A stretch of DNA of 64,000 bases from an uncultured bacterium (GTDB lineage Bacteria; Patescibacteriota; Saccharimonadia; UBA4664): assembly GCA_963720265.1 (NCBI GenBank), contig CAVRET010000001.1, positions 455,113 to 519,112 of the forward strand. The letters run 5' to 3'. Positions 1 through 64,000 of the stretch are shown here, one piece after another. The notes beneath the pieces were generated by a model. The model saw nothing but the letters and a program-made list of their open reading frames with translations, was not told the DNA's origin and searched no databases. The position numbers were made by a program, and so were the translations under genes. How positions within the stretch are numbered: position 1 is the first letter of the stretch; every line of letters starts with the position of its first letter.

Positions 1-418
1 GCAGTTTTGTCCCGGTCTGGTGCTGCCACTCCCGTTCCTCGGCGTACTCGATGTATTGCTCGAGACGCTGCTTGTGTACTGAGGGTGGCGTTTGGTCTTG
101 GCAGATGTCGATGAAGTATTGGGCCGATCGGTTGTTGTCGTCCAAAATTTTGATGTAAGCGTCCGGAAGCGGGTCGGGCAGAAATGTGTACTCGCGCAGT
201 TCGCTTTGGGTGAAGAATTGCAGCCTGGGACTGAATCGCTTGGATAGCTGAATATTTACCTCACCAAGGCTCAGGCATCGCTGAATGAATGGTCGCTTGG
301 CCTTGCGGTCATTGTAAATGGCGTGCAGGATTCTGCGATCGGTACCGGGTTTGTGGAGTTTAAGGTAAATGATCGCCTGAGGCAGCAAGAAGTACGAGGC
401 CGGACGTCCGGCTAGACA
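1..418 (-). other. Partial ORF or gene remnant running off the window edge. Stop-free frame from 418 down to 1, no ATG or GTG; first possible start is a TTG at 388-386 with no obvious RBS. Function unknown.
   Basis: Manual translation of the reverse complement gives ...YFLLPQAIIYLKLHKPGTDRRILHAIYNDRKAKRPFIQRCLSLGEVNIQ...QRLEQYIEYAEEREWQHQTGTKL with no stop over ~139 codons. It lies immediately 3' of tRNA-Leu on the same strand. Confidence 0.3.
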
Positions 419-499
419 TCAAATGTGGAACACCAAATATTGCTCAAATACCAGGGATAAACGAGCTATTTAAACTAGCTCATTCTGAAAATGTTTCAT

Positions 500-585
500 T
501 GGTGCGGATGAAAGGACTCGAACCTTCACGCCTTGTGGGGCACCAGCTCCTAAGGCTGGCGTGTCTACCATTCCACCACATCCGC
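500..585 (-). tRNA. tRNA-Leu, anticodon UAG, type II with long variable arm, CCA encoded
   Basis: Reverse complement reads GCGGATG..CCAGC-CTTAGGA-GCTGG..long variable arm..GGTTCGAGTCC..CATCCGCACCA. It has a 7-bp acceptor stem, 5-bp anticodon stem, 7-nt loop with TAG central, and a GTTCGAGTC T-loop. Confidence 0.85.
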
Positions 586-732
586 ACGGTGGGTACATTA
601 TACCGGAAAAGCTCACGTGGCGGATTACCACGTTCAAAGGGAGGTCGCTGCCACAACGAGTACAGCGAAACCGATGCGGACACAATAGTGGCGGGCAATC
701 ATTCGGGAGCGTGATGTGATTAATACTTGTGC

Positions 733-1332
733 TTATTTTAGCAGTTCAGGACACGACGGGGTTGTCGATGAGTTGTGTGCAACGTAGAAACTCAATGCGG
801 TGCCGCCATAGATTTTGGCTTTGACGAGCTGGGCTTGTTGCAGTACAGGGCTGGAGCGGCGGCTGGTATGCGAGACGACGAGTACTCCGCCGGGCAATAA
901 GAAATTGGCCAAGCGGTTCAGTACATCGGAGTCGAGCCGGGAGTACGGCGGGTCGGCAATAATGAGATTGTAACGGCCGAGCGGCCGAGCGTTGGCGGCA
1001 TTTGGTTGATTTGCCGGTAGTGCAAGCCAAGTTTCCACTGTCATGACGTGTAAAAGATAGCCCCAGCTGAGTTTGAGCTCGTTTATGCTGCGCTCAATGA
1101 TCCGGGCGACGTGCTGGTTGGCCTCAATGGCGTCAACCAGGCCGGCACCGCGTGAGAGTGCTTCAAATCCGGCGGCGCCCGAGCCGGCATAGGCGTCCAA
1201 CACCACAAAGCCGTCCGGACTACCAATTACATCGAAGACAGCGGCGCGAACCTTGTTGGATAGCGGCCTAACCGAGCGTGTGCCCGGCTGCTCAAAGCGG
1301 CTGCCGTGCAAGTCGCCGGCCAGGATTCTCAC
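733..1332 (-). CDS. rsmD: 16S rRNA (guanine966-N2)-methyltransferase RsmD
   Basis: 199-aa ORF; the N6-adenine/N2-guanine MTase motifs (VLDAYAGSGAAGFEALSRGA, DPPY) fit the RsmD family. Start overlaps the upstream gene by 4 nt (ATGA). Confidence 0.8.
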   Translation of the reverse strand: MRILAGDLHGSRFEQPGTRSVRPLSNKVRAAVFDVIGSPDGFVVLDAYAGSGAAGFEALSRGAGLVDAIEANQHVARIIERSINELKLSWGYLLHVMTVETWLALPANQPNAANARPLGRYNLIIADPPYSRLDSDVLNRLANFLLPGGVLVVSHTSRRSSPVLQQAQLVKAKIYGGTALSFYVAHNSSTTPSCPELLK

Positions 1333-2180
1333 GCCGGCGCCTGGCCCACGTCGATGACCAACTTTTGGCCGGCTTCGAGCAATGCCAGGAGCCAGATTGT
1401 GCCAATCGCCCTGGCAACCTGCGGTGCGAGCCGGTTTTTGACCGTGACCGCAAGGTCGTTGGTCCAGCCCCGTTCATAGAAGCGGTTGTACAGATTGAGC
1501 GCTGCCACGGCCCTGGCTTCGGCTTTAAAATATTCGACTGGCCCAAGCTCTCGCGCTCGTACGAGTTCATGCTCAGAAAACTCTGGTTTGATCGGAAATA
1601 AGAGAAGAGCGAATGCAATGCCCATCTCGAAGTTCATGTGAGTGGTCATATGGCCCTTGGCGCCCCAGATTGCCCAATTTTTTTTCAGTAAGGCCGATGC
1701 CTTGCTGGTGTCGCCGGCTTTGACGTCGTCGGCCGCAAGTTCGGCCGCCTCGGCAATTTTTTGCTCGAGCGGAAAGTGGTGGGCCGGTGTTAAGCCGTCG
1801 GCGACATAGTGAGCTAGCCATGAGGCCTCGAAAGCCGAGCGAATGAGGTCGCCTGTGAGCAGGGTCTGCACGAGCGCCGTGTAGTGGCTATCGATGCGCG
1901 CGGGAATTGCTCCAGTGTCTGCGACTGGGTCGTACTGGTGATTGGGGTTGGGGCCGTGACTGACTTCATGCCGTACCGGCAGGCCCTTGGGACGTAGGCC
2001 CACTTTGGTGTTGAGGCCGTCCGGGCCGTTGTAGCCTTCAAAGTGCAGTAGTTGTTTGAGATTAGGAAAACTACCGGGCGGCAAGTAGGGTCCGATCATG
2101 TGGTAGGCTGCCGCATCGAGCCGCTGGTGGAGGCCGACCCGTTTGACAACCCGTTTTGATGTAATGAATCCAGCGTACAT
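1329..2180 (-). CDS. Hypothetical protein; the His-rich segment (ASWLAHYVADGLTPAHH) weakly resembles zinc-dependent phospholipase C / P1-nuclease-like folds.
   Basis: 283-aa ORF translationally coupled between recG and rsmD. No confident family assignment from sequence alone. Confidence 0.45.
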   Translation of the reverse strand: MYAGFITSKRVVKRVGLHQRLDAAAYHMIGPYLPPGSFPNLKQLLHFEGYNGPDGLNTKVGLRPKGLPVRHEVSHGPNPNHQYDPVADTGAIPARIDSHYTALVQTLLTGDLIRSAFEASWLAHYVADGLTPAHHFPLEQKIAEAAELAADDVKAGDTSKASALLKKNWAIWGAKGHMTTHMNFEMGIAFALLLFPIKPEFSEHELVRARELGPVEYFKAEARAVAALNLYNRFYERGWTNDLAVTVKNRLAPQVARAIGTIWLLALLEAGQKLVIDVGQAPA

Positions 2181-2182
2181 AG

Positions 2183-4243
2183 TTAATCGAGCGAGGTGAC
2201 GGCTTTGAGCGCATTCACACGGGCTGCTACCTGAGGATATTTTACCATAGCGGCCGGATCAGATAGGAAAGAGAGGGCAAATTTGCGCACATTGGCCAGG
2301 AATTTGACGTCTGAGAGATCGGCCAGTTGGAGGTTGAGCGTGCCATGTTGGCGGCGGCCGTAGATTTCGCCCGGGCCGCGTAGTTCGAGATCGATTTGGG
2401 CCAGACGGAACCCATCTTGGGTTTTTTCAAGCGCACGCAGACGATCGACCGTGCCGGGAGCAGCCGATTCGGCGAGCACAAAACAAAATGAGGGCTGATC
2501 GCTGCGGCCAACGCGGCCACGCAGCTGGTGGAGCGCCGCCAGCCCAAAGCGTTCGGCGCCGTCGATGAGCATAACCGTGGCGTTTGGGATATCAATGCCG
2601 ACTTCAATAACGCTTGTTGCTATGAGAACGTCGAGCCGGCCATCCGCTAGCTGCTCCATCACGGCCTGCTTTTCGGCTGGTTTCAGGCGGCCGTGAAGAA
2701 GACCAAGGCGCCGGTTTTTAAGCGGACCCTTGCTTAATCGTTCGTATTCGGCCGTAACCGACTTGGCACCGAGCTGGTCAGACGGATCAATCAGGGGACA
2801 GACAATAAAGGCCTGATGTCCGGCATCGATCTGTTGATTTATAAATTCGTAAGCTTGGGCGCGGTGTTTAGCGTCGAGCACACGAGTGGTAATGGGCTGA
2901 CGGCCCGGCGGCAAGCCGGCTATGACCGAGATATCAAGGTCGCCGTAGACAGTAAGCTGAAGTGTGCGCGGGATGGGTGTAGCTGTGAGTGAAAGCAAGT
3001 GCGGCAAGCGGCCGGACTTGGCCTTGAGCGTACTACGCTGATTTACTCCAAATCGGTGCTGTTCGTCGACAATAACGAGACCCAGGTTCGAAAATGTAAC
3101 GTCAGCCGACAGGAGCGCTTGCGTTCCGATGACCAACAATGGGCCGCCTTGGCTCAAACGTTCGCCGACAACCCGGCGCTCGGATGCGGGTTGGCCGCCG
3201 AGCACGAGCACTGCTTCGCAGCCGAGTTTCGCGAGCAACGGAGCAAGTCTCGCGGCGTGTTGGCGTGCCAGTACTTCGGTCGGAACCATCAGCGCAGTCT
3301 GGTAGCTGGCCTGCATTGCCATAACCGCCGCCATGACAGCCACTACGGTTTTGCCTGAGCCGACATCCCCTTCGAGCAGGCGGTTCATTGGCTGGTCCTT
3401 GGCCAGGTCCTGGAAAATTTCCCAGGCGGCCTGTTTTTGCTCGGGCGTGAGCTCAAAGTCCAACGATTGCACAAACTTTCTGGCTACATCGACCTGAAAC
3501 GCCACACCTGGGGCGGTCTCGGTCTTGATCTCATGCTTTATAACAAGGCTGGCTAGTACCAGGAACCAGACTTCCTCAAAGGCCAGCCGGTGACGGGCCT
3601 TGGCAAGCGATGCCTCAGTGCTGGGTGAATGGATTTCGCGCAAGGCTTTGGCTCGAGGCATGAGTTTGGCCTGCTTTACCAGTTCGGGCGGCAGGGTTTC
3701 GTCGATAGTGTCGACGAGCGGCAGAAGCGGCTCTATGAGGGCGCGCAATTGTTTGCTGGAAAGCCCCTCGGTTTCCGGGTAGATCGGCACGATGCGCGCG
3801 GTGTCACGGGGGCTGCGATCAGGCCCGAGAACTTCAATGGCCGGCGACTGGAGAGCGAGATCGGCATTTTTAAATTTGAGCTGGCCGGACACGAGTACGG
3901 GAGCTCCGGGTGACAGCGATTTCGCAAGCCACGGCTGATTAAACCAAATAGCTTTTACTGTGCCGGTATTGTCGGAGATGATGGCTTCGGTGAGGTGCAG
4001 CTTGCGAGCTCTGGCATAGCGGCTCGCCACGCGTTCAATCTCGCCTTTAAACGTAACATTGCCCGGCCGCATCAGCCGAATTGGGATAATGTGTGAGAAA
4101 TCGTCGTAGCGGCGGGGGAAATGATTAACGAGGTCGCCGGCCGTAGTAAGGCCGAGGCGCTCAAGCTTTTGGGCTACAGATGGGCCCACGCCCTTGAGCG
4201 AGCCGATTGGCCGTTGCTGCCAGTCATAATCCGATTTCTCCAT
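2183..4243 (-). CDS. recG: ATP-dependent DNA helicase RecG
   Basis: 686-aa ORF with an N-terminal wedge/OB region, Walker A GDVGSGKT, DEQH box (VIVDEQHRFG) and the C-terminal helicase motifs typical of RecG. Confidence 0.9.
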   Translation of the reverse strand: MEKSDYDWQQRPIGSLKGVGPSVAQKLERLGLTTAGDLVNHFPRRYDDFSHIIPIRLMRPGNVTFKGEIERVASRYARARKLHLTEAIISDNTGTVKAIWFNQPWLAKSLSPGAPVLVSGQLKFKNADLALQSPAIEVLGPDRSPRDTARIVPIYPETEGLSSKQLRALIEPLLPLVDTIDETLPPELVKQAKLMPRAKALREIHSPSTEASLAKARHRLAFEEVWFLVLASLVIKHEIKTETAPGVAFQVDVARKFVQSLDFELTPEQKQAAWEIFQDLAKDQPMNRLLEGDVGSGKTVVAVMAAVMAMQASYQTALMVPTEVLARQHAARLAPLLAKLGCEAVLVLGGQPASERRVVGERLSQGGPLLVIGTQALLSADVTFSNLGLVIVDEQHRFGVNQRSTLKAKSGRLPHLLSLTATPIPRTLQLTVYGDLDISVIAGLPPGRQPITTRVLDAKHRAQAYEFINQQIDAGHQAFIVCPLIDPSDQLGAKSVTAEYERLSKGPLKNRRLGLLHGRLKPAEKQAVMEQLADGRLDVLIATSVIEVGIDIPNATVMLIDGAERFGLAALHQLRGRVGRSDQPSFCFVLAESAAPGTVDRLRALEKTQDGFRLAQIDLELRGPGEIYGRRQHGTLNLQLADLSDVKFLANVRKFALSFLSDPAAMVKYPQVAARVNALKAVTSLD

Positions 4244-4394
4244 CAGACTAGTGTAACAAATTGGCTGGCGTATTTTTTAGAACTCGTCTAAGCCTTGAAC
4301 GGTGAGTTCAAAACTTGGACGAGCCTCCCCGCGCTGCAGGCGGCAGCGCGGGGAGTTCCCCTTGTTTCTTTCGGCTCGGGTTGCCGTTCTAGTA

Positions 4395-5594
4395 TCACCG
4401 CCAGCGGATCTTGGCGCCCACGTACCAGGGAGGCACTTCACCGTTCTGAAGCGGTCCGGTGCCGTGCCGGGTGAATGGTTTTTCATCCTGGGCGGGAGCG
4501 CTACTGGCACGGCGTTTGGCGCCGGCCCGCTTCTTGATTCGGATCTCAAGGTTGCCGCCGTAGATACCGCGCACTGCTACCTTGCCGTCGACCGTGAGCT
4601 CGCACATGAGCTCGATACCATGATCGAGTGTCGGTATCTGCGTGGCCGCCTGATAATCGGCGAGCCGCATCCGGATGGTACCGGTTGGTACCTGCTCCTC
4701 GCCGTCGGGGCGAAGGCTGTAGGCTACCGGCAGCGACAGGCTAGCCTTGGGCGTCACGACGACGATCTTATCGGGCGAGAGCGCCAGGCCCGGATCGCGG
4801 AACATCCAGTCCGGCGCGAAATTGTTGCGGTCGAGCGCCAGGTTTACCGCATCGACGTCGCACAGGTTGGCGGCATTGGCGGCGCCGAGTCTGTCAGCAT
4901 AGAATGCCGCCAGCGACCCATCGGTGATGAGTTCGATGATCTCGTGGCCGCCCGACCTGATCCAGAGCTGGACTTGGAGGGTCCGAATCTGGTTATTGAA
5001 AAAGGTATCGCGGTGGTAGATCGACCCGTTCAGGAGTTCTCGCACTACCACGCCGATGAACGCGCCTTCAATCTCGGCAATGAGATTGCGCACGCGCCGG
5101 AGGCAAGCCGTTGCCTCCGGGTAGCCCGTGGGCCTCCAGTGGTCATACAGCCTGGCCACCACCCTACGAGCCTGCTCGAGAGCGGCGTCAAGTTCGCTCA
5201 CGCACACGTGGCGGGTTCGGAGCGTACTTGCCTGTGCTGCGAGCTCGGCCAGATCGGCGGCCAGCGTGTCGTAGTTCTCGACACGCCTTTGCCGTTTGGC
5301 ATGCTCGGTGTAGTGATACTGAAGGCTCGACGCTACGGGAGTGTCGCAAACTTCTTCGCCAGCTGCATCGACCACCACATAGGTGCGCCTCCAGATGGAG
5401 ACGGCTGGATCGATTTCGATTGCGATCAGGTCGTCTGGATGGGCGACCAGCATCGGCGGCACGATGGTCCGTGCGCACAGCCCATAGTCATCCTCATAGC
5501 GTACATGTACCAGGTGTCCGCGGACCTCGACCGAAAAAGCCGACGGCAGCGTGTTGACATCTCCCACGGCAAACCCCTTCCGCTGATTTTTCAA
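4395..5594 (-). CDS. Hypothetical protein (399 aa), function unknown
   Basis: Long ORF with balanced amino-acid composition on the minus strand. The overlapping plus-strand ORF 4302..5636 is Arg-rich and antisense-like. No recognisable family motif. Confidence 0.5.
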   Translation of the reverse strand: MKNQRKGFAVGDVNTLPSAFSVEVRGHLVHVRYEDDYGLCARTIVPPMLVAHPDDLIAIEIDPAVSIWRRTYVVVDAAGEEVCDTPVASSLQYHYTEHAKRQRRVENYDTLAADLAELAAQASTLRTRHVCVSELDAALEQARRVVARLYDHWRPTGYPEATACLRRVRNLIAEIEGAFIGVVVRELLNGSIYHRDTFFNNQIRTLQVQLWIRSGGHEIIELITDGSLAAFYADRLGAANAANLCDVDAVNLALDRNNFAPDWMFRDPGLALSPDKIVVVTPKASLSLPVAYSLRPDGEEQVPTGTIRMRLADYQAATQIPTLDHGIELMCELTVDGKVAVRGIYGGNLEIRIKKRAGAKRRASSAPAQDEKPFTRHGTGPLQNGEVPPWYVGAKIRWR

Positions 5595-5624
5595 TCGGAT
5601 TCTAAATTTATTAGCTGTCCTGCG

Positions 5625-6815
5625 TTAATTGACTAGCTTGTAGAATTCGGTTTTTCCAATGTTGATCTCGTCGCCGGGCTTCACGGCTTGCGCCGGGTCG
5701 GTCACAGTTTCGCCGTTTAAGCGGATGCCGTTTTGCTCTATAAGTGTGCGGACCTGGTTGCGCGAGAGTTTAATCCCCTGCTCCACCAGCAGATCGATGA
5801 GAACGGCCGGCTTTTTGTCGACTTTGAGCTCTTTGATCATATCCTTGGTGGGGCCCAGGTGATCACGGAAGGTGGCGTTCCAGGATTCCTCGGCTTTAAG
5901 GGCTGCTGTGTCCCCATGGTAGAGGCGCACGATTTCGCGCGCGAGCGAGGCCTTGGAGTCGCGCGGGTTGGCGCCTTCGGCCAGGGTTTTTACCAGGCCG
6001 TCAATGGTTTCGAGCGGAATATCGGTGCAGAGCTTGTAGTAGGGAGCGATGAGGTTGTCCGGAACGCTCATGACTTTACCGTACATATCGATGGGCGCGT
6101 CGGTGACGCCGACGTAGTTGTCGAGTGACTTGGACATTTTTTTGACGCCATCGAGGCCAACCAGCAGGTCCAGGGTAAAAACGATCTGTGGGCGCTGGCC
6201 GAGTTTCTTTTGCAGTGCACGGCCGGCCATGAGGTTAAAGAGTTGATCCGAGCCACCAAATTCGACGTCGGCTTCGAGCGCCACTGAGTCGTAGGCTTGC
6301 ATGAGCGGATAGAGCACCTCGTGCAGGGCCAGCTCGTGGCCCTCGCTCAAGCGCTTTTTGAAGTCATCACGTTCGATGGTTTGAGCAACCGAAACGTTTG
6401 AAGCCAAATTGAGCAAATCAGCAAAGCTCAGCTTGGCCAGCCATTCGGAGTTATAGCGGATTTCGGCTTTCTTAACATCCAGGAGGAGGTCAACCTGATC
6501 GAGATAGGTTTTAACATTTTCGGCAATGTCCTTGTCGGACAGCATCGGCCGGGTCTTGTCGCGCCCGGACGGGTCCCCTACTTTCGTGGTGTAGTCGCCG
6601 ATGAGAAAGATGACGGTATGGCCAAGCTCTTGGAATTTGCGGAGTTTGTGAAGTACGAGTGCATGACCAATGTGGAGATCCGGCCGTGTGGGATCGACGC
6701 CAAATTTGATCCGCAGCTTGTGCTTTTTGCCGGTGAGGGCGGCTTCAAGTTCTTCGCGGCCAATAATTTGGTCAACGCCGCGGGTGAGGAGATCGGTGAG
6801 ATCGGATTTGTCCAT
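5625..6815 (-). CDS. tyrS: Tyrosine--tRNA ligase
   Basis: 396 aa with class I aaRS HIGH (PDLHIGH), KMSKS (KKMSKS), and a C-terminal S4-like domain. Confidence 0.9.
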   Translation of the reverse strand: MDKSDLTDLLTRGVDQIIGREELEAALTGKKHKLRIKFGVDPTRPDLHIGHALVLHKLRKFQELGHTVIFLIGDYTTKVGDPSGRDKTRPMLSDKDIAENVKTYLDQVDLLLDVKKAEIRYNSEWLAKLSFADLLNLASNVSVAQTIERDDFKKRLSEGHELALHEVLYPLMQAYDSVALEADVEFGGSDQLFNLMAGRALQKKLGQRPQIVFTLDLLVGLDGVKKMSKSLDNYVGVTDAPIDMYGKVMSVPDNLIAPYYKLCTDIPLETIDGLVKTLAEGANPRDSKASLAREIVRLYHGDTAALKAEESWNATFRDHLGPTKDMIKELKVDKKPAVLIDLLVEQGIKLSRNQVRTLIEQNGIRLNGETVTDPAQAVKPGDEINIGKTEFYKLVN

Positions 6816-6870
6816 ATGCCGCTAAGTGTAGCAGAGGGAGCAAAGATTTTTTAGTGGGGAGATGATTATG

Positions 6871-7789
6871 AACCTGAGTCTCAAAACCCCCACATCAGCT
6901 GGTAGCTGAGCAGAATGCGGACATAGTGAACGAAGTAGCCCATGACACTTCGCGGAAATGAGCTGACGAGGTTCAAATGTTCTTTTAGGTAGTCAAAGGT
7001 GCATTCAACCTTGGGCCGCCTGCGAAGCAGGAGGCCCTGCCAGCTGGCCATGGGCTGCTTCTGGTTGCGTCGAGCGGGAGCCAGTATGTAGGTCTGGTGC
7101 AGATCCCACATCTTCTTGCTCATGACTTTGGCCAGGTAACCACCGTCACCCACGGCAATGACAGTTGCGTCGTTGACCAAATGTGGTATTTGCTGCGAGT
7201 CACTCTCATTGGCCGGCGTAAACCAGATGGCGCACAGACTGCCGTTGGCGGCGCAGCTGGCATGGAGCTTAAAACCAAAATGCCACCCTTGGTGGTTCAT
7301 ACCAAAGTCGGCCACTCCTTGGGCGACTTTGTGCCGGTCGGCCCGGACTAGCTTGCAGACCTCAAGCATGGTTGAGTCCATGAAGACGAGAGGCGCGTCC
7401 TTGACCAACAACTGGTCGAGCATGATGAGCATCTGAGGCAGAGCCAGGTGGCATTTACGGACCCACGATTGGTAACTGGGCAAGTGGAACCGGCGGTAAT
7501 AATACGTTTGGGACCAGATATATACACCCTTGAGGGTGCGTTGCGGGGCTACCAGGCAGCTAAATACCAGTAGGGCAACGCACTCATTTTGGTGCAAGAT
7601 GACGGGGCGGCCGCCCAGGGGATTTGCCGGCTGCCTCGGAAAGAAGCTATCTACCACCTCAACCAGTTTGACGATATGATGAGCACGTAAAAGACGCATT
7701 TGCTATTTCCTTGTTTGTTTTTGTCGACGTAACAAGGACAGCCTAGCGTCTTTTTACTTTGGTGGTCCAGGGGTTTTGAGACTCAGGTT
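6871..7789 (-). mobile_element. Insertion sequence, IS5/IS982-like, ~919 bp, with perfect 20-bp terminal inverted repeats AACCTGAGTCTCAAAACCCC and a 4-bp target-site duplication TATG (6867-6870 and 7790-7793)
   Basis: Left end 6871-6890 equals the reverse complement of right end 7770-7789. The flanking TATG direct repeats are seen directly. Encloses a single DDE transposase ORF. Confidence 0.8.
6881..7699 (-). CDS. DDE transposase of IS5/IS982-like family
   Basis: 272-aa ORF entirely inside the IS, with the stop codon inside the left IR. Contains a DDE_Tnp_1-like signature including ...VIAVGDGGYLAK... (the D-x-G-Y motif). Confidence 0.7.
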   Translation of the reverse strand: MRLLRAHHIVKLVEVVDSFFPRQPANPLGGRPVILHQNECVALLVFSCLVAPQRTLKGVYIWSQTYYYRRFHLPSYQSWVRKCHLALPQMLIMLDQLLVKDAPLVFMDSTMLEVCKLVRADRHKVAQGVADFGMNHQGWHFGFKLHASCAANGSLCAIWFTPANESDSQQIPHLVNDATVIAVGDGGYLAKVMSKKMWDLHQTYILAPARRNQKQPMASWQGLLLRRRPKVECTFDYLKEHLNLVSSFPRSVMGYFVHYVRILLSYQLMWGF

Positions 7790-7853
7790 TATGAGTGTTG
7801 AGTTTATCCTGTTTTTCTTGTATAATTTTCTTTCAACAATTCACTGAGATCCG

Positions 7854-8276
7854 GTGGATTGTGAGTTCCGAGAGGAGCATGGAGCAATGGAGGCTGACAA
7901 GGTCAATCCCGCTGTTCTTAGGCGACGCGATATCCCCGGTTCAGGCTGGCTGGTTCAAGAAAGCCTGCTGAACGCGATAAGAGAAAATGGTTCTGCCGCC
8001 GTGAGGTTGGGTGCTGATGGCCCAATCCTTATCCTCACGAGTCCAATGGACCACCGTTCGGGAAAGGTCGTTCAGGCTAAAGTAGATGTAGGTGGCGCGC
8101 TCGATTGCTCGGACTACGATCAGCTTACGATCCGCAGGACCAGCGATATGCTGCCCGGTGCGCCGGTGGCATTCTGGACAGGCGAGGTGATTTCCGGCCA
8201 GGACCTCAAGTGTGCGCTCGTCCTGGTTTCGCATGGCGTGTATTACCTCTACCCGCTTTTGACGGAGGTGGCTTGA
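7854..8276 (+). CDS. Hypothetical protein (140 aa)
   Basis: Plus-strand ORF with balanced composition downstream of an AT-rich promoter-like region with an extended -10 (TTGTATAAT at ~7828-7836). The overlapping minus ORF 7941..8282 is Arg-rich. Weak call. Confidence 0.3.
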   Translation: MDCEFREEHGAMEADKVNPAVLRRRDIPGSGWLVQESLLNAIRENGSAAVRLGADGPILILTSPMDHRSGKVVQAKVDVGGALDCSDYDQLTIRRTSDMLPGAPVAFWTGEVISGQDLKCALVLVSHGVYYLYPLLTEVA

Positions 8277-8417
8277 GCGCACCGCTTATTACCCGACTAT
8301 CGTGACGGGGGAGTGGCGGGTGAGAGCGCCTCAAATCGGGACAATGGCGCTCGACATTATGAGCTCGGGGTTCAATGGGCTGTTGCGGCCGTTTGGTCGC
8401 AACAGCCCATCGTTGTT

Positions 8418-8966
8418 TTACGGTAGTTTGGCATATAACAACACCAGTAGCAGCGCCGCCCAAACGACTTCGGTAATGAGCCCGGGCGGTTCTTGGTACC
8501 ATTGGATGCCGCCCTCTTTGCTCGAGCCCAGGAAACTGCGCAGAGGACGGTAGCCGGGCACATAGCGTTCCATGGTGCGCCGGGAAAAGAAGGCCTCCGG
8601 GATCCAAATAAAATCGGGCGCCCCGGCGCTCACCGCCCCAATAACAATGTTTGCGGTGCGCTGCGGCCAGGCGATGCAGGCAGCAATAGTTACGATGGTG
8701 GCACCGGCGAAATCAATCGAGCCAATGGCCATAAACAGCGGCGTACCAGGGTCCATATCGGCGCCGTTGCCAAAGTGCGGCAGTGCGTCCTGCACCAAAT
8801 GGGATGCAACGCCGGCAGCGGCTAGCTCGACGGGGTTATCGATTGTTAGGCCAAGCAAAATGCCGGTGAGAGCGTGGTTTGTAAGAAGCATGAGCGTATT
8901 GTACCCCATGGAAAGCGCAAGAAATTTTGGCATTTTCTCAGCCAGGCGGTGATATAATGCGCTCAT
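8418..8966 (-). CDS. Membrane-bound metal-dependent hydrolase-like protein (YdjM/DUF457-like); true start probably downstream of 8966
   Basis: Polytopic membrane protein with conserved His residues (TNHALTG..., HLVQDALPHFG) typical of LexA-regulated YdjM-like proteins. Confidence 0.45.
   Translation of the reverse strand: MSALYHRLAEKMPKFLALSMGYNTLMLLTNHALTGILLGLTIDNPVELAAAGVASHLVQDALPHFGNGADMDPGTPLFMAIGSIDFAGATIVTIAACIAWPQRTANIVIGAVSAGAPDFIWIPEAFFSRRTMERYVPGYRPLRSFLGSSKEGGIQWYQEPPGLITEVVWAALLLVLLYAKLP
8950..8958 (+). promoter_or_regulatory. Extended -10 element TGATATAAT located 7 nt upstream of the PBP ATG; candidate leaderless promoter
   Basis: Sequence ggTGATATAATgcgctcATG seen directly; the spacing would place the TSS at or next to the start codon. 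Confidence 0.3.
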
Positions 8967-11946
8967 GCCTCAACGTCGTGTTCGCAACGTCCGCACCGCG
9001 CGTAAGCCGGCTGCGCCAATCGGGGATCAACACACCGGGTGGCGGGGCATTGGCGGTCACGTCAAGCGTTTCTTTTTGTCGTTTACGCCCAAAAACTTTA
9101 AAAGCTACTGGATAAGCCGGGCTGGCCTTGGACGGCTGGGCAAGTTGATTGGCGCATTCTTTTTGTGTATCCTGCTAGTTTTTTTGTGGTACGCCAAGGA
9201 CCTGCCGACGCCAGGTAAAATTAATGCCCGCATTACTGCCGGCACGACTAAATTTTATGACTCAAGCGGCCAGCATTTACTGTACGAAGTGTACGGTGAT
9301 CAAAACCGCGATGTTATTAGCTTTAGCAATATTCCGGCCAACGCGCGCGATGCCACGATTGCGATCGAGGATAAGAATTTTTACAAGGAGGGCTCGTTTA
9401 GCACGCTGGGAATTTTGCGGGCGGCGTTTGTGGATATAACGCACCACGGCCTTTATCAGGGCGGTTCGACCATTACCCAGCAGTATGTAAAGAACGCGCT
9501 TCTTGATCCGACTGACCGGAGTTTTTCGCGCAAGATCAAGGAGTTGATATTGTCGCTTGAGATTGGTCAGTTTTATTCCAAGGACGACATTTTGTCGTTG
9601 TATTTGAACGAGATTCCATACGGTAATAATGCTTATGGCATTGAGAGTGCCTGCAAGACGTTCTTCCCGCAAGACATTAATAAGGCGTCGACGGACCAAT
9701 TGTGCGCGCCCCAACTTGACCTTGGCCAGGCGGCACTGCTGGCCGCGATCTTAAATGCTCCAACGTATTATTCGCCATACGGCGAGAACACTCCGGAGTT
9801 GCTCGACCGCCAGCACACGGTGCTTGATCTCATGGCAGCACAAGGTTATATCTCGCAGGACCAGGCCGATGCTGCCAAATGGGACCAAACTAAACTGCTG
9901 GCTGAGCGCAACCCCAACCAGGATTTGTATGCGAATCTGGATCCGCGCATGGCGAGCTTCGTGCTGTACGCGCAGGATTACCTAGAGAACAAATATGGGG
10001 CCACGACTGTCACTGAAGGTGGGCTCAAGGTTATTACCACCCTTGATTATCAGAAGCAGATCGATGCCTACAATGCAATTCAGCAAGGCATGCCAAATGT
10101 TCGCGCCTTGGGCGGTTCAAACGCCGCCTTTGTGGCGGCTGACCCCAATAGTGGGCACGTGCTTGTCATGCTCGGCTCGTATGATTTTGATGATCCTAAT
10201 TTCGGCAACTACAACGTTGCACTAGCTGACCGTCAACCGGGCTCAAGCTTTAAGCCGATTGTGTACGCCACGCTGTTTGACACCAACGCCAATGCGCCGT
10301 GTGCGAAGAATCGGTCGTGCCCAACCTATGGGCCAGGCACGACAATGTACGATGTGCCAACCAACTTTGGCACGACCGCTGATCCCTATGAGCCGCACAA
10401 CTTCAACGAAAAGACATACGGGACTATAACCATTCGCCAGGCGCTGGCCGGCTCGCTTAACATTCCGGCCGTGAAGGCACTGGCGATGGCGGGCATTGGT
10501 CCGTCGCTGCAGACCGCGCAACGGCTTGGTATTACAACGCTCGGTACTGATGCCAATAATTACGGGTTATCACTGGTGCTGGGTTCGGGCGGGGTCGAAC
10601 TTAACCAGATGACCAACGCGTATGAATCGTTTGCCAACGGAGGCGAACACTACGACGCCACACCGATCCTGAAGGTCTATGACTCGAAGGGCAACGTGAT
10701 GCTCGACAACACTACTCCGCCCAAGCCGACTCAGGCGCTTGACCCGCAGGTCGCGTATTTGATTAACAACATGCTCGATGACAACAATGCTAAGCAGTAC
10801 ATTTTCGGAAATTTGCTAGCCGTGAAAAATAATTGTGGCGACAACTCGAGCACCAATTGTGTGCATGTGGCAGTTAAGACCGGGACGACCGATGATGTGC
10901 GTGATGCCTGGACCATCGGCTACACGAAAAATCTGGTGGCCGGCGTGTGGGCCGGCAACAACGACAATACGCCGATGACTCTTGAAGCAGCTGACATTTC
11001 TGCACCGATTTGGGAAGACTTTATGAATACAGAGCTTAACGGTGACCCCTCTAAGGCCCCTGCGTGGGTGGCGCCGTCCGGTATTAAGACCGTTACGCTT
11101 GATAAGGCGACTGGCCGCGAGGTAACTGCCGGCACAACCAGCAAAACGACTGATATTTTCCCGAGTTGGTACACGCCGATGTCGGCAACCAACGGCCAGA
11201 CCGCTGAGATCGACACAGTGTCGGGCTTGCTGGCGACCAATTGCACGCCGCCGCTCGCCAGGCAGGAAGTTTACTCCAGCGCGATTCAACCGGAGATAAC
11301 CGAGCAGCAGAATCCAGAGCAATATCAGAATTGGCTCGTGGCTCTGCAGCATGCCGGTTATGATACCAGCGGCACGGTGTTGCCGACCGGCAGTGATGAT
11401 GTTCACCATTGCGATGACGTGCAGCCCACTGTCTCAATTTCGGGGGCGGACGGCGGCGGGCCGTATAATCTCAATATTCAGGTCACATCCGGGACCTTCA
11501 CGGCTAACAAGCTTGAGGTCGACTTTGATAGTCAGGTCATTTCGACGCAAACGATTAACGGGTCGGGTGTTTACCAAGTAGCGTACACGCCCACTGATAG
11601 CGGAACTCATACCTTTAAAGCGATCGTGACCGATGCTGGGCTATACCAGTCAACGGCTACGCAAACGGTCAATGTTACGGACACCGGCGGAGGAAATGGT
11701 ACTACACAGGGCTTTAGCGGCGTGTCTCCGACCGATGGGAGTCAGCTGTCATCGAACACGATTAACTTTAGCTGGACAACTGACCCAGGGGCCAACTTCT
11801 ACTCGTTATACGTTGACGGCCAATTGCGCGCCACTACATCCGGCACGAGTCACACGCTTTCCCTTGGTTCAGGCAATCACACCTGGTATGTGCAAGACGA
11901 CCAGGGCAATCAGACGCAGACGGAAAGTTTCCAGATCAGTCCGTAG
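8965..11946 (+). CDS. Class A penicillin-binding protein (PBP1A-type transglycosylase/transpeptidase) with C-terminal Ig/FN3-like repeats
   Basis: GT51 motifs (EDKNFY, GGSTITQQ), transpeptidase SxxK (SSFKP), SxN (SLN), KTG (KTGTT); N-terminal TM anchor; C-terminal ~250-aa beta-rich extension. The start may be later (TTG near 9140). Confidence 0.85.
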   Translation: MPQRRVRNVRTARKPAAPIGDQHTGWRGIGGHVKRFFLSFTPKNFKSYWISRAGLGRLGKLIGAFFLCILLVFLWYAKDLPTPGKINARITAGTTKFYDSSGQHLLYEVYGDQNRDVISFSNIPANARDATIAIEDKNFYKEGSFSTLGILRAAFVDITHHGLYQGGSTITQQYVKNALLDPTDRSFSRKIKELILSLEIGQFYSKDDILSLYLNEIPYGNNAYGIESACKTFFPQDINKASTDQLCAPQLDLGQAALLAAILNAPTYYSPYGENTPELLDRQHTVLDLMAAQGYISQDQADAAKWDQTKLLAERNPNQDLYANLDPRMASFVLYAQDYLENKYGATTVTEGGLKVITTLDYQKQIDAYNAIQQGMPNVRALGGSNAAFVAADPNSGHVLVMLGSYDFDDPNFGNYNVALADRQPGSSFKPIVYATLFDTNANAPCAKNRSCPTYGPGTTMYDVPTNFGTTADPYEPHNFNEKTYGTITIRQALAGSLNIPAVKALAMAGIGPSLQTAQRLGITTLGTDANNYGLSLVLGSGGVELNQMTNAYESFANGGEHYDATPILKVYDSKGNVMLDNTTPPKPTQALDPQVAYLINNMLDDNNAKQYIFGNLLAVKNNCGDNSSTNCVHVAVKTGTTDDVRDAWTIGYTKNLVAGVWAGNNDNTPMTLEAADISAPIWEDFMNTELNGDPSKAPAWVAPSGIKTVTLDKATGREVTAGTTSKTTDIFPSWYTPMSATNGQTAEIDTVSGLLATNCTPPLARQEVYSSAIQPEITEQQNPEQYQNWLVALQHAGYDTSGTVLPTGSDDVHHCDDVQPTVSISGADGGGPYNLNIQVTSGTFTANKLEVDFDSQVISTQTINGSGVYQVAYTPTDSGTHTFKAIVTDAGLYQSTATQTVNVTDTGGGNGTTQGFSGVSPTDGSQLSSNTINFSWTTDPGANFYSLYVDGQLRATTSGTSHTLSLGSGNHTWYVQDDQGNQTQTESFQISP

Positions 11947-13171
11947 ATTTCGCTGGACGCTGCGGGTAGTGAGGACGTTGGTTGTTGCGGCCGTTTGGTG
12001 AACCGTCCGAGCTGGCATTTGGCCGACGGGGCGAGTTCGCCTCCTCGGCGTTGGTAGCGGCAATAAGGCGGTTTTCGATGGCGGCCTGCGAGTTACCAGC
12101 ATTCACGGCGTTGCCGGCGGTATTCGGCCGGTTCGGTCCACGGTGATGAGCAGGACGGCCTGAGCGGTCAGCAGGCTGTCGATCCGAGACTTGCCGGTCA
12201 GCATGCTGGACCGGCTTCGGGGCCGGCGTTGCAGGCTGTGCCGGAGCAACAGGGGCTTGCGTCGGCGGTGTAGACGGCAAAGGCGTGATGGGGGCCTGGG
12301 CTACTGGTGTAGCATTACGCGGAACAGCAAAAATCATCTTACCGGCAACCGTCTGGAACACTCGAGTAACCTCGGTTGCGACCTCTTGTCCGATGAGCTT
12401 ATCGCCGTTTTCGACAACGATCATGGTGCCGTCCGCCAGATACCCGACACCTTGGTGGCGCTCCTTGCCCGGCTGCACCACCCGCACTACCAACTCTTCA
12501 CCCGGCAGCACGACCGGACGGATGGCATTGGATAGTTCATTAACGTTTAGTACGCGCACGCCCTGAATTTGGGCGACGCGGTTGAGGTTGTAGTCGGTTG
12601 TGAGTACGTTGCAGCCGAATTTTTGCGCCAGGGCCACCAGCTTGGCGTCGACTTCGCGAATTTTGGGCACATCATCTTCAATAATCTCAACCTCAACGTC
12701 CGGCAGCTCACGCAAGGTGTTGAGAACATCGAGTCCGCGACGACCGCGGCCCCGGCGCATGGCGTCTTCGGAGTCGGCGATATTTTGGAGCTCTGCCAGG
12801 ACAAACCTGGGCACTGCCAAGCGGCCGGGGATAAACCCGGCGGTGGCGATATCGGCAATACGGCCGTCGATAATGGCCGAGGTATCAACCAGAATTCGGG
12901 GTAGCGATGAAGCCGGCTGCTCAGCGGTGGCAGCCGCTGGTTCGGGTTGCACTAATTCAGCGGGTGGTTGCGGCGCCGGCGGCGGCTGGATTGGCTGGGG
13001 CGATTGCGTCGACGGTACGGGGCGTTTTGGTCGAAACTGGTTTACCAAGGCGGCTGCGGCCACAACAATAGCTACAACTGAAACAATGAGTGTTACTGAC
13101 ATTATAATAATTCCTTTATTACCTAGACTTGCGCGGCGGATTTGCGAGCGCCGCAATGGCTGATCGGACAT
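11936..13171 (-). CDS. PIN/TRAM domain-containing membrane protein (YacL-like)
   Basis: N-terminal TM, Pro-rich linker, PIN-like core (ILVDTSAIIDGRI), TRAM-like C-terminal region followed by a long Pro/Ala/Asn-rich low-complexity tail. It is the gene following radA on the same strand, in the Bacillus radA-(disA)-yacL order. Confidence 0.7.
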   Translation of the reverse strand: MSDQPLRRSQIRRASLGNKGIIIMSVTLIVSVVAIVVAAAALVNQFRPKRPVPSTQSPQPIQPPPAPQPPAELVQPEPAAATAEQPASSLPRILVDTSAIIDGRIADIATAGFIPGRLAVPRFVLAELQNIADSEDAMRRGRGRRGLDVLNTLRELPDVEVEIIEDDVPKIREVDAKLVALAQKFGCNVLTTDYNLNRVAQIQGVRVLNVNELSNAIRPVVLPGEELVVRVVQPGKERHQGVGYLADGTMIVVENGDKLIGQEVATEVTRVFQTVAGKMIFAVPRNATPVAQAPITPLPSTPPTQAPVAPAQPATPAPKPVQHADRQVSDRQPADRSGRPAHHRGPNRPNTAGNAVNAGNSQAAIENRLIAATNAEEANSPRRPNASSDGSPNGRNNQRPHYPQRPAKSTD

Positions 13172-14477
13172 CGGTTACGGCCGTAAGTTCGCTGGCAGCC
13201 CCTCTCGACGGCCCAAGGGCCGATCGCAAACCAAGCTTTTTAGCCTCGGACAGGCGCCTAGCCGCTTGGGGGACTGAGCGGATTTCACCGCTTAGGCCGA
13301 CTTCGCCAAAAGCCACGAGATCGGCCGGGACATTCAGGTCTTTGAAGGCCGATGCGATGGATAAAATAATTGCCAAATCGGCGGCCGGTTCAGTAACCTT
13401 GAGTCCGCCAACTACATTAACATAAATGTCTGAGGAACTCAAATTTAGCCCGGCGCGCTTAGTGAGAACGGCTACGAGAAGGTTTAGGCGGTTAAGATCA
13501 AACCCGACCGCCGTGCGCTTGGGGTAGCCAAATGCGCTGGTTGCCACGAGCGCCTGTACCTCAATAAGGAGCGGCCGGGTGCCCTCTAGCGTTGCGAGTA
13601 CGACCGAACCCGGCCCCGGCCGGCGCTCGGCCAGTAGTGCGGCGGACGGGTTGGAAACGGGGGCCAGGCCCTGTTCGCCCATTTCGAAAATGCCTACCTC
13701 GCTCGTGGAGCCAAAACGGTTTTTAATGCCACGTAGAGCCTTAAATGCACCGTAGCGCTCGCCCTCCAGATACAGTACGACATCGACCAGGTGTTCGAGA
13801 ATTTTGGGCCCGGCAATATTACCCTCCTTGGTAACATGGCCGATGATGAGCGTGATTGTGTTAGTGCGCTTGGCGACCGATTGCAGTATTTGAGCGCCGG
13901 CCGTGATTTGCCCAACCGTGCCAGGTGAGCCGGTGAGGGCGGCCGTTGCCATAGTTTGGATTGAATCAATAATGACCAGCTCATAGCTCCCCTCCTCGAT
14001 GGTTGCAGCGACGGCGTCAATATTGGTGGTCGCGAGCAAATCCAGAGAACTTGTCGCCAGGCCAAGTCGCTCGGCACGGAGCTTAATTTGGGCCGTACTC
14101 TCTTCACCGCTGACATACAACACGCGGCCTGAGCCGGCTAATCGAGCAGCAATCTGCAATACCAGTGTACTTTTGCCAATGCCGGGGTCGCCGGAGAGCA
14201 AAATGACCGAGCCCGGCACCAGCCCGCCTCCCAACACTTGGTCGACTTCGCCGATGCCACTTGGCAAGCGCGGCAACTTGGCCGTGGCGACGGCTGCGAG
14301 CTGTGTCGGCTTGAGCGCAGCCGTGGCCGTACGTTTCGATCCGGGTGCGCTTATGGCCGGTGCTACAATTTCCTCAACTAGCGAGTTCCAGGACCCGCAC
14401 TGTTCGCATTTACCCATCCAGCGGACATAACTCGCCCCGCACGACTGACAGGTAAACCGGGTGATAGTTTTTGGCAT
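13119..14477 (-). CDS. radA: DNA repair protein RadA/Sms
   Basis: N-terminal C4 zinc finger (CQSCGASYVRWMGKCEQCGSWN), Walker A GDPGIGKST, KNRFG motif, and C-terminal Lon-protease-like domain. Confidence 0.9.
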   Translation of the reverse strand: MPKTITRFTCQSCGASYVRWMGKCEQCGSWNSLVEEIVAPAISAPGSKRTATAALKPTQLAAVATAKLPRLPSGIGEVDQVLGGGLVPGSVILLSGDPGIGKSTLVLQIAARLAGSGRVLYVSGEESTAQIKLRAERLGLATSSLDLLATTNIDAVAATIEEGSYELVIIDSIQTMATAALTGSPGTVGQITAGAQILQSVAKRTNTITLIIGHVTKEGNIAGPKILEHLVDVVLYLEGERYGAFKALRGIKNRFGSTSEVGIFEMGEQGLAPVSNPSAALLAERRPGPGSVVLATLEGTRPLLIEVQALVATSAFGYPKRTAVGFDLNRLNLLVAVLTKRAGLNLSSSDIYVNVVGGLKVTEPAADLAIILSIASAFKDLNVPADLVAFGEVGLSGEIRSVPQAARRLSEAKKLGLRSALGPSRGAASELTAVTDVRSAIAALANPPRKSR

Positions 14478-14544
14478 GTGATTAACCTAACAATCGATCT
14501 AGGATCATTATATCGAACAAAAACCAAACGTGCAAGATGTACTG

Positions 14545-15297
14545 CTATTGGCGACCTAGAAGCATGCCACCATTGACATGCAAAAACTGGCCAGTAACGA
14601 AGGCGGCGGCCGGCGAACATAGATATGCGACTGCGGGTGCGATGTCTTCCGGCGTTCCAGCTCGGCCGAGCGGCGTCTGCTTAACGAATTCGTCAACATC
14701 GGCGGGAGGCCAAGGTGCGGTAATGCCAGTCTCAGCAATAAAGCCGGGCACGACTACGTTGGCCGTGATTCTTTTAGGACCCATTTCTTTGGCTAGCGCA
14801 AAGACCAAGCCACTTAGGCCGGCTTTGGCTGCGGCATAGCCGAGACCGCCGGGCCGGCCGCTACCGGTAAAGGCCGCGGCCGAACCAATAAAAATGATGC
14901 GGCCGCCTGGACTTGTGATGTGTGGAGCGGCGGCCTGGGTAAGCAGGAAACTGCTTGTCAGATTTACTGCCACAAGTTCATCCCAACGTGAAGCCGCTTC
15001 TTCGTAGGCCAGGTCGGTTGTAATCGGCTTCGGGTAGCCGGCGGCATTGATGAGCACGTCAATATGTCCGTGAGCGGCCACCACCCGGTCGACGGCCTGC
15101 TTGAGCTCTTGAGGCCGGCTTACATCGACCACGCCGGTTATGATTCGACCTCGACTGTCGCTATTTAGGCTCTTCAGGTGTTCCGGATTGCGACCCCAGG
15201 CGATCACGCGGTCGCCAGCCTCATCGAATTGCTCGGCAATCGCACGGCCAATGCCATGGCTGCCTCCGGCGATTAATACGATACGCGGAACTGTCAT
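14545..15297 (-). CDS. SDR family oxidoreductase (FabG-like short-chain dehydrogenase)
   Basis: Gly-rich NAD(P)-binding motif LIAGGSHGIGRAIA and the downstream SDR catalytic region. Start chosen at the internal ATG (MTVPRIVLIAGGS), which overlaps the upstream gene stop (ATGA). Confidence 0.8.
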   Translation of the reverse strand: MTVPRIVLIAGGSHGIGRAIAEQFDEAGDRVIAWGRNPEHLKSLNSDSRGRIITGVVDVSRPQELKQAVDRVVAAHGHIDVLINAAGYPKPITTDLAYEEAASRWDELVAVNLTSSFLLTQAAAPHITSPGGRIIFIGSAAAFTGSGRPGGLGYAAAKAGLSGLVFALAKEMGPKRITANVVVPGFIAETGITAPWPPADVDEFVKQTPLGRAGTPEDIAPAVAYLCSPAAAFVTGQFLHVNGGMLLGRQ

Positions 15298-15647
15298 GAT
15301 GCCTCTCGACTGGTATTGGCCTGGCCCCAGATTGAACGTGGCGGCGCTGATGGCACTATGTAAAACGAATAGGCACATTCGATGGCGTGTTTATTAAAAA
15401 TGTTCCCCAATTCTTTCATAACAGCCGCGTGGTAGTCCGCCATTAGTTTATCGCTCCATTCGCCGAAGTCACGGAAGCGCATTTCGATATGAATCTCATT
15501 AGCATTGAACGAGTAGGTTGTTTGGACTGCACGCAGTTCAATCTTGGAGCTGAGCTGCTTATTCGTTAGGGAGGCGAGGCTGTGTGCGATGTCCTCCAGA
15601 ACCTCCTCGGGGAACGGGCGGGTTTGATATAAAACCATCACAGGCAT
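15294..15647 (-). CDS. Hypothetical protein, possibly tautomerase-superfamily-like (Pro immediately after the initiator Met)
   Basis: 117-aa ORF beginning MPVMVLYQTRPFPEEV..., translationally coupled to the SDR gene. Function not assignable. Confidence 0.4.
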   Translation of the reverse strand: MPVMVLYQTRPFPEEVLEDIAHSLASLTNKQLSSKIELRAVQTTYSFNANEIHIEMRFRDFGEWSDKLMADYHAAVMKELGNIFNKHAIECAYSFYIVPSAPPRSIWGQANTSREAS

Positions 15648-15658
15648 CGTGGCCTCTC

Positions 15659-16135
15659 CTACTTGTCCTTGCCCCAAGGCAAATGGTATTTATTCGATGG
15701 GCCGTCGTAGCCGTCGAACAGATAGAAGTCAGAGACCGTAACTTGGTAGAAACGGCCACCGTCAGGCCGGACGGCGTCGGCTATGAGGTCCGGTCGGTCG
15801 CCGAACCGAGCGCAATAGAGCTTGTAGGCCGGATGGTTGGCATCTATTGGCTCAAGCTCTTTGGCCAGGCCTTCGAAATAGACGCCGCGCACCTTTTGCC
15901 CGAGATGATGCTGAGTGACCATGTTGCCGGCCACATGCGGGTTGGCGGAGATTTCTTGGCTGTGACGGCGTTGGGGCGTGGAGCACCAGTATAAGTTGAG
16001 GCCGTCGTCGTAGGCAAAGTGGACCTCGCAGATCCAGGGCTTGTTGCCAGTACAGGTTGCGAGCGACATGTGAATGACTTGCGGAAGGTATTTTCTAATG
16101 GTAGCTTCGACGTTCATGTGCTCATGATACACCAA
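15659..16135 (-). CDS. Pyridoxamine 5'-phosphate oxidase family (FMN/F420-binding split-barrel) protein
   Basis: 158 aa, with sequence features of the PNPOx-like split-barrel fold. Confidence 0.65.
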   Translation of the reverse strand: MVYHEHMNVEATIRKYLPQVIHMSLATCTGNKPWICEVHFAYDDGLNLYWCSTPQRRHSQEISANPHVAGNMVTQHHLGQKVRGVYFEGLAKELEPIDANHPAYKLYCARFGDRPDLIADAVRPDGGRFYQVTVSDFYLFDGYDGPSNKYHLPWGKDK

Positions 16136-16177
16136 ACCCCGGCGGATCCGGGGTTTGGGTACGGCTGTAAGACGCTA

Positions 16178-18724
16178 TTATTCGGCGGGCGACGTAGAAG
16201 CCGGGGACTCGGTTTCGGCTTCGTCGACGGCCGACTCAACAGGGGTGGTGGTTCGCTGTGCGGCGGTTAGCGCCAATTCGTCGCCGCGGCGGGTCACGGT
16301 AATGTTGTCGCCGGCTTTGAAACGGCCGTCGAGCAGACCGGTTGCCAGCGGATCCTCGATGAGATCCTGGATGGCACGGCGCATAGGCCGGGCGCCTTGC
16401 TTCATATCGTAGCCCTTTTCCATCAGCAGCGTGCGGGCCGAAGGCGTAACGCGCAGTTTGAGCTCAGTGTCGTCGAGGCGCTTGGACAGTTCACCTATCT
16501 GGAGGGATAGGATTTTCTTGATGTCGTTTTGCGACAGGGTCTTGAATACGATCTGGGCGTCAATGCGGTTGAGGAACTCAGGCCGAAATTGTTTCTTAAG
16601 GTCCTCGAGCACTTTTTGTTTAACCTTGTCGTGCTCAGCCTCAAGCATTTTCTCTTCCCCGGCGGTTTCGGTCCGGAAGCCGAGCTGGACTTCTTTGTGC
16701 ATGTCCGAGGCGCCAACGTTACTGGTCATGATTACGACCGTGTTGCGGAAATCAACGCGGCGGCCTTTGGCGTCAGTGACATATCCGTCTTCGAGAATTT
16801 GCAGCAACATATTGAACACATCGGGGTGGGCTTTTTCGAGCTCGTCGAAGAGAATGAGGCTGTAGGGCTTGCGGCGGACCTGCTCGGTGAGCTGGCCGCC
16901 TTCGTCAAAGCCGACATAACCGGCAGGTGCTCCGACGAGCCGGGCGACGTTGTGCTTTTCCATGAATTCAGACATGTCGATCTTAATCATGGCATCGCGG
17001 TCGTGGAACAATTCTTCTGAGAGAACGCGGGCGAGCTCGGTTTTACCAACACCGGTGGGCCCGAGGAAAATGAAGCTGCCGATCGGCTGGCGTTCGTCGG
17101 CAATGCCGGTGCGAGAGCGTCGGATAGCCCTGGCAATGGCGGTCACGGCCTCATCTTGGCCGACGACGCGGCGCGCCAACGACTCCTCGAGCTTTATGAG
17201 ACTTTCGACTTCAGTCTTGATTAGGCGCGTGACGGGGATGCCGGTCATGAGGGATACAACGGCGGCAATGTCTTCGGGCGTGATCTTGATGGCGGCATCG
17301 GCGGCACCGTCGCGAATCTTCATTTGGGCGAGGCGGGATTGGAGCTGAGATTCACGCGTCTTGAGACGAGCGGCGAGTTCGAAATCTTGATCAAAGACGG
17401 CATTTTCAATGTCGTCGCGAATTTCCGAGACCTGCTTGCCGAGATTGCGCACTGTTTTGGACGAGCCTCCGCGCTTAATGCGGGCGAGCGAGGCGGCTTC
17501 GTCAATGAGATCAATGGCCTTGTCAGGCAGGAAGCGATCCGCCACGTAGCGCTTGGCAAGTTTGGAAGCTGACTCAATCGCCTCGTCGGTAATCTCAACG
17601 CGGTGATGCTCCTCATAGCGGGGGCGCAGCCCGCGCAACACGGCAATTGTTTCATCAACGCTGGTTTCGGGCACCTGCACAGGCTGGAAGCGACGCTCAA
17701 GCGCGGCGTCTTTTTCAATGTGTTTGCGGTATTCCTCAAGGGTGGTTGCGCCAATGACCTGAATTTCACCGCGGCTCAAAGCCGGCTTTAAAATGTTGGC
17801 CGCATCGATGGCGCCTTCGGCTGCACCGGCACCGACGACTGTGTGGAGCTCATCAATAAAGAGAATGATCTCCGGGCTGGCCTTGGCTTCATCGAGAATT
17901 TTTTTGAGACGCTCTTCAAACTCGCCGCGGTACTTGGTACCGGCGATGACTGAGGCGAGGTCGAGCATAATGAGGCGCTTGCTCTGCAGCATCTCCGGCA
18001 CTTCTTCGGCCACGATGCGCTGCGCCAGGCCTTCCGCAATAGCGGTCTTTCCGACACCGGGCTCACCAATGAGCACAGGGTTATTTTTCGTCCGCCGGCC
18101 GAGAATAGAAATGACACGGCCGATTTGGACCTCGCGGCCAACCATGGGGTCAAGCGCAGAATCCCGGGCCTTGGCCGTTAGGTCAATGCCAAAGTGGTCA
18201 AGCGCCGGAGTCTTGGACTTACCGCCGGGTTTGCCGGTGCGGGTGCTCTGGCGCTCCTCTTCGGCGTAAAAGTATTGTTGGTTGCCGAGATAGCCTTCGA
18301 GTTCGGCCCGAATGACGGCCGGATCGACTTGCAAATCGTTTTTGAGCAAGCTGATGGCGCGGGCACTTTTTTCGCTCAGGATAGCAAATAAGATGTGCTC
18401 GGTGCCACAATATGGTTGGCCGAATTCTTTGGCCACACGTAGTGAATATGTAAGTGTTCGCTTGGCGGTCTCGGAAGCGCCTTTGTAGCCGGTGCCGGCC
18501 AATTGCGGCGAAAAGCTCAATACGAGCTGGGCTTTTTCAAATGTGACGCCGACGTTTTTTAGAATTTTGGCTCCAATGGAGCTGTCCTGTTGTAGGACGC
18601 CAAGCAAAATGTGCTCGGTGCCAACGTAGCTTGAACCCATCTGGTTGGCGATGACCTCGGCATTCTCCAAACTACGCTTGGCGTTTTCAGTAAACCGATC
18701 GAACTGTGAACTAAAATCGGCCAT
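16178..18724 (-). CDS. clpC: ATP-dependent Clp protease ATP-binding subunit ClpC
   Basis: Two Clp_N repeats, two AAA+ modules ([16 protein letters not shown]), UVR-like motif between D1 and D2. Start set at [11 protein letters not shown] (ATG 18724). The longer ORF to 18976 has an implausible N-terminus. Confidence 0.9.
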
Positions 18725-18812
18725 TTGTGAAGTGTCCTTTCTCTTACCCTCCCACGCTGGAGCCGATGCGTCAAGAGTTGGAAAGGTGACGGTCCAGGCG
18801 AGATATGCATTT

Positions 18813-18840
18813 AGTATAGCAGCGCTGGCACTCAATGCAA
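18813..18840 (-). promoter_or_regulatory. Candidate sigma70-type promoter for clpC (-35 TTGCAT, 16-nt spacer, -10 TATACT on the minus strand)
   Basis: Seen in the reverse complement ~90 nt upstream of the clpC ATG. No CtsR heptad repeat was recognisable. Confidence 0.3.
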
Positions 18841-19084
18841 GAGAGTGCCAATTTTGCCACCACCAAGCTTTTGAATGATTTTTCGGCAGGGTGCTAAAGC
18901 CGGGCGCGAAGACCCAGAGAGCTGCTTGAGACTTATGTTGCCGTACAATTCCAGGAATTGGCTGAGAGCAAAGCACCTATGCGGATAATGATTGATTTCG
19001 CCGCACAACAGGCACAAACTCACAACTATAGAGTGTCCGGAACAAAGAGCCGGACCTTTGGTAGGGAAGAGAGGAGCAGTGGGT

Positions 19085-19246
19085 ATGTCAGGAGTGCATG
19101 CAGGGGTAGATCTCCTAGGTATGGGTGCGCGTGAGCGGCACGAGTTGCTCGCGGGAAACAGCGCGACATCAAGCGCGCTGCGCGAAAGTGCCAAAAGGGG
19201 TGCGCTCAACTACATTCCGCTGTCGTCGTTCCAGGCGCGGGTCTGA
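19085..19246 (+). CDS. Small protein P1 (53 aa): MSGVHAGVDLLGMGARERHELLAGNSATSSALRESAKRGALNYIPLSSFQARV
   Basis: ATG preceded by GAGAGGAG (Shine-Dalgarno-like). A paralog of the next ORF: same length, 20/53 identical residues with no gaps, and shared C-terminal LSSFxAR[VI]. Confidence 0.5.
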   Translation: MSGVHAGVDLLGMGARERHELLAGNSATSSALRESAKRGALNYIPLSSFQARV

Positions 19247-19268
19247 GGCTCGAGGAAAGGGATAGGCA

Positions 19269-19430
19269 ATGCCGGTCGTACAGGTCGGTGCCTCGCTCGC
19301 GGACATGAGTCCCAGAGCTAGGCACCAGTGGCTTGCCAGTAGTGCGCCCGTGGCGGTGGCTGCGCGAAGGCGTGCCCGTCAACAAGCACAGGGGAAGGTA
19401 GCCCTATCATCCTTCAACGCTCGCATCTAG
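19269..19430 (+). CDS. Small protein P2 (53 aa): MPVVQVGASLADMSPRARHQWLASSAPVAVAARRRARQQAQGKVALSSFNARI
   Basis: ATG preceded by GAGGAAAGGG, 22 nt after the P1 stop. Conserved residues relative to P1 are encoded by different synonymous codons (cgt/aga, cgg/agg, ctg/cta, tcg/tca), indicating selection at the protein level. Confidence 0.5.
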   Translation: MPVVQVGASLADMSPRARHQWLASSAPVAVAARRRARQQAQGKVALSSFNARI

Positions 19431-19442
19431 GAGAGGTGAACT

Positions 19443-19471
19443 GGGCTCCACCGCTCGCAGCAGTGGAGCCC
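19443..19471. terminator. GC-rich hairpin (9-bp perfect stem GGGCTCCAC/GTGGAGCCC, 11-nt loop) in the 47-nt gap between convergent P2 and the HExxH gene; candidate bidirectional terminator with no U-tract
   Basis: Seen directly in sequence. Confidence 0.35.
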
Positions 19472-19477
19472 AGGGGC

Positions 19478-21301
19478 CTATGTGACTACCTTTCCGAACC
19501 AGGAGATCAGCGCGTCCAGGCCAGGGCGGTGACCCTGCTTGCGCAGCGTGTTCATGAGGCAGAACATCTCCGGTAGATGCTGTTCCAGAATTCGCGCCCG
19601 CCTGGTCCAAGCCTGATCCTGGCTGCGCCTTGCGCTCAGCAACAGACCGATCCAGGCAGTTCGCTCGGTTGGGTCGAGATAGATGCCTTGGCAATACAAC
19701 GCCAAGGCATTGTCATACTCGCCGCGCGCGAAGCAATCATCTGCCGGGATGGGTTCAAGCCCATATCCCGTTGACTCGATCTGGGCGGCCCGCTCAAGGA
19801 GACCAACCAAGAACAGCGATTGCGCCCGCTCTTCCGGCTTGACCGCTTCCGCTTCGAGTACAAAGCGCAGCACGGTCGGGTTCTGCTCTGCGAGGTACGC
19901 GGATACGGCCGCTTCGATGTCTGCGGGCATAAAGCGCCGGTTGCGCAGTTGCCACATGGTTTCGTTGCACAGGTTGACGTCGTTTGCCGCAGCTTGCACT
20001 GCCGGTGACGCCGTGATTTCGATGGACTGCAGTGTCGTGATCGTTGCCTGAATGAAAACGGTCCAGGCTGGGCCGAGATGGCCGCGGGCCAAGAGCTCCG
20101 TCGCGGTATTGATGGTGGGTTCGTACCACCTCGCGAGATCGGCGGCGGCGGACGCGTGGTACCTGGCGGGACCATGTTCAAGTAGACCATGCCAGAAGCT
20201 GATCTGAACCGCAAAGGCCAGCACGCCATGCAATACTCCAAGCGTGGGCCGGGGATCGTCGCGCCACGGCGCGAACATTGTGGCCCTGCTTTCGTTTGGC
20301 GGGTAGACCCTGAGAAGTTCGTTGAGCAGCCCATGCTCGGTCTCGTGAAGCATGAGCCGCGCCAGGGTTACGGCATCAGGAGGTTCGGTCAGTGCCATGC
20401 CCCCGGGGCAGTCATCGATGGTAGAACTGCGCTCATCTCCTTCGTTTACCGGCTCGATGGGTGTCAGGCTAATAAGCAACCTTTTCACCCGCTCGAATCC
20501 GACCGGATCGCAGGCGGCGAGTATCTGACATGCCTCTGCAAAGAGAGCTTGCCAATGACCTGCATTGGTGATGCGTGCCCACTCGGCCGGCGGGTGAACA
20601 TTTCTGTACTGGTCCAGGTCATCGAGAACGACCTCATACCCGCTCGCCGGATCCTGAAGTCGTATGAACGACAGCCACGGAGGCTCGCTGGTGAGACTTG
20701 ATGCGAGCCTGACGTGATGATCGGCTTCAGCCAGGTCGAGTGCGACGCCGTCGCTTGACAGCCGCACCAAGCGGTCAGGCTCATCAGCCTCCATGATCGT
20801 GACGAGCCCTAGTGTCGGCAGAACGAGCGCGCCATTACGGACTGGTACCGGGAGATCGAAGGCCATCTGGGCACGGATGGCCATGGCGGCCAGCAGCGAA
20901 TTGAGGTGGCCGGCCATGAGTGTGAAATCTGGAGACTCCGTTTCTCTCGGGTCGTCGATTGCCCTGAGGATTTGGTTGGCCCAGTGCAGCGAAGTGGGCT
21001 GGCCGTAGAAGTATTCGTACATCAGCTCGGGGAAATCTTCCCCCAGCTTGATGAACAGCTCAACAGCCATGTCCATGCTCAGGCTTGCCGCTTGCGGCAA
21101 ATGAGGAAGCTCGACTACGACAACGCCGAGCTGGTGAACAGCATGCTGCAACCTGATCCTGCGAATTGCTTCGAGCAGGCCCGTCGCTTGGGCATTGGCT
21201 GTGCGAAAGTGTGACAGATACGGTTCGAGCGGTGAGACAACACCGTCGTCGGCTCCCATCTTAGGCCTTCCTGTTTGAGGTGCTTCCTTTGCTGGTTGCA
21301 A
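19478..21301 (-). CDS. HExxH-motif (zincin-like) putative metallopeptidase or peptide-modifying protein with C-terminal TPR-like repeats
   Basis: 607-aa ORF with LMLHETEHGLLNEL (HExxH plus nearby acidic and His residues) and C-terminal helical repeats (ALALYCQGIYLDPTERTAWIGLLLS). No other family motif recognised. Confidence 0.55.
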   Translation of the reverse strand: MQPAKEAPQTGRPKMGADDGVVSPLEPYLSHFRTANAQATGLLEAIRRIRLQHAVHQLGVVVVELPHLPQAASLSMDMAVELFIKLGEDFPELMYEYFYGQPTSLHWANQILRAIDDPRETESPDFTLMAGHLNSLLAAMAIRAQMAFDLPVPVRNGALVLPTLGLVTIMEADEPDRLVRLSSDGVALDLAEADHHVRLASSLTSEPPWLSFIRLQDPASGYEVVLDDLDQYRNVHPPAEWARITNAGHWQALFAEACQILAACDPVGFERVKRLLISLTPIEPVNEGDERSSTIDDCPGGMALTEPPDAVTLARLMLHETEHGLLNELLRVYPPNESRATMFAPWRDDPRPTLGVLHGVLAFAVQISFWHGLLEHGPARYHASAAADLARWYEPTINTATELLARGHLGPAWTVFIQATITTLQSIEITASPAVQAAANDVNLCNETMWQLRNRRFMPADIEAAVSAYLAEQNPTVLRFVLEAEAVKPEERAQSLFLVGLLERAAQIESTGYGLEPIPADDCFARGEYDNALALYCQGIYLDPTERTAWIGLLLSARRSQDQAWTRRARILEQHLPEMFCLMNTLRKQGHRPGLDALISWFGKVVT

Positions 21302-21360
21302 GGTTTAGGGCCTATTGTAAGGATTTAACCTGCCCGACTCAATTACTGACTAGTTTTTCA

Positions 21361-22620
21361 TCATTCAGGTTGAGGCGTGTCGAGGTCTTCTTGGCCGGAC
21401 AACGGATCGGTTTGATGCTCGGGTTCGTCATCATCCGTATTGGCAACGGCGTTGACCGTTTCAATGAGCGACGATTCAAGGTCGCGGCGACCGGCGCTGG
21501 GGCCAACGATGCTGGTGGCAGCATCGGCCGTGGCTTCCACGCGCGATTCGTCGGCCGAGACGATATCGATATTCCAGCCGGTGAGTTTGGCGGCCAGGCG
21601 AACGTTTTGGCCCTGCTTGCCAATCGCCAAGCTGAGTTGATCTTCGGGTACGCGCACGACAGCCTTCTTGTCGGCTTCGTTCAGATTAACGTTAACAACC
21701 TTGGTTGGGCTGAGAGCATTGGCGATGTAGGATTCCGGGTCGTCGGCAAAGGGAATGATGTCAATTTTTTCTTCGCCGAGGTCACTCATAACGGCTTGCA
21801 CACGGGAGCCGCGGCCGCCGACGAAGGTGCCGACCGCGTCGACACCAGGGGCGTGTGATTGTACCGCTACTTTGGAGCGGACGCCGGCCTCGCGGGCGAT
21901 ATTGATGATCTCAACCGTGCCGGCCTCAATTTCGGGTACCTCGAGCTCAAACAGATGGCGCACCATGTTGGGGTGGGCACGCGAGAGAACGATTTGCGGG
22001 CCGCGGGCAGTTTGCTCCACACGCACCACGTAGACTTTAAGGCGCTGGCCGGTGTAGTAGCGCTCATTGGGGATTTGCTCGCTGGCAAACAAAACACCAG
22101 TAGCCTTACCGAGATCCACGTACACAACATTGCCTTCGGCGCGCTGAACGCTGGCGGACAGTACGAGCCCTTCCTTGTCCTTGTATTCGGTGAAGACGAT
22201 CTCACGCTCGGCTTCGCGCAGGCGTTGGATAATCACTTGCTTGGCGGTTTGGGCGGCAACCCGGCCGAAGTCTTCGGGGAAGACTTCCATCTCGACCATA
22301 TAAGGCTCGTCTTCGGTGCCGACCTTGGCGTTTTTATCGAGTTTTTTGGCGTCTTTTAGATTGATGTAGAGATGCTCGTTATCGATTTCTTGATCATCCG
22401 GCACAACGGTTTTGGATACAAACAAGCGCACGTCGCCCGATTCTTGATCGAGCACGGCGCGAGCTTCTTGATCTTTATCGGAATAATCTTTCTTGTAGGC
22501 GGCGGCTAAAGCGGCCTCAACCGCTTCTATCACGATATCGCGGGGCAAATTTTTTTCTTCTGAAATGAGATTAATGGCGGCTAAAAAGTTCGTTTGCATA
22601 CGTTCGGACTCCTTATTCAA
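21361..22620 (-). CDS. nusA: Transcription termination/antitermination factor NusA
   Basis: N-terminal NusA domain, S1 and two KH domains (GKQGQNVRLAAKLTGWNIDI), acidic C-terminal tail. Confidence 0.9.
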   Translation of the reverse strand: MNKESERMQTNFLAAINLISEEKNLPRDIVIEAVEAALAAAYKKDYSDKDQEARAVLDQESGDVRLFVSKTVVPDDQEIDNEHLYINLKDAKKLDKNAKVGTEDEPYMVEMEVFPEDFGRVAAQTAKQVIIQRLREAEREIVFTEYKDKEGLVLSASVQRAEGNVVYVDLGKATGVLFASEQIPNERYYTGQRLKVYVVRVEQTARGPQIVLSRAHPNMVRHLFELEVPEIEAGTVEIINIAREAGVRSKVAVQSHAPGVDAVGTFVGGRGSRVQAVMSDLGEEKIDIIPFADDPESYIANALSPTKVVNVNLNEADKKAVVRVPEDQLSLAIGKQGQNVRLAAKLTGWNIDIVSADESRVEATADAATSIVGPSAGRRDLESSLIETVNAVANTDDDEPEHQTDPLSGQEDLDTPQPE

Positions 22621-22739
22621 TTGTTATTTAGTTGTATAAAAAGGCCGGCTGCGCGCCGACTCTTGGCCACTATTATATACAATTGTGGTCGTGGTGCAAG
22701 TTTGGGGCACAGTGCCCCGGTGGCCGGTGCACCGGGGCA

Positions 22740-23480
22740 CTACAGCAGCGGAAACCTTTGGAGGATTTCCTGCAATGCTTGGGTTATGTTCTGAAGTTGG
22801 CCCCGGCTTTTGCAATGGCTCAGTAGGACGCCGGCGATGCGGCGCAAAGCGGGATGTCCCCTGATGTAATCGCTCGCGGCATCATATGAGCCAAGCATCG
22901 CGTTGGCTCGGTCGAGCGCCACAAAAGCAGCCGCCAGCTCTTCCGGAGCGCTGCATTCCGCAAGCAGTACTTCCGCAAGAAACGCGAGTCTGGGTTCACG
23001 GCGGATAGCGGTTCGGGCGTGGCTATGGTGACGAGTAATGCGGTCGCGCCTCTCCTGGTTGGCGTTGATCCGATCCTTGGTCTTGGTGAAAGTACTGACT
23101 GCAAGCGTGCGAATAGCTGAGTCCCACAGCAGCTCGCTGAGTTCAGGCGGAATTACGAGTACCACTCGCTGATGCTCCAATGGCAGGTGCAGACGATGGT
23201 TACGGCTCGCCATGACGAACTCTTCCCGCTCATTCTCGAGATTACTACCACCATCAGGCATGATCAGTTCAATGAGCCATTCGCCGTACTGGCCTTTTCC
23301 GAAATCGACTTTTTTGCCGGCGCACAAGACGAGTGCTGCCGCGAGAACAGCCAGTCTTCGGAAACCACGGGGCCTGCGAGACAGTTGTCCAAACCACGCC
23401 CTGAGGGCGTCATCGCTTTCAAATGCGCGTCGCAGTGCCGCGAGCTCAGCCTCAGTTGGCACCATTCGAGCCGGCTTCAT
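22740..23480 (-). CDS. Hypothetical protein (246 aa)
   Basis: ORF upstream of nusA where rimP is normally found; no RimP features. Function unknown. Confidence 0.45.
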   Translation of the reverse strand: MKPARMVPTEAELAALRRAFESDDALRAWFGQLSRRPRGFRRLAVLAAALVLCAGKKVDFGKGQYGEWLIELIMPDGGSNLENEREEFVMASRNHRLHLPLEHQRVVLVIPPELSELLWDSAIRTLAVSTFTKTKDRINANQERRDRITRHHSHARTAIRREPRLAFLAEVLLAECSAPEELAAAFVALDRANAMLGSYDAASDYIRGHPALRRIAGVLLSHCKSRGQLQNITQALQEILQRFPLL

Positions 23481-23629
23481 GTGCTTCCCTCCCCTCTTTC
23501 GTCGGGCATGTCGGGATTGATATACTTAACTACTTATTTGTGTTTATGTAAAGCCATGATCAAGCGCTCATGGTTGCCGGAGCCGAGCACTGCAGGCTAC
23601 AATTGATAAAGTATTTTGAGGAGGAAGGC

Positions 23630-25129
23630 ATGCCAAAAACCATTGATAAAGCCTTTCTCGCGCTTCCGCTCGATCGGCTCGCCGAAGTGGCCCTGAGTGA
23701 GATTCGCGAGGCTGGAGCAAGTTACGGAGATTTTCGGCTCGAGCGGCTAAAAGGCCAGAATATTAACGTGCGCGACATGAGTGTCGAACGGGTGTCCAAC
23801 AGCGACGTGGTGGGTTACGCCGTGCGCGTGGTACATGGCGGGAGCTGGGGGTTTGGATCGAGTTACAACCTGTCGCCCGCGGCCGTAAAGGCGACGGTAC
23901 ACGAGGCTGTGGCAGTGGCAAAAACGCTGTCGGCGCTGAACGCTGAGCCGGTGGTAATGGCAGCGGAGCCCACGCATACCGGTTTGTATGTGTCGAGCTA
24001 TGAGGTGAACCCGTTTGATGTGGCGGACGCCGACAAGACCGGCTTTATGCTTGAGGTCAATAAAGAGGTGCTGGCCGGCGGCGCCGACCACGTGGAGTTT
24101 GGCGTTCAGGAGGCGTTGGAGAATAAGTTTTTTGCATCTACCGAGGGCACCAAGACGACTCAGCAGCGGGTGCGAGTGCAGGGTAATTTTGATGCGGTCA
24201 AGATTGACCCGGCAACGGGTGCATTTGAAACCATGCGGAGTTTAGGCGCGCCGGTGGGCCGGGGCTGGGAATACATGCAAACCGGCTACGACTACATGAA
24301 GGCGGCACAAGAAATCCCGGGGCTATTGGCTGCCAAGATGAAATCGGAATCGGTGAAGCCGGGACGGTACGATCTGGTGCTGGATCCGACCAATATGTTT
24401 TTAACGATCCACGAATCGATTGGGCACGCAACCGAGTTTGACCGGGTGCTGGGGTATGAAGCCAACTACGCCGGCACCTCGTTTGCAACACTCGATAAAT
24501 TGAACAAACTGCAATACGGCTCGAAAATTATGCACGTGACGGCTGACCGTACGGCCGAGCATGGGCTGGCCACGATCGGCTGGGATGACGAAGGGGTGGA
24601 GGCTCAGCAATGGGATCTTATTTACGGCGGGTTGCTACGCGGGTATCAACTGAATCGGCAGATGGCGCTCAAGCTGGGGTTGAAGCGTTCGAACGGTTGC
24701 GCCTTCGCGGATTCGCCGGGGCATGTGCCCATCCAGCGCATGGCGAACGTGAGTTTGCAGCCGGCAAAAGAAGAGGTTTCGACCGAGGACCTCATTAGCC
24801 GGGTGGAGAACGGGATCTACATCGTGGGCGATAAGAGTTGGTCGATTGATATGCAGCGCTACAATTTCCAGTTTACCGGCCAGCAGCTGTATGAGATTAA
24901 GAACGGCAAAATCGTGGGCCAACTCAAGGACGTTGCTTATCAGGGTATTACGACCGAGTTTTGGAACAGCATGGAGGCCGTCGGCGGGGCTAAAACCTAC
25001 CGGTTGGGCGGCGCGTTTAACTGCGGCAAGGGGCAGCCGGGCCAGGTGGCGCCGGTATCCCATGGATGTCCGTCCGCGCTATTTCGTAACATTAACATCT
25101 TGAACACGGTACAGGAGGGCGCCAAATGA
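23630..25129 (+). CDS. tldD: Metalloprotease TldD
   Basis: TldD/PmbA family sequence. Start placed at the ATG preceded by GAGGAGGAAGGC (MPKTIDKAF...); the ORF track begins 60 nt earlier. Confidence 0.85.
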   Translation: MPKTIDKAFLALPLDRLAEVALSEIREAGASYGDFRLERLKGQNINVRDMSVERVSNSDVVGYAVRVVHGGSWGFGSSYNLSPAAVKATVHEAVAVAKTLSALNAEPVVMAAEPTHTGLYVSSYEVNPFDVADADKTGFMLEVNKEVLAGGADHVEFGVQEALENKFFASTEGTKTTQQRVRVQGNFDAVKIDPATGAFETMRSLGAPVGRGWEYMQTGYDYMKAAQEIPGLLAAKMKSESVKPGRYDLVLDPTNMFLTIHESIGHATEFDRVLGYEANYAGTSFATLDKLNKLQYGSKIMHVTADRTAEHGLATIGWDDEGVEAQQWDLIYGGLLRGYQLNRQMALKLGLKRSNGCAFADSPGHVPIQRMANVSLQPAKEEVSTEDLISRVENGIYIVGDKSWSIDMQRYNFQFTGQQLYEIKNGKIVGQLKDVAYQGITTEFWNSMEAVGGAKTYRLGGAFNCGKGQPGQVAPVSHGCPSALFRNINILNTVQEGAK

Positions 25130-26493
25130 AGCCGACCGAGCTGGTAGACAATGTATTACAACTGTCGAAAGCCGATGATTGCATTGTGATTGTCGAGGAG
25201 CTGCGCAGTGTAAACGTGCGGTTTGCCAATAACACTACGACAACGAACGGCGCCGCGCACGACCTCACCTTGATCATTTTAGCGATTAAGAACAAGCGTG
25301 TGGGCATGGTGCAGCGCAGCTATGTTGATCCCAAGGGGCTGGAGGCGCTGGTGCGCGAGGCAGAGGCAAACTGCGAGTATCAGCAGCCGGCCGAGGATTA
25401 CTTTTCAGTGGAGACCGGTGATACGACGCCGGCCGACTGGGACAAGGCTGTCGTGACAACGGATGTGAGCGTATTTGCCGGCTTGGCGAAGGAGCTCGCG
25501 GCCGCGTTTAAGCAAGCCGAATCCGACGACCAGCGATTGTTTGGCTATGCTGAGCACAATGCGGCTACGTTGTGGCTAGCCAATTCCAGGGGCCTCAAGC
25601 GCCGGAACGATCAGCTGCGCGGCCAAATTGAGATTACAGCCAAGACAGCTGACTTCAGCTCGTCGGCCTGGACCGGGCAAGCCACCCGCGATTTTTCCGA
25701 TGTTGACCTGGGCGCAATGGTGGCCCGACTGCGCGAGCGGCTCGAGTGGAGCAAAACCAAGCTTGATCTGCCGGCGGGTGCCTACGACACCTTGCTCGAG
25801 CCATCAGCTGTGGCGGATCTCATGGTCTACGCCTACTGGACGGCGGCGGCGCGCGATGCTGCGGAGGGTCGGACCGTGTTTAGCGAAGCCGCTGGCAAGA
25901 CCAAGGTGGGTGAACGGCTGGCGCCACCGAATATTACGCTGTACTCCGACCCGGCCGAGCCGAATTTGAACGTTCCGGACTTTGAAATCGCCGGTGCTTC
26001 CAGTTCGTACCAATCGGTGTTCGACAACGGGGTTACGATGTCCAAAACCGCCTGGGTTGAAAACGGCGTGCTGCGGCATCTTATTACATCGCGTTACTGG
26101 GCTGACAAGGCCGGCGAGCAGGCGACGCCGTTTATCGACAACCTCGTCATGACAACCGGCGACAACCGTTCAATCAATGACCTCATTAAGGGCGTGAAGC
26201 GAGGTTTACTCGTGACGTGCCTGTGGTATATCCGTGAGGTTGACCCCCAGCGACTGCTGCTCACCGGACTGACGCGTGACGGCATCTTCCTGATCGAAGA
26301 CGGCAAGGTGAAAGGTGCGGTAAATAACTTCCGCTTTAACATGAGTCCGGTGGCAATGCTTGGGCAGATTGCCGAAGCCGGCGCGACCGGCCCGACCCTG
26401 GCGCGCGAATTTGGCGATTACTTCACGTTTACCAAGATGCCGCCGCTCGTGATCCACAACTTCAATATGAGCTCGGTGTCCCAAGCGACCTAG
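25126..26493 (+). CDS. pmbA: Metalloprotease PmbA/TldE
   Basis: 455 aa, TldD/PmbA family, translationally coupled to tldD (ATGA overlap). Confidence 0.8.
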   Translation: MKPTELVDNVLQLSKADDCIVIVEELRSVNVRFANNTTTTNGAAHDLTLIILAIKNKRVGMVQRSYVDPKGLEALVREAEANCEYQQPAEDYFSVETGDTTPADWDKAVVTTDVSVFAGLAKELAAAFKQAESDDQRLFGYAEHNAATLWLANSRGLKRRNDQLRGQIEITAKTADFSSSAWTGQATRDFSDVDLGAMVARLRERLEWSKTKLDLPAGAYDTLLEPSAVADLMVYAYWTAAARDAAEGRTVFSEAAGKTKVGERLAPPNITLYSDPAEPNLNVPDFEIAGASSSYQSVFDNGVTMSKTAWVENGVLRHLITSRYWADKAGEQATPFIDNLVMTTGDNRSINDLIKGVKRGLLVTCLWYIREVDPQRLLLTGLTRDGIFLIEDGKVKGAVNNFRFNMSPVAMLGQIAEAGATGPTLAREFGDYFTFTKMPPLVIHNFNMSSVSQAT

Positions 26494-26547
26494 TCGAGGG
26501 CGTTTTCGATTATTTCTATGGTGGGCTGGTCGAGCGGACCGGTCAGC

Positions 26548-27180
26548 TTACGTGGTCAGTGTGGCCGCGATAAGCTGGACCGGTTTAAAGCTTCTACGAT
26601 GGAGCGGCGTTAGGCCCTCACGTGCTAAGACTGTTTGGTGCAGCTGCGTGCCATAGCCTTTGTTGGCGGCGAAATTATAGGCCGGATAGTGCGCATTCTG
26701 CTCGATCATGTACTGATCGCGCGCGACCTTGGCGATAATCGAGGCGGCAGCGATGCTCAGAGAGAGTTGGTCGCCCTTAATAATGGCTTGCGAATAACAA
26801 TGGCCTGCGAGATAGTTGTGACTTCCGTCGAGCAAAACGGCATCGTACGGGTGGCGTAAATCGGCCAGCGCTCGCAAGCCCGATTCTTTCACTGCCCAGC
26901 TCAGGCCGTGTTCGTCAAGCTCGGCGGCTTCGACCCAGCCAAGGCCGATGGCAACGGCCCGTTGCCGAATGAGGCCGTCTAGACTCGCGCGCTGCTTGGC
27001 CGTGAGTAACTTGGAGTCGGTGACACCGGTGAGACGTGAGCGTAGCGGCAAAATTACCGCGCCGGCCACCACCGGGCCGGCCCAACAGCCACGGCCGACC
27101 TCATCAATGCCTGCCACCAGTGCATGCCCGCCTGCAATCAGGGTAAGGGCATGCTTGTGGGTTGGTGCGGCAACCTTCAT
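26548..27180 (-). CDS. rnhB: Ribonuclease HII
   Basis: 210 aa with N-terminal active site GIDEVGRGCWAGPVVAGAV and DSK motif. Confidence 0.85.
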   Translation of the reverse strand: MKVAAPTHKHALTLIAGGHALVAGIDEVGRGCWAGPVVAGAVILPLRSRLTGVTDSKLLTAKQRASLDGLIRQRAVAIGLGWVEAAELDEHGLSWAVKESGLRALADLRHPYDAVLLDGSHNYLAGHCYSQAIIKGDQLSLSIAAASIIAKVARDQYMIEQNAHYPAYNFAANKGYGTQLHQTVLAREGLTPLHRRSFKPVQLIAATLTT

Positions 27181-27239
27181 GGTTTTGATTGTAGTACAGT
27201 CCTATACCCAGGTGCTGCCACCTGTTCATGGGAATGCGC

Positions 27240-27521
27240 TCAACCCGTTATGCAGGATTGAGCGTCGGCGCGGACCAGTCGGATAGCGTCCGCCACGAGG
27301 CCGCTTACCAGCGACTCGGGGCGGTGCTCCTCCCTTTCCAACACGTGGATGTTCCCGTACTCGGGCCACGTGTCGGCCATAGCCGCGTCACACGAGCGCA
27401 TGCACGTGTAAAACGGCTCCGGGTGATCGCCGTTGCCGACGACTCGGAGCAGGTGCACTACAAAGTACTGCACCCTCGGGTCCCAGGACTTCGAAGCCCT
27501 GGAGTGTACGGACGCGACCAC
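27240..27521 (-). CDS. Doubtful small ORF (93 aa); the start lies inside a strong inverted repeat
   Basis: ORF track only. The region may be non-coding. Confidence 0.2.
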   Translation of the reverse strand: MVASVHSRASKSWDPRVQYFVVHLLRVVGNGDHPEPFYTCMRSCDAAMADTWPEYGNIHVLEREEHRPESLVSGLVADAIRLVRADAQSCITG

Positions 27522-27546
27522 GCTCGGCGTGATCGCGTCCGTACAC
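27504..27546. repeat. Perfect 13-bp inverted repeat GTGTACGGACGCG-N17-CGCGTCCGTACAC
   Basis: Seen directly; GC-rich stem, no U-tract on either strand. Confidence 0.6.
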
Positions 27547-27668
27547 CAGCCCGGCAGGGCCGATCCCGTAGAAAGCCATTGCTGGCCTCCCTCCTCCGGC
27601 TTGTGCCGGTACTCGCAACCACCCCTGTGGCGGTTGAGCGTTATATATAATGGTAAATTTTCTATATT

Positions 27669-28535
27669 ATGTCAAGAGTTTGGATTTCGCCACTTCGCGG
27701 TTATGATTGTCTTATGCAAGAGCATGCAGAACACGCGCATAATCCTGATGCGGCGCCCGAGCGAGCGGACGAGAGTGCCATACTCACATTTAACCTTTTG
27801 GGCGACAGACTGGCGGGCAGCGAAATTGTCAGTGAGCCGGGTGCGCCGTCACGCCGTGAAGCATACTACCAGCTTGACGACGGGAGATTGGTGCGGGTTG
27901 AATCCACTAATGTTCCCGATACCCCTCCCGAATCCACATCTGTTACCGTTGATTTGGCTGAAGTTGGTCCCGGTGTCAATCCATGGTTTATCAAGCAGCG
28001 TTATGTTGAACAAGACGGCCATATGAGCAAATTCACTGGTGACCGTTCTGCGCCTGAGCAGCAACAAGCCACCGGTGGCGGTCCGCACGCGCCAGCTGAT
28101 CACCCATCTAATCTTGATGAAGCAACGAACGTTGATGCTATACAACAGCGCTATGATGCGCTGTTGGGCATCGAGCGTGAAGATGATTTAAACAGCACCC
28201 AGGCGCGTGCCGACCTAGCCAGCGCAAACGCGCCGGCGGAGGACGACCCAGAAGATGCCGAGGCAGATCCACGTTTTGCAGCGTTCCAGCCCAGACAAAA
28301 TGTGGATGCATTCGCGGTTGAGGCCGAGAGGGATGTGCGCCGAGGTGAACTAGTTGAATTAGGCACGCATCACGGAATTTACGAGCCAGACGGAAGCGAG
28401 ACGGTTTATCAGCATGATGTTCGCGAGGTCAATGAAGCGCTCGGCAGCCTCGGTCCGGAACAGCGTATCAGCCCGGACGAGTACCGCGCGGTTTTGGGTC
28501 GAGGTTCAAACCTTGGACCTAGGAACGTTTCCTAG
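27669..28535 (+). CDS. Hypothetical acidic, low-complexity protein (288 aa)
   Basis: Only long ORF in this interval, and D/E/P-rich. It is preceded by an AT-rich TATATATAAT element. It converges on rplS. Confidence 0.4.
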   Translation: MSRVWISPLRGYDCLMQEHAEHAHNPDAAPERADESAILTFNLLGDRLAGSEIVSEPGAPSRREAYYQLDDGRLVRVESTNVPDTPPESTSVTVDLAEVGPGVNPWFIKQRYVEQDGHMSKFTGDRSAPEQQQATGGGPHAPADHPSNLDEATNVDAIQQRYDALLGIEREDDLNSTQARADLASANAPAEDDPEDAEADPRFAAFQPRQNVDAFAVEAERDVRRGELVELGTHHGIYEPDGSETVYQHDVREVNEALGSLGPEQRISPDEYRAVLGRGSNLGPRNVS

Positions 28536-28537
28536 GC

Positions 28538-29173
28538 TTACGACTGGACGGCTTTGCCTTCACCGGGTTCGGCGCGGTCTAAGCCTTCAGCGATTTCTTC
28601 CTCGGCCGGCTCTTGGGTCTGACCGGATTCGTGCTCGCCGGACTCGTCGGTATCGATTTCATCGTGATCCTCGTCCGCGTCGGCGGCCTCCCCGTTTTCC
28701 TCTTTTTCGACTTCGCTCAAAGGCTCGGCGTCGTTGAGGGCGTCTTCGTTCTCTTCGGCATCAATGGTTTCATCAGCGTCATCGGTCGCGACCGCAGAAG
28801 CCGAAACATCATTGGCGGCGGCGCGATCAAACGCAACTTCCTGCAGGCGGGCAGACTTGCCACGGCGCTCGCGGAGGAAGCTTAAGAAATTACGGCGGAC
28901 CCTGGCCCGGCGCATAATCTGGACCTGCAGCACATTAGGCGAATGGAGCAAAAAGGTTTTCTCCACGCCCACACCTGAAGCAATGCGGCGCACGGTAATG
29001 CAGGCCGACACCTCGTTCATACGGTGGCGGCGGATCACCACACCTTCGAAGACCTGGGTGCGCTGCTTGTTTCCTTCCACGATACGCTGATGAACGCGCA
29101 CGGTGTCACCGCTTTGGACTTTGGCCAGAGCGGGCTTGCGGTAGCGCTGTTCAAGTTGTGCCATCGGTGTCAT
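28538..29173 (-). CDS. rplS: 50S ribosomal protein L19 with ~95-aa acidic C-terminal extension
   Basis: N-terminal ~115 aa is canonical L19 (MTPMAQLEQRYRKP...VGVEKTFLLHSPNV...RRAR). The C-terminal tail is D/E-rich (DDADETIDAEENEDALNDAEPLSEVEKEENGEAADADEDHDEIDTDESGEHESG...). Confidence 0.85.
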   Translation of the reverse strand: MTPMAQLEQRYRKPALAKVQSGDTVRVHQRIVEGNKQRTQVFEGVVIRRHRMNEVSACITVRRIASGVGVEKTFLLHSPNVLQVQIMRRARVRRNFLSFLRERRGKSARLQEVAFDRAAANDVSASAVATDDADETIDAEENEDALNDAEPLSEVEKEENGEAADADEDHDEIDTDESGEHESGQTQEPAEEEIAEGLDRAEPGEGKAVQS

Positions 29174-29249
29174 AACCTCAGTAGGTTAGCATAATTCCTG
29201 ATAATGGGCAATAGGCTAGGCGGCCGGGGCACATGCACCCGGCCGCCTG

Positions 29250-30026
29250 TCAATTGACGCATTTCCCGGCCCCTGATTGCTTTACCACGGCAGTGACGAA
29301 GTGCGACATTCTGAGCGTACCGCCGTGCCAGATTAGGTTGTCGATGTCCCCGGGCTTAAAGGCCTTGACCGCTTGGGTCGACGAGCCGTATACCGTGTTG
29401 CCGATGCGGAGCGGATCCAGAACGAACAGCCCCTTAGAGGTGTCGATTTCGCCAATAGGGTCACCCCAGTCATCTTCGCCAACGTAGGCCTTGCAGACCA
29501 CTACACTTAGGGCGGTATGCGGGTGCGTGTTGGCCCAGTGCCATTGCGAGATACCCAACCCGATCGCGGACAGTACAATGGCTGTCGGGACGAGCCAGGC
29601 AAGGGTACCGATAACGCCCGCCATCACTTCCTGGAGCCGACGCCTGACAATATGCTCGGCCTTTCTGGCCGCAGCCTTCGCGGCGCCATCGGCGCGCGCA
29701 GCTTGAATTTTGCGCTCGGCCTCGATAATCAAGGCGGTGATCTCGGGGACCGCGGCTGCGGCGGCCTGGACTTGCGCTTCATCACGCCGCGCTGCCCGGT
29801 TGAGGGCAGCCTGCTTGCGCCTGAGCGCTTGCTTTAGACTGCCGGCCTCGAGTGCGTCGTCGCGCTTTCGGCGTTCGGCCAGAAATTTGCGGCCGTCGAT
29901 GGCAGCCTTCACTCTGACCTCGATATAGCTGCCAAAGAGCTTGCGAAACCGCCAAGCAACTGCCATTAGAGTGACTGCCAGAACGCTGAGCGGTACTCCT
30001 ATGAGCGGGTCACCGGCTATGCCCAT
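29250..30026 (-). CDS. Hypothetical membrane protein with central Ala/Arg-rich coiled-coil-like segment and conserved C-terminal domain
   Basis: 258 aa; two predicted TM helices flank the A/R/K/Q-rich helical region. A GC-rich hairpin (29219-29248) follows the stop. Confidence 0.45.
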   Translation of the reverse strand: MGIAGDPLIGVPLSVLAVTLMAVAWRFRKLFGSYIEVRVKAAIDGRKFLAERRKRDDALEAGSLKQALRRKQAALNRAARRDEAQVQAAAAAVPEITALIIEAERKIQAARADGAAKAAARKAEHIVRRRLQEVMAGVIGTLAWLVPTAIVLSAIGLGISQWHWANTHPHTALSVVVCKAYVGEDDWGDPIGEIDTSKGLFVLDPLRIGNTVYGSSTQAVKAFKPGDIDNLIWHGGTLRMSHFVTAVVKQSGAGKCVN

Positions 30027-30195
30027 TGCGCCTCCCCTCGTGGACGGGTGCGGTTGCGTGATAGCTATTATAATTGCCCAACTTGCGACCGGCTAGCGCT
30101 GCCCGATTTCGTCTTTAAACGAGAAACGACTCGGGCAAGATGCCCAAGCCGCTTGAGCCGACGGCCGTGGTGCCGCCGGCTGTGCAGCACACGTG

Positions 30196-30753
30196 CTACC
30201 TTCTTCTCCTAAGTCCAACAATGAAAGCCACCCACATGACGGTATATACCAGAACATAGCCGGAATTACCGTTTTGACTGGGCTGTAGCATAGCGCCATA
30301 CACAAGCATGGATATGACGCCCCCGACGAGGACACTCCCGATCAGGACCGTGGCGGCCGCTCTGACCAGTTCGCTTGATCCTCGGGTTGTTACGGCCATA
30401 CCGGGTGCAGCCATTGCAGGTACTGCAGCACTTGAGGCTGGTGGAATCAGGTCCGGGCACAACCGAGCCGTTAGATCTCGGAGAAGCAAGGAGCTCAGAT
30501 CCTCGCGTGTCGCGCTTCGAATTATGCGCACAGCTGAATTGAGTTCGCGCACGGCGCCAGCATCGTCGCTATCCCTATGGGCGAAGTCGGCGGCGCGCAG
30601 GAACGCCTCAACCTGCTCGAGATCTTTGCCATACAGCATTCTGTCGGGCGGCCTGTCGTCGGCCTTGAGGGTTTTGATACCCGCCTCAATGCCTTCCAGT
30701 ACGATCAGGATGCGCTGACCGTCGGTCTCGGCTATGGGACGATTGGTGGTCAC
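30196..30753 (-). CDS. Hypothetical protein with C-terminal transmembrane segments
   Basis: 185-aa ORF whose hydrophobic C-terminus is ...LIGSVLVGGVISMLVYGAMLQ...VMWVAFIVGLRRRR. Confidence 0.4.
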   Translation of the reverse strand: MTTNRPIAETDGQRILIVLEGIEAGIKTLKADDRPPDRMLYGKDLEQVEAFLRAADFAHRDSDDAGAVRELNSAVRIIRSATREDLSSLLLRDLTARLCPDLIPPASSAAVPAMAAPGMAVTTRGSSELVRAAATVLIGSVLVGGVISMLVYGAMLQPSQNGNSGYVLVYTVMWVAFIVGLRRRR

Positions 30754-30831
30754 TCAACATTCGCCTCGATCCGCGTAAAGGTGCTCGGTTAGGTTTCTAT
30801 ATTATGACTGAATTGTTACTACCTGTAAAGT

Positions 30832-33800
30832 CTAGGTACGAGAAATTTGGCTCTCACCAACGAGAGCTGCGAGTTGGCTTAGGAGCTCATCGGTGATGGT
30901 AATACGAAACGGCAGGCGGATTTTCTTGGGCTGGTCAGTCCCTAGTAAGAGGTAGGCCTGGTCCGGGCCGTCGTGGGCCGAGAGAATGCGCTTGAGCTCG
31001 TGTAGGAGCTCGGCGTTGTTAAGGTCGGCCAGGCGCAAGGTAATGATGCCGGGTGTGACCACCGTGCCAGGGGCAGGGGCGGGCGCAGGCTTTGGCAGCA
31101 TGGCCTTACGTGGCAGGTGAACGGACTCGGATGGGCTGCTGGTTTTGGGTGCAGGGCGCTGGGCAGCTTGGGCGCGCGCAAGATTGTAGTCGGCGATACG
31201 AGCTGAATCCACCATTACTTTGGGCTCTGAAGTGAGGCGGCCGTCGCGATCTTTGGCCGAGATCTTGCCAGCGGCAATAATGACGTTGTCGGTCTCATAG
31301 ACCTCCGGGGAAGCCTCATAGGCCTTGGGGAAGACAATGAGCTCGGTGACGCCGGATTTGTCTTCCAGGCCGACAAAAGCCATGGTGGCGCCGTTTTTGG
31401 TGGTGATTTTACGCACCATGGTAATAAGGCCACCGACGCGCACGACTTTGCCGTCGCCTTCAGGCGTGATGCGGCTTAAGGCCTGGGTTTGGCCGGATAG
31501 GTAGCTCTCGTAGTCGTCGAGCGGATGCCTGCTCAGGTAGAGGCCAAGCAATTCGCGTTCCCAGCCGAGTTGCTCGCGGTTTGAGGTGGGCTGGGGCGGC
31601 GAATCGAGGCGCAGGGCCGGGGCGCTGTCTTCGGCTCCCAGACTGCCAAAGATGTCAATCTGGCCGGACAGAGCGTTTTTTTGCGACTTGGCGGCATAGG
31701 CGGTAATGGTGTCGAGATTAAAGAGCAACTGGCCGCGGTCGTTTGCAATGAGATTGTCAAAGGCACCGCATTTGGCCAGGGATTCCCAAACTTTTTTGTT
31801 GCACTCACGGGCGCTGACCCGTTTGGCAAAATCTTCAACGCTAGTGAACCGGCCGTCCTCGCGGGCGAGCAGGATAGCTTCGATCGGTCCGGAGCCAATA
31901 TTTTTTACCGCTGACAGCCCAAACCGAATGCTGGTTTTATCCGGTGCAACAGAAAACTCAAGCACGGATTCGTTGACATCCGGCGGTAAGACCGTAATGC
32001 CCAGCCGCTGGCACTCGGCTACTTCAATAGCGATGCGGTCAATGTTGCCGTAGTCGCTGGTGAGCAATGCTGCCATAAAGGCTGAGGGGTAATGGGCCTT
32101 GAGGTAGGCAGTTTGGTAGGCGATAAGCGCGTAGCAGGCCGAGTGGGCCTTGTTGAAGCAGTAGGCGGCAAAGGCTTCGAGTTGCTCCCACAGCTCTTCC
32201 ATGAGCGCGCGGTCGGCACCCACGGTTTGAATGGCGCCCTCGATGAAGTCGTTTTTGATTTTGGCCATGAGCTTGGGGTCTTTCTTGCCAATGGCCTTGC
32301 GCAAGGTGTCGGCCTGGCCGCCGGTGAAGCCGCACATCTCCTTGGAGATCTGCATGACCTGTTCCTGGGTGACCATAACGCCGTAGGTGGACTTGAGGGC
32401 GTTTTCCATGGCCGGGTGGAGGTACTCGATTTTTTTGCGACCGTGCTTGCGCTCAATGAAGTCGTCAATCCACTGAATAGGACCGGGGCGGTAGAGCGCC
32501 ACCATGGAGATAATGTCATCGAACACCGTGGGCTCAAGTTCGCGCAAATAACGCTTCATCCCGGCTGATTCAACCTGGAACACGCCGGTGGTGTCGCCGC
32601 GCGACAGCAGCGCGAAGGTAGCGGCGTCATCGAGCGGGATGGTAGCGATATCAATGGTTTGGCCATAGACCTCGCGCACGAGCTTTAAGGTGTCATTGAT
32701 AATGGTGAGGTTAGACAGACCCAGGAAATCCATTTTGAGCAGGCCGAGTTCTTCGACCGCATGGAGTTCGAATTGCGTGCAAATGCCGCCTTTTTGGGCG
32801 CGCTGGAGCGGGGCATAGTTTACGACCGGTTCGGGCGCAATCACGACACCGGCGGCGTGAATGCCGTTTGAGCGAATCGTACCCTCGAGGCGGGTGGCCT
32901 GATCGATGAGAGTTTTGGCGCGGGGGTTGGTACCAGTATTCTTTAACCAGCTCGGGATCGGGCGTCTGCTCGCCGCCTTTACCTGGTTGAATACCAGCCG
33001 ACACGGCTAGCGGCACGTGGCGACCCTGGACCGGCATAGGCACGAGTTTGGCAATGCGGTCGACCTCGTCGTAGCTCATGCCCAGTACGCGGCCGGTGTC
33101 GCGCACCGAGTTTCTGGCCGCCATGGTGCCGAAGGTAATGATTTGCGCCACGCGTTCGGCACCATATTTCTCAGTTACATAATCGATAACCTCGCCGCGG
33201 CGAGTGTCTTGGATATCAATATCAATATCAGGCATGGAGACGCGGTCGGGGTTTAAGAAGCGCTCAAACAGCAAATCGTACTTAATGGGGTCGAGGTCGG
33301 TGATGTTCATAACGTAGGCCACAATGGAGCCGGCCGCACTCCCCGCCCTGGGCCGAAGATAATGCCCTGGTTTTTGCCCCAGTTTATGAAGTCGGCGGTA
33401 ATCAGGAAGTAGCCGTCGTATCCCATTTTGGCAATGACCCCGAGCTCGTATTCGAGCCGTTCGACGGCAGCGTGATCAACGAGTTTTCTGGCCTTGTCTT
33501 CCGTAATGTGAGCAATGTCTTCCTTGGGAATGCCGCCGTAGCGCCAGGCCAGGCCTTGCCAGCAGAGATGATGCAAGTATTCGCGCTCGGCTTTGAATTC
33601 CTTGGGGACCTCGAACGTAGGGATGAGAATGCGGCCGAGCTCGATCTCGACGTTGCAGCGCTCAGCGATTTTAACCGTATTTGCAAGTGCCTCAGGTACA
33701 TGGGCAAAGCGTTCAGCGATTTCCTCTGGGCTTGAGACATAGAGGTCCATTTCCATTTTCATGCGATTGGGGTCGGACAGCTCTTTGCCGGTCTGGACGC

Positions 33801-34524
33801 ACAGCAAAATCTCGTGAGCTTCGCGCTCCTCGGGACGCGAATAGTGCGAGTCGGCCGTGACGACAAGTGGAATGCCGGTTTTGCGTGAGAGCTCGATTTT
33901 GGCTGCATTAAGCTTTTTTTGCATATCCCATTGATGCTCGTGAGCCTGTAGCTCGAGGAAGTAATTACCCCGGCCGAAGGTTTCATCGTACCAGCGGGCG
34001 ACGTTTTCGGCCTCAGCCAGATTGCCGGATTCAATATGGCCAGCTACTTCTCCACCGGCACAGGCGGAGAGTGCAATGAGCCCTTCGTGATATTTAGCCA
34101 GCAGCTCACGGTCGACGCGCGGCTTGTAGTAGTAGCCTTCGAGCTGGGCAATGGTGACAAGCCGCATAAGGTTGTGGAAGCCGGCCGTTGTTTCGGCGAG
34201 CAGTATGAGGTGATAGGGGTTGGCATCCTGGCGCCCGGCTTTGTCGAGGTGGGTGCGCGGCGCCACGTAGGTTTCGACACCAATGATGGGTTTGATATCC
34301 CTTTTCCCCGCCTCTTTGTAAAACTCAATGGCGCCGGACAGCGTACCGTGGTCGGTGAGCGCCACGGCTGTCATGCCAAGCTCGGCCACGCGGTCGAGCA
34401 TGCGGGGGACTTTTTGCAGCCCGTCGAGGAGCGAGTAGTGGCTGTGGTTGTGTAAGTGGACAAATCCCGGCTTGGTACCGGCTTTTGGCACAACTTCAAC
34501 CTTCCCCTCGCTCACTTCGGGCAC
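30832..34524 (-). pseudogene. dnaE: DNA polymerase III alpha subunit DnaE, interrupted by two apparent frameshifts. One is a 1-nt deletion in the GPGRGSAAGS motif near 33329-33334. The other is a +1/-2 indel at a C5/G5 run near 32922-32932.
   Basis: Three consecutive ORFs (33307..34524 PHP domain; 32711..33322; 30832..32844) translate to contiguous DnaE sequence when frames are switched. The conserved GPGRGS reads GPGRG-V in frame, and [21 protein letters not shown] is encoded out of frame relative to the upstream EYW. Confidence 0.75.
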
Positions 34525-34630
34525 ACTTCCCTCCTCTGACGTTCACCTATAATTTTACCATGGCCGGCACTCCCCATTGTCCTTGACCTTAGTGTCGCAC
34601 TGTTTTATTCTTGCCTAACCCAATCGCCGA

Positions 34631-35251
34631 GTGTTTGGTGAGGCTAAGATGGATCTGGCTCCTTATGTGCGATACGAGCTGATTCCTTGGCTCGAGACCG
34701 CACTCATTGGCGCAGTTGGACTAGGCGCCGGTATCTGGTTTTTCATAACCGACAAGCATCAGAAGCAGCACATCACAAGTCTGAGCAGTGACAGAATCAA
34801 CTTGGAGGTTCGGCTCCACTGGAGAGATTACCTGTGGCCCGCGGCGATTGACGCGTGCGTTGCGTCTCCGTGCCTGGAGGGGGTCGCGTTCAGGTCGATT
34901 CCGGCAATATTTGTGCAGACCCACCAGTTTCGGTGGGCACTGGCAACCGGGCTAGGTCTGTTCTTTCTCTATCTGAGCTGGAACCGGGATTGCCGTCAGA
35001 GCGCGCATTTCAGCCGCACTGCCGCGTTGCTTGGGCTCATCACGCTCGCGGCGACACTCGAGACCGGGCTTTTGATCTCGGGCGTTGCGGTTGGCGCGCT
35101 GTACTACCTGGTCCCAACCTGGAAAGAATGGCGCAAGGCAAAACTTGCGTCGTCGAACCAGATTCGCCCGGTATGCCTGTGGCTGCGCGACATGAACGGC
35201 AAATACCATGGCGTCCTACTCGGCGGAGACTCCGAAAGACCGGGAGAGTAG
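34631..35251 (+). CDS. Hypothetical polytopic membrane protein
   Basis: 206-aa ORF with several hydrophobic helices. Confidence 0.35.
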   Translation: MFGEAKMDLAPYVRYELIPWLETALIGAVGLGAGIWFFITDKHQKQHITSLSSDRINLEVRLHWRDYLWPAAIDACVASPCLEGVAFRSIPAIFVQTHQFRWALATGLGLFFLYLSWNRDCRQSAHFSRTAALLGLITLAATLETGLLISGVAVGALYYLVPTWKEWRKAKLASSNQIRPVCLWLRDMNGKYHGVLLGGDSERPGE

Positions 35252-35330
35252 AAAAATGGAGGCCGTCAGGCACGGGGATTACCGCCGCCTGGCGGCCCTC
35301 GTGCTGTTTACGGCCGGGCGATGCGGCCAA

Positions 35331-35960
35331 CTAGTTATTGAGCGGGGTAAAGCTTAGCAGATAGGTCTTACCAACGCCTACAGCCGCGGCCGTACAATCG
35401 GCCTCCAATTGATAGTAGCGGCCATTTGCAACGGCGAAAAGCTCCTGCGTGGCGGCATCGGTGTGCTCAATGACGGTGGCACCGTGTACGTTAATGACTG
35501 GATCTTGGTTGTCATTCGAGATCGTGCGCAGCCAGGCTTCCGCGCTGCTTATGCGCGTGGGATTAGGAATGAGACCGTCGAACGCCTGTATGCCGCAGCT
35601 CACGAGTCCGGAGGCAGACGATGGGCCGGCGTCGGTGAGCGTGGTGTTACACTCGACCGAGGTGTAGCCGACGTCGCTTGCGCCGCCGATTGATTCGAGC
35701 AGGCCGTAGGCGTTTTGCTGTGGCGTCGCGATCGTGTTTTGGCACGGCAGGTTCACTTCGAAGCCCTGGCCTGCTATCACATCCTCGTGCCACGGTGACG
35801 GCGCCGGAGCTGACGTCTGACCCGCGGTCGTACGGCTTGCGAGTTTTGCCCCGGTAAAGGGGTGAGTTAAGACATAGCCAGCGCAAATGGCTGCCGTTAC
35901 GACAATGGCAGCAATCAGGGCCTTCGTTATACCGTTCGATTTTCGGCTTTTTGAAGTCAT
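35331..35960 (-). CDS. Hypothetical secreted or membrane-anchored protein
   Basis: N-terminal TM/signal anchor (ALIAAIVVTAAICAGYV), Cys-containing extracytoplasmic domain. Start set at MTSKSRKS. Confidence 0.4.
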   Translation of the reverse strand: MTSKSRKSNGITKALIAAIVVTAAICAGYVLTHPFTGAKLASRTTAGQTSAPAPSPWHEDVIAGQGFEVNLPCQNTIATPQQNAYGLLESIGGASDVGYTSVECNTTLTDAGPSSASGLVSCGIQAFDGLIPNPTRISSAEAWLRTISNDNQDPVINVHGATVIEHTDAATQELFAVANGRYYQLEADCTAAAVGVGKTYLLSFTPLNN

Positions 35961-36009
35961 CGGCAGATTATGCCAAGAACGAGGGCAGAAATCAAGTCGC
36001 ACCGTTTGC

Positions 36010-36324
36010 TCAGGGCTGGTGGTTGTGCGTCGTGTAACCCTCGATCGTTTGGCCGGCCTGGGTGAACCAATGGCCGATCATGGGAATGTGGCCGAGCGCA
36101 ACGAGCAGCGCCACCAGTAAGGCGGCGCCGATGGTCGCCCCCACAACCCCGCCAAGCCCGGCAAAGACCCCGCGGATGAACGAACTCCAGACTTGGCGGC
36201 GTGTATTGTGCAGCAGCGCTACGTATTCTTTAACCAGCGCTTCTTCGACAGCCCGGCCGAGACGCTCATAATTGGCGGCTTCAGACTTGGCGACCTCTGT
36301 CTTTGCGGCCGGCTTCGCGTCCAC
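36010..36324 (-). CDS. Small membrane protein (104 aa), stress-protein-like
   Basis: Charged N-terminus then a Gly/Ala-rich TM segment. First of three small genes in tandem. Confidence 0.4.
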   Translation of the reverse strand: MDAKPAAKTEVAKSEAANYERLGRAVEEALVKEYVALLHNTRRQVWSSFIRGVFAGLGGVVGATIGAALLVALLVALGHIPMIGHWFTQAGQTIEGYTTHNHQP

Positions 36325-36326
36325 GA

Positions 36327-36827
36327 TTAGCTTTTGTCGTCACTCGAGAATTTTTGACCGGCTGAGCGGGCGAGATGGCGGGTAGTGCGTTCAAGCTCAG
36401 ACATGACGTCGGCGCCTTCGGCCAGCAATTGCTTCACCTGCTTGAGTGCAAGGTCCTTGGTTTGGGCACCGCTGGCGGCGAGGTTGGAAGCGGAGATGCG
36501 CAGGTCTTGTTTCAAAATTTCCGCCCGGCGGATGAGTTCCTGGCTTTCTTCTCTAGCTTCGCCGGTGAGTTCTTTGGCAGCCTCGCGCAAGCTATCAACC
36601 CGACCGCTCATTTCATCGCTCATGTTCTCGAGCCGGATCATAAAGTCCTTATATGTACCTTTGACTTTGCCCTTAATGTCGGCGCGGGTTTCCTTGCCGC
36701 TCTTGGGAGCGAGCAGGACACCGGCAGCGGCGCCGACTAAAGCCCCGATTAATGTCCCCCTCCAAAACGATCGTCTCATAGCATTTATCCTTTCCTTGTT
36801 GTCGTCGTCATTACTCATCTGACCCAT
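36327..36827 (-). CDS. YtxH-like (DUF948-type) general stress protein
   Basis: N-terminal TM (LIGALVGAAAGVLLAPKSGKETR) followed by a long amphipathic helical region. Start placed at an internal Met. Confidence 0.45.
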   Translation of the reverse strand: MGQMSNDDDNKERINAMRRSFWRGTLIGALVGAAAGVLLAPKSGKETRADIKGKVKGTYKDFMIRLENMSDEMSGRVDSLREAAKELTGEAREESQELIRRAEILKQDLRISASNLAASGAQTKDLALKQVKQLLAEGADVMSELERTTRHLARSAGQKFSSDDKS

Positions 36828-37089
36828 GCTTTCTCTCCTTCTTTGGCTTGCCGACAAACCGCCTGACCAACGCCGCCATAATCGACGACGCGGCCACGGG
36901 GGCAAGTCGCTGTGAAATAGTGGCGGCAAGATCGGAGATGTTCTCGGTCGCACGCTCCGCGCGCTGGGCGACTCGGCGCACGTTCTGAACCACAGCAATA
37001 AGCAGGCTTACGAGCACGATACTGAGTATTAGTAGGACAATCATGCCTACCGATAACAGGATTACCAAGGTCTGATCGACTGACGTCAC
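36811..37089 (-). CDS. DUF948-like small membrane protein
   Basis: N-terminal TM helix and a charged helical tail (VQNVRRVAQRAERATENISDLAATISQR). Confidence 0.4.
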   Translation of the reverse strand: MTSVDQTLVILLSVGMIVLLILSIVLVSLLIAVVQNVRRVAQRAERATENISDLAATISQRLAPVAASSIMAALVRRFVGKPKKERKHGSDE

Positions 37090-37159
37090 CTAGTTCATCT
37101 GCCTCTTGTTACTTCTTCTAAAATACTTGTTCATTTTAGCAGGCGCAAGGCACCCGTGG

Positions 37160-37819
37160 TCATTGGTCGTTTTCACGAGAGGTTAATTCACGGCGAGCAG
37201 CACGCTTGGTGGCAGCGGCAGCGGTAGCGGCTTTGGCGGCGCGTTTGGCAACTTTGGCTACCCTCTTCATTGGGCTGACATCATGTGAGCGGCGGATAAC
37301 CACCCATTCTTTGCGCTCGATGACCGAGTTGGGAATGACGTGCAACACACCTTTGTCGTCGCGTAGACGGGTGCGACGGGCGTCCATGTGGGCAATAACG
37401 CCAAGCGTAGGCGTTTCGCCGGCAATGACTTCGTCCCCAATGTTGAAATCGGGATCTCTGGCCAGGAAAATGCCGGCTATGATATCGGAGACAAGCGTGG
37501 AGCCACCGGCCGCCATGGCGAGACCTAATGCTGCCACCGAGCCGGTGAAGAAGTAGATAACACCAGAAAAGCCAAGCTCACCCAGCAAGGCAATAGACAG
37601 GAAGATCCACATCACGGTTTCGATAATACCGGCCAGTACATCGCGCAGACCCGGCGGCATGTGGGTGAGCCGCATCATGAGCTTAAATACCCGGATGGAC
37701 AGGCGAATGATGACAATGCCCAGGAGCAGATCAAAGAGCGTCGCCGGTAGACGTGGGGTAATATAATTGACCGCGTTAATAACGTGAGCGGTGAAGGTGG
37801 ACGAGAGTTGGAAATTCAT
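37160..37819 (-). CDS. Mechanosensitive ion channel family protein (MscS-like)
   Basis: TM helices followed by the MscS beta-domain signature (...DPDFNIGDEVIAGETPTLGVIAHMDARRTRLRDDKGVLHVIPNSVI...), basic C-terminus. Confidence 0.7.
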   Translation of the reverse strand: MNFQLSSTFTAHVINAVNYITPRLPATLFDLLLGIVIIRLSIRVFKLMMRLTHMPPGLRDVLAGIIETVMWIFLSIALLGELGFSGVIYFFTGSVAALGLAMAAGGSTLVSDIIAGIFLARDPDFNIGDEVIAGETPTLGVIAHMDARRTRLRDDKGVLHVIPNSVIERKEWVVIRRSHDVSPMKRVAKVAKRAAKAATAAAATKRAARRELTSRENDQ

Positions 37820-37910
37820 AAATACTAACGATTGCGCAATAAGCTTGCGGCTATTTTAGCACGAGCGGCTGAGTATTACTTGAGCTCACCTTTCATACGG
37901 CCTCGCCGGG

Positions 37911-38414
37911 TCATAAGAATAGTTCAACCCACTTGGGTGCACTGGGCGTATATTTTTCCGGATTATGGTCAAGCTCTTGCCGCAGCCGATCCCCAGGAAC
38001 CCAGGCTATTTGGGCCACTTCGGCTTCACGGATGGTGAATTTTTCCAGCGGCCAGTCGGACTCGGCCGTAAACCACTGGACAAAGAATTGGCGTCCGTCG
38101 TCGCCGTTTATGAGCACCTTTGGTCCAAGCTGAAAAATAGCGCCGGTGAGGCCAACTTCTTCCTCGGCCTCTTTGTAGATGTTTTGCTCGTACGTTTCCC
38201 CTGGCTCAACAGTACCGGCGGCGGCCGGGCCCCATTTCCCAGGGTTATTGCTTTTCGTGAAAGCGCGCCGCGCCATTAGAATTTCACCCTTGGAATTTGT
38301 GAGCCAGAGTGAGGCTACGCGGTAAACGTCGCCGTGCGTTAGCTCGCGGCGTGGCTTCGAGCCAATGACCTGATCATGTTCATCGACAGTTGTTGCGAGT
38401 TCGTCTGCCGCCAT
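37911..38414 (-). CDS. NUDIX hydrolase
   Basis: Nudix box GTVEPGETYEQNIYKEAEEEVGL; the last gene of the gat operon (shares the stop/start position with gatB). Confidence 0.7.
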   Translation of the reverse strand: MAADELATTVDEHDQVIGSKPRRELTHGDVYRVASLWLTNSKGEILMARRAFTKSNNPGKWGPAAAGTVEPGETYEQNIYKEAEEEVGLTGAIFQLGPKVLINGDDGRQFFVQWFTAESDWPLEKFTIREAEVAQIAWVPGDRLRQELDHNPEKYTPSAPKWVELFL

Positions 38415-39865
38415 TATTTTCCGAGCCGCTCCTTGAGAAGCTTTGTGATGAGGGGCGGGTTGCCTTTGCCTTGGGTGGCCTTCATGGCGGCGCCAACGAG
38501 CGCGCCGAGAGCCCTAGCGTTGCCGGCTTTGTAATCTGCGGCCGCGGCTGGATTGGCAGCCAGAACGTCGTCGACTACCTTGGCGAGCTCATTAACGTTT
38601 GATTCCTGGATGAGGTTCATTTCGCGGGCAAGTTCGGCTGGATCATGGTCGTAATGGGGTTCGGCGCGGAGCTTGGCGAGTAGCTCGCGGGAGTTGGTGG
38701 AGCTGAGTTCGGATTTTGCAGCCATGTCGGCGACACGATTTAAGATCTCGGGTGTCAGATGCGATTCGGGGCCGTGTTCTTCGCGCTGTTTAATCTCCGG
38801 CCCGGTGAGCCAGGTAAAGACGAAACGCGCGTGCTTGGGTTCAAGTCTGTGGGCCTTAAACCAGAGCTTGGCAAGTTCCGGCTCAGCCACCAGTACTTCG
38901 GCCTCCTTGTGGGCGATTTTGGCCTCGATGAGAAGTTTGCGTAAGTCATTGGGCAGGAAATCAAAGTCACCGGCGGCATCGGCCATGGCTTTCGGGATTA
39001 CCAGCGGGGGTAAGTCGGGTTCCGGGAAGTAGCGGTATTCATCGGCATCTTCTTTGGAGCGCATGGCGTAGGTTTTTTGCTTGGCCTCGTTCCAGCCGCG
39101 GGTTTCCTGGCGGATTTTTTCGCCTTTTTCGACCGCTTCGATTTGGCGCTGCGTCTCGTATTCAATGGCGCGCTCGACGTTGCGAAAACTGTTGAGATTC
39201 TTGGTCTCGGTGCGGGTACCAAAGGGTAGCCCTGGCTTGTGGACGCTGACGTTTACATCAAAGCGCATGTTGCCGTAATAGAGATCCGCATCCGAGGCGC
39301 CGGTGTAGCGGGCCAGGTTGTGCAGCTCCTGGGCGTAGGCTTTGGCTTCGGCGGCACTGCGCATGTCGGGCTCGGAGACGATTTCGAGCAGCGGAGTTTC
39401 GGCGCGGTTGAGGTCAACCAGCGAGTAATCCGCGCCGTCCGGGTGGGTGAGCTTACCGGCGTCGCCTTCGAGGTGGGCGCGGGTGATGCCGACGCGCATG
39501 GTTTTGCCCTCCACCGGGAATTCGACCCAGCCGTTCGGCACGATAGGCTCGTCGAACTGGGTGATTTGGTAGCCTTTGGGGAGGTCGGGGTAGAAATAGT
39601 TCTTGCGATCAAATTTGGTGTGAAGCTTTTCCGGATATGTGGCGTTTAGGGCTTTTCCAAGCTGTAATGCCAGCTCGACCGCGCGTTTGTTGAGTACTGG
39701 TAAGGCGCCCGGCTGACCGGTGCAGATTTCGCAAACGTGGGTGTTGGGCTCGGCGTCTCGCGAATCGTTGTCGCATGAGCAAAACAACTTGGATTTGGTC
39801 GCGAGCTGCACGTGCGTTTCCAGGCCGATGACTACTTCATATTGGTCCCGCAATTTCGTATCCAT
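38414..39865 (-). CDS. gatB: Asp-tRNA(Asn)/Glu-tRNA(Gln) amidotransferase subunit B
   Basis: 483 aa with the conserved GatB N-terminus (LETHVQL..., CSCDND) and C-terminal YqeY-like domain. Confidence 0.9.
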   Translation of the reverse strand: MDTKLRDQYEVVIGLETHVQLATKSKLFCSCDNDSRDAEPNTHVCEICTGQPGALPVLNKRAVELALQLGKALNATYPEKLHTKFDRKNYFYPDLPKGYQITQFDEPIVPNGWVEFPVEGKTMRVGITRAHLEGDAGKLTHPDGADYSLVDLNRAETPLLEIVSEPDMRSAAEAKAYAQELHNLARYTGASDADLYYGNMRFDVNVSVHKPGLPFGTRTETKNLNSFRNVERAIEYETQRQIEAVEKGEKIRQETRGWNEAKQKTYAMRSKEDADEYRYFPEPDLPPLVIPKAMADAAGDFDFLPNDLRKLLIEAKIAHKEAEVLVAEPELAKLWFKAHRLEPKHARFVFTWLTGPEIKQREEHGPESHLTPEILNRVADMAAKSELSSTNSRELLAKLRAEPHYDHDPAELAREMNLIQESNVNELAKVVDDVLAANPAAAADYKAGNARALGALVGAAMKATQGKGNPPLITKLLKERLGK

Positions 39866-40287
39866 TACAACGTAAACTCCTTGATTTTCCAGGGCCGTTC
39901 GTTCAAGTCAGAGAATCGGATCCACTTGGGCGTCACTTTAAAATACATGATCCCCGGTTCGTGCTCCCATTTTTTGGCTCGAGGGTTTTTAGCGAAGTAG
40001 ACCTGCTTGCACTGGTCTAACTCGTCGCCGCTCAGTTCCGCGGCTGTGCCTTCGAGTTGAACAGTTATGTTTTTATCCCAGCCAATAACAAGTGCGACAC
40101 GCGGATCACGTTTCAGGTTGGCATTTTTACGTGAAGTAGCGTAGCAATCGATAATTATCTCCAGGTTTGGCGTGCTCGCGAACTCGACCACGGCGGCTTG
40201 GGGTCGGCCATCTTCGGCCAGTGTTGAGATGGTCATGATGACTGTTTTTTCAACCAATTCCTGGACCATGTGGAGTTCGGGGTTCAT
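39865..40287 (-). CDS. Pyridoxamine 5'-phosphate oxidase family (split-barrel) protein
   Basis: 140-aa PNPOx-like ORF; GC noticeably lower (~50%) than the window average. Confidence 0.6.
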   Translation of the reverse strand: MNPELHMVQELVEKTVIMTISTLAEDGRPQAAVVEFASTPNLEIIIDCYATSRKNANLKRDPRVALVIGWDKNITVQLEGTAAELSGDELDQCKQVYFAKNPRAKKWEHEPGIMYFKVTPKWIRFSDLNERPWKIKEFTL

Positions 40288-40288
40288 G

Positions 40289-40672
40289 TCATAGATTCTC
40301 GTCGATGAATTTCTTGAGCGCCAACAAATCTTGTTGTGTGTGGTCGTAAAAATGGGTTCTTATTCCGACCGACTCAGCACTTTTGACCGCTTCAGGATTG
40401 TGCTCAAAGTAGACAACGTCTGCTGGCTTCAGGCCAAAATGACTCAGCATTTTTTCGAAGTATTCGGGATCAGTTTTCTCCGGATTGTGCCGCAACGTGA
40501 AGATTTCGTACGGACACCTCTCCAGGTGGAATTCTTTGAATTGCTCGTCATTGGCACCGGTTAAGACTATTTTCTCGTTGGGATAGCTTTCAAGCAGCTT
40601 GTGCATTTCCTCGAAAACAGTCCCGTCTTCCAAAATTACACCATTTATGGCATCGACTAGGATTGTTTTCAT
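40289..40672 (-). CDS. Small HAD-like hydrolase-family protein (tentative)
   Basis: 127-aa ORF beginning MKTILVDAINGV... (a degenerate DxD-like start). GC ~47%, the lowest in the window. Confidence 0.4.
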   Translation of the reverse strand: MKTILVDAINGVILEDGTVFEEMHKLLESYPNEKIVLTGANDEQFKEFHLERCPYEIFTLRHNPEKTDPEYFEKMLSHFGLKPADVVYFEHNPEAVKSAESVGIRTHFYDHTQQDLLALKKFIDENL

Positions 40673-41148
40673 AGCACGACCCCGTGTGGCACGACCTGGC
40701 GTTCGTTGCCAAAGTTGGCGGAATCGAAATAGCCGACCTCAGTTGGCGTGATTTTAACAAATTTCCAGTGGGCGGCGGACCCGAGGTAAGCGGCCAACTC
40801 GGATGGTATGCCGGGGATTTCGGGAGAACGATCGTAGTAGATGCGGTGGGCGGCCGCGACCTGCTCGTCGGGCAAGAGCGTTGCCTGACCGCTGGCTTGC
40901 AGCCCGATAACATCGCCGATCGGAGACTGGCCGGTACTGAATATGGCGATCGCTACTTCAGGGTTGGTCTTGAGGTTTTGCATATGGCGCGACTCGGGTT
41001 GCGAGATGAAATAGAAGTTGAGGGCGTTGTCGTACACAAAATAGACCGGATTGCTCCATGGGCCTTTGGCGCCAGCGGTTGCGAGGGCCATAAATTGGGT
41101 GGCGTCGAGGGCCGTTTTGACATGTACTGGCCAGTTGAATGATTTCAT
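40669..41148 (-). CDS. Pyridoxamine 5'-phosphate oxidase-like FMN-binding family protein
   Basis: 159-aa split-barrel-like ORF, translationally coupled (ATGA overlaps at both ends). Confidence 0.5.
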   Translation of the reverse strand: MKSFNWPVHVKTALDATQFMALATAGAKGPWSNPVYFVYDNALNFYFISQPESRHMQNLKTNPEVAIAIFSTGQSPIGDVIGLQASGQATLLPDEQVAAAHRIYYDRSPEIPGIPSELAAYLGSAAHWKFVKITPTEVGYFDSANFGNERQVVPHGVVL

Positions 41149-41615
41149 AACGCTCCCAAGGCTTTAAGACCGGTCTCGAAATCGGAGATAGCTTCTTTGG
41201 CTTGACTTGGTACCAGGTCGAAGCCAACTTCGTGCGCTAGGGCATTACGCAGCTTGTGTGCGCGCCAGATGTGGTCGTAGACCTCGCGGTCGGCGAAGCG
41301 CGAACGGGCAGCTTTGAGGCGGTCGCCCATGCTGTCACCTGCAACACCTTGTTGGCGCATGATGTGATCGAACAACTTGTCGGCTTCGTTTATGGCTTGG
41401 CGCATGCCGTTTCCTCCACTCGCCGCCATGGCCTCAATGGTCGCCCAGCGGGTGAAAATTTGTTCGCGGTTTAGGGGTTCAATGCCGTGGGCTCTGGCAG
41501 TGGCGTGGCGCCTTTTGGCCCGGCGGCGCTTGGGGTCGCCGGCGACCAGCGCCAACACCAGTACACCGCCAACGACTGCCAGTAGTAAAAAGGAAAAAAC
41601 CGCAGACGGGCTCAT
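41145..41615 (-). CDS. Hypothetical membrane-anchored protein
   Basis: 156 aa, N-terminal TM helix then a basic stretch (KRRRAKRRHA). Overlaps the gatA stop by 4 nt. Confidence 0.4.
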   Translation of the reverse strand: MSPSAVFSFLLLAVVGGVLVLALVAGDPKRRRAKRRHATARAHGIEPLNREQIFTRWATIEAMAASGGNGMRQAINEADKLFDHIMRQQGVAGDSMGDRLKAARSRFADREVYDHIWRAHKLRNALAHEVGFDLVPSQAKEAISDFETGLKALGAL

Positions 41616-43066
41616 TCTTTCACCGTGCCTTTGGCGTGTTCGATGAGGCCTTCGACAGCACAGGCGGCGGCCAGGAGCTTTCGTTCGGCCCGTTGCGGTG
41701 CCATCAGTTGGAGCCCGATCGGCAGCACACCGATTTTGCCAAATGGGATGGAAATGGCCGGAATACCAACGAGGTTGGCGGCCACCGTCATGATATCTTC
41801 AAGGTAGAGAGCAAGGGGGTCGCCGGATTTGGCGCCGAGTTTAAAGGCCGAAGACGGCGACGTTGGTCCGAGCAGCAGGTCGTATTTTTTAAAGGCGTCG
41901 TTGAATTGCTCGATGAGCTTGGTGCGGACCTTCTGTGCCCGCTTGTAATAAGCATCGTAATAGCCGCTTGAGAGCACGTAGGTGCCGATCATTATGCGGC
42001 GCTTGGCTTCAGGCCCAAAGCCTTCGGCGCGGGATAGGAAGTAGGTGTCTTCGAGGCTCTTGGCGTTTGGTGAACTGTAGCCGTAGCGCACGCCGTCGTA
42101 GCGCGCGAGGTTGGAGCTAATTTCGGCCGGAACCAAAATGTAGTAGGCGGCCAGCGCCTGCTCGGTGGCGGGCACACTCACCTCTTCAACGATTGCACCG
42201 TGCTTTTTAAGCAAGGCAGCGGTGGCTTCGAGTTGGGATTTGATCTCGGGGTCCAAGCCTTCGCCTAAATATTCTTTAATAAGGCCGATCTTGAGGCCGG
42301 CAAGGTGGCTATGCGTAATTGCATACCCTTCCGGGTCGCGGGGGGTGGTGGTGGCGTCGGACGGATGCGGGCCGGCGAAACAATCGAGCACCAGGCCGGC
42401 GTCGGCCACCGTGCGGGTGAGCGGGCCCATGACGTCGGTGGAGCTGGCCATAGCAACGACGCCGGTACGCGGACTGAGACCGTAGGTGGGCTTGAGCCCA
42501 ACCACGCCGCAGAGCGCGGCCGGCTGGCGAATGGAACCGCCAGTATCGGAGCCAATGGCAAATGCCACTTGGCCGAGCGCCACGCTGGCTGCTGATCCAC
42601 CGGAGCTGCCGCCGGGCACACGTTCGGAATCTGCCGGGTTTTTGGTTGGGCCAAAGTCGGAGTTTTCGGTGGAGGTGCCGTGAGCAAAGGCGTCGAGGTT
42701 GGACTTGGCGACCAGTACTGCACCCGCTTGCATGAGGCGTACTATGACCGGGCCCTGGTACGGCGCTGTAAACGGCTCGAGAATATGGCTGGCGGCCGTA
42801 GTGTGTGTGCCAAATGTGAGGTAGTTATCCTTAGCCGCAAACGGCAATCCAGCCAGTGGCAGGTGCTCGCCGGCTTTGACCCGCTTATCGACCGCACGCG
42901 CGTGCTCGAGCGCATCAGGGTTGATCTCTAGCATGGTATGGAATTCCTCGGTGGCTCCCATGCGGTCGAGGCTAGCCTGGGTAAGTTCAACGGCACTTAG
43001 ACGGCCGGCCTGGACGTCGGCCGCGAGCTCTGCTAGCGGGCGGGTGAGGTCGGCAAGTTTAGCCAT
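41612..43066 (-). CDS. gatA: Glutamyl-tRNA(Gln)/Asp-tRNA(Asn) amidotransferase subunit A
   Basis: Amidase signature region (GGSSGGSAASVALG), 484 aa. Confidence 0.9.
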   Translation of the reverse strand: MAKLADLTRPLAELAADVQAGRLSAVELTQASLDRMGATEEFHTMLEINPDALEHARAVDKRVKAGEHLPLAGLPFAAKDNYLTFGTHTTAASHILEPFTAPYQGPVIVRLMQAGAVLVAKSNLDAFAHGTSTENSDFGPTKNPADSERVPGGSSGGSAASVALGQVAFAIGSDTGGSIRQPAALCGVVGLKPTYGLSPRTGVVAMASSTDVMGPLTRTVADAGLVLDCFAGPHPSDATTTPRDPEGYAITHSHLAGLKIGLIKEYLGEGLDPEIKSQLEATAALLKKHGAIVEEVSVPATEQALAAYYILVPAEISSNLARYDGVRYGYSSPNAKSLEDTYFLSRAEGFGPEAKRRIMIGTYVLSSGYYDAYYKRAQKVRTKLIEQFNDAFKKYDLLLGPTSPSSAFKLGAKSGDPLALYLEDIMTVAANLVGIPAISIPFGKIGVLPIGLQLMAPQRAERKLLAAACAVEGLIEHAKGTVKE

Positions 43067-43352
43067 TGAGTACTCGTTTTACCAAGATGTAGCCGTCTTT
43101 GTGGGCTGGAGCGCCGGCTAGCAACTGCTCGCGTGACAGCCCCGGGCGAACTTCGTCTTCGCGCCAGACGTCTTCCAGACCAGTAACTTGATCAGTTGGG
43201 GGCGTATCTGAAATGTCGACCTTTTGCAGCTGACCAACAAACGTTAAAATGCGGCCGATTTCCTCAGTCATGGCTTCGGCCTCATGCTCATTTAGGCCGA
43301 TGCGCGCGAGCCGGGCAATGCGCTCAACTTCTTCCACACTAATCTTTGACAT
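43059..43352 (-). CDS. gatC: Asp/Glu-tRNA amidotransferase subunit C
   Basis: MSKISVEEVERIARLARIGL...; a small protein overlapping the gatA start. The longer ORF to 43388 adds an implausible N-terminus. Confidence 0.8.
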   Translation of the reverse strand: MSKISVEEVERIARLARIGLNEHEAEAMTEEIGRILTFVGQLQKVDISDTPPTDQVTGLEDVWREDEVRPGLSREQLLAGAPAHKDGYILVKRVLNG

Positions 43353-43444
43353 GGGGTTAGTATAGGGCGAAATGAGGCTGCCTGCCAAGTCGCGTGGGCG
43401 TAAGGGGTGATTTTGACAGAAGGGCTTGTGCGTGAGATTCTAAT

Positions 43445-43753
43445 GTGACCCACAATCTTCTTCCCGAGGGGGGAGCGTACATCATGAGCACTGCTGAAGC
43501 GCAGACAGGCACCGCAGGCCAGAGCGGCCCGACGGTCAGCGATCACCGCAACCGGCTTGACGAGTTCCTGACGCTGAAGGTGGTACTCGCCTTCTGCATT
43601 CTGGTCGTGGCGGGGCTCCTTGCCGGGGCTCTTGAAATGAACCAGCGTTATTTCGCGAACCTGCTGATCTTCTTCCTGGCGATATTGGTCGTCGCGATTG
43701 CAGGCGCCGCCTTTGTCATCGAATTCGATATCCATCGACGACAACGAACATAA
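43445..43753 (+). CDS. Small hydrophobic protein with two predicted TM helices
   Basis: 102-aa ORF (possibly starting at an internal Met) followed immediately by a strong intrinsic terminator. Confidence 0.35.
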   Translation: MTHNLLPEGGAYIMSTAEAQTGTAGQSGPTVSDHRNRLDEFLTLKVVLAFCILVVAGLLAGALEMNQRYFANLLIFFLAILVVAIAGAAFVIEFDIHRRQRT

Positions 43754-43762
43754 CGACGCGAT

Positions 43763-43810
43763 GTTTCGTAGGGCTCCGGCCTGGGGAGCCCTACGAAACA
43801 TTATTTTTTG
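43763..43810. terminator. Rho-independent terminator: 15-bp stem GTTTCGTAGGGCTCC/GGAGCCCTACGAAAC, 6-nt loop, followed by ATTATTTTTTG
   Basis: Seen directly. It serves the plus-strand small gene; the stem is symmetric, so it may also terminate the convergent minus-strand gene. Confidence 0.8.
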
Positions 43811-43818
43811 TCGGCTGA

Positions 43819-44220
43819 TTATGAGGGCGTGATGGTGAGCCGGAGCTTGCGGGTCTTGGGCCCGTCGAGCTCAATGAGAACGAGGTGTTGCCAGGTGCCG
43901 ACCATGAGTTTGCCGGCCTGAACCGGCAGCGACACCGACGGCCCTATAACTGAGGCCAGAAAATGGTCGGGCGCGTGCTCGGGGTCGTGCGGGTGCCGCC
44001 ACGGCCTCATGGGGATCATGAGGTCGAGCGCGTCGAGCAAGTCGCGGTCGGTGCCGGGGTCGAGGTTGGCGGTGGTGACGGCACAGGCTGAATGCAGTAC
44101 GGTCAACGTAGCCAGGCCGGTAGTGCGGGCCGGGATGAGACTTTGAACCTGATCAGTCAGGTCAATTACCTGCTTCCTGCCTTGGGTTTTGACAGATAAA
44201 TCCACTGTTATTCCATGCAA
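43819..44220 (-). CDS. YjbQ/UPF0047-family protein (secondary thiamine-phosphate synthase-like)
   Basis: ...LHGITVDLSVKTQGRKQVIDLTDQV... matches the YjbQ N-terminal core. No ATG is in frame near it; a TTG start near 44220 is likely. The track ORF to 44346 adds an Arg-rich extension that overlaps the next gene. Confidence 0.5.
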   Translation of the reverse strand: MHGITVDLSVKTQGRKQVIDLTDQVQSLIPARTTGLATLTVLHSACAVTTANLDPGTDRDLLDALDLMIPMRPWRHPHDPEHAPDHFLASVIGPSVSLPVQAGKLMVGTWQHLVLIELDGPKTRKLRLTITPS

Positions 44221-44633
44221 TACATTGGACAGGCAATTTGTGAAGCGGAGGTCCCTTGGACATGCCCGCCGCAAGGCGCGCACGTGGGGTGTGGCACGGG
44301 TTGGACCGTGGGCTGCGGCGTGGGCGTGAGAACCGGTGAAGGCCAAGGCGTAGGACTCGGTACCGGATACATGATGCTCGACGGGGTCGGCGGTAGTATG
44401 CTGTTGCCCTGCGGCGCTGTGGTCTGTGACGAGGCCGGGACACCAGCCTGTGCGCCTGCTTGTAACTCAGCCGGCGACTGAGGGGACTGGTTTTGCGACA
44501 GTGTGGCCTGCGTCTGGCTCGCCGTTACTTGCATAGTCGGGGTAGCGCCCGGCACTCGTCCCGGTGGCCAAATAAGTGTACCGGCCGCAATAACGACAAT
44601 TACCGTACTAGTCGCGATCTGAATGATTCGCTT
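44208..44633 (-). CDS. Secreted/anchored Pro/Thr/Gln-rich protein with Cys-containing C-terminus
   Basis: Start at MKRIIQIATSTVIVVIAAGT (signal/TM), then low-complexity P/T/S/Q repeats. Confidence 0.35.
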   Translation of the reverse strand, partial: KRIIQIATSTVIVVIAAGTLIWPPGRVPGATPTMQVTASQTQATLSQNQSPQSPAELQAGAQAGVPASSQTTAPQGNSILPPTPSSIMYPVPSPTPWPSPVLTPTPQPTVQPVPHPTCAPCGGHVQGTSASQIACPMYCME

Positions 44634-44709
44634 CATGCTTCCACCTAATATCACCGTTAGCATAACGCGCGGGCACTACACCAATCAAGCGTTAGGATAT
44701 CGGGCAGTA

Positions 44710-45114
44710 TTAGTGGGCCAAGATGGCGCCGGCCAACACGATGCCGACCAGGTGATAGCCTTGGTCAATGACGTAGAGTTTCTTAGAGCCGCTTTGAAAT
44801 ACGTTGTTGATAAGAGCCGTGGTGCCAACGAAGCCAACCCACAACTTGAGCCCTAAGTAGCCGCCGCGCATAGCCATACCGGTGGTGCCGGTGGCATTAA
44901 CGAGGTAAGCCTCGACGCACACCAGTACGACGATGGCGAGCAGGGTGGTGAGCATAGAACCGGCAGCCATGTTCATCTCCGACTGCTTTTTCTTAACTTC
45001 TTTTTGCCACTGTTTCATGAATGCGACCGGTGAATACCAGACCGCGCCGAGGGCAAAGTAGACCACTACGGCGAGCAACACCCACCATACCGAGATGCCA
45101 AAAACCATCATCAT
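44710..45114 (-). CDS. DUF1761-like integral membrane protein
   Basis: 134 aa with four hydrophobic helices. Confidence 0.45.
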   Translation of the reverse strand: MMMVFGISVWWVLLAVVVYFALGAVWYSPVAFMKQWQKEVKKKQSEMNMAAGSMLTTLLAIVVLVCVEAYLVNATGTTGMAMRGGYLGLKLWVGFVGTTALINNVFQSGSKKLYVIDQGYHLVGIVLAGAILAH

Positions 45115-45170
45115 GTTTGACCTTATTTATGGCTTAACGATAACACCATAGCGGATAAACACAAGCGTAA

Positions 45171-45758
45171 TCAGGCGGGAACCGCGGTAGTACGGCCGGC
45201 TGCCAGCGTAGCGGTCCACCAGGCAAGCTCGGTGAGGGTGGTGGCGAGGGCCTGGTGCGGTCCGTAGGCGTCGGGATCGCCGAGGTAGCGGCCGCTCTCG
45301 TCAAAATTGTCGCGCGCACCGAGAATAGCGACCGCCTCGGGCACAACCGCGGCCTTACTTTCAATCAGAATAGGCTTGAGCATTTCGGCCGCGCGGGCGC
45401 CACCGACCGTGCCGTAGCTGACGATCGCGACCGGCTTTTTGGCTAGTTGATAATCAACGTAATCGATGGCGTTTTTGAGCGCGCCGGGGATGGCGTGGTT
45501 GTATTCCGGCGTAACAATAATTAAGCCGTCGGCTTCAGCCAGTTTACCCAGCCAGCGGCCGAGCACACCCTGCGGCTTACGGTTTGGGTTGAAGCGCGGG
45601 CTGGCCGCTTCATCAAAATTGGGTAGATTGTACTCCGTCAGGTCGAGGAGTTCGGCGTCAAATTCCGGACGTTTCGCGACTTCCGCCATCACCCACTTGG
45701 TAACGCGATCCCCCAAGCGGCCGGGCCGGATACTCACTTCAATGACTTTGATCTTCAT
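45171..45758 (-). CDS. NAD(P)H-dependent FMN reductase family protein
   Basis: MKIKVIEVSIRPGRLGDRVTKWV... has the flavodoxin-like fold signature of NADPH-dependent FMN reductases. Transcribed divergently from hxlR. Confidence 0.7.
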   Translation of the reverse strand: MKIKVIEVSIRPGRLGDRVTKWVMAEVAKRPEFDAELLDLTEYNLPNFDEAASPRFNPNRKPQGVLGRWLGKLAEADGLIIVTPEYNHAIPGALKNAIDYVDYQLAKKPVAIVSYGTVGGARAAEMLKPILIESKAAVVPEAVAILGARDNFDESGRYLGDPDAYGPHQALATTLTELAWWTATLAAGRTTAVPA

Positions 45759-45794
45759 GTTGACTCCTTTGAATTTCACTATTTTTAGTATAGT

Positions 45795-45826
45795 ACTTTA
45801 CTTTAAAAAGTAAAGTGTAGTATAAT
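45795..45826. promoter_or_regulatory. Palindromic operator ACTTTACTT-TAAAA-AGTAAAGT (45795-45816) followed by -10 TATAAT (45821-45826) within a 53-bp divergent intergenic region; candidate HxlR autoregulatory site and leaderless promoters
   Basis: Seen directly. The hxlR ATG (45833) is 7 nt after the -10. On the other strand the reverse complement carries TATACT. Confidence 0.4.
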
Positions 45827-45832
45827 GACAAC

Positions 45833-46165
45833 ATGAAATCGCTAGCCCAGCAAGGTACAGAAGCACAAGAACTGTGCGGCATCACGCGGACGCTCGAGGT
45901 TATCGGCGCCAAGTGGACCGTGCTGATTGTGCGCGACTTGCTGGAGCGGCCGCGTCGCTTTAGCGAGCTCGAACATTCGCTGACCGGTATTTCGCCGCGC
46001 ACCCTGGCCCAACGGCTGCGCGAGCTTGAGCGCTGTGATGTACTCGCCAGGGACTGCAGCGCGGGCGAGGCCCACCCAGTGTACCGGTTAACCGATAAGG
46101 GCCGGACACTTTCGGCAATTTTAGATCGCATGCGCGAATGGGGCGAGGCCGAGGTCCTGGCCTAG
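45833..46165 (+). CDS. HxlR-family winged-helix transcriptional regulator
   Basis: CGITRTLEVIGAKWTVLIVRDLLERPRRFSELEHSLTGISPRTLAQRLRELERCDVL is a canonical HxlR/MarR-like HTH. Confidence 0.8.
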   Translation: MKSLAQQGTEAQELCGITRTLEVIGAKWTVLIVRDLLERPRRFSELEHSLTGISPRTLAQRLRELERCDVLARDCSAGEAHPVYRLTDKGRTLSAILDRMREWGEAEVLA

Positions 46166-46179
46166 TGGGCACGAGTATG

Positions 46180-46818
46180 CGTACCGCGGTTGTGACCGGC
46201 GCAAGCCAGGGACTCGGTAAAGTTGTGGCTGAGCATTTGGCCCGGGCCGGATGGAGCACACACGGTACTGGGCGGTCTCCACGCCCAAGCGATTTGTTTG
46301 AGTCGGTAGCGTATCATCAGTTTGACGCATCGGACATGGCGGCGTGCGAGCGCTTTTGGAATGAACTTTCGCCAAAACTTAGTGGCGCTGCCGTATGTTT
46401 GGTGAACAATGCCGGCGGTTATGTCAGCGGCGGTCTGCTGGAAGGTGACGCGCGCGATTACCAGACCATGATGGATAGTACATATTTTACGAGCGTGTAT
46501 ATGACGAGGGCGATGGCTGAGCAAGTGCCTAAGGCGCGGATTATTAATATAGTGTCGACGAGCGCGCTGGCAGCCCATGCCAGTAATTCGGCGTATGGTG
46601 CGGCCAAAGCGGCGCAGATGCATTTTTTCCAGGCCTTGCAACAGGAATTTAAGCCTGAGCGATATCAAATTACCAATTTATATCCGAGCGACATTGCTTC
46701 GCGGGAGCCCAATCCGCAGGCCATGGATCCGGCTGACGTGGCGCGATTCATCCGTGGCCTAGCGGAAGACGAGTCGAGCTATTATTTGACCGACGTGACG
46801 TTATACCCGCGCCGATAA
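46180..46818 (+). CDS. SDR family oxidoreductase
   Basis: MRTAVVTGASQGLGKVV (TGxxxGxG) and the catalytic YxxxK region (AYGAAKAA). Confidence 0.75.
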   Translation, partial: RTAVVTGASQGLGKVVAEHLARAGWSTHGTGRSPRPSDLFESVAYHQFDASDMAACERFWNELSPKLSGAAVCLVNNAGGYVSGGLLEGDARDYQTMMDSTYFTSVYMTRAMAEQVPKARIINIVSTSALAAHASNSAYGAAKAAQMHFFQALQQEFKPERYQITNLYPSDIASREPNPQAMDPADVARFIRGLAEDESSYYLTDVTLYPRR

Positions 46819-47340
46819 CTAGGCTGCGAGGGCCTTCCGAATAGTGTCCCAACGGCGGGTGGTGAGGACTTTGCCGTAGGTTTTTTCAAGCAAGTCCATG
46901 AGGGTCAGCGTGGAGACGGTGGTGGCGACAGCACTGCATATTTCGAGATCTGAGGTACTGGTGATAGTGATGCCGGACGCCGGTGGCAGCACGAGGCTTG
47001 GCGGCGGTGAGCTGGCGAAAAACGTGACGTTGAGCCTCGCATCGGCCGGTGCTCCTTGAAACGGCCCCGCGTCGGCCAAGGCCTGGAGCTCGGCCAATGA
47101 GCGGACTATAACCGGTATTGCAAAGCCAAACCGCTCTTTTAGGGCGGATTCCAGTTCGGCTACGAGTGCGTCGGCGTGTACTTCATGGGCCGTGAAGATG
47201 ACATTGCCGGATCCAAGCAAGGTCTTTACATCTTGATAGCCCATGGCCTCGAACGAGCTCGCAAGCTGAGGCATGGAAACGCGCCGCTGCCCGACATTAA
47301 TGCCTCGCAGCAGGACCAGGTAGCGGTCCGGCGAAGGCAT
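46819..47340 (-). CDS. DUF1697 domain protein
   Basis: MPSPDRYLVLLRGINVGQRRVSMPQL... is characteristic of DUF1697. Confidence 0.6.
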   Translation of the reverse strand: MPSPDRYLVLLRGINVGQRRVSMPQLASSFEAMGYQDVKTLLGSGNVIFTAHEVHADALVAELESALKERFGFAIPVIVRSLAELQALADAGPFQGAPADARLNVTFFASSPPPSLVLPPASGITITSTSDLEICSAVATTVSTLTLMDLLEKTYGKVLTTRRWDTIRKALAA

Positions 47341-47342
47341 GG

Positions 47343-47759
47343 CTACTCGGCCGCGTGTTCCAGTACGAAAACGGGGATTTCGCGAGAGGTTTTGCTTTTG
47401 TAGTCGAGAAATTGCGGGTACTGGGCGGCGTGTTGGTTAAATAAGCGCTCGCGCTCGGCGCCGGTAGCTTCGGTGGCTCGGGCCGGGAACTTGTCGGTCC
47501 CCACTTCAACGGTAACTTCGGGATGCGCCTTTAGGTTATAGTACCAAGCCGGATTGTCGGGCGCGCCGCCTTTGGACGCGACTATAACCAAGTTGTCTGC
47601 GTCCGTGGTATACGCCAGCGGCTTGGTAAACGGCCGGCCGGATTTCGCACCAAGGCCCGAGACTAACAGCAGTTTAAGATGCTCAAAGTAGCCCCCGACA
47701 TGGCCTTTGTTGGCACGAAATTCATCAATTACGTTGGCGTTTGGGTCGGTGGTGGCCAT
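47343..47759 (-). CDS. Deazaflavin (F420H2)-dependent nitroreductase family protein (Ddn/DUF385-like)
   Basis: 138 aa; IDEFRANKGHVGGYFE...LLLVSGLGAKSGRP...NPAWYYNL matches the Ddn-like split-barrel family. Confidence 0.65.
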   Translation of the reverse strand: MATTDPNANVIDEFRANKGHVGGYFEHLKLLLVSGLGAKSGRPFTKPLAYTTDADNLVIVASKGGAPDNPAWYYNLKAHPEVTVEVGTDKFPARATEATGAERERLFNQHAAQYPQFLDYKSKTSREIPVFVLEHAAE

Positions 47760-47797
47760 GGCTAGTCTCCGTTATAACTATACAAAGTATAGCATGT

Positions 47798-48307
47798 TTA
47801 TTCTTGAAAACGCTGGGCGGTGAATTTCCAAACCTGTATCGCCTCATCCGGCGCGATGCCGGCTTTTTCGCGAGTAATGGCGATTTGGTCTTCAGCGGTT
47901 TCAACCCCCGGAAGGTCCGGCAGCAATACGCCTTGGCGGCCGTCGTCACTCGCAACCACGACGCCATACTGCACGGGGTTAACCGTCAGTGGGTTGGGCT
48001 CAGGCGTCAGCGGGCTGAGTACGTCGACGCTAATGTGCAGGTCCGGCAGCTCGGCCGCCTGGACTGGAGTAAACCGGTTGTCGCGGGTGGCAGCGCTGAC
48101 GGCGTTGGCCGCAGCTTCGGTGGCGACGTTGGCCGTGGTGGGCTCGATGGTGCCGATACAGCCGCGGAGCGAGCCGTCGCTACGTTCGAGTGTTACAAAA
48201 ACCCCGGCGCGGTAATTTACCTCGGGCGGCACACTGTCTAACGTGAAGTTTTGGCCGGTTGTCAGAAAAGTTTCGATGGCCTGCCGGGCCAGCGCGGGCA
48301 GATTCAT
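47798..48307 (-). CDS. AMMECR1 domain protein (AmmeMemoRadiSam system protein A-like)
   Basis: ...LRGCIGT... with a conserved Cys, 169 aa. Confidence 0.7.
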   Translation of the reverse strand: MNLPALARQAIETFLTTGQNFTLDSVPPEVNYRAGVFVTLERSDGSLRGCIGTIEPTTANVATEAAANAVSAATRDNRFTPVQAAELPDLHISVDVLSPLTPEPNPLTVNPVQYGVVVASDDGRQGVLLPDLPGVETAEDQIAITREKAGIAPDEAIQVWKFTAQRFQE

Positions 48308-48939
48308 GCGGTGGCCTGCTGCTGTGCTGTCGGTCTGAAGGTCGCCACCAGGTAGCCGACGCCGAACGGTCCTTCATACGAGCGGACCTGTGGCTCAAAC
48401 TCTGTATCCCGAAGCGCACCGAGTAAGAACAAAATCGAACGCAGTCCGCACTCAGCGCCGTGCTCAAGTGTGGCCGGGTCGAGGTTAAGGAGGGCTGCAT
48501 CGTCGTGGTCACGGACGGCCCGCACAATGAGCTCGTCGAGCTTTGGCCCGGCCGGGTCAAACCCATACGGCCCATCAGATCTCAGGACATGGGATAGATC
48601 GCCGGATGCCACAATGGCGGTTCGCTGTGACGATAGGCGTATTTGCTCGCCGCGGCGGCGGCCAAGTTCGTAATAATAATCATATGACGGCTCGGTGACC
48701 AGGATTTGCTCAATCGGCAGGTCGTTCGGCAGATGCGGGCTCACGTAATACAGCGGCACTTCAAAGCCGTGGCCCTCGTGCGGCGAGATAACAATAAGCT
48801 CCTCCGGCCGACTCGCGCCCAGCTCTTCGGCTGCGGTCGTAAGGGCTGCAATGGTAGCAACTACCTGCTTCGTGTCGTCCTTGCCGATTGCGGGGATGAT
48901 GACCGGCGGGTGGGGTGAAATAAGACCGAATACGAGCAT
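48304..48939 (-). CDS. Memo1-like/AmmeMemoRadiSam system protein B-like (extradiol dioxygenase class III-like), shorter than is typical
   Basis: His-containing Memo-like N-terminal motifs (ISPHPP..., VISPHEGHG). 211 aa, translationally coupled to the AMMECR1 gene. Confidence 0.55.
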   Translation of the reverse strand: MLVFGLISPHPPVIIPAIGKDDTKQVVATIAALTTAAEELGASRPEELIVISPHEGHGFEVPLYYVSPHLPNDLPIEQILVTEPSYDYYYELGRRRGEQIRLSSQRTAIVASGDLSHVLRSDGPYGFDPAGPKLDELIVRAVRDHDDAALLNLDPATLEHGAECGLRSILFLLGALRDTEFEPQVRSYEGPFGVGYLVATFRPTAQQQATA

Positions 48940-49030
48940 GAGTCCATTATACGGCTAATTGACATGTACGCTCTTATCTGTTATCATGTATAACTAGTCG
49001 TTTCCAACTAACAGGTTTCCGATCCAAGAA

Positions 49031-49555
49031 ATGGGGTGGGAAGTGCGACTCGATGAGAAGCAGGCGACGCGCGGGTCAGTCAGCGCCGAGCAGGCCGTTG
49101 TGAACGCACTTGATGCTGCCGGCGGTCTCATCACCGGTGACCCGCTGGTGTTCTATGACCAGTTGTCCGCGCACACCGGCATCGATACCAGGCGCCTGGC
49201 CGCGGCAGTCGACCGTCTTCATGCGAAGCGTAAGATCTGGAAGCTCCTGGCCTACTCAACTCCCCAAAACCGAGGCCCAAAACCGCCGCGATACGTGGCC
49301 GGCCTCGTTGACCGGAAGGGCAGCCGGCGCCCGGATCGCGACGTCAGTCATCTGGGATACTTCGAGCCCAAGTTATCCCGGCCGTTCTGGCCTAATTCAG
49401 AACATCTGGCGCAACTGAGCGCCCCGACGAACGTGTCGGGGCGCTTGCCATATCTAGCTGCTGGAACCGGTCGGTGCATTGACGAGGGCCGTATTTTACA
49501 GCATAATTTGTTATCCCAGGGTCCATCTCGGCGGCGCCGCGTCGCCGAGCAGTAG
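49031..49555 (+). CDS. Hypothetical protein
   Basis: 174-aa ORF, no family assignment. Confidence 0.3.
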   Translation: MGWEVRLDEKQATRGSVSAEQAVVNALDAAGGLITGDPLVFYDQLSAHTGIDTRRLAAAVDRLHAKRKIWKLLAYSTPQNRGPKPPRYVAGLVDRKGSRRPDRDVSHLGYFEPKLSRPFWPNSEHLAQLSAPTNVSGRLPYLAAGTGRCIDEGRILQHNLLSQGPSRRRRVAEQ

Positions 49556-49571
49556 CTTGAGGGGAGAACTC

Positions 49572-50099
49572 ATGGGAGCGGTCGAGATTTTGATTGGCGC
49601 AGCATCGGCGATTTTTAGCTTTATGGTGCCGGTGCGACTCAACAAGTACCCGTATGAGGAGCCGAGCCTGCAGCACACCAGGATGTCGATGCGCGAGGTG
49701 AACCACGTTATGCTCATCGGAGCGCTGTCGATGCTGTTGAATCTCCTGCTGGTTTTGGGTGCGTTCCTAGTTTCGCGTGACAGCTGGGTCTTCCATGGGA
49801 CGCTTTTGGGGCTTGGCTTTTTGACCTGCTTCCTCAGCGCCGTCGGTATTGGCCTTGGGGTCAAACCGAGACCGGTTGGTCAACAGTGGTGGCCAATACG
49901 GCGGGTGATGCCTGCGGTAAGCGCGGCTTGGGCGTTTCTTAGGTGGGTGGCGCCGCCGACCTGGAGGCTGGTTTGCCAATTGGGACCGCCGGCGAAATTC
50001 GTGTGGGATCCAATTTGGCGGCGGCTGTTGCGCCGGCCCACCTACCCGGTCCGCAGGTGGCTTCGGAGAGTTCGGAACTACCGCCGGAGGGCGCTATGA
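49572..50099 (+). CDS. Hypothetical membrane protein with Arg/Trp-rich C-terminus
   Basis: Internal start MGAVEILIGAAS; three TM helices. Confidence 0.35.
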   Translation: MGAVEILIGAASAIFSFMVPVRLNKYPYEEPSLQHTRMSMREVNHVMLIGALSMLLNLLLVLGAFLVSRDSWVFHGTLLGLGFLTCFLSAVGIGLGVKPRPVGQQWWPIRRVMPAVSAAWAFLRWVAPPTWRLVCQLGPPAKFVWDPIWRRLLRRPTYPVRRWLRRVRNYRRRAL

Positions 50100-50213
50100 T
50101 GGGCCGGGCGATGTGGCCGGTGTTGCTTGCAAGCGTGCAGGCGACACCGGCCATTGGCATGTTTGCGCCTTTGTGGACTGGTTTTTATATAACGGTTATG
50201 CTTAACTTGCGCT

Positions 50214-51137
50214 ATGACAAAGACAAAAACTACCCCAACCCCAAAAACGCATCATTACATTCGGACGCCGCTGGCCGCACTGTTTGGTACGTTGGCTTTG
50301 CTGTTAGTGTCGGCCGGCATTTTGGTAGTTTGGGCTGACCGCACGCTAACTGATACGCCAACCTACGTGCAGGCCGTCGGGCCGGTGCTCGCGAGACCTT
50401 CGGTGCAGGATTTTGTGGCCGATCAGGTAACCAACCAGCTTCTGAACTCAGCACCGACCGCGGATCTGGCAAGCGCATTGTTGCCGGCAGACGAAACGGC
50501 CGGCCAGACGCCTGAACAGCTTCAGACTTTACTCAAGCCAAAAATTCATGCCGATGTAGTGCAGATTTTGCAATCGCCGCAAATTCAGGCAGCCTGGAAA
50601 TCGACTAACAAACAAGCGCATACGCAGTTTATTAACCAGCTTAACGCCAATGCCTCGCAGGTCACGCTTAACCTGGGACCGTTTGTGGACGCGGTGCTGG
50701 CGCAGCTTAAACAGTCTCAGCTCGCACCAGTTGCGAACCAGATTAATTTGCAGCCGAGTAATGCCATGGTTACGCTCAAGGGCGCACCGCTGGAGCGTAT
50801 TCACGATGGTTACCATTGGCTTACGACCGGCACCTTGCTGATTGTGTTGCTGGCGATCTTGTTGGCGGCGGCGAGTATTGCGATTTCGGTACATCATGCC
50901 AAGACATTGCGGCGGATGCTCATTAGTACCGGGGTCTCGGCGCTGCTGGTAGCAGGCTTGATCGCGCTGCCTTCCGTCGTGCGACCTGGCGGTAATGCGC
51001 GAGGGAGTGCGGCGGCATTCGCACTGGCCGAAACACTGCTCCATGGCCTGCAAGTGGCCTGCTTAATATTGGGATTTGTGTGCATTACGCTCGCACTGGC
51101 TAGCAAGTTGTACGAGCATTTTCGCAAGCACGCGTAA
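50214..51137 (+). CDS. Hypothetical membrane protein (N-terminal TM, large periplasmic/extracellular region, C-terminal multi-TM)
   Basis: 307-aa ORF. Confidence 0.45.
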   Translation: MTKTKTTPTPKTHHYIRTPLAALFGTLALLLVSAGILVVWADRTLTDTPTYVQAVGPVLARPSVQDFVADQVTNQLLNSAPTADLASALLPADETAGQTPEQLQTLLKPKIHADVVQILQSPQIQAAWKSTNKQAHTQFINQLNANASQVTLNLGPFVDAVLAQLKQSQLAPVANQINLQPSNAMVTLKGAPLERIHDGYHWLTTGTLLIVLLAILLAAASIAISVHHAKTLRRMLISTGVSALLVAGLIALPSVVRPGGNARGSAAAFALAETLLHGLQVACLILGFVCITLALASKLYEHFRKHA

Positions 51138-51143
51138 TACGCT

Positions 51144-52832
51144 TTAGAGGTTGTAGTTGGTCTTGAGGTAACCATCGTAACTCGACCGGCGTAGGCGGAA
51201 GAGCACGAAGGCGACCCCGCCCCCAACCAGGCCGATGAGGAGGAAGATCAGTGCCAGGGCGCTCCAGGGGAAGCCGGCGGATGCCGTAGCCAGCACCAGC
51301 ACTGAGTTGGACGTGGTAGAGCTGAAGGCAACGGTCGTCGATTTGGCGGTAACCGGGCTGCTGCTGACGGCTGTGAGGCTGCCGTTGTTGTCAGCCGTGA
51401 AAACGGCGGGCGCAGTCAGGCCTTTGAGATGGTTTTTTATTTGCAGAGACCAGCTCAACGGTGCTGCGAAGGTGAGAATTTGATTGCCGCCTGCGTCTTT
51501 GCAAACCAGTTGGTACGGACCTAGGGCAATACGCTTGGTTTTGGCAGCCGTGACCTTGACGGAATTTGCGGCCACGGAGCAGTTGGCTGTGCCGGAGATG
51601 GCGGCGCTCGGAACTGTAACTGAGGCGAGGCCGTCGGAGCTCGTATAGGTGGATGCGCCGGAACTTGAGGTATTGCCCACAAATGCCGGCGTGGTGGCAT
51701 CGGCGAAGGCATAACCTGAAATATTGCCGTCGGTATTTACAGCCGAGACCCGGTAGTAGTAATGAATGCCGAAATCGACGCCGGTATCGGAATAGGAGGT
51801 GGATGTAATGTCGTTCGCGACGAGAGCCCATGTGCTTTGGTCGACAGATCGCTCGAGGGTGTAGGTATTGGAGTCCGCGTTGCCGTTGGCATTCCACGAT
51901 AGCGTAACCACAGCATTGGAGCCGGTAACTTGAGCTACGAAATTGGTCGGGGTCTCAGGTACTGCCGCTGCCTGGTTGTCCGAGCCGCCGGAACCGAAAA
52001 TACTATTGAACGCACTGCTAAAGGCGTCGCTACTGCCGCCGGAGCCGCTACCTGAGCCGCCCGAACTGCTGCCGGTATCGCTGCCTCCGCCGGAGCCACC
52101 TGAACCACCGCCTGAGCCGCCCGAGCCGCCACCACTGCCACTGCCGGGATTTGGTGTAGGTGTGGGGGTACTGCCCCCACCACCGCCGGGATTGGGCGTT
52201 GGCGTGGGGGTTGCCTTTGGCGTGGGGTTGGGGGTGGGATTGGGCGTTGGTGTAGGAGTCTGCGGTGGCCCGGTATAGGAAGACTGATACCAGTCGTATT
52301 GAGGGAACACGCTACAGGCCGCGATTTGCAGCTGAGCGCCGCTGGTCGACGCGTTCGTGTCGTCCAAACACTTCCCGGATTGCTGGCCTACTAAGTTATT
52401 CCCTGACCAGTACCAGAGCTGGTTGGCACCGCCGGTGCACTGGTACAGGTCAACTAGTGTACCGGCGGCGATACCACTTCCTTGGACGTCGAGACAGTAC
52501 CCCTGATCTGTCACAGTGCCGTCCGGGCTGTATGCCCATTGTTGGTCGACCTCGCCGTTACACGCCTCAACGTCAACTTTGGCGCCGTTAGAGGTTATGT
52601 TATTAACATCAGTTAAGCAGTAGTTGCTGATGGCAGAAGTAATTTCCGGCGTGGCCGCATGTGTGCCCTGGCGGACATAAATGCCAACGGCTGTGAATAT
52701 CAGCAAAAAAGCAGCCGCGGTCAAGGTGTTGAGCGACCGACGGCTGATTACGCCAAAATCATAGAGCCTGGGCGCATGTCCGGCGACGGCCGGGCCCGAA
52801 TGCGGCTTTTTGGCTTGGCCGAAGTTGATCAT
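51144..52832 (-). CDS. Surface protein: ricin-B-like lectin (QxW repeats), Pro/Thr and Gly/Ser linker, fibronectin type III domain, C-terminal TM anchor
   Basis: QxW motifs (VDQQWAY, ANQLWYW, QYDWYQ), PTPTPNPTP.../GSGGGSGGSGGG low-complexity, an FN3-like region (YYYRVSAVNTDGN), and C-terminal WSALALIFLLIGLVGGGVAFVLFRLRR. Confidence 0.55.
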   Translation of the reverse strand: MINFGQAKKPHSGPAVAGHAPRLYDFGVISRRSLNTLTAAAFLLIFTAVGIYVRQGTHAATPEITSAISNYCLTDVNNITSNGAKVDVEACNGEVDQQWAYSPDGTVTDQGYCLDVQGSGIAAGTLVDLYQCTGGANQLWYWSGNNLVGQQSGKCLDDTNASTSGAQLQIAACSVFPQYDWYQSSYTGPPQTPTPTPNPTPNPTPKATPTPTPNPGGGGGSTPTPTPNPGSGSGGGSGGSGGGSGGSGGGSDTGSSSGGSGSGSGGSSDAFSSAFNSIFGSGGSDNQAAAVPETPTNFVAQVTGSNAVVTLSWNANGNADSNTYTLERSVDQSTWALVANDITSTSYSDTGVDFGIHYYYRVSAVNTDGNISGYAFADATTPAFVGNTSSSGASTYTSSDGLASVTVPSAAISGTANCSVAANSVKVTAAKTKRIALGPYQLVCKDAGGNQILTFAAPLSWSLQIKNHLKGLTAPAVFTADNNGSLTAVSSSPVTAKSTTVAFSSTTSNSVLVLATASAGFPWSALALIFLLIGLVGGGVAFVLFRLRRSSYDGYLKTNYNL

Positions 52833-52975
52833 ACATAAGCATTTTACATCTTTCGATGCTGAAATGTCATAATGGCGCGGGATCGGACTGGGAGCAAAAA
52901 ATAATTTCGTTGCGATCTTCATCGCGGCGCAGCCTGGGGCTGCGCCGCGATGAAGCGTCGTCTGCGTGCCGGAGC

Positions 52976-53537
52976 TCAGACCCCGGCCATCTCCGGCTTG
53001 GCGATGGCGCGCGCGCTAACGGCAGGCGGCAGCCGCTCGAACACGAGCTCGCGTTCGCCGACGCCTTCGACGGGGATCGTCAGGACCACCTGGCCATCTG
53101 TGATGTCATACGTGCCTGCAGGCTGGTCGGGACGGCCGCAGTCGAGGTTCTCGGCCGCAACGTAGCCTCCGGGACACCTCCAGTCCGGATTGAGCTCAGG
53201 AATGCCGCCGGCGACGATGGTCAACACCCCGGCATTCACTGCGATAGCGATGCTCGCCTCGCCGTCTCCTGCGACGGTCGTGAACTCCGCACTGTCGATG
53301 ATCGTGAACTCGGCGCTGTTCAGAATCCAGCAGGCGAAGAAGGGGTCGGCCGGAGGCTCCGCGGGCCTCGACCGCACCGCCAGCCCCCAGGGCGAACTTT
53401 ATGTCGTGTGTGGGGTCGCGCTGGATCATCGTGACGAGGCCCTCCACGAGCAGGCCTTTGAGTGCGGCCACGATACCCGGAGCCGTTTTCGGCGTGATCT
53501 GGCCGCTCGACGGGAAGGTAGCGCTACTGATTGTCAT
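52976..53537 (-). pseudogene. Hypothetical gene apparently split by a frameshift (N-terminal part in ORF 53196..53537, C-terminal part in ORF 52976..53377) and containing a ~24-bp internal tandem duplication (53281-53335)
   Basis: Two overlapping minus-strand ORFs each have a plausible half and an Arg-rich nonsense half. The direct repeat TCGTGAACTCnGCnCTGT... encodes AEFTIIDSAEFTTV. Confidence 0.3.
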
Positions 53538-53635
53538 TCTGCGTAGACCTCCAGGGTCACGTAGGTTGCAGTTGCGTTGAATATTATAAATTATTATCTA
53601 ATATATGTCAATATAGGCGAAACGTGCATGGCTTT

Positions 53636-54040
53636 TTACTCGCGGTAGGCCTGTTTTAAGGTGAGGTGGGCGAGATAAAAGCTGGCTGCGGCCAGCGGCA
53701 GCTCGAGCAGGAGAGCCGCCGCTATGGCCTGGGCGAGTTCAGGGCCCGGACGCGCGCTCATAACATCGAACCAAGCGTCCATGACGAGCAGTCCGCCGGT
53801 GAGTGTAGCGGCCATCACGATCCAGAGCGATTTCTTGAGTGCCGCCAGGCCGGTGGACAGCAGGCAGACCACCAGCGCCGCGTCCACGCCGAGCCAAATC
53901 ACGTCCCAGTGCCTGACCACGTGGTGCGCCCTGAGTGTGTCGTACAAAAATAATGTCCACGGCACGAGGATGATCGCGGCGGTGATATATATCGTGGCCG
54001 CCCAGGTGGGGATATGAAAATGAAGCTTGGGACGACGCAT
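53636..54040 (-). CDS. Hypothetical membrane protein (4 TM)
   Basis: 134-aa hydrophobic ORF. Confidence 0.4.
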   Translation of the reverse strand: MRRPKLHFHIPTWAATIYITAAIILVPWTLFLYDTLRAHHVVRHWDVIWLGVDAALVVCLLSTGLAALKKSLWIVMAATLTGGLLVMDAWFDVMSARPGPELAQAIAAALLLELPLAAASFYLAHLTLKQAYRE

Positions 54041-54119
54041 AGTTCTAGTTTACCCCCGTAAGCTGAGAATTTGGCCGTTTCGCTTATGCTGTCTGGTTGC
54101 AATTTGTTACTATTATATT

Positions 54120-54452
54120 GTGATGCCCAACGGCCTGGACCATATTGATCGCTATGTATATCGCTACCTGTTTGCGGCCGTGGTGGTGCTGCTAACTTCC
54201 GGTACGGTGTTTTTCCATTACGTTGAAAAACTGCGGTGGCTGGACGCTTATTATTTTTGTGTCGTCACGCTGAGTACCGTTGGCTACGGTGACATCGTGC
54301 CAAAAACTGATCTTGGCAAATTTGGCGATACCATTTATATCATGTTGGGAGTGGGTGTGCTGACCACCTTTATTTCGGCTACCGTCAGACGGCGGGGCGA
54401 CCGGATGCGGGCGAAATTGGGCGTGCAGGGTACCGGCCAAAAATCGCCCTGA
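54120..54452 (+). CDS. Two-TM potassium channel family protein (selectivity filter TVGYGD)
   Basis: ...YFCVVTLSTVGYGDIVP... Start set at internal MPNGLDH. Confidence 0.65.
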   Translation: MMPNGLDHIDRYVYRYLFAAVVVLLTSGTVFFHYVEKLRWLDAYYFCVVTLSTVGYGDIVPKTDLGKFGDTIYIMLGVGVLTTFISATVRRRGDRMRAKLGVQGTGQKSP

Positions 54453-54490
54453 TTTGTTTTTCTTTGCTAGTTATGCTGTAATCGTTATGT

Positions 54491-54517
54491 CCGTCGGAGG
54501 TAACCGGCGGTTTTTGG
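54491..54517 (+). terminator. Intrinsic terminator CCGTCGG-AGGTAA-CCGGCGG followed by TTTTTGG
   Basis: Seen directly, 39 nt after the K+ channel stop; 7-bp stem with one G-U pair. Confidence 0.55.
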
Positions 54518-54579
54518 TTTGGCACCAAGGTTGCCAGCCCGCCATCTGGCGTTCAGAATAGTCATATCTTGGAGTTTGC

Positions 54580-55131
54580 ATGTATTGCAGTAATTGCGGA
54601 TTAAAGTTACACAAAACTGACCATTATTGTCCAAAGTGCGGGACTGCGGTGGTGGCACCGGCCGAGCGCAAGCACCAGCAACTGCAGCACGATCATCTGC
54701 CGCACACACGTGAGCACAGCACGCCGGTGGGGCGGCGGATCGCGGTGGTGTTGTACGTGCTGGCGTATTTGGCGGCGGTGGCCGCGGGCGTCGAGGTTGG
54801 ACTGACCGTTCATCAGGCGCTGTCGGCACCCAATCCGCAGGCGAGCTATGTAACGTGCCGTGACAGCGTAAGAGTGCCATATAAAACACTCGGCATTCGT
54901 AACCCAACGAGCGATCCCGGGCACGACGCGATAATGATTGATTTGGCCTGCCATAACTTGGGCGGCAACTCATACACCAATGTTGTGCGCAACGGCTCCA
55001 AGTGGTCGGCCTGGGAATACGGCCTAGCCGTGTTTGCGGGCGGCGCGATTTTGATTGAACTTATTAAGGGTACTCTGGTGTACCTGGTGAAAGGCTATTT
55101 CCCCGGGCCTGGAACGTTAAACCGGCGCTAA
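54580..55131 (+). CDS. Zinc-ribbon (CxxC...CxxC) domain membrane protein
   Basis: MYCSNCGLKLHKTDHYCPKCG N-terminus, central TM, C-terminal TM. Confidence 0.5.
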   Translation: MYCSNCGLKLHKTDHYCPKCGTAVVAPAERKHQQLQHDHLPHTREHSTPVGRRIAVVLYVLAYLAAVAAGVEVGLTVHQALSAPNPQASYVTCRDSVRVPYKTLGIRNPTSDPGHDAIMIDLACHNLGGNSYTNVVRNGSKWSAWEYGLAVFAGGAILIELIKGTLVYLVKGYFPGPGTLNRR

Positions 55132-55277
55132 GACTAAGGCTTGTGACAACTTAACGTGCCGGTGACTCGGTACTGCAACTACGAGCTGTACCGGGTTTTA
55201 GTTTTGTGGTTTAATGAGTCGATTCTGCCCAATCCGGGTGGATGTAAGGATTCGCGACCTGAGGGAGTTGAGCGTGC

Positions 55278-56336
55278 GTGATTTCCGATAGTACACCGCG
55301 CGAGATATGCGCATGGACGGTCAGTCGGCTTAAGGGGTACCAGCGCCAATACATCATGCTCATTACCAGCACGGTCTGGGCGAGTTCTGTACTGGAGATC
55401 GCCCTTGTTATTGAGCGGTCGATTGAGCAGCCGGGCGGCCGTGAGGCGTGGATGGCCTATGCCGACCAGCCTAGGTTGGTGGATGCACTGCTGGCAGCTG
55501 AGAGAGAGCTTCTCGAAGCGGTTAAGGTGTATTTTAGACTGGCGCCGCAACCGAGCGCGTTCAGATTTAATCGCGTGCCACAGAACCTGGCCGAGGTGTT
55601 GCCGCAGATTAAGGCCGAGGCCGCCGTTGGCGGCGCTATTTTCCGGGTTTTGTCCGCGCTCGGGTCGATTCACGCCTACGGCAGCGATGAGGAACGCGAT
55701 CTCCATGACCTGTTCGTCCGCTACGGGCGGGCGGTCGACCTGGAAGTGCGGCTCAATTTGGCCTGGGCGATGCGTCAGGTTGTCGCTGATCTTTGGCAAA
55801 CTTTGTGCTATATGGCTTGGGGAAAGTACGAATTCGCGGCGCCGGCCGAGACTAGGCTGCCGGAATGGCCCAACCTCAATCCACGTGACCCCGAGCGCTG
55901 CCGGCAACTAGCAGCTCATGCCATGTCGACGCTCCAGATCATCGAGCTTTTCACCTCGGCCGGCGACACATTCCTTATCCACGAAGACTGCGAGGCCTGC
56001 CATACCGGCCATCAAGAGCAACGTGACGATTGCACTCGGCGCGGGCTGGCGGTTGCCAGGGCGGTGGCGGACTTCATCGCTGACCTTGACAGCCGGGAGG
56101 ACCAAGTATTACGGCTCTATTCCAGGACGCAGGCGGCTTTCCAGGAATGGAGCCGTCTGCGTACATGCCGGGCGGCCTTGATCCGTGGGACCAAGGCCGC
56201 CGTGTCGGGCCGCGTGCTGCCGGGTTTGTTGCCCGCTGTAAGCGGGACGGACGGACTTCTCGGGCCAGTTCTTCGCGAACGATCTGGCGGATTTCGGCCC
56301 GCTTGGCCCAATGCCGTGTGGCCACCACAACGATGA
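55278..56336 (+). CDS. Hypothetical protein (C-terminal boundary uncertain)
   Basis: 352-aa ORF with balanced composition. The overlapping minus ORF 55179..55907 is Arg-rich antisense-like. The last ~60 codons overlap the convergent membrane gene. Confidence 0.4.
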   Translation: MISDSTPREICAWTVSRLKGYQRQYIMLITSTVWASSVLEIALVIERSIEQPGGREAWMAYADQPRLVDALLAAERELLEAVKVYFRLAPQPSAFRFNRVPQNLAEVLPQIKAEAAVGGAIFRVLSALGSIHAYGSDEERDLHDLFVRYGRAVDLEVRLNLAWAMRQVVADLWQTLCYMAWGKYEFAAPAETRLPEWPNLNPRDPERCRQLAAHAMSTLQIIELFTSAGDTFLIHEDCEACHTGHQEQRDDCTRRGLAVARAVADFIADLDSREDQVLRLYSRTQAAFQEWSRLRTCRAALIRGTKAAVSGRVLPGLLPAVSGTDGLLGPVLRERSGGFRPAWPNAVWPPQR

Positions 56337-56766
56337 ACCCGAACAGAGCCAGCAATGCGCAGACGAAGGCGGAGTCGGCCGCCAACCTAGCGGCGTGCAA
56401 TTCGGCCGGCACATTGGCGACTGAATTTATGACATCGACGGCCGGTTTGGTAAAACTGCTGAAGATGCCCGGCGCACTGATGTGTAGGCTCCCGCGCTCG
56501 TCGGGCGGGAGCCACCTGAGATCGCTAAAGTGCAGTAGCGAGCAGACTGCCACGGTAAGTGATGTGAAGGCCAGCGCGAGGGCACCGTTTCGTATCCCGA
56601 GCGACCATTCGGGTTTGGCTATGCCCTTTCTGCGCGCCCGCAGGTACGGACCCGCGGCAGCCAGCACTGTTACGAGTGGGATGAGCCAGATGCGTGATTG
56701 CGCTACAAGCCATGACCAGTTGTTGAGCTGCTCCAACGCCCATTGCACTTGCCGCATATGCTCCAT
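56074..56766 (-). CDS. Hypothetical membrane protein (C-terminal boundary uncertain)
   Basis: Hydrophobic N-terminal two thirds; the Arg/Pro-rich tail is probably read-through. Confidence 0.35.
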   Translation of the reverse strand: MEHMRQVQWALEQLNNWSWLVAQSRIWLIPLVTVLAAAGPYLRARRKGIAKPEWSLGIRNGALALAFTSLTVAVCSLLHFSDLRWLPPDERGSLHISAPGIFSSFTKPAVDVINSVANVPAELHAARLAADSAFVCALLALFGFIVVVATRHWAKRAEIRQIVREELAREVRPSRLQRATNPAARGPTRRPWSHGSRPPGMYADGSIPGKPPASWNRAVILGPPGCQGQR

Positions 56767-56873
56767 CGCCCCTCCTAGATTCGCGAATGCGTGGGTGATA
56801 GCATTTTAGGGGTAGTGAGGCGATCTGTTAAGGTCAAGAGTTATGATATGATCGGTTTGTACCCTTAATAATT

Positions 56874-57016
56874 AAAGATCTATCAAGAGTGCGGCGAGGG
56901 ACCTAGCCCTGCGACCCGCCGGCAACCTGCGGAACTCGCAAGGTGCCACATCTAGCCCGGACCCGGGAAGATAGCATTTATGCGCCTTTCTTGCCGGATG
57001 TCCGGGAGAAAGGTTT
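56874..57016 (+). promoter_or_regulatory. SAM-I (S-box) riboswitch with terminator-type expression platform, directly upstream of metK
   Basis: The S-box core motifs are present: ATCAAGAGtGCGGCGAGGGAC...GCCC...CCCGCCGGCAACC...GGTGCCA...AAGATAG. The P1 closing helix is CTATC/GATAG. Then comes the hairpin CCTTTCTTGCCGGATGTCCGGGAGAAAGG followed by TTTTTT and, at 57020, the ATG. Confidence 0.8.
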
Positions 57017-57019
57017 TTT

Positions 57020-58177
57020 ATGTCATACCAAATGTTTGCCTCTGAGTCGGTGTGCGCCGGACACCCGGATAAACTGTGCGACCAGATTTCGGATGCGATT
57101 GTGGATGCACTGTTGGAGCAGGACCCACTGGCCCGAGCCGCCGTAGAGGCGGCTGTGACCCGAAACCGGGTGATGCTGCTTGGCGAGGTGTCAACGCGGG
57201 CGGCGGTAGATTACGAGGCGGTGGCGAGGGCGGAGATTCGCAGGCTCGGGTATACGAACCCTATGATCGGCTTTGATGACAAGGCCCAGATTGATGTGTA
57301 TATCGGCACCCAGTCAACTGAGATTGCAGCTGGAGTGGACGCCGATGGGGCCGGTGACCAAGGGATGATGTTTGGCTATGCCTGCCATGAAACCCCTGAA
57401 TATATGCCGCTTGCGATCATGTTGGCACACCGGCTGACACGAACGCTTGATGCGGCCCGGGAGTCGGGTGATTTACCTTATTTGCGGCCGGACGGCAAGG
57501 CGCAGACGGTAGTACGCTACGAGAATGAACGGCCGGTGGAGGTTGTGCACGTCACGATCGCTGCACCGCATGATGAAGCGGTGCTGCTTGAGACGGTGAG
57601 ACGCGATGTATACACACAGGTAGTGCAGCCGGCTCTGGCGGCGTACGGCTTTCACTTAGCACAGCGGAATTTGGTCGTCAACGGCACCGGAGTGTGGCAC
57701 GCGCCGGGGCCGGCGAGCGACGCTGGACTGACTGGGCGAAAAGTGGTGGTTGATGGTTACGGCGGTGTCGCCCGGGTGGGCGGCGGCGCCTTTAGCGGCA
57801 AAGATCCCACCAAGGTCGACCGTTCAGCGGCGTACGCCGCGAGGTATTTGGCCAAAAATATCGTGGCAGCCGGCCTGGCCGAGCGGGCCGAGGTAGCGCT
57901 CGCGTATGTGATTGGGCAGGCGCGGCCGGTCATGCAGACGGTTGAGACATTCGGGACCGAGGCCGTGCCATTATCCGAGATACAGGTGTTTATGGACAGC
58001 CTGCTCGATACGTCTGTGGCCGGAATTGTGACAGGTCTTAATTTGCGCCGGCCGATGTACCGGAATACGGCAGCGTATGGACATTTCGGGCGGACGGAAT
58101 TTCCGTGGGAGGCCGTTGTTAAAGATATAGGCAAGGAGTCGGACGGTGCGCCTGCCGGCATTCGGGTTTTGCGCTAA
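57020..58177 (+). CDS. metK: S-adenosylmethionine synthetase
   Basis: GAGDQGMMFGYA, GGGAFSGKDPTKVDRS, 385 aa. Confidence 0.9.
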   Translation: MSYQMFASESVCAGHPDKLCDQISDAIVDALLEQDPLARAAVEAAVTRNRVMLLGEVSTRAAVDYEAVARAEIRRLGYTNPMIGFDDKAQIDVYIGTQSTEIAAGVDADGAGDQGMMFGYACHETPEYMPLAIMLAHRLTRTLDAARESGDLPYLRPDGKAQTVVRYENERPVEVVHVTIAAPHDEAVLLETVRRDVYTQVVQPALAAYGFHLAQRNLVVNGTGVWHAPGPASDAGLTGRKVVVDGYGGVARVGGGAFSGKDPTKVDRSAAYAARYLAKNIVAAGLAERAEVALAYVIGQARPVMQTVETFGTEAVPLSEIQVFMDSLLDTSVAGIVTGLNLRRPMYRNTAAYGHFGRTEFPWEAVVKDIGKESDGAPAGIRVLR

Positions 58178-59016
58178 GCTACGGTCACACCGCTGAGGTC
58201 AGCTTTGGCGCCCTTGAGCAGGGCGTAGGTGATTTTGTCCATGGTGGCGCCGTCGAAATTGGCATCTTTGACCTCGGAGTGGTGGAACGAAAGATTGATC
58301 AGGTTAGCGCCTTTAAACATGGCGCGCTTGAGCGAAGTCGTATTAAAAGCGATGGTATCGAGTGTTAGGCCCTCGAACGACAACCCGGACAGATCAGAGC
58401 TCGTGAACTCAGTTTTGATAAGCGTAGTACCGCTTAATGTCGCGCCCCGCAAGGCCGAGGACTTGAACGTGGCAGCGGTGAGATTAGCACCGGTGAAATT
58501 GGTGTTTTGGAGGTCGCTGCCGGCAAACGAAGCGCCCTCAAGATTGGCGTTCACAAACGATGTGTCCTTAAGTGCGGCAGCTCGGAATTTGGCGCGGCTA
58601 AGATTCGAGCGATCGAAGTTGGAACCTTTCAGCTGACTCATGCTGAAGTCGGCGCCAGACAAATCGGAATCACTGAGGTCGCTGGTAGCAAGATCAGCGG
58701 TGGCAAATTTGGAATGGCTTTTCTTGGCCAAACGCAAGGTCTGCCTGAGTGACCTCTTTGATTCCTCGGTTGGCGTCTGCGGTTCGGCGGCGGCACTCGC
58801 AGACTGATGCGGGACGTGCTCCATGATTTCGGTGACATTACCAAACGACTCAATTGTTGCCCGGTAGGCTTCGTCGTCGCTCATGCCCTGGGCCTTAAAA
58901 TCGGCGTACTTTGCTTCAAGGTTGCTTTGCAGCTCGAGCAATACGTCGGTACGCGACGGGAAGTTGCCGTAGGGCGAAAATTGCTGGGCTAAGAAGGTTT
59001 GTAATTGCTTTTCCAT
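58174..59016 (-). CDS. HAAS-like N-terminal helical domain fused to pentapeptide-repeat domain
   Basis: The N-terminus (...TDVLLELQSNLEAKYADFKAQGMSDDEAYRATIESFGNVTEIMEH) resembles PadR-associated HAAS/DUF1048-type modules. The C-terminus carries ~30 tandem A(D/N)LxG pentapeptide repeats. It is the gene following padR on the same strand. Confidence 0.6.
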   Translation of the reverse strand: MEKQLQTFLAQQFSPYGNFPSRTDVLLELQSNLEAKYADFKAQGMSDDEAYRATIESFGNVTEIMEHVPHQSASAAAEPQTPTEESKRSLRQTLRLAKKSHSKFATADLATSDLSDSDLSGADFSMSQLKGSNFDRSNLSRAKFRAAALKDTSFVNANLEGASFAGSDLQNTNFTGANLTAATFKSSALRGATLSGTTLIKTEFTSSDLSGLSFEGLTLDTIAFNTTSLKRAMFKGANLINLSFHHSEVKDANFDGATMDKITYALLKGAKADLSGVTVA

Positions 59017-59029
59017 GGTGACTCCTTGG

Positions 59030-59377
59030 TTAAATTAATTGATCCAATATGCGTTTGGCAAAATCCCAGTTGTTCTTGTTGGCAAGGTAGAGCTCGCGGC
59101 CGCTTGTAGTAATGTGGTAATACTTGCGGCGGCCGCCCTGCGACTCATCGCCCCAGTACGAGGTGATGTGGCCGTCGGTCTCAAGACGCTTGAGGCTTGA
59201 ATACATGGTGGCTTCTTTGAGCTCGTAGAGATTGTTCGAGCGCTCACCAATGAGCTTAGTGATCTCGTAGCCGTATTTATCGCCGCTTTGGAGCAAGCCC
59301 AGGATAATCGTGTCGGTGTGGCCGCGCAGGAGGTCTGATGATAGTTGGGAGTTGGTCATAATTGGAATGTATATCAT
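59030..59377 (-). CDS. PadR family transcriptional regulator
   Basis: ...GHTDTIILGLLQSGDKYGYEITKLI...YSSLKRLETDGHITSYW... is a canonical PadR winged helix. Confidence 0.8.
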   Translation of the reverse strand: MIYIPIMTNSQLSSDLLRGHTDTIILGLLQSGDKYGYEITKLIGERSNNLYELKEATMYSSLKRLETDGHITSYWGDESQGGRRKYYHITTSGRELYLANKNNWDFAKRILDQLI

Positions 59378-59497
59378 ATTACTATGACTGTCAAGGTATT
59401 GTGACTGATACTCTGCGTTAGGCCTAGTATTTATTCTTTGTTTTCCGTTATAATTTGATTAGTTCAACCTATTTGCTGCAAAATTGCAACTCGAGAG

Positions 59498-60388
59498 GTG
59501 AGAACGTTGAGAGCTAAACTAAGCGCTACAACAGCCGAGCTACACGCCTTGACCGAGCTGATGAGCAGGAGCTTCCTCGGCGAGGGAAAGTGGTCCATGG
59601 TCTGGAAAATGTTGGCCCGCAATGGCGCGCCGTATGCCGTCAAGGTCGTGAGAGATGACCTATCGGCTAATGAGGCCGAATCGGCGAGAAGATACCTGCT
59701 TCACGAGATGGGCGTTTTGGCCCGGCTGAGCGGCCGGGTGGAAGGAATCCCCAGTTACCGCGGCGGGTATCCGGGAGTGCCCGCGCTTTGCCTCGAATAT
59801 GTCGAGGGCTCGAGCCTCGCATTGCTGGACCTCCACAATGAGGTGGTCCCGGTAGACCAGGCATGCGACGTTGGCAAGGATGCCGCACGGATTCTGGCTG
59901 AGATTCACCGCTTGGGCGCGATTCACGGCGACATCGGGCTGAGCAATGTCATGTTGACGGATGACGGGCGAACCTTCCTGGTCGACTTCGGAGGCTGCCG
60001 TATCCTCCCTGACAGTGAGCTTTTGCGCATGTCCCACATGCCGGAGCTCGTACCCCAAGCCGCCAGGCTTTGCAAGGGGTCTCCGGCCTTCGCGAGTCCG
60101 GAACGGGCACTTGGGCGCCCGGTAGTCCCGCGGTCTGACGTTTACTCGCTGGCCGCGATGCTCTACGTGATGATGACCGGTCAGCCGGTGTTCGGCGGTG
60201 CGGATAAGCTGACGGTGTACGCTCGGCATATCGCCGCAGTACCCCGTCCGATTTCTGAGCTCATGGATATACCGGCGGAGCTCGCCGGGATCATCATGGC
60301 CTGTCTGAGAAAGCAGGCGAAGCGGCGCCCGTCGGCCGCTCAGCTGGCCCAAGCGTTGGCAGAGTGGGCGAGCGCAGAAGCGGCTTGA
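59498..60388 (+). CDS. Serine/threonine protein kinase-like protein (HGD variant of the catalytic loop)
   Basis: VAIK-like YAVKVV, catalytic loop IHGDIGLSNVML, DFG (VDFGGC), APE-like ASPE; non-ATG (TTG) start likely. Confidence 0.6.
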   Translation: MRTLRAKLSATTAELHALTELMSRSFLGEGKWSMVWKMLARNGAPYAVKVVRDDLSANEAESARRYLLHEMGVLARLSGRVEGIPSYRGGYPGVPALCLEYVEGSSLALLDLHNEVVPVDQACDVGKDAARILAEIHRLGAIHGDIGLSNVMLTDDGRTFLVDFGGCRILPDSELLRMSHMPELVPQAARLCKGSPAFASPERALGRPVVPRSDVYSLAAMLYVMMTGQPVFGGADKLTVYARHIAAVPRPISELMDIPAELAGIIMACLRKQAKRRPSAAQLAQALAEWASAEAA

Positions 60389-60533
60389 CGTCGGCTCGCC
60401 GGCGGAGGTTTTCTGCGAAATGGCCAGGTCCGGCACTCTCGTGCCGGACCTGGCCATTGGCTTATTGACAACCATGGCGCCCAGATGTGACACTGAGTTT
60501 TACTAACAAGTGTGGGCGGTAAAGGAGGATGTT

Positions 60534-60944
60534 ATGGCTGTACAAAACAATAACCCCACGAGCTGGGTGGGTTGGGTCTATTTCGCCAGCTTTATGATGA
60601 TTTTGCTCGGGGTTTTACAGGGTATATCGGGGCTAGCCGGCATTTTCCACGGCTCATATTATCTTGTGACCCAATCTCATCTGCTCGTGTTTGATTTCCG
60701 GACCTGGGGCTGGATCAACCTCATTCTTGGCGTCATCATTTTGATCGCCGGGTTTGAGCTCTTACGCGGCGCCGTGTGGGCGCGGATTGTGGGCGTGTTT
60801 TTGGCGATTTTGAGCTTCGCCGCCAACATGAGCTTTATTAACGCCTACCCGATTTGGTCGATTATCATGATGATTGTAGATGTGCTGATCATCTATGGGC
60901 TCAGCGTGCACGGCGGTGAGCTTAGGGACCGGAATCAGTATTAG
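60534..60944 (+). CDS. Hypothetical membrane protein (4 TM)
   Basis: Start at MAVQNNNPTSWVGWVYFASFMMILLG; hydrophobic helices. Confidence 0.45.
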   Translation: MAVQNNNPTSWVGWVYFASFMMILLGVLQGISGLAGIFHGSYYLVTQSHLLVFDFRTWGWINLILGVIILIAGFELLRGAVWARIVGVFLAILSFAANMSFINAYPIWSIIMMIVDVLIIYGLSVHGGELRDRNQY

Positions 60945-61499
60945 TTAATACACATATGGAATAAACATTTTGGTGCGCTGCTTGTAGCTTAAGTATTCGC
61001 GGCCAAGCTCAGTACCGAGAAATGCTTCTTCTTGATAGCTGGCATAGATGAAATAGGCTGCCATGACCGCAAACGCCACGATGAGCAGGTACGAGACAGC
61101 CAGGAAGGTGCCAATTCCCGCAAGTAGTATACCGGAATAGATTGGGTGGCGGATCCAGCGGTAGGGACCCTTGGTAATGAGTTGCGGCCGCGATGACTGC
61201 GTCATGGGCATACCCCATTGGCGTGCCAAATATGCCCTAGCCCAGAAGGCGATGCCAATACCAAGTACTGTCATGGCTGCACCCAGCCAGCGCACCACAC
61301 TGCTGGCATATGCGGGCTGGGTCCAGTTAGCATCGGTAATGTGTGCAGCACCAATTACCGCCACAACAATTAACAAACGTACCCAAGCGCCTCTGGCCAG
61401 GGCCCGCGGTGAACCCGGCTGTCTGGCCGCTATGGCCGCGATGAGCCAAGCCACCACAAATGCGATCCAGCATAAGCCGACGATGGTGCGTATGATCAT
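60945..61499 (-). CDS. Isoprenylcysteine carboxyl methyltransferase (ICMT)/phospholipid methyltransferase family membrane protein
   Basis: ...RHPIYSGILLAGIGTFLAVSYLL... and C-terminal EE..LG.EY; 184 aa. Confidence 0.65.
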   Translation of the reverse strand: MIIRTIVGLCWIAFVVAWLIAAIAARQPGSPRALARGAWVRLLIVVAVIGAAHITDANWTQPAYASSVVRWLGAAMTVLGIGIAFWARAYLARQWGMPMTQSSRPQLITKGPYRWIRHPIYSGILLAGIGTFLAVSYLLIVAFAVMAAYFIYASYQEEAFLGTELGREYLSYKQRTKMFIPYVY

Positions 61500-61514
61500 A
61501 CCGGTATTGTACGA

Positions 61515-62447
61515 CTAAAATCCGAAGGCTCGCCACCACCGTTGCTGCGGGACCCGCGGGTAGCCGCCCCCTGTGGTGTAAGGGCTCGTGGTGTCTCTTT
61601 GCCAGCGGCCAATGCCCTCGCCGTGCCGGTACCAGTGGCCGGAAGGCGACTGACCGGAAGTTGAACTAGCCGAGGTGCGCGTAACCGTGAAGCCCCCACC
61701 GCCTGAGCTCCCGGAGACTGACACAAGGGCGAGGCCTGCTTGGCTCGCCATAGTGTAGGACTGGGCGCCGGCCTGGCTTAGGTTTTCGGCAGTGCCATCG
61801 GTGGTCGTGCTCGCATTGGTGAAGGTGACGCTACCGAAATTATCGAGCGGTACCTGGCCGGCGCCGTCTGAGGGGTCTTCTTCGATCCATTCGGCTGAAG
61901 AATTGGTGGAGTTGTAATAGGTTTGGGTTTCAAAGCTTTGGCCAGTGGTTGTATCGGTCAGTTGAATAGTCCACAATCCGGATCCATCTTGGCTTAAGCC
62001 GGCCTGCATGTGGTCGCCGGGGTTTACGGATATGGTTTGGATGGTGGTTTCAGAGTCCGGCAAAAGCTCATAGAAGGCGGTGGATTGGGTAGAGCCGTCG
62101 GGATTTACCTGGTCTTGGGTGCCAACTTGGATGAGGTCAGTTGAATCCATACCGCCAATGCCGATCCAGGCGGCGTCGGCGGAATCAGGGTCTGCGCTTG
62201 ATGCCTGCGGCACGGTCCAGGCGCCGGATACAGCAGTGTAGTTGCTTCCGGTGACCGCGTAACCTGACCAGTTGGCCGTGGTATTTTCGAGACCGCCGCC
62301 TGTGGCGTTCGTTTGCGGCGCCGGCTGCGTACCGGCCGTTGATACAACCAGGCCCGACCCACCGGTCGAAACATGCACGCTGGGGAGCGCACCTTTTACC
62401 AGTACGGCTGATGCCACGAGACTTATGAGAAGGAGAACTTTTGCCAT
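61515..62447 (-). CDS. Secreted peptidase G1 (eqolisin/scytalidoglutamic peptidase A4)-like protein
   Basis: Signal peptide MAKVLLLISLVASAVLV; motifs NWSGYAV, AAWIGIGG, AEWIEEDP resemble the glutamic peptidase family; Ser/Thr/Gly-rich C-terminal region. Confidence 0.55.
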   Translation of the reverse strand: MAKVLLLISLVASAVLVKGALPSVHVSTGGSGLVVSTAGTQPAPQTNATGGGLENTTANWSGYAVTGSNYTAVSGAWTVPQASSADPDSADAAWIGIGGMDSTDLIQVGTQDQVNPDGSTQSTAFYELLPDSETTIQTISVNPGDHMQAGLSQDGSGLWTIQLTDTTTGQSFETQTYYNSTNSSAEWIEEDPSDGAGQVPLDNFGSVTFTNASTTTDGTAENLSQAGAQSYTMASQAGLALVSVSGSSGGGGFTVTRTSASSTSGQSPSGHWYRHGEGIGRWQRDTTSPYTTGGGYPRVPQQRWWRAFGF

Positions 62448-62611
62448 AGCGGCATAACTGTAAGCCGCTTAGCTTAAAACAAGCTGGGCAAGCAATATGC
62501 GAGTGCCATAGATAATTCGAGTAGGCCAACTCCGGCAAGCGAACGCCCCCGCCGGCAGGCAACACCAGCGGTGACGTTGCTTGCCGGGCGGGGGCGGGAT
62601 TGGGACGGGTG

Positions 62612-63511
62612 CTAGACCTCAAGATGCTCGCGCATTTGGGGCGCACTGTACCCGTGGTAGGCGTCGGTTCCTCCCATGTGGTCCACCATCACGCCGAACT
62701 TCATGGTCATATCGCCATCCGACGGCGGCCCGAAGTCGAACCCGACCATGGCCAGCCGTCCGCCGGCTCCCCAGGCACCCAACGCGGTGATTGTCGCGGT
62801 AACCTGCTGCGCTTGCTCAAACGGTACCCCGATGAACAAGAGGGCCGCCGCCTTGGCCTCTTCGAGCGAGATCATGAAGGGCAGCTCGTCGGCCGGTGGC
62901 GTGGTGGCCAGGCGCACCCAGCCAATGATGCGGCCGGTGCCGTCTTGGAGACGGGCAACCAGGAAGACGTCGTAATAGCTGCTTTCGGCCATTTCCACCT
63001 CGACGGACTGGTCCGACGCGGCGACGAACGACGGCATCTGGCCGAGGACCGTTTGCTGGCCTTCGCGACGGTCGACGTCGGCTTCCAGGCCTACGAAGTC
63101 CAGCCGCTTGGTTGTGAATGCCATCACCATGACATCAGGCGGGACATTTACTCCGGACGGCCATTGGCTGCGGTCGAGCACGCTTGCGACCAGTTTTGCC
63201 CCGGTGATATGGCCTGGCGCCACGGGAGTGGCCCTTCCATCTACCGTGAGAACAAGGAGCTGTCTGAGGTCGACGGGCTCAGGGTCCACTGCAAGCGCGT
63301 GGGTGCGGCGCTCGGCAGCGGCCACTTCGTCGGCTTGGCGCCTCGCCCTGACCGCAGCGGTCAGTTCAGCCACTACCTCTTCGGCAACGAGCTCGTCGAC
63401 GCCTTGGGTATGCACGGCGATGGCGCGGTCGGCTTGAGTTCCGTCGTGGCGGTCCCAGTCTTGCGACACCGGCACGAGCACCACCACACTGCCCGAGCCA
63501 CGGCTGAACAC
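62612..63511 (-). CDS. Hypothetical protein (299 aa)
   Basis: Balanced composition; the overlapping plus ORF 62600..63727 is His/Arg-rich and antisense-like. Followed by an imperfect GC-rich hairpin at ~62565-62605. Confidence 0.45.
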   Translation of the reverse strand: MFSRGSGSVVVLVPVSQDWDRHDGTQADRAIAVHTQGVDELVAEEVVAELTAAVRARRQADEVAAAERRTHALAVDPEPVDLRQLLVLTVDGRATPVAPGHITGAKLVASVLDRSQWPSGVNVPPDVMVMAFTTKRLDFVGLEADVDRREGQQTVLGQMPSFVAASDQSVEVEMAESSYYDVFLVARLQDGTGRIIGWVRLATTPPADELPFMISLEEAKAAALLFIGVPFEQAQQVTATITALGAWGAGGRLAMVGFDFGPPSDGDMTMKFGVMVDHMGGTDAYHGYSAPQMREHLEV

Positions 63512-63621
63512 CGGGCCCCAGAACCAGTGGTATCCGTCCGATGTCTCTCCAGGGGCTCGTATGTGGATGTTGATGAACGTATATACTTTACAACTTTTTT
63601 TATAAATTACAAGCTACAACA

Positions 63622-63650
63622 AAAACGGGCTTTTGGCGCCCGTTTTTGCG
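63622..63650. terminator. Bidirectional intrinsic terminator AAAACGGGC-TTTTGGC-GCCCGTTTT flanked by A- and T-runs
   Basis: Seen directly. It is downstream of the minus-strand HxlR-like gene ending at 63791. Confidence 0.6.
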
Positions 63651-63790
63651 CGATAGTCTTTGAGTTGGATAGGTTCCCGCACGTACTCAAAGTGTGTATT
63701 CCACCTCACACCGTTTTGACTATCTGACCAAGTTGTATCACCTGTCGGTTTCAGTTTCAAGATGGTTATGCATTATGCCGCTTGGGTCGG

Positions 63791-64000
63791 CTACTCCCTC
63801 ACCACCGCTAGTTTGCCGCCGTGACGTTCGGTCTTGAGTTTCCCCCATTCGGCTAGCGCTTCGAGCAGCGGCACGAGTGTGCGGCCTTCTTTGGTTAGCG
63901 AGTACTCGACCCGAGGCGGGACGGTGCGGTGATCGTGGCGGTCGACAAAGCCGTCATTTTGGAGCTCGCGCAAGGCTTTGACCAGCATCTTTTCGCTCGT
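63791..64000 (-). CDS. HxlR-family transcriptional regulator, partial (N-terminus beyond window end)
   Basis: ...MLVKALRELQNDGFVDRHDHRTVPPRVEYSLTKEGRTLVPLLEALAEWG is the HxlR wing and C-terminal helix. Confidence 0.55.
   Translation of the reverse strand, partial: TSEKMLVKALRELQNDGFVDRHDHRTVPPRVEYSLTKEGRTLVPLLEALAEWGKLKTERHGGKLAVVRE

Follow-up and report, generated by a model that had tools for sequence, protein, structure and literature searches.

An IS982-family element inserted between tyrS and a divergent gene in a Saccharimonadia bacterium probably leaves the putative core promoters intact

Insertion sequences (IS) of the IS982 family measure 845-1282 bp, carry inverted repeats (IRs) of 11-32 bp and duplicate 2-10 bp of target on insertion; of 69 members, 57 start with AC (PMC7335449). 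Formation of hybrid promoters has been documented for members including ISAba825 (PMC7335449). Upstream of blaOXA in Acinetobacter, ISAba825, ISAba9 and ISAba4 are inserted a few tens of bp before the gene, which is driven by an outward -35 or by a full promoter in the IS end. The element described here likewise has a gene, tyrS, a few tens of bp downstream, within a 64-kb window (the whole stretch of DNA that was analysed) from a Saccharimonadia bacterium. In contrast to the ISAba825-type cases, no outward consensus promoter was found in this element, and tyrS keeps a conserved putative promoter of its own.

A second system for comparison is the leaderless genes of Actinobacteria and Deinococcus-Thermus, whose published signature is a TANNNT some 12 nt ahead of the start codon (PMC3160421). 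As in those genes, TGnTAnnnT stands 6-10 nt before the ATG at the present locus with no Shine-Dalgarno sequence, its position is conserved across relatives, and it recurs at several genes of the window. Unlike strict leaderless genes with the AUG at +1, the 9-nt spacing at tyrS suggests a leader of 2-3 nt. The literature that was searched yielded no transcription-start, leaderless or IS-element study specific to Saccharimonadia/Saccharibacteria, and the host lineage, one of the Patescibacteria, is absent from the ISfinder hosts listed in PMC7335449.

In the following we argue that the insertion was nearly neutral: it probably fell between two divergent core promoters and left tyrS on its own near-leaderless extended -10 promoter, a reading to which we assign a probability of roughly three in four.

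An IS982-family element beside tyrS

The features of tyrS and of the element are as follows.

5625-6815, minus strand: tyrS, tyrosine-tRNA ligase, 396 aa (TIGR00234, 356.8 bits; PF00579 plus S4 domain)
6866-6871: target-site duplication copy 1, TTATGA, which includes the TATG of the preliminary description
6872-7788, minus strand: IS982-family insertion sequence, 917 bp, ACC...GGT, with perfect IRs and the ends and length of its relatives
6872-6890, plus strand: right inverted repeat, adjoining tyrS, with the transposase stop codon (6881-6883) inside it
6881-7699, minus strand: transposase CDS, 272 aa (NF033520, PF13612), with the predicted DDE triad D108, D185, E232
7770-7788, minus strand: left inverted repeat, upstream of the transposase, ACCTGAGTCTCAAAACCCC
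7789-7794: target-site duplication copy 2, TTATGA, where Logan contig L127 begins

The transposase exceeded the 130-bit cut-off of the NCBIfam model NF033520 (IS982), scoring 139.7 bits (E = 1.2e-40) over profile positions 5-242 of 243, and it matched Pfam PF13612 (DDE_Tnp_1_3) with 101.7 bits, at the 1e-29 level. The IS5 models gave 47 and 28 bits against cut-offs of 110 and 140, and the IS1182 and IS4 models also scored far under their cut-offs. The element had been labelled "IS5/IS982-like"; the IS982 half of this label holds, as NF033520 is above its cut-off, and membership of IS5 was rejected on scores far below theirs. The ORF is full length (272 aa, compared with 272-273 aa in relatives). 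In an alignment of 22 sequences, the transposase with 21 homologues of 66-90% identity, D108 (in FMDST), D185 (GDGGY) and E232 (ECTF) were invariant, and by motif these residues are the predicted catalytic triad.

The architecture also agrees with the family. Like other IS982 elements, this one has a single DDE transposase ORF (about 270-290 aa in the family) with its stop codon inside the right repeat, and its 917 bp, 19-bp repeats beginning 5'-AC and 6-bp duplication lie within the family ranges. In length it stands at the short end of the family. With the commonest inner repeat positions, AC(N)6T(N)5TT, it shares AC only, as C stands at position 9 and AC at positions 15-16; this pattern is a tendency among ISfinder members and not a requirement, and the repeat logos are cluster-specific (PMC7335449).

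The transposase has more than 1000 homologues. Most of them lie on contigs some 0.9-1.5 kb long, as is usual for collapsed repeats, and those few that bear a name are entered as 'IS982 family transposase [Candidatus Saccharimonadales bacterium]', the nearest annotated ones being P0150 and P0162 at about 70% identity. To our knowledge the present element has no name; it is an IS982 member in a lineage where IS982 elements have already been annotated by NCBI.

Element boundaries and evidence for the filled site

The preliminary description gave an intact element with perfect 20-bp terminal repeats and TATG on both flanks, that is 6871-7789 or 919 bp. Indeed, the 20-bp repeat AACCTGAGTCTCAAAACCCC had exactly two matches in the 64-kb window, 6871-6890 (plus) and 7770-7789 (minus); there were still just two when three mismatches were allowed, and none in 100 shuffles. 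TATG occupies 6867-6870 and 7790-7793, outside both ends of these repeats. Whether the A/T pair at the outer edge of the 20-bp repeats belongs to the element or to the flank is ambiguous, and the same bases can be read as 19-bp repeats, a 917-bp element one base further inside on each side, and a 6-bp duplication, TTATGA.

To define the ends in relatives, 77 related IS copies were fetched from JGI metagenomes and their ends were located. Copies of 62-90% identity start with ACCTG and end with CAGGT, relatives of 60-90% identity match the present element in ends and length, and the identical 19-mer ACCTGAGTCTCAAAACCCC was present at the ends of related copies in 11 of the fetched loci. Perfect inverted repeats are the norm among these copies. 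Clear duplications, with both flanks present, were 6 bp long in 10 loci (among them ACTCCA, TTGGTA, CTTGGC, ATAGCA, GTAAGA, TATAAG, GAATGA, ATGAAA and AATTGA), and duplications of 7-9 bp occurred in a few. Only duplications of at least 6 bp were counted. The two repeat ends form a palindrome with each other, and automated detection with inward trimming therefore also reported false CG/CGCG repeats of 2-4 bp, which were ignored. Some related copies had no duplication at all; such copies may stem from chimeric assembly of a multicopy repeat or from rearrangement.

We prefer the reading of 917 bp with a 6-bp duplication, because of the ACC/GGT ends and 6-bp mode of the relatives, the Logan breakpoints (see below) and the AC starts in IS982. 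The original picture of an intact element was thus confirmed and its limits were refined. The 55 nt (6816-6870) formerly counted from the element to the tyrS ATG are correct for the 919-bp version, and the preferred boundaries leave 56 bp.

An independent assembly was available for the same locus. The Logan assembly of run ERR11523669 contains TyrS, the transposase and the 129-aa neighbour as exact matches, each on a contig of its own. The tyrS contig (L001) stops at window position 6871 and carries TTATGA; a unitig of 918 bp (L002) is 100% identical to 6872-7789; the contig of the other flank (L127) starts at 7789 and carries TTATGA. With TTATGA present on either flank, the reads of ERR11523669 do contain the filled site. 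A break of the assembly graph exactly at the element ends is expected for a repeat with several flanks. The junctions therefore bear out the earlier claim of a genuine insertion with target duplication, between tyrS and the divergent promoter.

Could the repeat have been misplaced at the tyrS locus by the assembler, with a flanking repeat arising by chance? Multicopy IS elements often give chimeric joins, and several of the metagenomic relatives lack a duplication, as noted above. Nevertheless, two independent flank contigs stop exactly at the element ends with TTATGA on each, while an empty site would give one TTATGA copy and a continuous contig. In addition, a 6-bp match by chance has a frequency of about 1 in 4096, and the length of the duplication equals the family mode. 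An assembly artefact is hence very improbable.

The exact transposase was recorded on two contigs, the longest being 1,108,292 bp, and TyrS and the 129-aa ORF are on a contig of 567,794 bp. Therefore at least one further identical copy exists elsewhere and the element is multicopy; within the window, tblastn and blastn found no second IS copy or fragments.

The empty site was reconstructed as ...GGGGAGATGATTATGA^GTGTTGAGTTT... (k-mer form GGGGAGATGATTATGAGTGTTGAGTTTATCC), and the empty-site sequence GATTATGAGTGTTG is identical under the 917-bp and 919-bp readings. No empty-site allele was found among TyrS relatives in GTDB genomes, in the protein database and on their contigs, by a pattern search over all fetched loci, or by exact look-ups of TyrS and the 129-aa ORF. 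This is because in the closest available relatives other genes lie to either side of tyrS: the 129-aa ORF and a 399-aa ORF are strain-specific, with no homologue in the relatives' loci. The best TyrS match was 49% identical among GTDB species representatives and 88% in the protein database, where homologues of 70-88% came from Saccharimonadia; together with the named transposases, these place the host in Saccharimonadia (TM7, Patescibacteria). One listed TyrS cluster representative (P0249) proved to be an unrelated 52-aa peptide, a clustering artefact, and was discarded. Recent transposition is plausible, with the intact duplication, the intact ORF and the identical second copy in its support.

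A putative extended -10 promoter directly before the tyrS start codon

The candidate promoter lies in the 56-bp remnant between the element and tyrS.

6825-6833, minus strand: putative tyrS extended -10, TGCTACACT, 9 nt before the ATG and conserved in relatives

On the tyrS strand the remnant consists of TCATAATCATCTCCCCACTAAAAAATCTTTGCTCCCTC, TGCTACACT, TAGCGGCAT and then the ATG. TGCTACACT has the extended -10 pattern, TGn followed by TAnnnT, and TAGCGGCAT is the 9-nt spacer to the start codon. There is no Shine-Dalgarno sequence, as neither GGAGG, GAGG nor AGGA occurs in the 25 nt before the ATG. The N-terminus of the protein, MDKSDLTDLL, is conserved in relatives.

The motif was found, as TG(C/G)TA(C/A/T)A(C/A)T located 7-10 nt before the start, in nine Saccharimonadia relatives; the loci, listed below, comprise relatives whose TyrS identity is 71-88% and two more distant Saccharibacteria.

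L038, TyrS 88%: TGCTACACT, 9 nt before ATG
L039-42, TyrS 88%: TGCTACACT, 9 nt before ATG
L120, TyrS about 76%: TGGTAAACT, 10 nt before ATG
L121, TyrS 77%: TGCTAAACT, 8 nt before ATG
L123, TyrS 75%: TGCTAAACT, 9 nt before ATG
L125/126, TyrS 73%: TGCTACACT, 9 nt before ATG
L008, TyrS more distant: TGCTATACT, 7 nt before ATG
L010, TyrS more distant: TGCTATAAT, 10 nt before ATG

The upstream neighbours of tyrS vary among these relatives (a co-directional NUDIX gene, small ORFs, a glycosyltransferase, a divergent PBP gene), and their DNA beyond about -20 of tyrS shows no conservation. Because motif and spacing are conserved in relatives with unrelated upstream DNA, the native promoter has probably been retained. 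The preliminary description had offered a -10 in the remnant as its third option for tyrS transcription, and it is this option that the conserved TGCTACACT favours. Based on the usual distance from -10 to start, the tyrS transcript is predicted to begin at about 6817-6818, giving a leader of 2-3 nt.

Other genes of the window have a similar layout. recG has TGTTACACT followed by 6 nt and the ATG at 4243 (minus), the PBP gene has TGATATAAT followed by 6 nt and the ATG at 8965 (plus), and both layouts are conserved in relatives. For ORFs of 100 aa or longer, TGnTAnnnT stood 6-10 nt ahead of the initial ATG in nine cases in the window, at least one of them an antisense false positive, as compared with eight in total (about 0.3 per spacing) at the 26 other spacings in 0-30 nt. 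This indirect evidence suggests that the Saccharimonadia clade commonly uses extended -10 promoters directly against start codons, as at tyrS, recG and the PBP gene.

Some features count against TGCTACACT as the native promoter. Its -10 hexamer, TACACT, has four of six consensus matches, by sigma-70 rules that are not validated in Saccharimonadia; the -35 region TAAAAA (about 6848-6853) is weak; and the site was absent from the output of a simple promoter scan. A further point against it is the 9-nt spacing, which somewhat exceeds the classic optimum for leaderless genes. On balance, from motif, spacing and conservation we infer that TGCTACACT is the active promoter, with the transcript start given above and a near-neutral insertion upstream of it.

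In Firmicutes and some other phyla, tyrS is often controlled by a T-box. The present leader had been judged too short for one, and a search with Rfam families including T-box over 5000-9500, on both strands, gave no match at E<=1. Relatives have only 27-117 bp upstream of tyrS. Since their upstream regions are just as short, the absence of a T-box and the short leader itself go back to the ancestry of this clade, and the IS caused neither.

Two putative divergent promoters and the position of the insertion

On the far side of the element lies the other part of the intergenic region.

7798-7826, plus strand: promoter-like site TTGAGT-17-TATAAT, 10/12 matches, facing the divergent plus-strand gene
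7887-8276, plus strand: 129-aa ORF with no family match, a GAGGAG ribosome-binding site 9 nt upstream, also called in ERR11523669

The locus was first described as a case of IS-driven promoter replacement. On this reading the insertion severed tyrS from its original promoter, and its expression would now come mainly from read-through of the transposase promoter or from a promoter, outward-facing or hybrid, at the end of the IS. Several observations are compatible with this. The transposase is co-oriented with tyrS, as had been stated, for both ORFs (6881-7699 and 5625-6815) are on the minus strand, and its stop codon inside the repeat is separated from the tyrS ATG by only 66 nt. Neither an intrinsic terminator nor a structured insulator was found between the two genes, the fold of 6790-6920 not being unusual (z = -1.64). 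A weak candidate transposase promoter, TGGACC-18-TAGGCT (7769-7740, minus), can be read from the sequence by eye. Moreover, the TTGAGA of the repeat is a 5/6 match to the -35 hexamer, and ISAba825 offers a precedent for hybrid promoters within the family.

However, the sequence 16-18 nt on from TTGAGA is TCTCCC, CTCCCC or TCCCCA, with no -10 among them. The CATAAT at the junction, which is native target sequence, has GTGGGG at the -35 position and hence no usable -35, and the promoter scan of 6600-8100 found no sigma-70-like site on the minus strand. A read-through transcript would have no Shine-Dalgarno sequence before tyrS. The AT-rich region beyond the IS, formerly taken for the original tyrS promoter, has a promoter-like site that faces the plus-strand gene. 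Meanwhile, the remnant keeps the conserved extended -10 in the same place as in IS-free relatives. Taken together, promoter replacement is unlikely. Read-through into tyrS could still contribute, and could even dominate if the IS promoter were strong.

The geometry of the insertion supports the reading of two spared core promoters. In the reconstructed empty site the 129-aa ORF is the divergent neighbour of tyrS, and the tyrS -35 region and the divergent -35 (7798-7803) are 21 bp apart. The IS lies inside this gap, 18 nt past the tyrS -35 and 3 nt (9 nt with the duplicated copy) from the divergent -35. TTGAGT-17-TATAAT begins 9 nt from the IS end and was the only site that the scan reported in 6600-8100. 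Both putative core promoters thus appear intact after the insertion. Nowhere in the intergenic region outside this gap should an insertion be expected to leave an essential gene unharmed, which fits survivorship under selection.

A further alternative is that the core promoter survives and the insertion nonetheless alters the regulation or level of tyrS, by loss of the DNA beyond about -55, by interference or by read-through. An UP-like A-tract context may have been part of the lost upstream DNA, as may a regulator site serving both divergent promoters, each of which loses its far-upstream DNA at the short distances just given. In addition, the co-oriented transposase has no terminator after it. 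Against this, the relatives' DNA beyond about -20 is unconserved, which argues against an important upstream operator, and extended -10 promoters depend little on upstream elements. We regard altered regulation as rather unlikely.

The nearly neutral insertion can accordingly be outlined as a sequence of proposed steps. A multicopy IS982 element transposed between tyrS and a divergent strain-specific gene, duplicating the 6-bp TTATGA. Insertion into the gap of about 21 bp between back-to-back -35 regions would leave both core promoters untouched, and tyrS would still be transcribed from its own extended -10 TGCTACACT, leaderless or with a 2-3-nt leader and with no Shine-Dalgarno sequence. The IS would not need to supply a promoter; at most it would add read-through and remove native DNA beyond about -55.

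As a routine intergenic insertion of the IS982 family, the event on its own matters little. It does correct the element boundaries to 917 bp with a 6-bp duplication, and it illustrates that an IS beside an essential gene need not mean promoter capture. Several related IS copies lie 15-115 bp from ORF starts, in a small sample with crude ORF calls. A broader proposal, which we hold to be doubtful at present, is that narrow gaps ahead of core promoters are favoured sites of landing or of survival for this group of IS982 elements in Saccharimonadia, and that a start-abutting extended -10 makes essential genes such as tyrS tolerant of insertions a few tens of bp away on the upstream side. If true, such tolerance would let IS persist at high copy in very small, gene-dense genomes. 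In a weaker version of the proposal, read-through out of the IS would change tyrS expression to a measurable degree. Start-abutting promoters, if RNA data confirm them, would be of use in Patescibacteria genetics, both for calling gene starts and for designing promoters.

Variable slots beside tyrS

A backbone consisting of the PBP gene, an ORF of 163-182 aa, tyrS and recG is conserved, and variable slots break into it. In the window, these slots beside tyrS hold two strain-specific ORFs.

4395-5594, minus strand: ORF of 399 aa, on one flank of tyrS
7887-8276, plus strand: ORF of 129 aa, on the other flank of tyrS

Neither ORF matched Pfam or NCBIfam, and no counterpart of either was found among the relatives examined, in which other small genes occupy the same slots. 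The 399-aa ORF is overlapped almost entirely by an ORF of 444 aa on the opposite strand (4302-5636, plus strand). This region is GC-rich, and GC-rich DNA is prone to long spurious antisense ORFs. For the overlap, the gene call in Logan (an independent assembly of run ERR11523669) favoured the minus-strand ORF, at 390 aa.

The representative of the 90% protein cluster containing this TyrS is P0249, a 52-aa peptide that is unrelated to it and comes from long-read contigs of low coverage (L128 and L129). This representative was rejected as a clustering artefact of the protein collection with no biological meaning.

The IS982 element and related copies

In the minus-strand RNA at 6850-6900, base pairing is possible between GUGGGGG of the IS end and UCCCCAC of the native flank, giving a hairpin at the junction that spans the right repeat (the terminal inverted repeat adjoining tyrS). 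No U-run follows this hairpin, and the fold was not significant compared with shuffled sequences.

Related IS982 copies in JGI metagenomes of soil and rhizosphere (L043-L058; a small sample with crude ORF calls) were mostly intergenic, lying 15-115 bp off ORF ends or starts. Their left-repeat side often faced a divergent ORF, as it does in the window.

Extended -10 elements before ORF starts

As listed below, eight ORF starts in the window sequence lie 6-10 nt downstream of the extended -10 element TGnTAnnnT.

4243, minus strand: recG
6815, minus strand: tyrS
8965, plus strand: PBP gene
14477, minus strand: ORF start
27669, plus strand: ORF start
29173, minus strand: ORF start
54123, plus strand: ORF start
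58824, minus strand: ORF start

No obvious Shine-Dalgarno sequence was seen at these long ORFs in the window. In relatives, recG and the PBP gene likewise keep the element. The sequence pattern suggests that extended -10 promoters with leaderless or near-leaderless transcription are common in this Saccharimonadia clade.

Follow-up and report, generated by a model that had tools for sequence, protein, structure and literature searches.

Enzymes of the aKG-HExxH family use Fe(II) and alpha-ketoglutarate to hydroxylate the beta-carbon of His, Asp, Phe, Gln and Pro residues in ribosomal peptides. That these enzymes are oxygenases was recognised only in 2024. Those members that have been characterised act on ribosomal peptides whose genes adjoin their own (PMC12636437, PMC13060819, PMC12257519), and the pairing of a precursor with an aKG-HExxH tailoring enzyme is, as a kind, already known.

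Two described systems are of particular relevance here. The Fxs system of Actinomycetota makes triceptide RiPPs and comprises a precursor (FxsA/SjiA; TIGR04268, NF040585), a radical-SAM/SPASM protein (FxsB) and a TIGR04267 protein (FxsC/SjiH). The second is that of PflC and PosC of Pseudomonas, which beta-hydroxylate consecutive Gln residues and oxidatively remove the C-terminal ARMD, leaving an amide (PMC12636437). PosC needs Ala (or Gly) at its cleavage site but can do without Arg, Met or Asp taken singly, and it accepts hydroxylated Gln or Asn as the residue that precedes the site (PMC12636437).

How does the present locus compare with these? It lies in a window of 64 kb, the whole stretch of DNA that was analysed. 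The host is a member of Candidatus Saccharimonadia; the ClpC of the window is 84–94% identical to proteins of Candidatus Saccharimonadia MAGs. Two small paralogous genes converge here on a gene for an aKG-HExxH protein.

Two tandem peptide genes and the adjoining hairpin

The distance from the start of clpC (18724) to the stop codon of the HExxH gene (19478) is 754 bp, as an earlier note on this DNA had estimated, and the two peptide genes lie within it. Peptide gene 1 (19085..19246, plus strand) encodes 53 residues, MSGVHAGVDLLGMGARERHELLAGNSATSSALRESAKRGALNYIPLSSFQARV, a putative precursor whose conserved tail is C-terminal. Peptide gene 2 (19269..19430, plus strand) encodes its paralogue, also of 53 residues, MPVVQVGASLADMSPRARHQWLASSAPVAVAARRRARQQAQGKVALSSFNARI. 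They are separated by a spacer of 22 nt, and each follows a purine-rich, Shine–Dalgarno (SD)-like element on the same strand, GAGAGGAG at 19069–19076 for gene 1 and GAGGAAAGGG at 19252–19261 for gene 2. The coordinates and counts given for this pair in the earlier note check out.

Are these two ORFs genes? Aligned without gaps, the peptides are identical at 20 of 53 positions, the same number on recounting (BLASTP E 2e-6, for this single comparison). When peptide 2 was shuffled 100,000 times the maximum was 15 identities; 20 was never reached. Differing codons specify 14 of the 20 identical residues. At the level of the DNA, the ORFs agree at 27/53, 34/53 and 13/53 of codon positions 1, 2 and 3, that is, at 51, 64 and 25% (chi-square p 1.7e-4), the third-position value being at chance level. 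The remaining five frames contain stops in both copies, with identities of 7–15 of 55–56. Because of this codon-position pattern, the differing codons and the closure of the other frames, we conclude that the pair has, as judged from its sequence, the pattern of an old duplication under protein-level selection, unlike that of a recent DNA repeat or of a chance ORF. Selection at the protein level had been proposed before, on the codon differences, and this proposal holds.

Both peptides are basic and hydrophilic. ORF1 is predicted as a gene in two assemblies, while ORF2 was missed by one gene caller and is absent among the called proteins of a public collection. Codon usage gives no support for the frame of either ORF, both being too short for it to be informative. 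A search of positions 18000–20500 against Rfam returned no match. That both ORFs are real genes we regard as very probable.

The feature common to both peptides is the invariant tail, L-S-S-F-(Q/N)-A-R-(V/I)-COOH, which reads F-Q-A-R-V at the end of peptide 1 and F-N-A-R-I at the end of peptide 2. Nearer the N-terminus the conserved positions are M1, V4, G7, L10, M13, R16, R18, H19, L22 and A23.

Homologues of the peptides were sought widely. A word-indexed search of 5.8 billion proteins returned the query alone, as did tblastn over the whole set of 93 loci plus the window. A full HMMER search of 1.84 billion representatives gave no credible homologue; its second match (P0122), a repetitive, tail-fibre-like protein, was rejected as spurious. 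A scan of metagenome DNA found none, and no Pfam or NCBIfam model, TIGR04268 included, was matched even at E 10. The earlier note had named a lack of homologues in related genomes as a result that would count against its reading, and in these collections of proteins and metagenome DNA such a lack is formally what was found. This absence is uninformative, because the relatives are without the whole cassette and not without the peptides alone. Since homologues were found nowhere, the support rests on one paralogous pair.

A G+C-rich hairpin (19441..19473, assigned to neither strand) lies between the two convergent stop codons. It had been described earlier with a stem of 9 bp; the hairpin is present, but its stem is longer, with arms of 15 nt (19441–19455 and 19459–19473) that are 93% complementary. 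The fold has an energy of −32.5 kcal/mol (z −3.7), and 0 of 200 shuffles fold equally well. The terminator scan reported nothing at this position because no T-run follows the hairpin. We consider that it is probably a two-way transcript end. Some 95 nt upstream of peptide gene 1 there is a sigma-70-like promoter match (CTGAGA-16-GATAAT; 18962..18989, plus strand), a weak candidate that agrees with the consensus at 9 of 12 positions, where 0.4 sites are expected by chance, and that is a consensus match alone.

The convergent enzyme and the block that carries it

The gene on which the peptide genes converge (19478..21259, minus strand) lies 48 nt from them. It encodes a member of the aKG-HExxH-type peptide beta-hydroxylase family that ends in a TPR domain. 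Counted from an ATG at 21259, the protein has 593 residues; the open frame continues upstream to a TTG at 21301, and a start there would give 607. Its HExxH motif reads HETEH. Residues 254–416 match the NCBIfam model TIGR04267 (IPR026337) with 97.6 bits against a cutoff of 40, while a search against Pfam gave no match and hence no peptidase family. In a comparison of 40 homologues, the window protein included, it keeps 24 of 24 family-invariant residues, among them H305, E306, H309, W332, R333, D335, P336, R337, P338, G341 and G345 (W-R-x-D-P-R-P). A PDB profile search with the family profile found 22nu_A (E 1e-93) and ChlH (8s5f; E 2e-21), and in such a search positions ~470–590 of the hydroxylase match TPR proteins. 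The AF2 model of the enzyme (pLDDT 85.9, pTM 0.86) resembles SjiH (22ob) with E 2e-17 and a TM score of 0.81, and the HExxH domain of ChlBH (8s5f) with E 2e-7 and a TM score of 0.70, as determined with Foldseek. Membership of the 593-residue protein in the Fe/alpha-ketoglutarate aKG-HExxH peptide beta-hydroxylase family is established by the HMM, the invariant residues and the modelled fold. The protein is not the metalloprotease that its HExxH motif might suggest.

The homologues of about 600 residues are abundant in Actinomycetota and at most 30% identical to the window enzyme. An attempt to place the enzyme in a subfamily by similarity failed, every subfamily being 27–31% identical to it. 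Its closest homologues include two that are linked to a radical-SAM (rSAM) gene (L086 and L088).

If the three genes form a unit, how do they behave in related genomes? The window and its closest relatives have in common the gene order L19, RNase HII, pmbA, tldD, nusA, clpC, PNPOx, SDR, radA, PIN, PBP. In L089 and L090 (both with ClpC 94% identical), in L091 (92%) and in L092 (88%), nusA is followed directly by clpC, with a gap of 209–319 nt. In L093 (ClpC 85%) two unrelated genes occupy the nusA–clpC junction; a 567-residue product of a gene adjoining an ABC transporter in L093 was considered as an HExxH protein and rejected, not being HExxH. When the relatives are aligned with the window, homology on the clpC side covers the stretch between the clpC start and a CIRCE-like inverted repeat upstream of it; on the other side it ends at the nusA stop codon.

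In the window, a block of ~2.45 kb (~18900..21360, no strand; the left boundary is approximate, ±40 nt) separates that stop codon from the clpC leader, which is conserved. The block consists of the two peptide genes with the region upstream of them, the hairpin and the gene for the hydroxylase. The unusual length of the clpC–HExxH gap, remarked on earlier, is not a signal in itself; ~150 nt of it are the conserved clpC promoter/CIRCE-like leader, and the remainder is the inserted block. Since the relatives have nusA abutting clpC, or other genes in that place, and since homology stops at the edges of the block, we conclude from the alignments that it was inserted or deleted as a unit, at a junction that varies. 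Neither direct repeats flanking the insertion nor signs of a mobile element were found. The flanking synteny shows that such genes are gained and lost at the nusA–clpC junction.

In the sequences compared, the peptides and the enzyme are shown to be present or absent together, as one block. Co-inheritance in this manner ties the peptides to the enzyme. It does not tie them to tldD/pmbA, a link that the earlier note had suggested: L089, the closest relative, has tldD and pmbA in the same place but neither the peptides nor the HExxH gene. The enzyme gene lies only 60–100 nt from nusA, and the locus offers no alternative small-ORF candidate for a substrate. The block contains no exporter or leader protease and no MNIO-nitroreductase or GNAT partner gene, and no rSAM candidate (an ORF with CxxxCxxC) was found within the 64-kb window.

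Homologous loci and described systems

We examined 80 genome loci and several metagenome contigs with homologous hydroxylase genes. The genome contigs were scanned with the patterns WRDDPRP[LIV]xG and LDD[LI]DP[YF]R. The window's own protein matches neither, so that close relatives of this enzyme lie outside the reach of the scan.

At ~65 of 87 homologous loci a small precursor gene lies beside the HExxH gene. The precursor ORFs have 55–75 residues and a common leader, '(I/V)ESELVDL..V.L..LR....LRR', and in nearly all actinobacterial loci they lie upstream of the enzyme gene on the same strand. Their tails are of several kinds: GYNPQR(I/L)D, GGGERID or PGRAD; SWxx; PLITC; and F/W-(N/Q/E)-(S/A)-x-(L/I/V)-COOH. 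The last of these matches TIGR04268, the FxSxx-COOH cyclophane precursors, and an rSAM gene is adjacent or fused at 8 of 9 loci with peptides of this type. The other classes accompany standalone HExxH-TPR genes, and such genes without rSAM are the majority of the enzyme family among the loci examined. Tandem precursor paralogues, in two or three copies that are 38–76% identical, occur at L047 and L080. A Saccharibacteria MAG (L069; JBNQGE010000023.1) contains a gene for a 677-residue TIGR04267 HExxH-TPR protein on which two tandem paralogous ORFs of 76/77 residues, each with its own SD, converge as in the window.

What do these loci say for or against a cassette in the window? On the one side, L069 repeats the layout and most homologous loci have an adjoining precursor gene. 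On the other, actinobacterial precursors are nearly always upstream on the same strand and these peptides are convergent; FxSxx-type tails go with rSAM, which the window does not contain; and the peptides have no homologues and no TIGR04268, Pfam or NCBIfam match, in a block with neither exporter nor leader protease.

The likeness to the Fxs system lies in the enzyme, which has the family (TIGR04267) and the predicted fold of SjiH, in the small precursor that adjoins it and in the TPR region of the ~600-residue forms. It extends to the tail. The window tail, F-(Q/N)-A-x-(V/I)-COOH, fits FxSxx-COOH tails such as AAFQSSI, AGFNSAL and AGFEAVI, in that position −5 is aromatic, −4 is N/Q, −3 is small and the C-terminal residue is aliphatic. 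Compared with F-x-S-x-x-COOH, the window peptides keep F at −5 but have Ala in place of Ser at −3. The peptide of L076 (AGFEAVI) has Ala at −3 too, yet it scores 31.4 bits on TIGR04268; the cutoff of this model is 28 bits, and positive-control peptides from the loci score 19–43 bits. The window peptides, on the other hand, do not match TIGR04268 (PF27839). Aligned with 8 FxSxx peptides by hhalign, they give a probability of 42% and P 2.7e-4, and the match is collinear (VDL, Arg33, tail); a score as high was obtained with 1 of 300 column shuffles, and the signal is weak and mostly derived from the tail. Against a profile of 68 actinobacterial precursors the window peptides score 8.8, the same as shuffles. 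Leader homology to that family, having been considered, was set aside on this score, and because of it we claim none: judged by sequence comparison, the leader is not demonstrably related to those of actinobacterial precursors, nor is it to that of the Fxs system. The Fxs system differs further in its rSAM gene, of which the 64-kb window has none, in the layout, which is convergent in the window, and in its host, an actinobacterium rather than a member of Saccharimonadia.

PflC and PosC, which are set beside the window enzyme by description, belong to the same enzyme superfamily. The tail of PosA/PflA, ...F-D-Q-Q-Q-I-Q-A-R-M-D, may be compared with ...S-S-F-Q-A-R-V and ...S-S-F-N-A-R-I in the window. 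The site rules of PosC are compatible with the window tail, a resemblance in working and not one of membership. The differences are several: four or five Gln residues in PosA/PflA versus a single Gln/Asn in the window peptides; a terminal Asp there and none here; a leader of about 85 residues versus about 45; and a block that is without MNIO-nitroreductase, GNAT and transporter genes.

The uncharacterised actinobacterial cassettes resemble the window in having a standalone HExxH-TPR gene of the same length (~600 residues) and no rSAM. Their precursors are sometimes tandem (L047, L080), with an aromatic-Asn/Gln step near the C-terminus. They differ in the leader family and in the position of the precursor, which is upstream and on the same strand. 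They often lie beside NB-ARC/TPR and MoxR-type genes, whereas the window block lies among housekeeping genes. L069 is alike in its host clade and in its tandem paralogous pair, with SDs, that converges on a TIGR04267 gene. However, its peptides are unrelated to those of the window (13–17% identity), the enzymes are merely 23% identical, and the L069 locus has an ABC exporter. What is new in the window is the orphan precursor family, the lack of a partner enzyme, the convergent layout, which L069 shares, and the host clade.

Explanations of the locus

Our preferred explanation is that the two ORFs are precursor peptides which the convergent enzyme modifies, and that the three genes are a minimal RiPP-like cassette, complete in itself, which was acquired as a single block. 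We hold this to be probable, with considerable room for doubt. A RiPP-like link between the peptides and the convergent HExxH gene was among the suggestions of the earlier note, and it emerges as the best supported of them. That the peptides are the substrate of the enzyme is most likely; we infer it from their gain together in one 2.4-kb block beside a peptide hydroxylase.

Might the peptides instead be real small proteins unrelated to the hydroxylase, such as basic regulatory, toxin-like or adaptor peptides that are its neighbours by chance? A strong coding signature, homology to precursor families that is undetectable, a convergent rather than co-directional layout, and the basic, hydrophilic character of the peptides all accord with this. 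But the peptides are gained or lost jointly with the hydroxylase gene, the enzyme family acts on adjacent peptides at a locus that offers no other candidate substrate, and L069 has the same layout; in addition, the strict conservation of a C-terminal 8-mer is typical for a modification site. We judge chance neighbourhood to be unlikely. It is a still less promising supposition, and to us a quite improbable one, that the ORFs are not genes at all but arose by chance in a diverged non-coding duplication, a UTR or an sRNA. Public gene callers leave ORF2 uncalled, codon usage does not favour the frame and the peptides have zero homologues, as this supposition would lead one to expect; against it stand the contrast between third-position identity (at chance) and second-position identity, the equal length and gap-free alignment of copies that each have their own SD and closed alternative frames, and the failure to match Rfam.

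Two further explanations concern the chemistry. The peptides could be divergent FxSxx-COOH (triceptide) precursors of the FxsA type, in which Phe-x-Ala is cross-linked by an unlinked FxsB-like rSAM/SPASM protein and the HExxH enzyme hydroxylates after cyclisation, as ChlBH does. The tail shares with TIGR04268 members the F at −5, the small residue at −3 (Ala in L076 also) and the aliphatic end, and it points in this direction, as do the hhalign match to FxSxx peptides and the presence of the rSAM-linked L086 and L088 among the closest homologues of the enzyme. ChlH, moreover, is described as requiring a pre-installed cyclophane for activity (PMC12636437). We nonetheless find a cyclophane improbable: the window has no ORF with CxxxCxxC, the block contains the peptides and the HExxH gene alone, the rSAM gene is adjacent or fused wherever it is present among the loci examined, most members of the family are standalone HExxH-TPR proteins without rSAM, and the window peptides leave TIGR04268 unmatched. 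The remaining explanation, a zinc metalloprotease of the HExxH kind that hydrolyses the peptides, perhaps with TldD/PmbA, is scarcely credible. The motif exists in the enzyme, PflC is proteolytic when no leader is present (PMC12636437), and the biphenomycin cluster includes a TldD-type peptidase; yet by family and by fold the enzyme belongs with the Fe/alpha-ketoglutarate oxygenases SjiH and ChlH, a peptidase match in Pfam is absent, and tldD/pmbA are syntenic in L089, the closest relative without the cassette.

How might the cassette of precursors and modifying enzyme operate? Both peptides would be translated from one short transcript ending at the hairpin. The 593-residue enzyme, with its aKG-HExxH and TPR domains, would bind the peptide by those conserved positions near the N-terminus that are listed above (M1 to A23) and would oxidise the invariant tail, L-S-S-F-(Q/N)-A-R-(V/I), with Fe(II), alpha-ketoglutarate and O2. 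The likeliest site would be the beta-carbon of Gln50/Asn50, with Phe49 as the alternative. Ala51 might then be alpha-hydroxylated and the three terminal residues removed to leave a C-terminal amide, as happens with PosC/PflC at Gln-ARMD. The proposed pathway includes no radical-SAM cyclophane step. We infer in this way the site and type of the modification and the role of the product, but for any specific site our confidence falls well short of an even chance.

The cassette is near minimal in size, taking up 2.4 kb for its two precursors and one enzyme, and because it is so small it is directly testable by co-expression. Its precursors stand outside the known families, and in their tail features of two characterised types of substrate come together. 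In principle the cassette is no surprise, but it is a good and cheap target for enzymology; each newly characterised aKG-HExxH member since 2024 has added chemistry, including oxidative backbone cleavage. In a Saccharimonadia genome, every accessory gene is notable. Taken jointly, the several parts of the proposal would amount to a two-component, radical-SAM-independent RiPP pathway in a CPR bacterium with a very small genome. Its orphan 53-residue precursors would be beta-hydroxylated at Gln/Asn50 by a standalone aKG-HExxH-TPR enzyme and oxidatively trimmed to ...LSSF(Q/N)-NH2, and the whole would have a horizontal origin from Actinomycetota, the main reservoir of the enzyme family. We regard this joint reading, as a whole, as doubtful. 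Actinomycetota include the known hosts of cultivated Saccharibacteria. If the joint reading were true, the product might act in the relationship between episymbiont and host.

Peptides beside homologous HExxH genes

What accompanies the homologous HExxH genes elsewhere? In L069, a Candidatus Saccharibacteria MAG (JBNQGE010000023.1), two tandem paralogous ORFs of 76/77 aa (5802–6386, minus strand) are 70% identical to each other and follow the pattern MSL(V/A)YENLY...LGSMVELMDAYDNHLPGM...KAGS(E/S)GS. They converge on a 677-aa aKG-HExxH-TPR gene, which they overlap by 26 nt. Upstream lies an ABC exporter of the MsbA/bacteriocin type; the segments listed with the pair are 3794–5827 and 1638–3467. 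No NCBIfam model matched either peptide.

In Actinomycetota (loci among L005–L084), the peptides upstream of standalone ~600-aa HExxH-TPR genes share one common leader, (I/V)ESELVDL..V.L..LR (e.g. L015, 3603–3779; L080, 3131–3758; L017, 3456–3848), and are likewise recognised by no NCBIfam model. Their tails vary: GYNPQR(I/L)D, GGGERID, PGRAD, SWxx and PLITC. The x-R-(I/L/V/F/A)-D tails are similar to the ARMD cleavage motif of the Pseudomonas precursors PosA/PflA. These loci often adjoin NB-ARC/TPR, MoxR-AAA and VMAP genes (L002).

The clpC start and its upstream element

The mechanically called clpC ORF (16178–18976, minus strand) begins 252 nt too far upstream. Its real start is the ATG at 18724 (848 aa), which is conserved in all relatives. 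Some 100–125 nt upstream of it we found a CIRCE-like inverted repeat (18825–18851; arms cTGGCACTC-N9-GAGTGCCAa), with 3 mismatches to TTAGCACTC-N9-GAGTGCTAA against a chance expectation of 0.01. It is followed by a −10-like box, TATACT. The repeat is nearly unchanged across four Saccharimonadia relatives, and in the relative L091 it carries the canonical TTAGCACTC/GAGTGCTAA arms. This suggests that clpC in this lineage is under HrcA-type heat-shock control. Of the gap between clpC and the HExxH gene, which the earlier note called unusually long, ~150 nt is explained by this upstream element.

The nusA–clpC junction and its flanks

Between tldD and nusA the window has a 246-aa ORF (22740–23480, minus strand) with no match in Pfam or NCBIfam. 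L091 has a 241-aa gene at the matching position; L089, another relative, has no gene there. In the window, infB does not follow nusA.

How constant is the nusA–clpC junction itself (21361–18724)? We compared it with those of L089, L091, L092 and L093. The window carries the hydroxylase cassette; three relatives have nothing inserted, and L093 has a 216-aa gene and a 109-aa gene. Between clpC and radA, L093 also carries an inserted 567-aa unknown gene and an ABC transporter. Gene content at the nusA–clpC junction is variable within this Saccharimonadia lineage.

What the first reader, a model, noticed from the sequence alone, without database searches (positions are those of the whole stretch)
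19478..21301. HExxH/TPR protein occupies the position normally held by infB downstream of nusA; rimP is also absent upstream
In most bacteria nusA sits in a rimP-nusA-(ylxR)-infB-rbfA operon. Here nusA (22620->21361) is followed 60 bp downstream, on the same strand, by a 607-aa protein with a zincin-like HETEH motif and a TPR-like C-terminus. Upstream of nusA is a 246-aa hypothetical with no RimP features. Breaking a deeply conserved operon is unusual. It suggests either a rearrangement hot-spot or co-expression of this putative metallopeptidase with nusA. HExxH proteins with C-terminal helical repeats include peptide-modifying or immunity proteases and F420-biosynthesis-associated hydrolases. 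I cannot assign the family from sequence alone.
Basis: partly seen in the sequence, partly recalled or inferred. Interest (0 to 1): 0.55.

Follow-up and report, generated by a model that had tools for sequence, protein, structure and literature searches.

The report
Peptide-modifying oxygenase cassette beside nusA
The "HExxH protease" after nusA is really an iron/α-ketoglutarate peptide oxygenase with two small, previously overlooked substrate-peptide genes next to it, inserted into a reduced Saccharibacteria genome whose relatives all lack infB and rimP at this spot.

Summary
The ORF is real (19478..21301, minus strand; HETEH at 20333-20347). The likelier start is ATG 21259, giving 593 aa and a 101-bp gap from nusA.

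The window comes from a Candidatus Saccharimonadia (CPR) genome. In more than 20 relatives nusA is followed by clpC, never by infB, and rimP is never upstream. The broken operon is therefore a lineage trait.

What is specific to this genome is a 2.6-kb insertion between nusA and clpC. It holds the enzyme and, convergent with it, two paralogous 53-codon genes ending LSSFQARV* and LSSFNARI*. These show protein-level selection.

Actinomycete homologues of the enzyme are likewise flanked by short peptides with conserved C-terminal tails (FxSxx-COOH or RxD types).

My best reading is a minimal, probably horizontally acquired RiPP-like peptide-processing cassette. The exact chemistry is inferred: β-hydroxylation, and possibly oxidative removal of the AR[VI] tail. 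It is a new, divergent member of a known kind, of moderate interest.

The parts
19478..21259 (-). Gene for a stand-alone αKG-HExxH-type peptide oxygenase. It is 593 aa from ATG 21259; the ORF stays open up to TTG 21301, which would give 607 aa. Residues about 40-430 form the SjiH/ChlH-like catalytic domain, followed by a C-terminal helical extension.
20333..20347 (-). HETEH, the metal-binding HExxH motif (H319, E320, H323 in 607-aa numbering).
   Evidence: Translation. These are invariant columns in the 43-sequence family alignment A1.
20246..20266 (-). WRDDPRP, the second family-invariant motif (W346, R347, D349, P350, R351, P352). Its role is presumed; it may contribute to cosubstrate or substrate binding.
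   Evidence: Translation. Invariant columns in A1. The same motif aligns in SjiH. Its function was not tested.
19481..19747 (-). C-terminal TPR-like helical repeats (residues 519-607).
   Evidence: Pfam TPR_11 E 0.011, below the cut-off. Designed consensus TPR proteins match residues 524-553. The model shows helices 519-606 at pLDDT above 90. Translation.
19085..19246 (+). pepA, a candidate precursor peptide of 53 aa ending ...PLSSFQARV*.
   Evidence: ORF. It is called as a 53-aa gene in the public record. It is a paralogue of pepB: SW score 86 against 21.8 ± 4.2 for shuffles, and none of 20,000 shuffles reaches it. AGAGGAG lies upstream.
19269..19430 (+). pepB, a second candidate precursor peptide of 53 aa ending ...ALSSFNARI*. 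It starts 23 nt after the pepA stop and is not among the genes called on the Logan contig or the proteins found in the representative library.
   Evidence: ORF. It has the same length as pepA. Nucleotide identity is 46%, yet 21 residues are identical, 15 of them through different synonymous codons. The similarity appears only in this frame. It is absent from the gene calls and the representative library.
19441..19473 (.). GC-rich hairpin (15-bp arms, 3-nt loop) filling the 47-nt gap between the convergent stop codons of pepB and the enzyme gene. It is a likely bidirectional terminator or 3' stabiliser, though it has no U-tract.
   Evidence: Inverted repeat I7, 93% complementary. Folding energy -32.5 and -32.4 kcal/mol, z -3.2 and -3.7, with 0 of 200 shuffles as stable.
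21314..21342 (-). Sigma-70-like promoter match (TTGAGT-17-TACAAT) in the nusA-to-enzyme gap.
   Evidence: a consensus match only. No terminator-like site or stable structure lies between nusA and the enzyme gene.
18962..18989 (+). Sigma-70-like promoter match (CTGAGA-16-GATAAT) about 95 nt upstream of pepA.
   Evidence: a consensus match only.
21361..22620 (-). nusA, one border of the insertion (context, not part of the cassette).
   Evidence: TIGR01953 at 384.5 bits. It is 60-83% identical to NusA of Saccharimonadia genomes.
16178..18724 (-). clpC-type AAA+ chaperone gene, the other border of the insertion. The true start is probably ATG 18724; the ORF extension up to 18976 looks spurious.
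   Evidence: Pfam Clp_N, AAA, AAA_2 and UVR hits. It lies directly downstream of nusA in relatives. The N-terminus MADFSSQF... is.

Best explanation
The locus is a minimal three-gene RiPP-like 'peptide-processing' cassette. It is inserted into the variable nusA-clpC junction of a Candidatus Saccharimonadia (CPR) genome.

The 593-aa protein is a stand-alone Fe(II)/α-ketoglutarate-dependent HExxH-type peptide oxygenase (SjiH/ChlH fold) with a C-terminal TPR-like extension. The two convergent 53-aa genes, pepA and pepB, encode its probable substrates. Each has a leader of about 45 residues sharing the pattern G..L..M..R.RH..LA, and a conserved C-terminal core, LSSF(Q/N)AR(V/I)-COOH.

Inferred mechanism:
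1. The enzyme binds the leader.
2. The HExxH-bound iron, with αKG and O2, hydroxylates one or more core residues. Phe, Gln and Asn are all precedented targets.
3. By analogy with PflC/PosC acting on Q-ARMD, it may abstract the α-hydrogen of the Ala at position -3. That would oxidatively release AR(V/I) and leave a peptide ending in (hydroxy)Gln/Asn-amide.
4. A housekeeping protease would then remove the leader. The TldD/PmbA pair 2 kb away is one candidate.

The cassette was most likely acquired horizontally. Its relatives are centred in Actinomycetota, the phylum of the known hosts of cultured Saccharibacteria.

What is shown: enzyme family and fold, paralogy and coding selection of the peptides, insertion status, and the same enzyme-plus-peptide pairing in homologues. 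What is inferred: that pepA and pepB are the substrates, the chemistry, the donor and the biological role.
For: Enzyme:
- TIGR04267 at 97.6 bits against a cut-off of 40.
- Every invariant column of a 43-member family alignment is retained, including H319, E320, H323 and WRDDPRP.
- Sequence homology to solved αKG-HExxH enzymes.
- The family's biochemistry is published: PMC12636437 and PMC13060819, which cite Morishita et al., Nat Chem 2024.

Peptides:
- The two ORFs are equal in length, and their similarity is far beyond chance and specific to one frame.
- 15 of 21 conserved residues use different synonymous codons.
- Both have SD-like sequences upstream.

Pairing:
- In 8 distinct homologue loci with DNA, the enzyme has short peptides with conserved tails beside it. 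They lie upstream on the same strand in all but L036, where the candidate peptide ORF was picked by eye. Examples: four tandem GGGAER[IV]D*, AAGGERID*, PAARFD*, GFQSVL*, GFQSAV*.
- This matches the 'peptide-processing system' of PMC7159879, section 24.
- The tail FQARV/FNARI has the FxSxx register (F at -5; compare FQSAV in L042) and an A-R-hydrophobic end like ARMD, AARFD and AERID.
- PosC needs only the Ala for oxidative cleavage (PMC12636437).

Insertion:
- More than 20 relatives have nusA followed by clpC, with gaps as short as about 100-250 bp, and none has the HExxH gene.
- An independent short-read assembly shows the same gene order.

Distribution:
- Nearly all named homologues are Actinomycetota, and none is Patescibacteria.
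- The homologue loci have GC 0.65-0.71.
Against: - pepA and pepB lie downstream of the enzyme gene and convergent with it. In the homologue loci the peptides lie upstream on the same strand.
- They match no peptide HMM. TIGR04268 is negative for them, although it does detect the canonical FxSxx peptides of L042 and L037. They have no relatives among 1.84 billion representative proteins. Their link to the enzyme therefore rests on adjacency and analogy.
- Only one genome carries the cassette, so there is no evolutionary conservation to lean on.
- The enzyme is a long-branch outlier: median identity 25% to family members, which share 41% with each other.
- No transporter, dedicated protease, radical SAM, NB-ARC or VMAP partner was found among the ORFs scanned.
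- GC and codon usage are indistinguishable from the backbone, so there is no compositional sign of transfer.
- There are no expression or biochemical data.
- The tails lack the terminal Asp of RxD/ARMD tails and the Ser of FxSxx tails, so the chemistry cannot be read off from precedent.
Confidence: 0.72

Rival explanations
1. The protein is a zincin-type metallopeptidase, as the first reader proposed and as older annotation of the family states (Haft & Basu 2011 and PMC7159879 call it an 'MPTase'). It would hydrolytically clip a small C-terminal peptide off pepA and pepB.
For: An HExxH motif is present. PMC7159879, section 24, describes the family as a zincin-like metallopeptidase that cleaves the small protein. 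PMC12636437 reports that PflC hydrolytically releases ARMD when the leader is absent, so some residual peptidase chemistry exists in the family.
Confidence: 0.08
2. The enzyme is functional, but the two small ORFs are not its substrates. They could be an unrelated duplicated small-protein pair. The true substrate would be encoded elsewhere, or could be a host-derived peptide.
For: The orientation is convergent, unlike the homologue loci. The peptides match no family model and have no relatives. Only 64 kb of a contig of at least 568 kb was inspected.
Against: Every homologue locus examined with DNA has short conserved-tail peptides next to the enzyme. pepA and pepB have the same size (53 aa against 54-73 aa), tandem duplication as in Streptomyces L034, variable leaders with a conserved extreme C-terminus, and a tail resembling both FQSAV and ARMD-type tails. 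They arrived in the same lineage-specific insertion.
Confidence: 0.1
3. The gene is functionally tied to nusA. It would be co-transcribed as a replacement for infB, so that a peptide-modifying or proteolytic activity is coupled to the transcription machinery.
For: It is on the same strand as nusA with a gap of 60-101 bp, and no terminator-like site or stable hairpin lies between them.
Against: The gene is absent from all 20+ relatives that share the nusA-clpC backbone. The same slot holds unrelated genes in other relatives. A promoter-like site lies in the gap. infB is not at this position anywhere in the lineage, so nothing is being 'replaced'.
Confidence: 0.03
4. The cassette is a decaying, non-functional remnant of a transferred actinobacterial system. 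It would have lost its radical-SAM, NB-ARC or VMAP partners.
For: The partners usual in actinomycetes were not found among the ORFs scanned. The enzyme is on a very long branch. The genome shows other signs of sequence damage or error, such as the out-of-frame segment in dnaE.
Against: The 593-607-codon ORF is intact and every family-invariant residue is retained. The model is confident and well folded. The two peptides show purifying selection on the tail, with synonymous changes in the conserved codons. Stand-alone enzyme-plus-peptide loci without NB-ARC or rSAM also exist in Streptomyces (L034 and L041).
Confidence: 0.06

Closest known systems
SjiH (PDB 22ob/22nu), the αKG-HExxH domain of a protein deposited as 'radical SAM core domain-containing protein'
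   Different: Identity is only 24-25%. The deposited chain ends after the catalytic domain and has no TPR-like tail. Its molecule name implies a radical-SAM partner or fusion, which is absent here. I found no paper on SjiH in the library.
ChlBH / ChlH (PDB 8s5f), the founding αKG-HExxH β-hydroxylase (Morishita et al., Nat Chem 2024, cited in PMC12636437 and PMC13060819)
   Different: Identity is 13-15%. ChlH is fused to a radical-SAM cyclophane synthase and needs a pre-installed cyclophane. Here there is no radical-SAM gene in the window, and the enzyme carries a TPR-like extension.
PflC / PosC (Pseudomonas; PMC12636437)
   Same: They are stand-alone αKG-HExxH enzymes acting on linear precursor tails. 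Their substrate core F-D-Q(n)-A-R-M-D resembles SSF-(Q/N)-A-R-(V/I). They β-hydroxylate Gln/Asn and oxidatively cleave before the Ala, giving a C-terminal amide, and only the Ala of ARMD is essential.
   Different: Their precursors have long NHLP-type leaders, and their clusters include GNAT, MNIO-nitroreductase and transporter genes. The window tails lack the final Asp and have a single Gln or Asn. I could not compare the sequences directly, because no usable PflC protein sequence was available.
Fxs / 'peptide-processing systems' of actinobacterial VMAP-ternary conflict systems (Haft's FxSxx-COOH system; PMC7159879, section 24)
   Same: The core pair is the same: an HExxH protein plus a small, rapidly diverging peptide with a conserved C-terminal tail. 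The window enzyme's nearest homologues are these proteins. Loci L036, L038-L040 and L042 show the typical NB-ARC/TPR, AAA_5, VMAP, TIR and EAD neighbours. The tail has F at -5, as in FxSxx-COOH.
   Different: No NB-ARC, MoxR, VMAP or TIR partner and no radical SAM/SPASM was found among the window ORFs scanned. The tail has Ala where FxSxx has Ser, and it fails TIGR04268. The peptides are convergent with the enzyme rather than upstream. The host is a CPR bacterium, not an actinomycete.
BpmH (biphenomycin) and PesO (nitrilobacillin) αKG-HExxH hydroxylases (PMC12257519, PMC13060819)
   Same: They belong to the same enzyme family and tailor RiPP cores by β-hydroxylation. The bpm cluster also uses a TldD-type peptidase for trimming, and a TldD/PmbA pair lies 2 kb from the window cassette.
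   Different: Those enzymes are accessory tailoring steps in multi-enzyme clusters (MNIO, arginase, Asn-synthetase-like). Here the HExxH enzyme is the only modifying enzyme in sight.

Membership tests
αKG-HExxH-type peptide β-hydroxylase (NCBIfam TIGR04267 / InterPro IPR026337) | Match to the family HMM above the curated cut-off | tested here: met
   TIGR04267.2: 97.6 bits against a cut-off of 40, E 7.9e-28, residues 254-416 covering profile positions 1-173 of 177.
αKG-HExxH-type peptide β-hydroxylase (NCBIfam TIGR04267 / InterPro IPR026337) | Conserved HExxH iron-binding motif and the other family-invariant residues | tested here: met
   HETEH at residues 319-323 and WRDDPRP at 346-352. All 26 invariant columns of the 43-sequence alignment A1 are present in the window protein.
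αKG-HExxH-type peptide β-hydroxylase (NCBIfam TIGR04267 / InterPro IPR026337) | The distinct αKG-HExxH fold seen in the ChlH and SjiH crystal structures | tested here: met
αKG-HExxH-type peptide β-hydroxylase (NCBIfam TIGR04267 / InterPro IPR026337) | Fe(II)- and α-ketoglutarate-dependent oxidation of a peptide substrate | not testable with these tools
   This needs biochemistry. It has been demonstrated only for other members (PMC12636437, PMC13060819).
Zincin metallopeptidases (gluzincin/metzincin clans) | HExxH motif | tested here: met
   HETEH. The motif is shared with the αKG-HExxH oxygenases, so it does not discriminate between the two.
   Pfam at E up to 0.1 returns only a weak TPR_11 hit. 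NCBIfam returns only the two HExxH-hydroxylase models.
Zincin metallopeptidases (gluzincin/metzincin clans) | Structural similarity to solved zincin peptidase catalytic domains | tested here: not met
FxsA, FxSxx-COOH cyclophane RiPP precursor (NCBIfam TIGR04268; Pfam PF27839) | Match to the precursor HMM | tested here: not met
   pepA and pepB give no hit at E up to 10. The positive controls L042 (42.6 bits) and L037 (32.9 bits) pass the cut-off of 28. PF27839 is not in the local Pfam copy, so it was not tested.
FxsA, FxSxx-COOH cyclophane RiPP precursor (NCBIfam TIGR04268; Pfam PF27839) | C-terminal F-x-S-x-x-COOH | tested here: not met
   The tails are F-Q-A-R-V and F-N-A-R-I. Phe is at -5, but position -3 is Ala rather than Ser. 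Compare the canonical FQSAV (L042) and FQSVL (L037).
FxsA, FxSxx-COOH cyclophane RiPP precursor (NCBIfam TIGR04268; Pfam PF27839) | Adjacent radical SAM/SPASM maturase (FxsB) | tested here: not met
   No CxxxCxxC motif occurs in any long ORF of the 64-kb window, and there was no Radical_SAM Pfam hit among the ORFs scanned. The rest of the genome was not available.
RxD-type tail peptides of actinobacterial peptide-processing systems (PMC7159879) | C-terminal R-x-D-COOH | tested here: not met
   The tails end in A-R-V and A-R-I: Arg is at -2 and there is no terminal Asp. Compare AERID, AERVD, GERID and AARFD in L034, L038 and L041.
HExxH 'peptide-processing system' core (PMC7159879, section 24) | HExxH protein gene adjacent to one or more small, rapidly diverging peptide genes with a conserved C-terminal motif | tested here: met
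   The enzyme gene is 47 nt from pepB, and pepA is 22 nt further on. The leaders have diverged (38% identity overall), while 6 of the last 8 residues are identical.
HExxH 'peptide-processing system' core (PMC7159879, section 24) | Coupled AP-ATPase (NB-ARC) with TPRs, and/or a VMAP-MoxR ternary system | tested here: not met
   None was found among the window ORFs scanned with Pfam, NCBIfam and PADLOC. Partners are present in homologue loci L036, L038-L040 and L042 but absent in Streptomyces L034 and L041.
rimP-nusA-(ylxR)-infB-rbfA operon | infB downstream of nusA and rimP upstream of it | tested here: not met
   Neither gene is in the window. In more than 20 Saccharimonadia relatives nusA is followed by clpC. 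It is preceded by a divergent aminopeptidase-like gene of about 850 aa, by yraN-like genes or by small hypothetical genes.

The most novel reading that the evidence does not exclude
An episymbiotic Saccharibacterium has captured the peptide-maturation core (HExxH oxygenase plus tail peptides) of an actinobacterial VMAP/NB-ARC-TPR conflict system from the phylum of its hosts, and has stripped it of sensors and effectors. It makes matured FxAR-tail peptides that mimic the host's own signal peptides, and uses them to trigger or silence the host's NB-ARC/TPR immune or cell-death sensors during parasitism.
Probability: 0.05. Interest if true: 0.85.

Novelty: new member of a known kind. Interest (0 to 1): 0.4.

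Why it matters
CPR/Saccharibacteria genomes are small and thought to have little capacity for specialised metabolites.

- A complete, compact enzyme-plus-two-substrates cassette would be an easy system to reconstitute. It has three genes, no radical SAM enzyme and 53-aa peptides. It could be used to ask what a stand-alone αKG-HExxH enzyme does to a linear F(Q/N)AR(V/I) tail, including whether oxidative C-terminal amidation extends beyond the Pseudomonas ARMD peptides.
- The enzyme's relatives are almost all actinomycete, and in actinomycetes they sit in conflict-system loci. The cassette is therefore also a candidate example of host-phylum-to-episymbiont gene flow.
- On the practical side, HExxH next to a housekeeping gene should not be annotated as a protease, and one of the two peptide genes is missing from the public gene calls I could see.

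Tried and rejected
- Looked for infB and rimP in the window. NCBIfam or Pfam on all large ORFs, and a G1-motif scan in six frames, found none.
- Tested zincin, DUF2342 and F420-associated hydrolase ideas by Pfam and NCBIfam. No hits.
- PADLOC on the enzyme, the 246-aa protein and eight other hypothetical proteins. No hits.
- Looked for relatives of pepA and pepB with a two-sequence profile against 1.84 billion representatives. Only pepA itself and one spurious hit came back.
- NCBIfam and Pfam peptide models. Both negative, and PF27839 is not in the local Pfam copy.
- Looked for compositional signs of horizontal transfer. GC, GC3 and a codon index are all within the backbone range.
- Looked for flanking direct or inverted repeats or mobile-element borders around the insertion. 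Only short, chance-level matches, apart from the inter-stop hairpin.
- Rfam on the whole window. Nothing near the locus.
- Tested whether the 246-aa protein upstream of nusA is related to the 205-242-aa proteins at that position in relatives, or recurs in HExxH loci. It does neither.
- Tried to get the PflC/PosC protein sequences from the paper's supplement for a direct comparison. Only machine-read plasmid DNA and other translations were available.
- The founding Nat Chem 2024 paper and any SjiH paper are not in the library.
- A neighbour-joining bootstrap tree timed out. I replaced it with pairwise identities, which show no clear sister clade.
Full report
**1. Checking the observation**

The ORF is real. 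It spans 19478..21301 on the minus strand and is 607 codons from a TTG. It contains HETEH at 20333-20347. nusA (21361..22620, minus strand) is a solid call: TIGR01953 at 384.5 bits, with NusA_N, S1 and KH domains.

The 246-aa ORF upstream of nusA has no Pfam or NCBIfam match and no RimP features.

Two details need correction:
- The TTG start has no ribosome-binding site. The ATG at 21259 is preceded by GGAAGG, and it is the start used in the public gene call (P0001, 593 aa). The gene is therefore probably 593 aa and 101 bp from nusA.
- The first 24-37 residues of the 607-aa version are also the only disordered part of the structure model.

No infB lies anywhere in the 64-kb window. The ORFs of 590 aa or more are recG, a class A PBP, clpC, two pieces of dnaE, a lectin-like protein and the ORF under study. 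No GHVDHGKT-type motif exists in any frame.

**2. Where the window comes from, and what that does to the 'broken operon' argument**

NusA finds 60-83% identical proteins only in Candidatus Saccharibacteria/Saccharimonadia (Patescibacteria, CPR) genomes.

I compared 18 window proteins with those loci. The conserved backbone is rplS - rnhB - (variable) - nusA - clpC - radA - PIN-domain protein - PBP.
- In L004, L007 and L013-L022, clpC starts only about 100-340 bp after nusA.
- No relative has infB downstream of nusA.
- Upstream of nusA is usually a divergent aminopeptidase-like gene of about 850 aa, a yraN-like gene or small hypothetical genes. It is never a conserved rimP.

The absence of rimP and infB is therefore a trait of the whole class and says nothing about this locus.

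What is specific here is a 2.6-kb insertion between nusA and clpC. tblastn finds the HExxH gene in none of the relatives. It finds it only in an independent short-read assembly of what is evidently the same organism (L001), which shows the same order: tldD - 246-aa gene - nusA - HExxH - small gene - clpC. That rules out a chimeric assembly.

The same junction holds 0.5-4.7 kb of unrelated genes in the closest relatives. Examples are a 765-aa histidine kinase in L003, membrane proteins in L002, and small HTH proteins in L010, L024 and L025.

**3. What the protein is**

Pfam gives only a sub-threshold TPR_11 hit. NCBIfam gives TIGR04267, 'aKG-HExxH-type peptide beta-hydroxylase', at 97.6 bits against a cut-off of 40. 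It also gives a partial match to the FxsBH model.

The protein has sequence homology to two solved members: 22nu_A (SjiH, E 3e-19 over residues 114-426) and 8s5f_A (ChlH, E 8e-6). A 43-sequence family profile hits SjiH at E 2.4e-93 over positions 9-431. In that alignment the window protein keeps all 26 invariant columns, including H319, E320, H323 and W346, R347, D349, P350, R351, P352.

The AlphaFold2 model built on this alignment is confident (pLDDT 85.1, pTM 0.86).
- Foldseek against the PDB finds only SjiH (E 2.5e-17, TM 0.80 normalised to the target) and the 'HExxH domain of ChlBHExxH, a novel alpha-ketoglutarate dependent oxygenase' (TM 0.70-0.76). BepA and LTA4H are at noise level (E above 0.5, TM 0.12-0.16).

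The published biochemistry of the family supports the same reading. Members are Fe(II)/αKG dioxygenases that bind iron through the HExxH motif. They β-hydroxylate His, Asp, Phe, Gln, Asn or Pro in RiPP precursors. PflC and PosC additionally cleave the backbone oxidatively (PMC12636437; PMC13060819).

**4. The overlooked part: two precursor-like genes**

About 750 bp separate the enzyme's stop codon from the real clpC start (ATG 18724). This stretch holds two tandem ORFs on the opposite strand:
- pepA, 19085..19246: MSGVHAGVDLLGMGARERHELLAGNSATSSALRESAKRGALNYIPLSSFQARV*
- pepB, 19269..19430: MPVVQVGASLADMSPRARHQWLASSAPVAVAARRRARQQAQGKVALSSFNARI*

Evidence that they are real paralogous genes:
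- Both are exactly 53 codons long.
- Their Smith-Waterman score is 86, against 21.8 ± 4.2 for shuffles (maximum 49 in 20,000). The similarity exists only in this reading frame.
- Nucleotide identity is only 46%. Of the 21 positions with the same amino acid, 15 use different synonymous codons, including most of the L-S-S-F-x-A-R-x tail. That is the signature of selection on the protein, not of a DNA repeat.
- Both have purine-rich SD-like sequences upstream.

A 15-bp GC-rich hairpin (-32.5 kcal/mol, z about -3.2 to -3.7) fills the 47-nt gap between the convergent stop codons.

pepA is a called gene in the public collection. pepB is not.

**5. The same pairing in homologues**

The nearest homologues are only 26-33% identical. 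Nearly all the named ones are actinomycete 'HEXXH motif domain' proteins of about 600 aa with the same architecture. Their loci have GC 0.65-0.71.

In every locus where DNA was available, short peptide genes sit next to the enzyme:

| Locus | Peptides | Neighbours |
|---|---|---|
| L034 (Streptomyces) | four tandem 55-58-aa peptides ending GGGAER[IV]D* | no rSAM or NB-ARC |
| L038/L039 (Lentzea) | ...AAGGERID* | NB-ARC-TPR, AAA_5, VMAP |
| L041 (Streptomyces) | ...PAARFD* | no rSAM or NB-ARC |
| L040 | ...RFGGYST* | NB-ARC, AAA_5, VMAP/EAD, TIR |
| L037 | ...LAGFQSVL* | separate radical-SAM gene |
| L042 | ...VVGFQSAV* | separate radical-SAM gene |
| L035 | ...AGFSNFHPKDRQ* | separate radical-SAM gene |

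L036 also has a 61-aa candidate peptide ORF upstream, ending ...TSCTDDH*, next to an NB-ARC/TPR gene. I picked that ORF from an ORF scan, so it is less certain.

This is the 'peptide-processing system' of Kaur et al. (PMC7159879, section 24). It consists of an HExxH protein, then thought to be a peptidase, plus a small rapidly diverging peptide. The peptide tails are of the FxSxx, RxD or acidic type. The FxSxx type is accompanied by radical SAM/SPASM. The systems are usually coupled to NB-ARC-TPR and VMAP-MoxR conflict systems, and the peptide is proposed to be a toxin or signal.

My small sample follows the same rule. TIGR04268 recognises only the rSAM-associated peptides (L042 42.6 bits, L037 32.9 bits). 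It does not recognise the RxD-type peptides or the window peptides.

**6. Reading the window tails**

F-Q-A-R-V and F-N-A-R-I have Phe at -5, as in FxSxx-COOH (compare FQSAV), but Ala replaces Ser. They also end in A-R-hydrophobic, like the RxD-type AARFD and AERID and the Pseudomonas ARMD, but without the final Asp.

PflA reads roughly ...IFDQQQQQARMD in machine-read supplement text. PosC and PflC β-hydroxylate the Gln/Asn residues and then abstract the Ala α-hydrogen. This releases ARMD and leaves a C-terminal amide. Arg, Met and Asp are individually dispensable, and the Ala is essential.

By analogy, I propose hydroxylation within SSF(Q/N) and possibly oxidative removal of AR(V/I). This step is inference. 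The enzyme is too divergent, and the tail too different, for prediction from precedent. PMC13060819 itself notes that the family's reactions 'at present cannot be predicted'.

**7. Partners and context**

- No radical-SAM signature (CxxxCxxC) occurs in any long ORF.
- I scanned 46 window ORFs with Pfam, NCBIfam or PADLOC, including nearly all those above about 200 aa. None is an NB-ARC, MoxR, vWA, VMAP, TIR, transporter or dedicated protease gene.
- A TldD/PmbA pair lies 2 kb away (23570-26493). It occupies the same position in relative L006, which lacks the cassette, so it is not part of the insertion. TldD-type peptidases do trim RiPPs elsewhere (PMC12257519), so it is a candidate leader peptidase. 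This is speculation.
- The 246-aa protein upstream of nusA is also specific to this genome and has no detectable relatives in the loci examined. Its role is unknown.

**8. Origin**

The cassette is absent from all relatives, and the family is centred in Actinomycetota. Together these make horizontal acquisition the economical explanation.

Composition does not support a recent transfer: GC is 0.60 and GC3 0.69, like the backbone. The enzyme is a long-branch outlier, with median identity 25% against 41% among the others and no clear sister. The transfer is therefore either old, or from an unsampled donor, or was followed by fast divergence.

From my own knowledge and the abstracts (PMC9040727, PMC8764695): cultured Saccharibacteria are obligate episymbionts, and their known hosts are actinobacteria. 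That makes host-phylum-to-symbiont transfer attractive but unproven.

**9. Verdict**

The 'metallopeptidase' label is wrong.

What is actually there is a compact, divergent member of a known kind of system: an αKG-HExxH peptide oxygenase with two cognate-looking precursor peptides, sitting as a lineage-specific insertion in a CPR genome.

| Claim | Confidence |
|---|---|
| Enzyme family | about 0.95 |
| pepA/pepB are real genes | about 0.85 |
| pepA/pepB are the substrates | about 0.7 |
| Proposed chemistry | about 0.3 |
| Actinobacterial origin | about 0.5 |

Interest is moderate (0.4). The result is not surprising to RiPP specialists. It is unusual for Saccharibacteria, and it is directly testable with three small constructs.

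Noticed in passing
window 30832-34524 (- strand): dnaE appears broken. The N-terminal part (33307..34524) and the C-terminal part (30832..32844) are in the same frame. The roughly 450 nt between them (about 32880-33330) encode good DnaE sequence (…[21 protein letters not shown]…) only in a different frame. That implies two compensating frameshifts, which could be assembly indels or a real disruption.
   Followed up: partly
window 14545-16135 (- strand): A second lineage-specific insertion sits in the same backbone. An SDR (277 aa), a 127-aa hypothetical protein and a PNPOx-like protein (158 aa) lie between clpC and radA. These two genes are adjacent in most relatives, though other relatives have different inserts there.
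   Followed up: partly
window 39865-41615 (- strand): Four small, tightly packed genes separate gatA (41612..43066) from gatB (38414..39865). At least two are PNPOx-like (Pfam PF01243). This is an unusual interruption of the gatCAB cluster, and there are three PNPOx-family paralogues within 26 kb.
   Followed up: no
window 19269-19430 (+ strand): pepB is not among the genes called on the Logan contig or in the protein collection searched, whereas its paralogue pepA is. The second precursor-like gene is probably unannotated.
   Followed up: yes
window 56877-58177 (+ strand): A SAM riboswitch (RF00162, 59.5 bits) lies directly upstream of metK (S-adenosylmethionine synthetase). This is an ordinary arrangement.
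   Followed up: yes
window 6881-7699 (- strand): A DDE transposase (DDE_Tnp_1_3, E 5e-29) lies between tyrS and the PBP region. It shows that mobile elements are or were active in this reduced genome.
   Followed up: no
window 51144-52922, 58174-60388, 61515-62447: A set of accessory genes unusual for a small CPR genome: a 592-aa lectin-like protein, a pentapeptide-repeat protein, a Ser/Thr protein kinase, and a Peptidase A4 (eqolisin-type) homologue.
   Followed up: no
window 23570-26493 (+ strand): A TldD/PmbA (TldD/E) peptidase pair lies 2 kb from the cassette. It occupies the same position in relative L006, while most relatives have an aminopeptidase-like gene of about 850 aa there instead. 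TldD-type peptidases trim RiPPs in other systems (PMC12257519), so it is a possible leader peptidase.
   Followed up: partly
window 22740-23480 (- strand): The 246-aa protein upstream of nusA is an orphan. It has no Pfam, NCBIfam or PADLOC hit and is absent from all relatives and from the HExxH loci. It is unrelated to the 205-242-aa proteins at that position in L005, L006 and L013.
   Followed up: partly
L034 5929-7119 (- strand), Streptomyces locus: Directly upstream of the four tandem RxD-type peptides is a 396-aa protein with its own HExxGH motif (…LHEVLGHGLQ…) and no Pfam hit. It may be a second metalloenzyme or peptidase of that cassette.
   Followed up: no
window 16178-18976 (- strand): The mechanical clpC ORF is 932 aa from a GTG, but the conserved protein starts at ATG 18724 (MADFSSQF…). 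The upstream 84 codons are probably not translated. That leaves a region of about 360 bp between clpC and pepA that could hold divergent promoters.
   Followed up: partly
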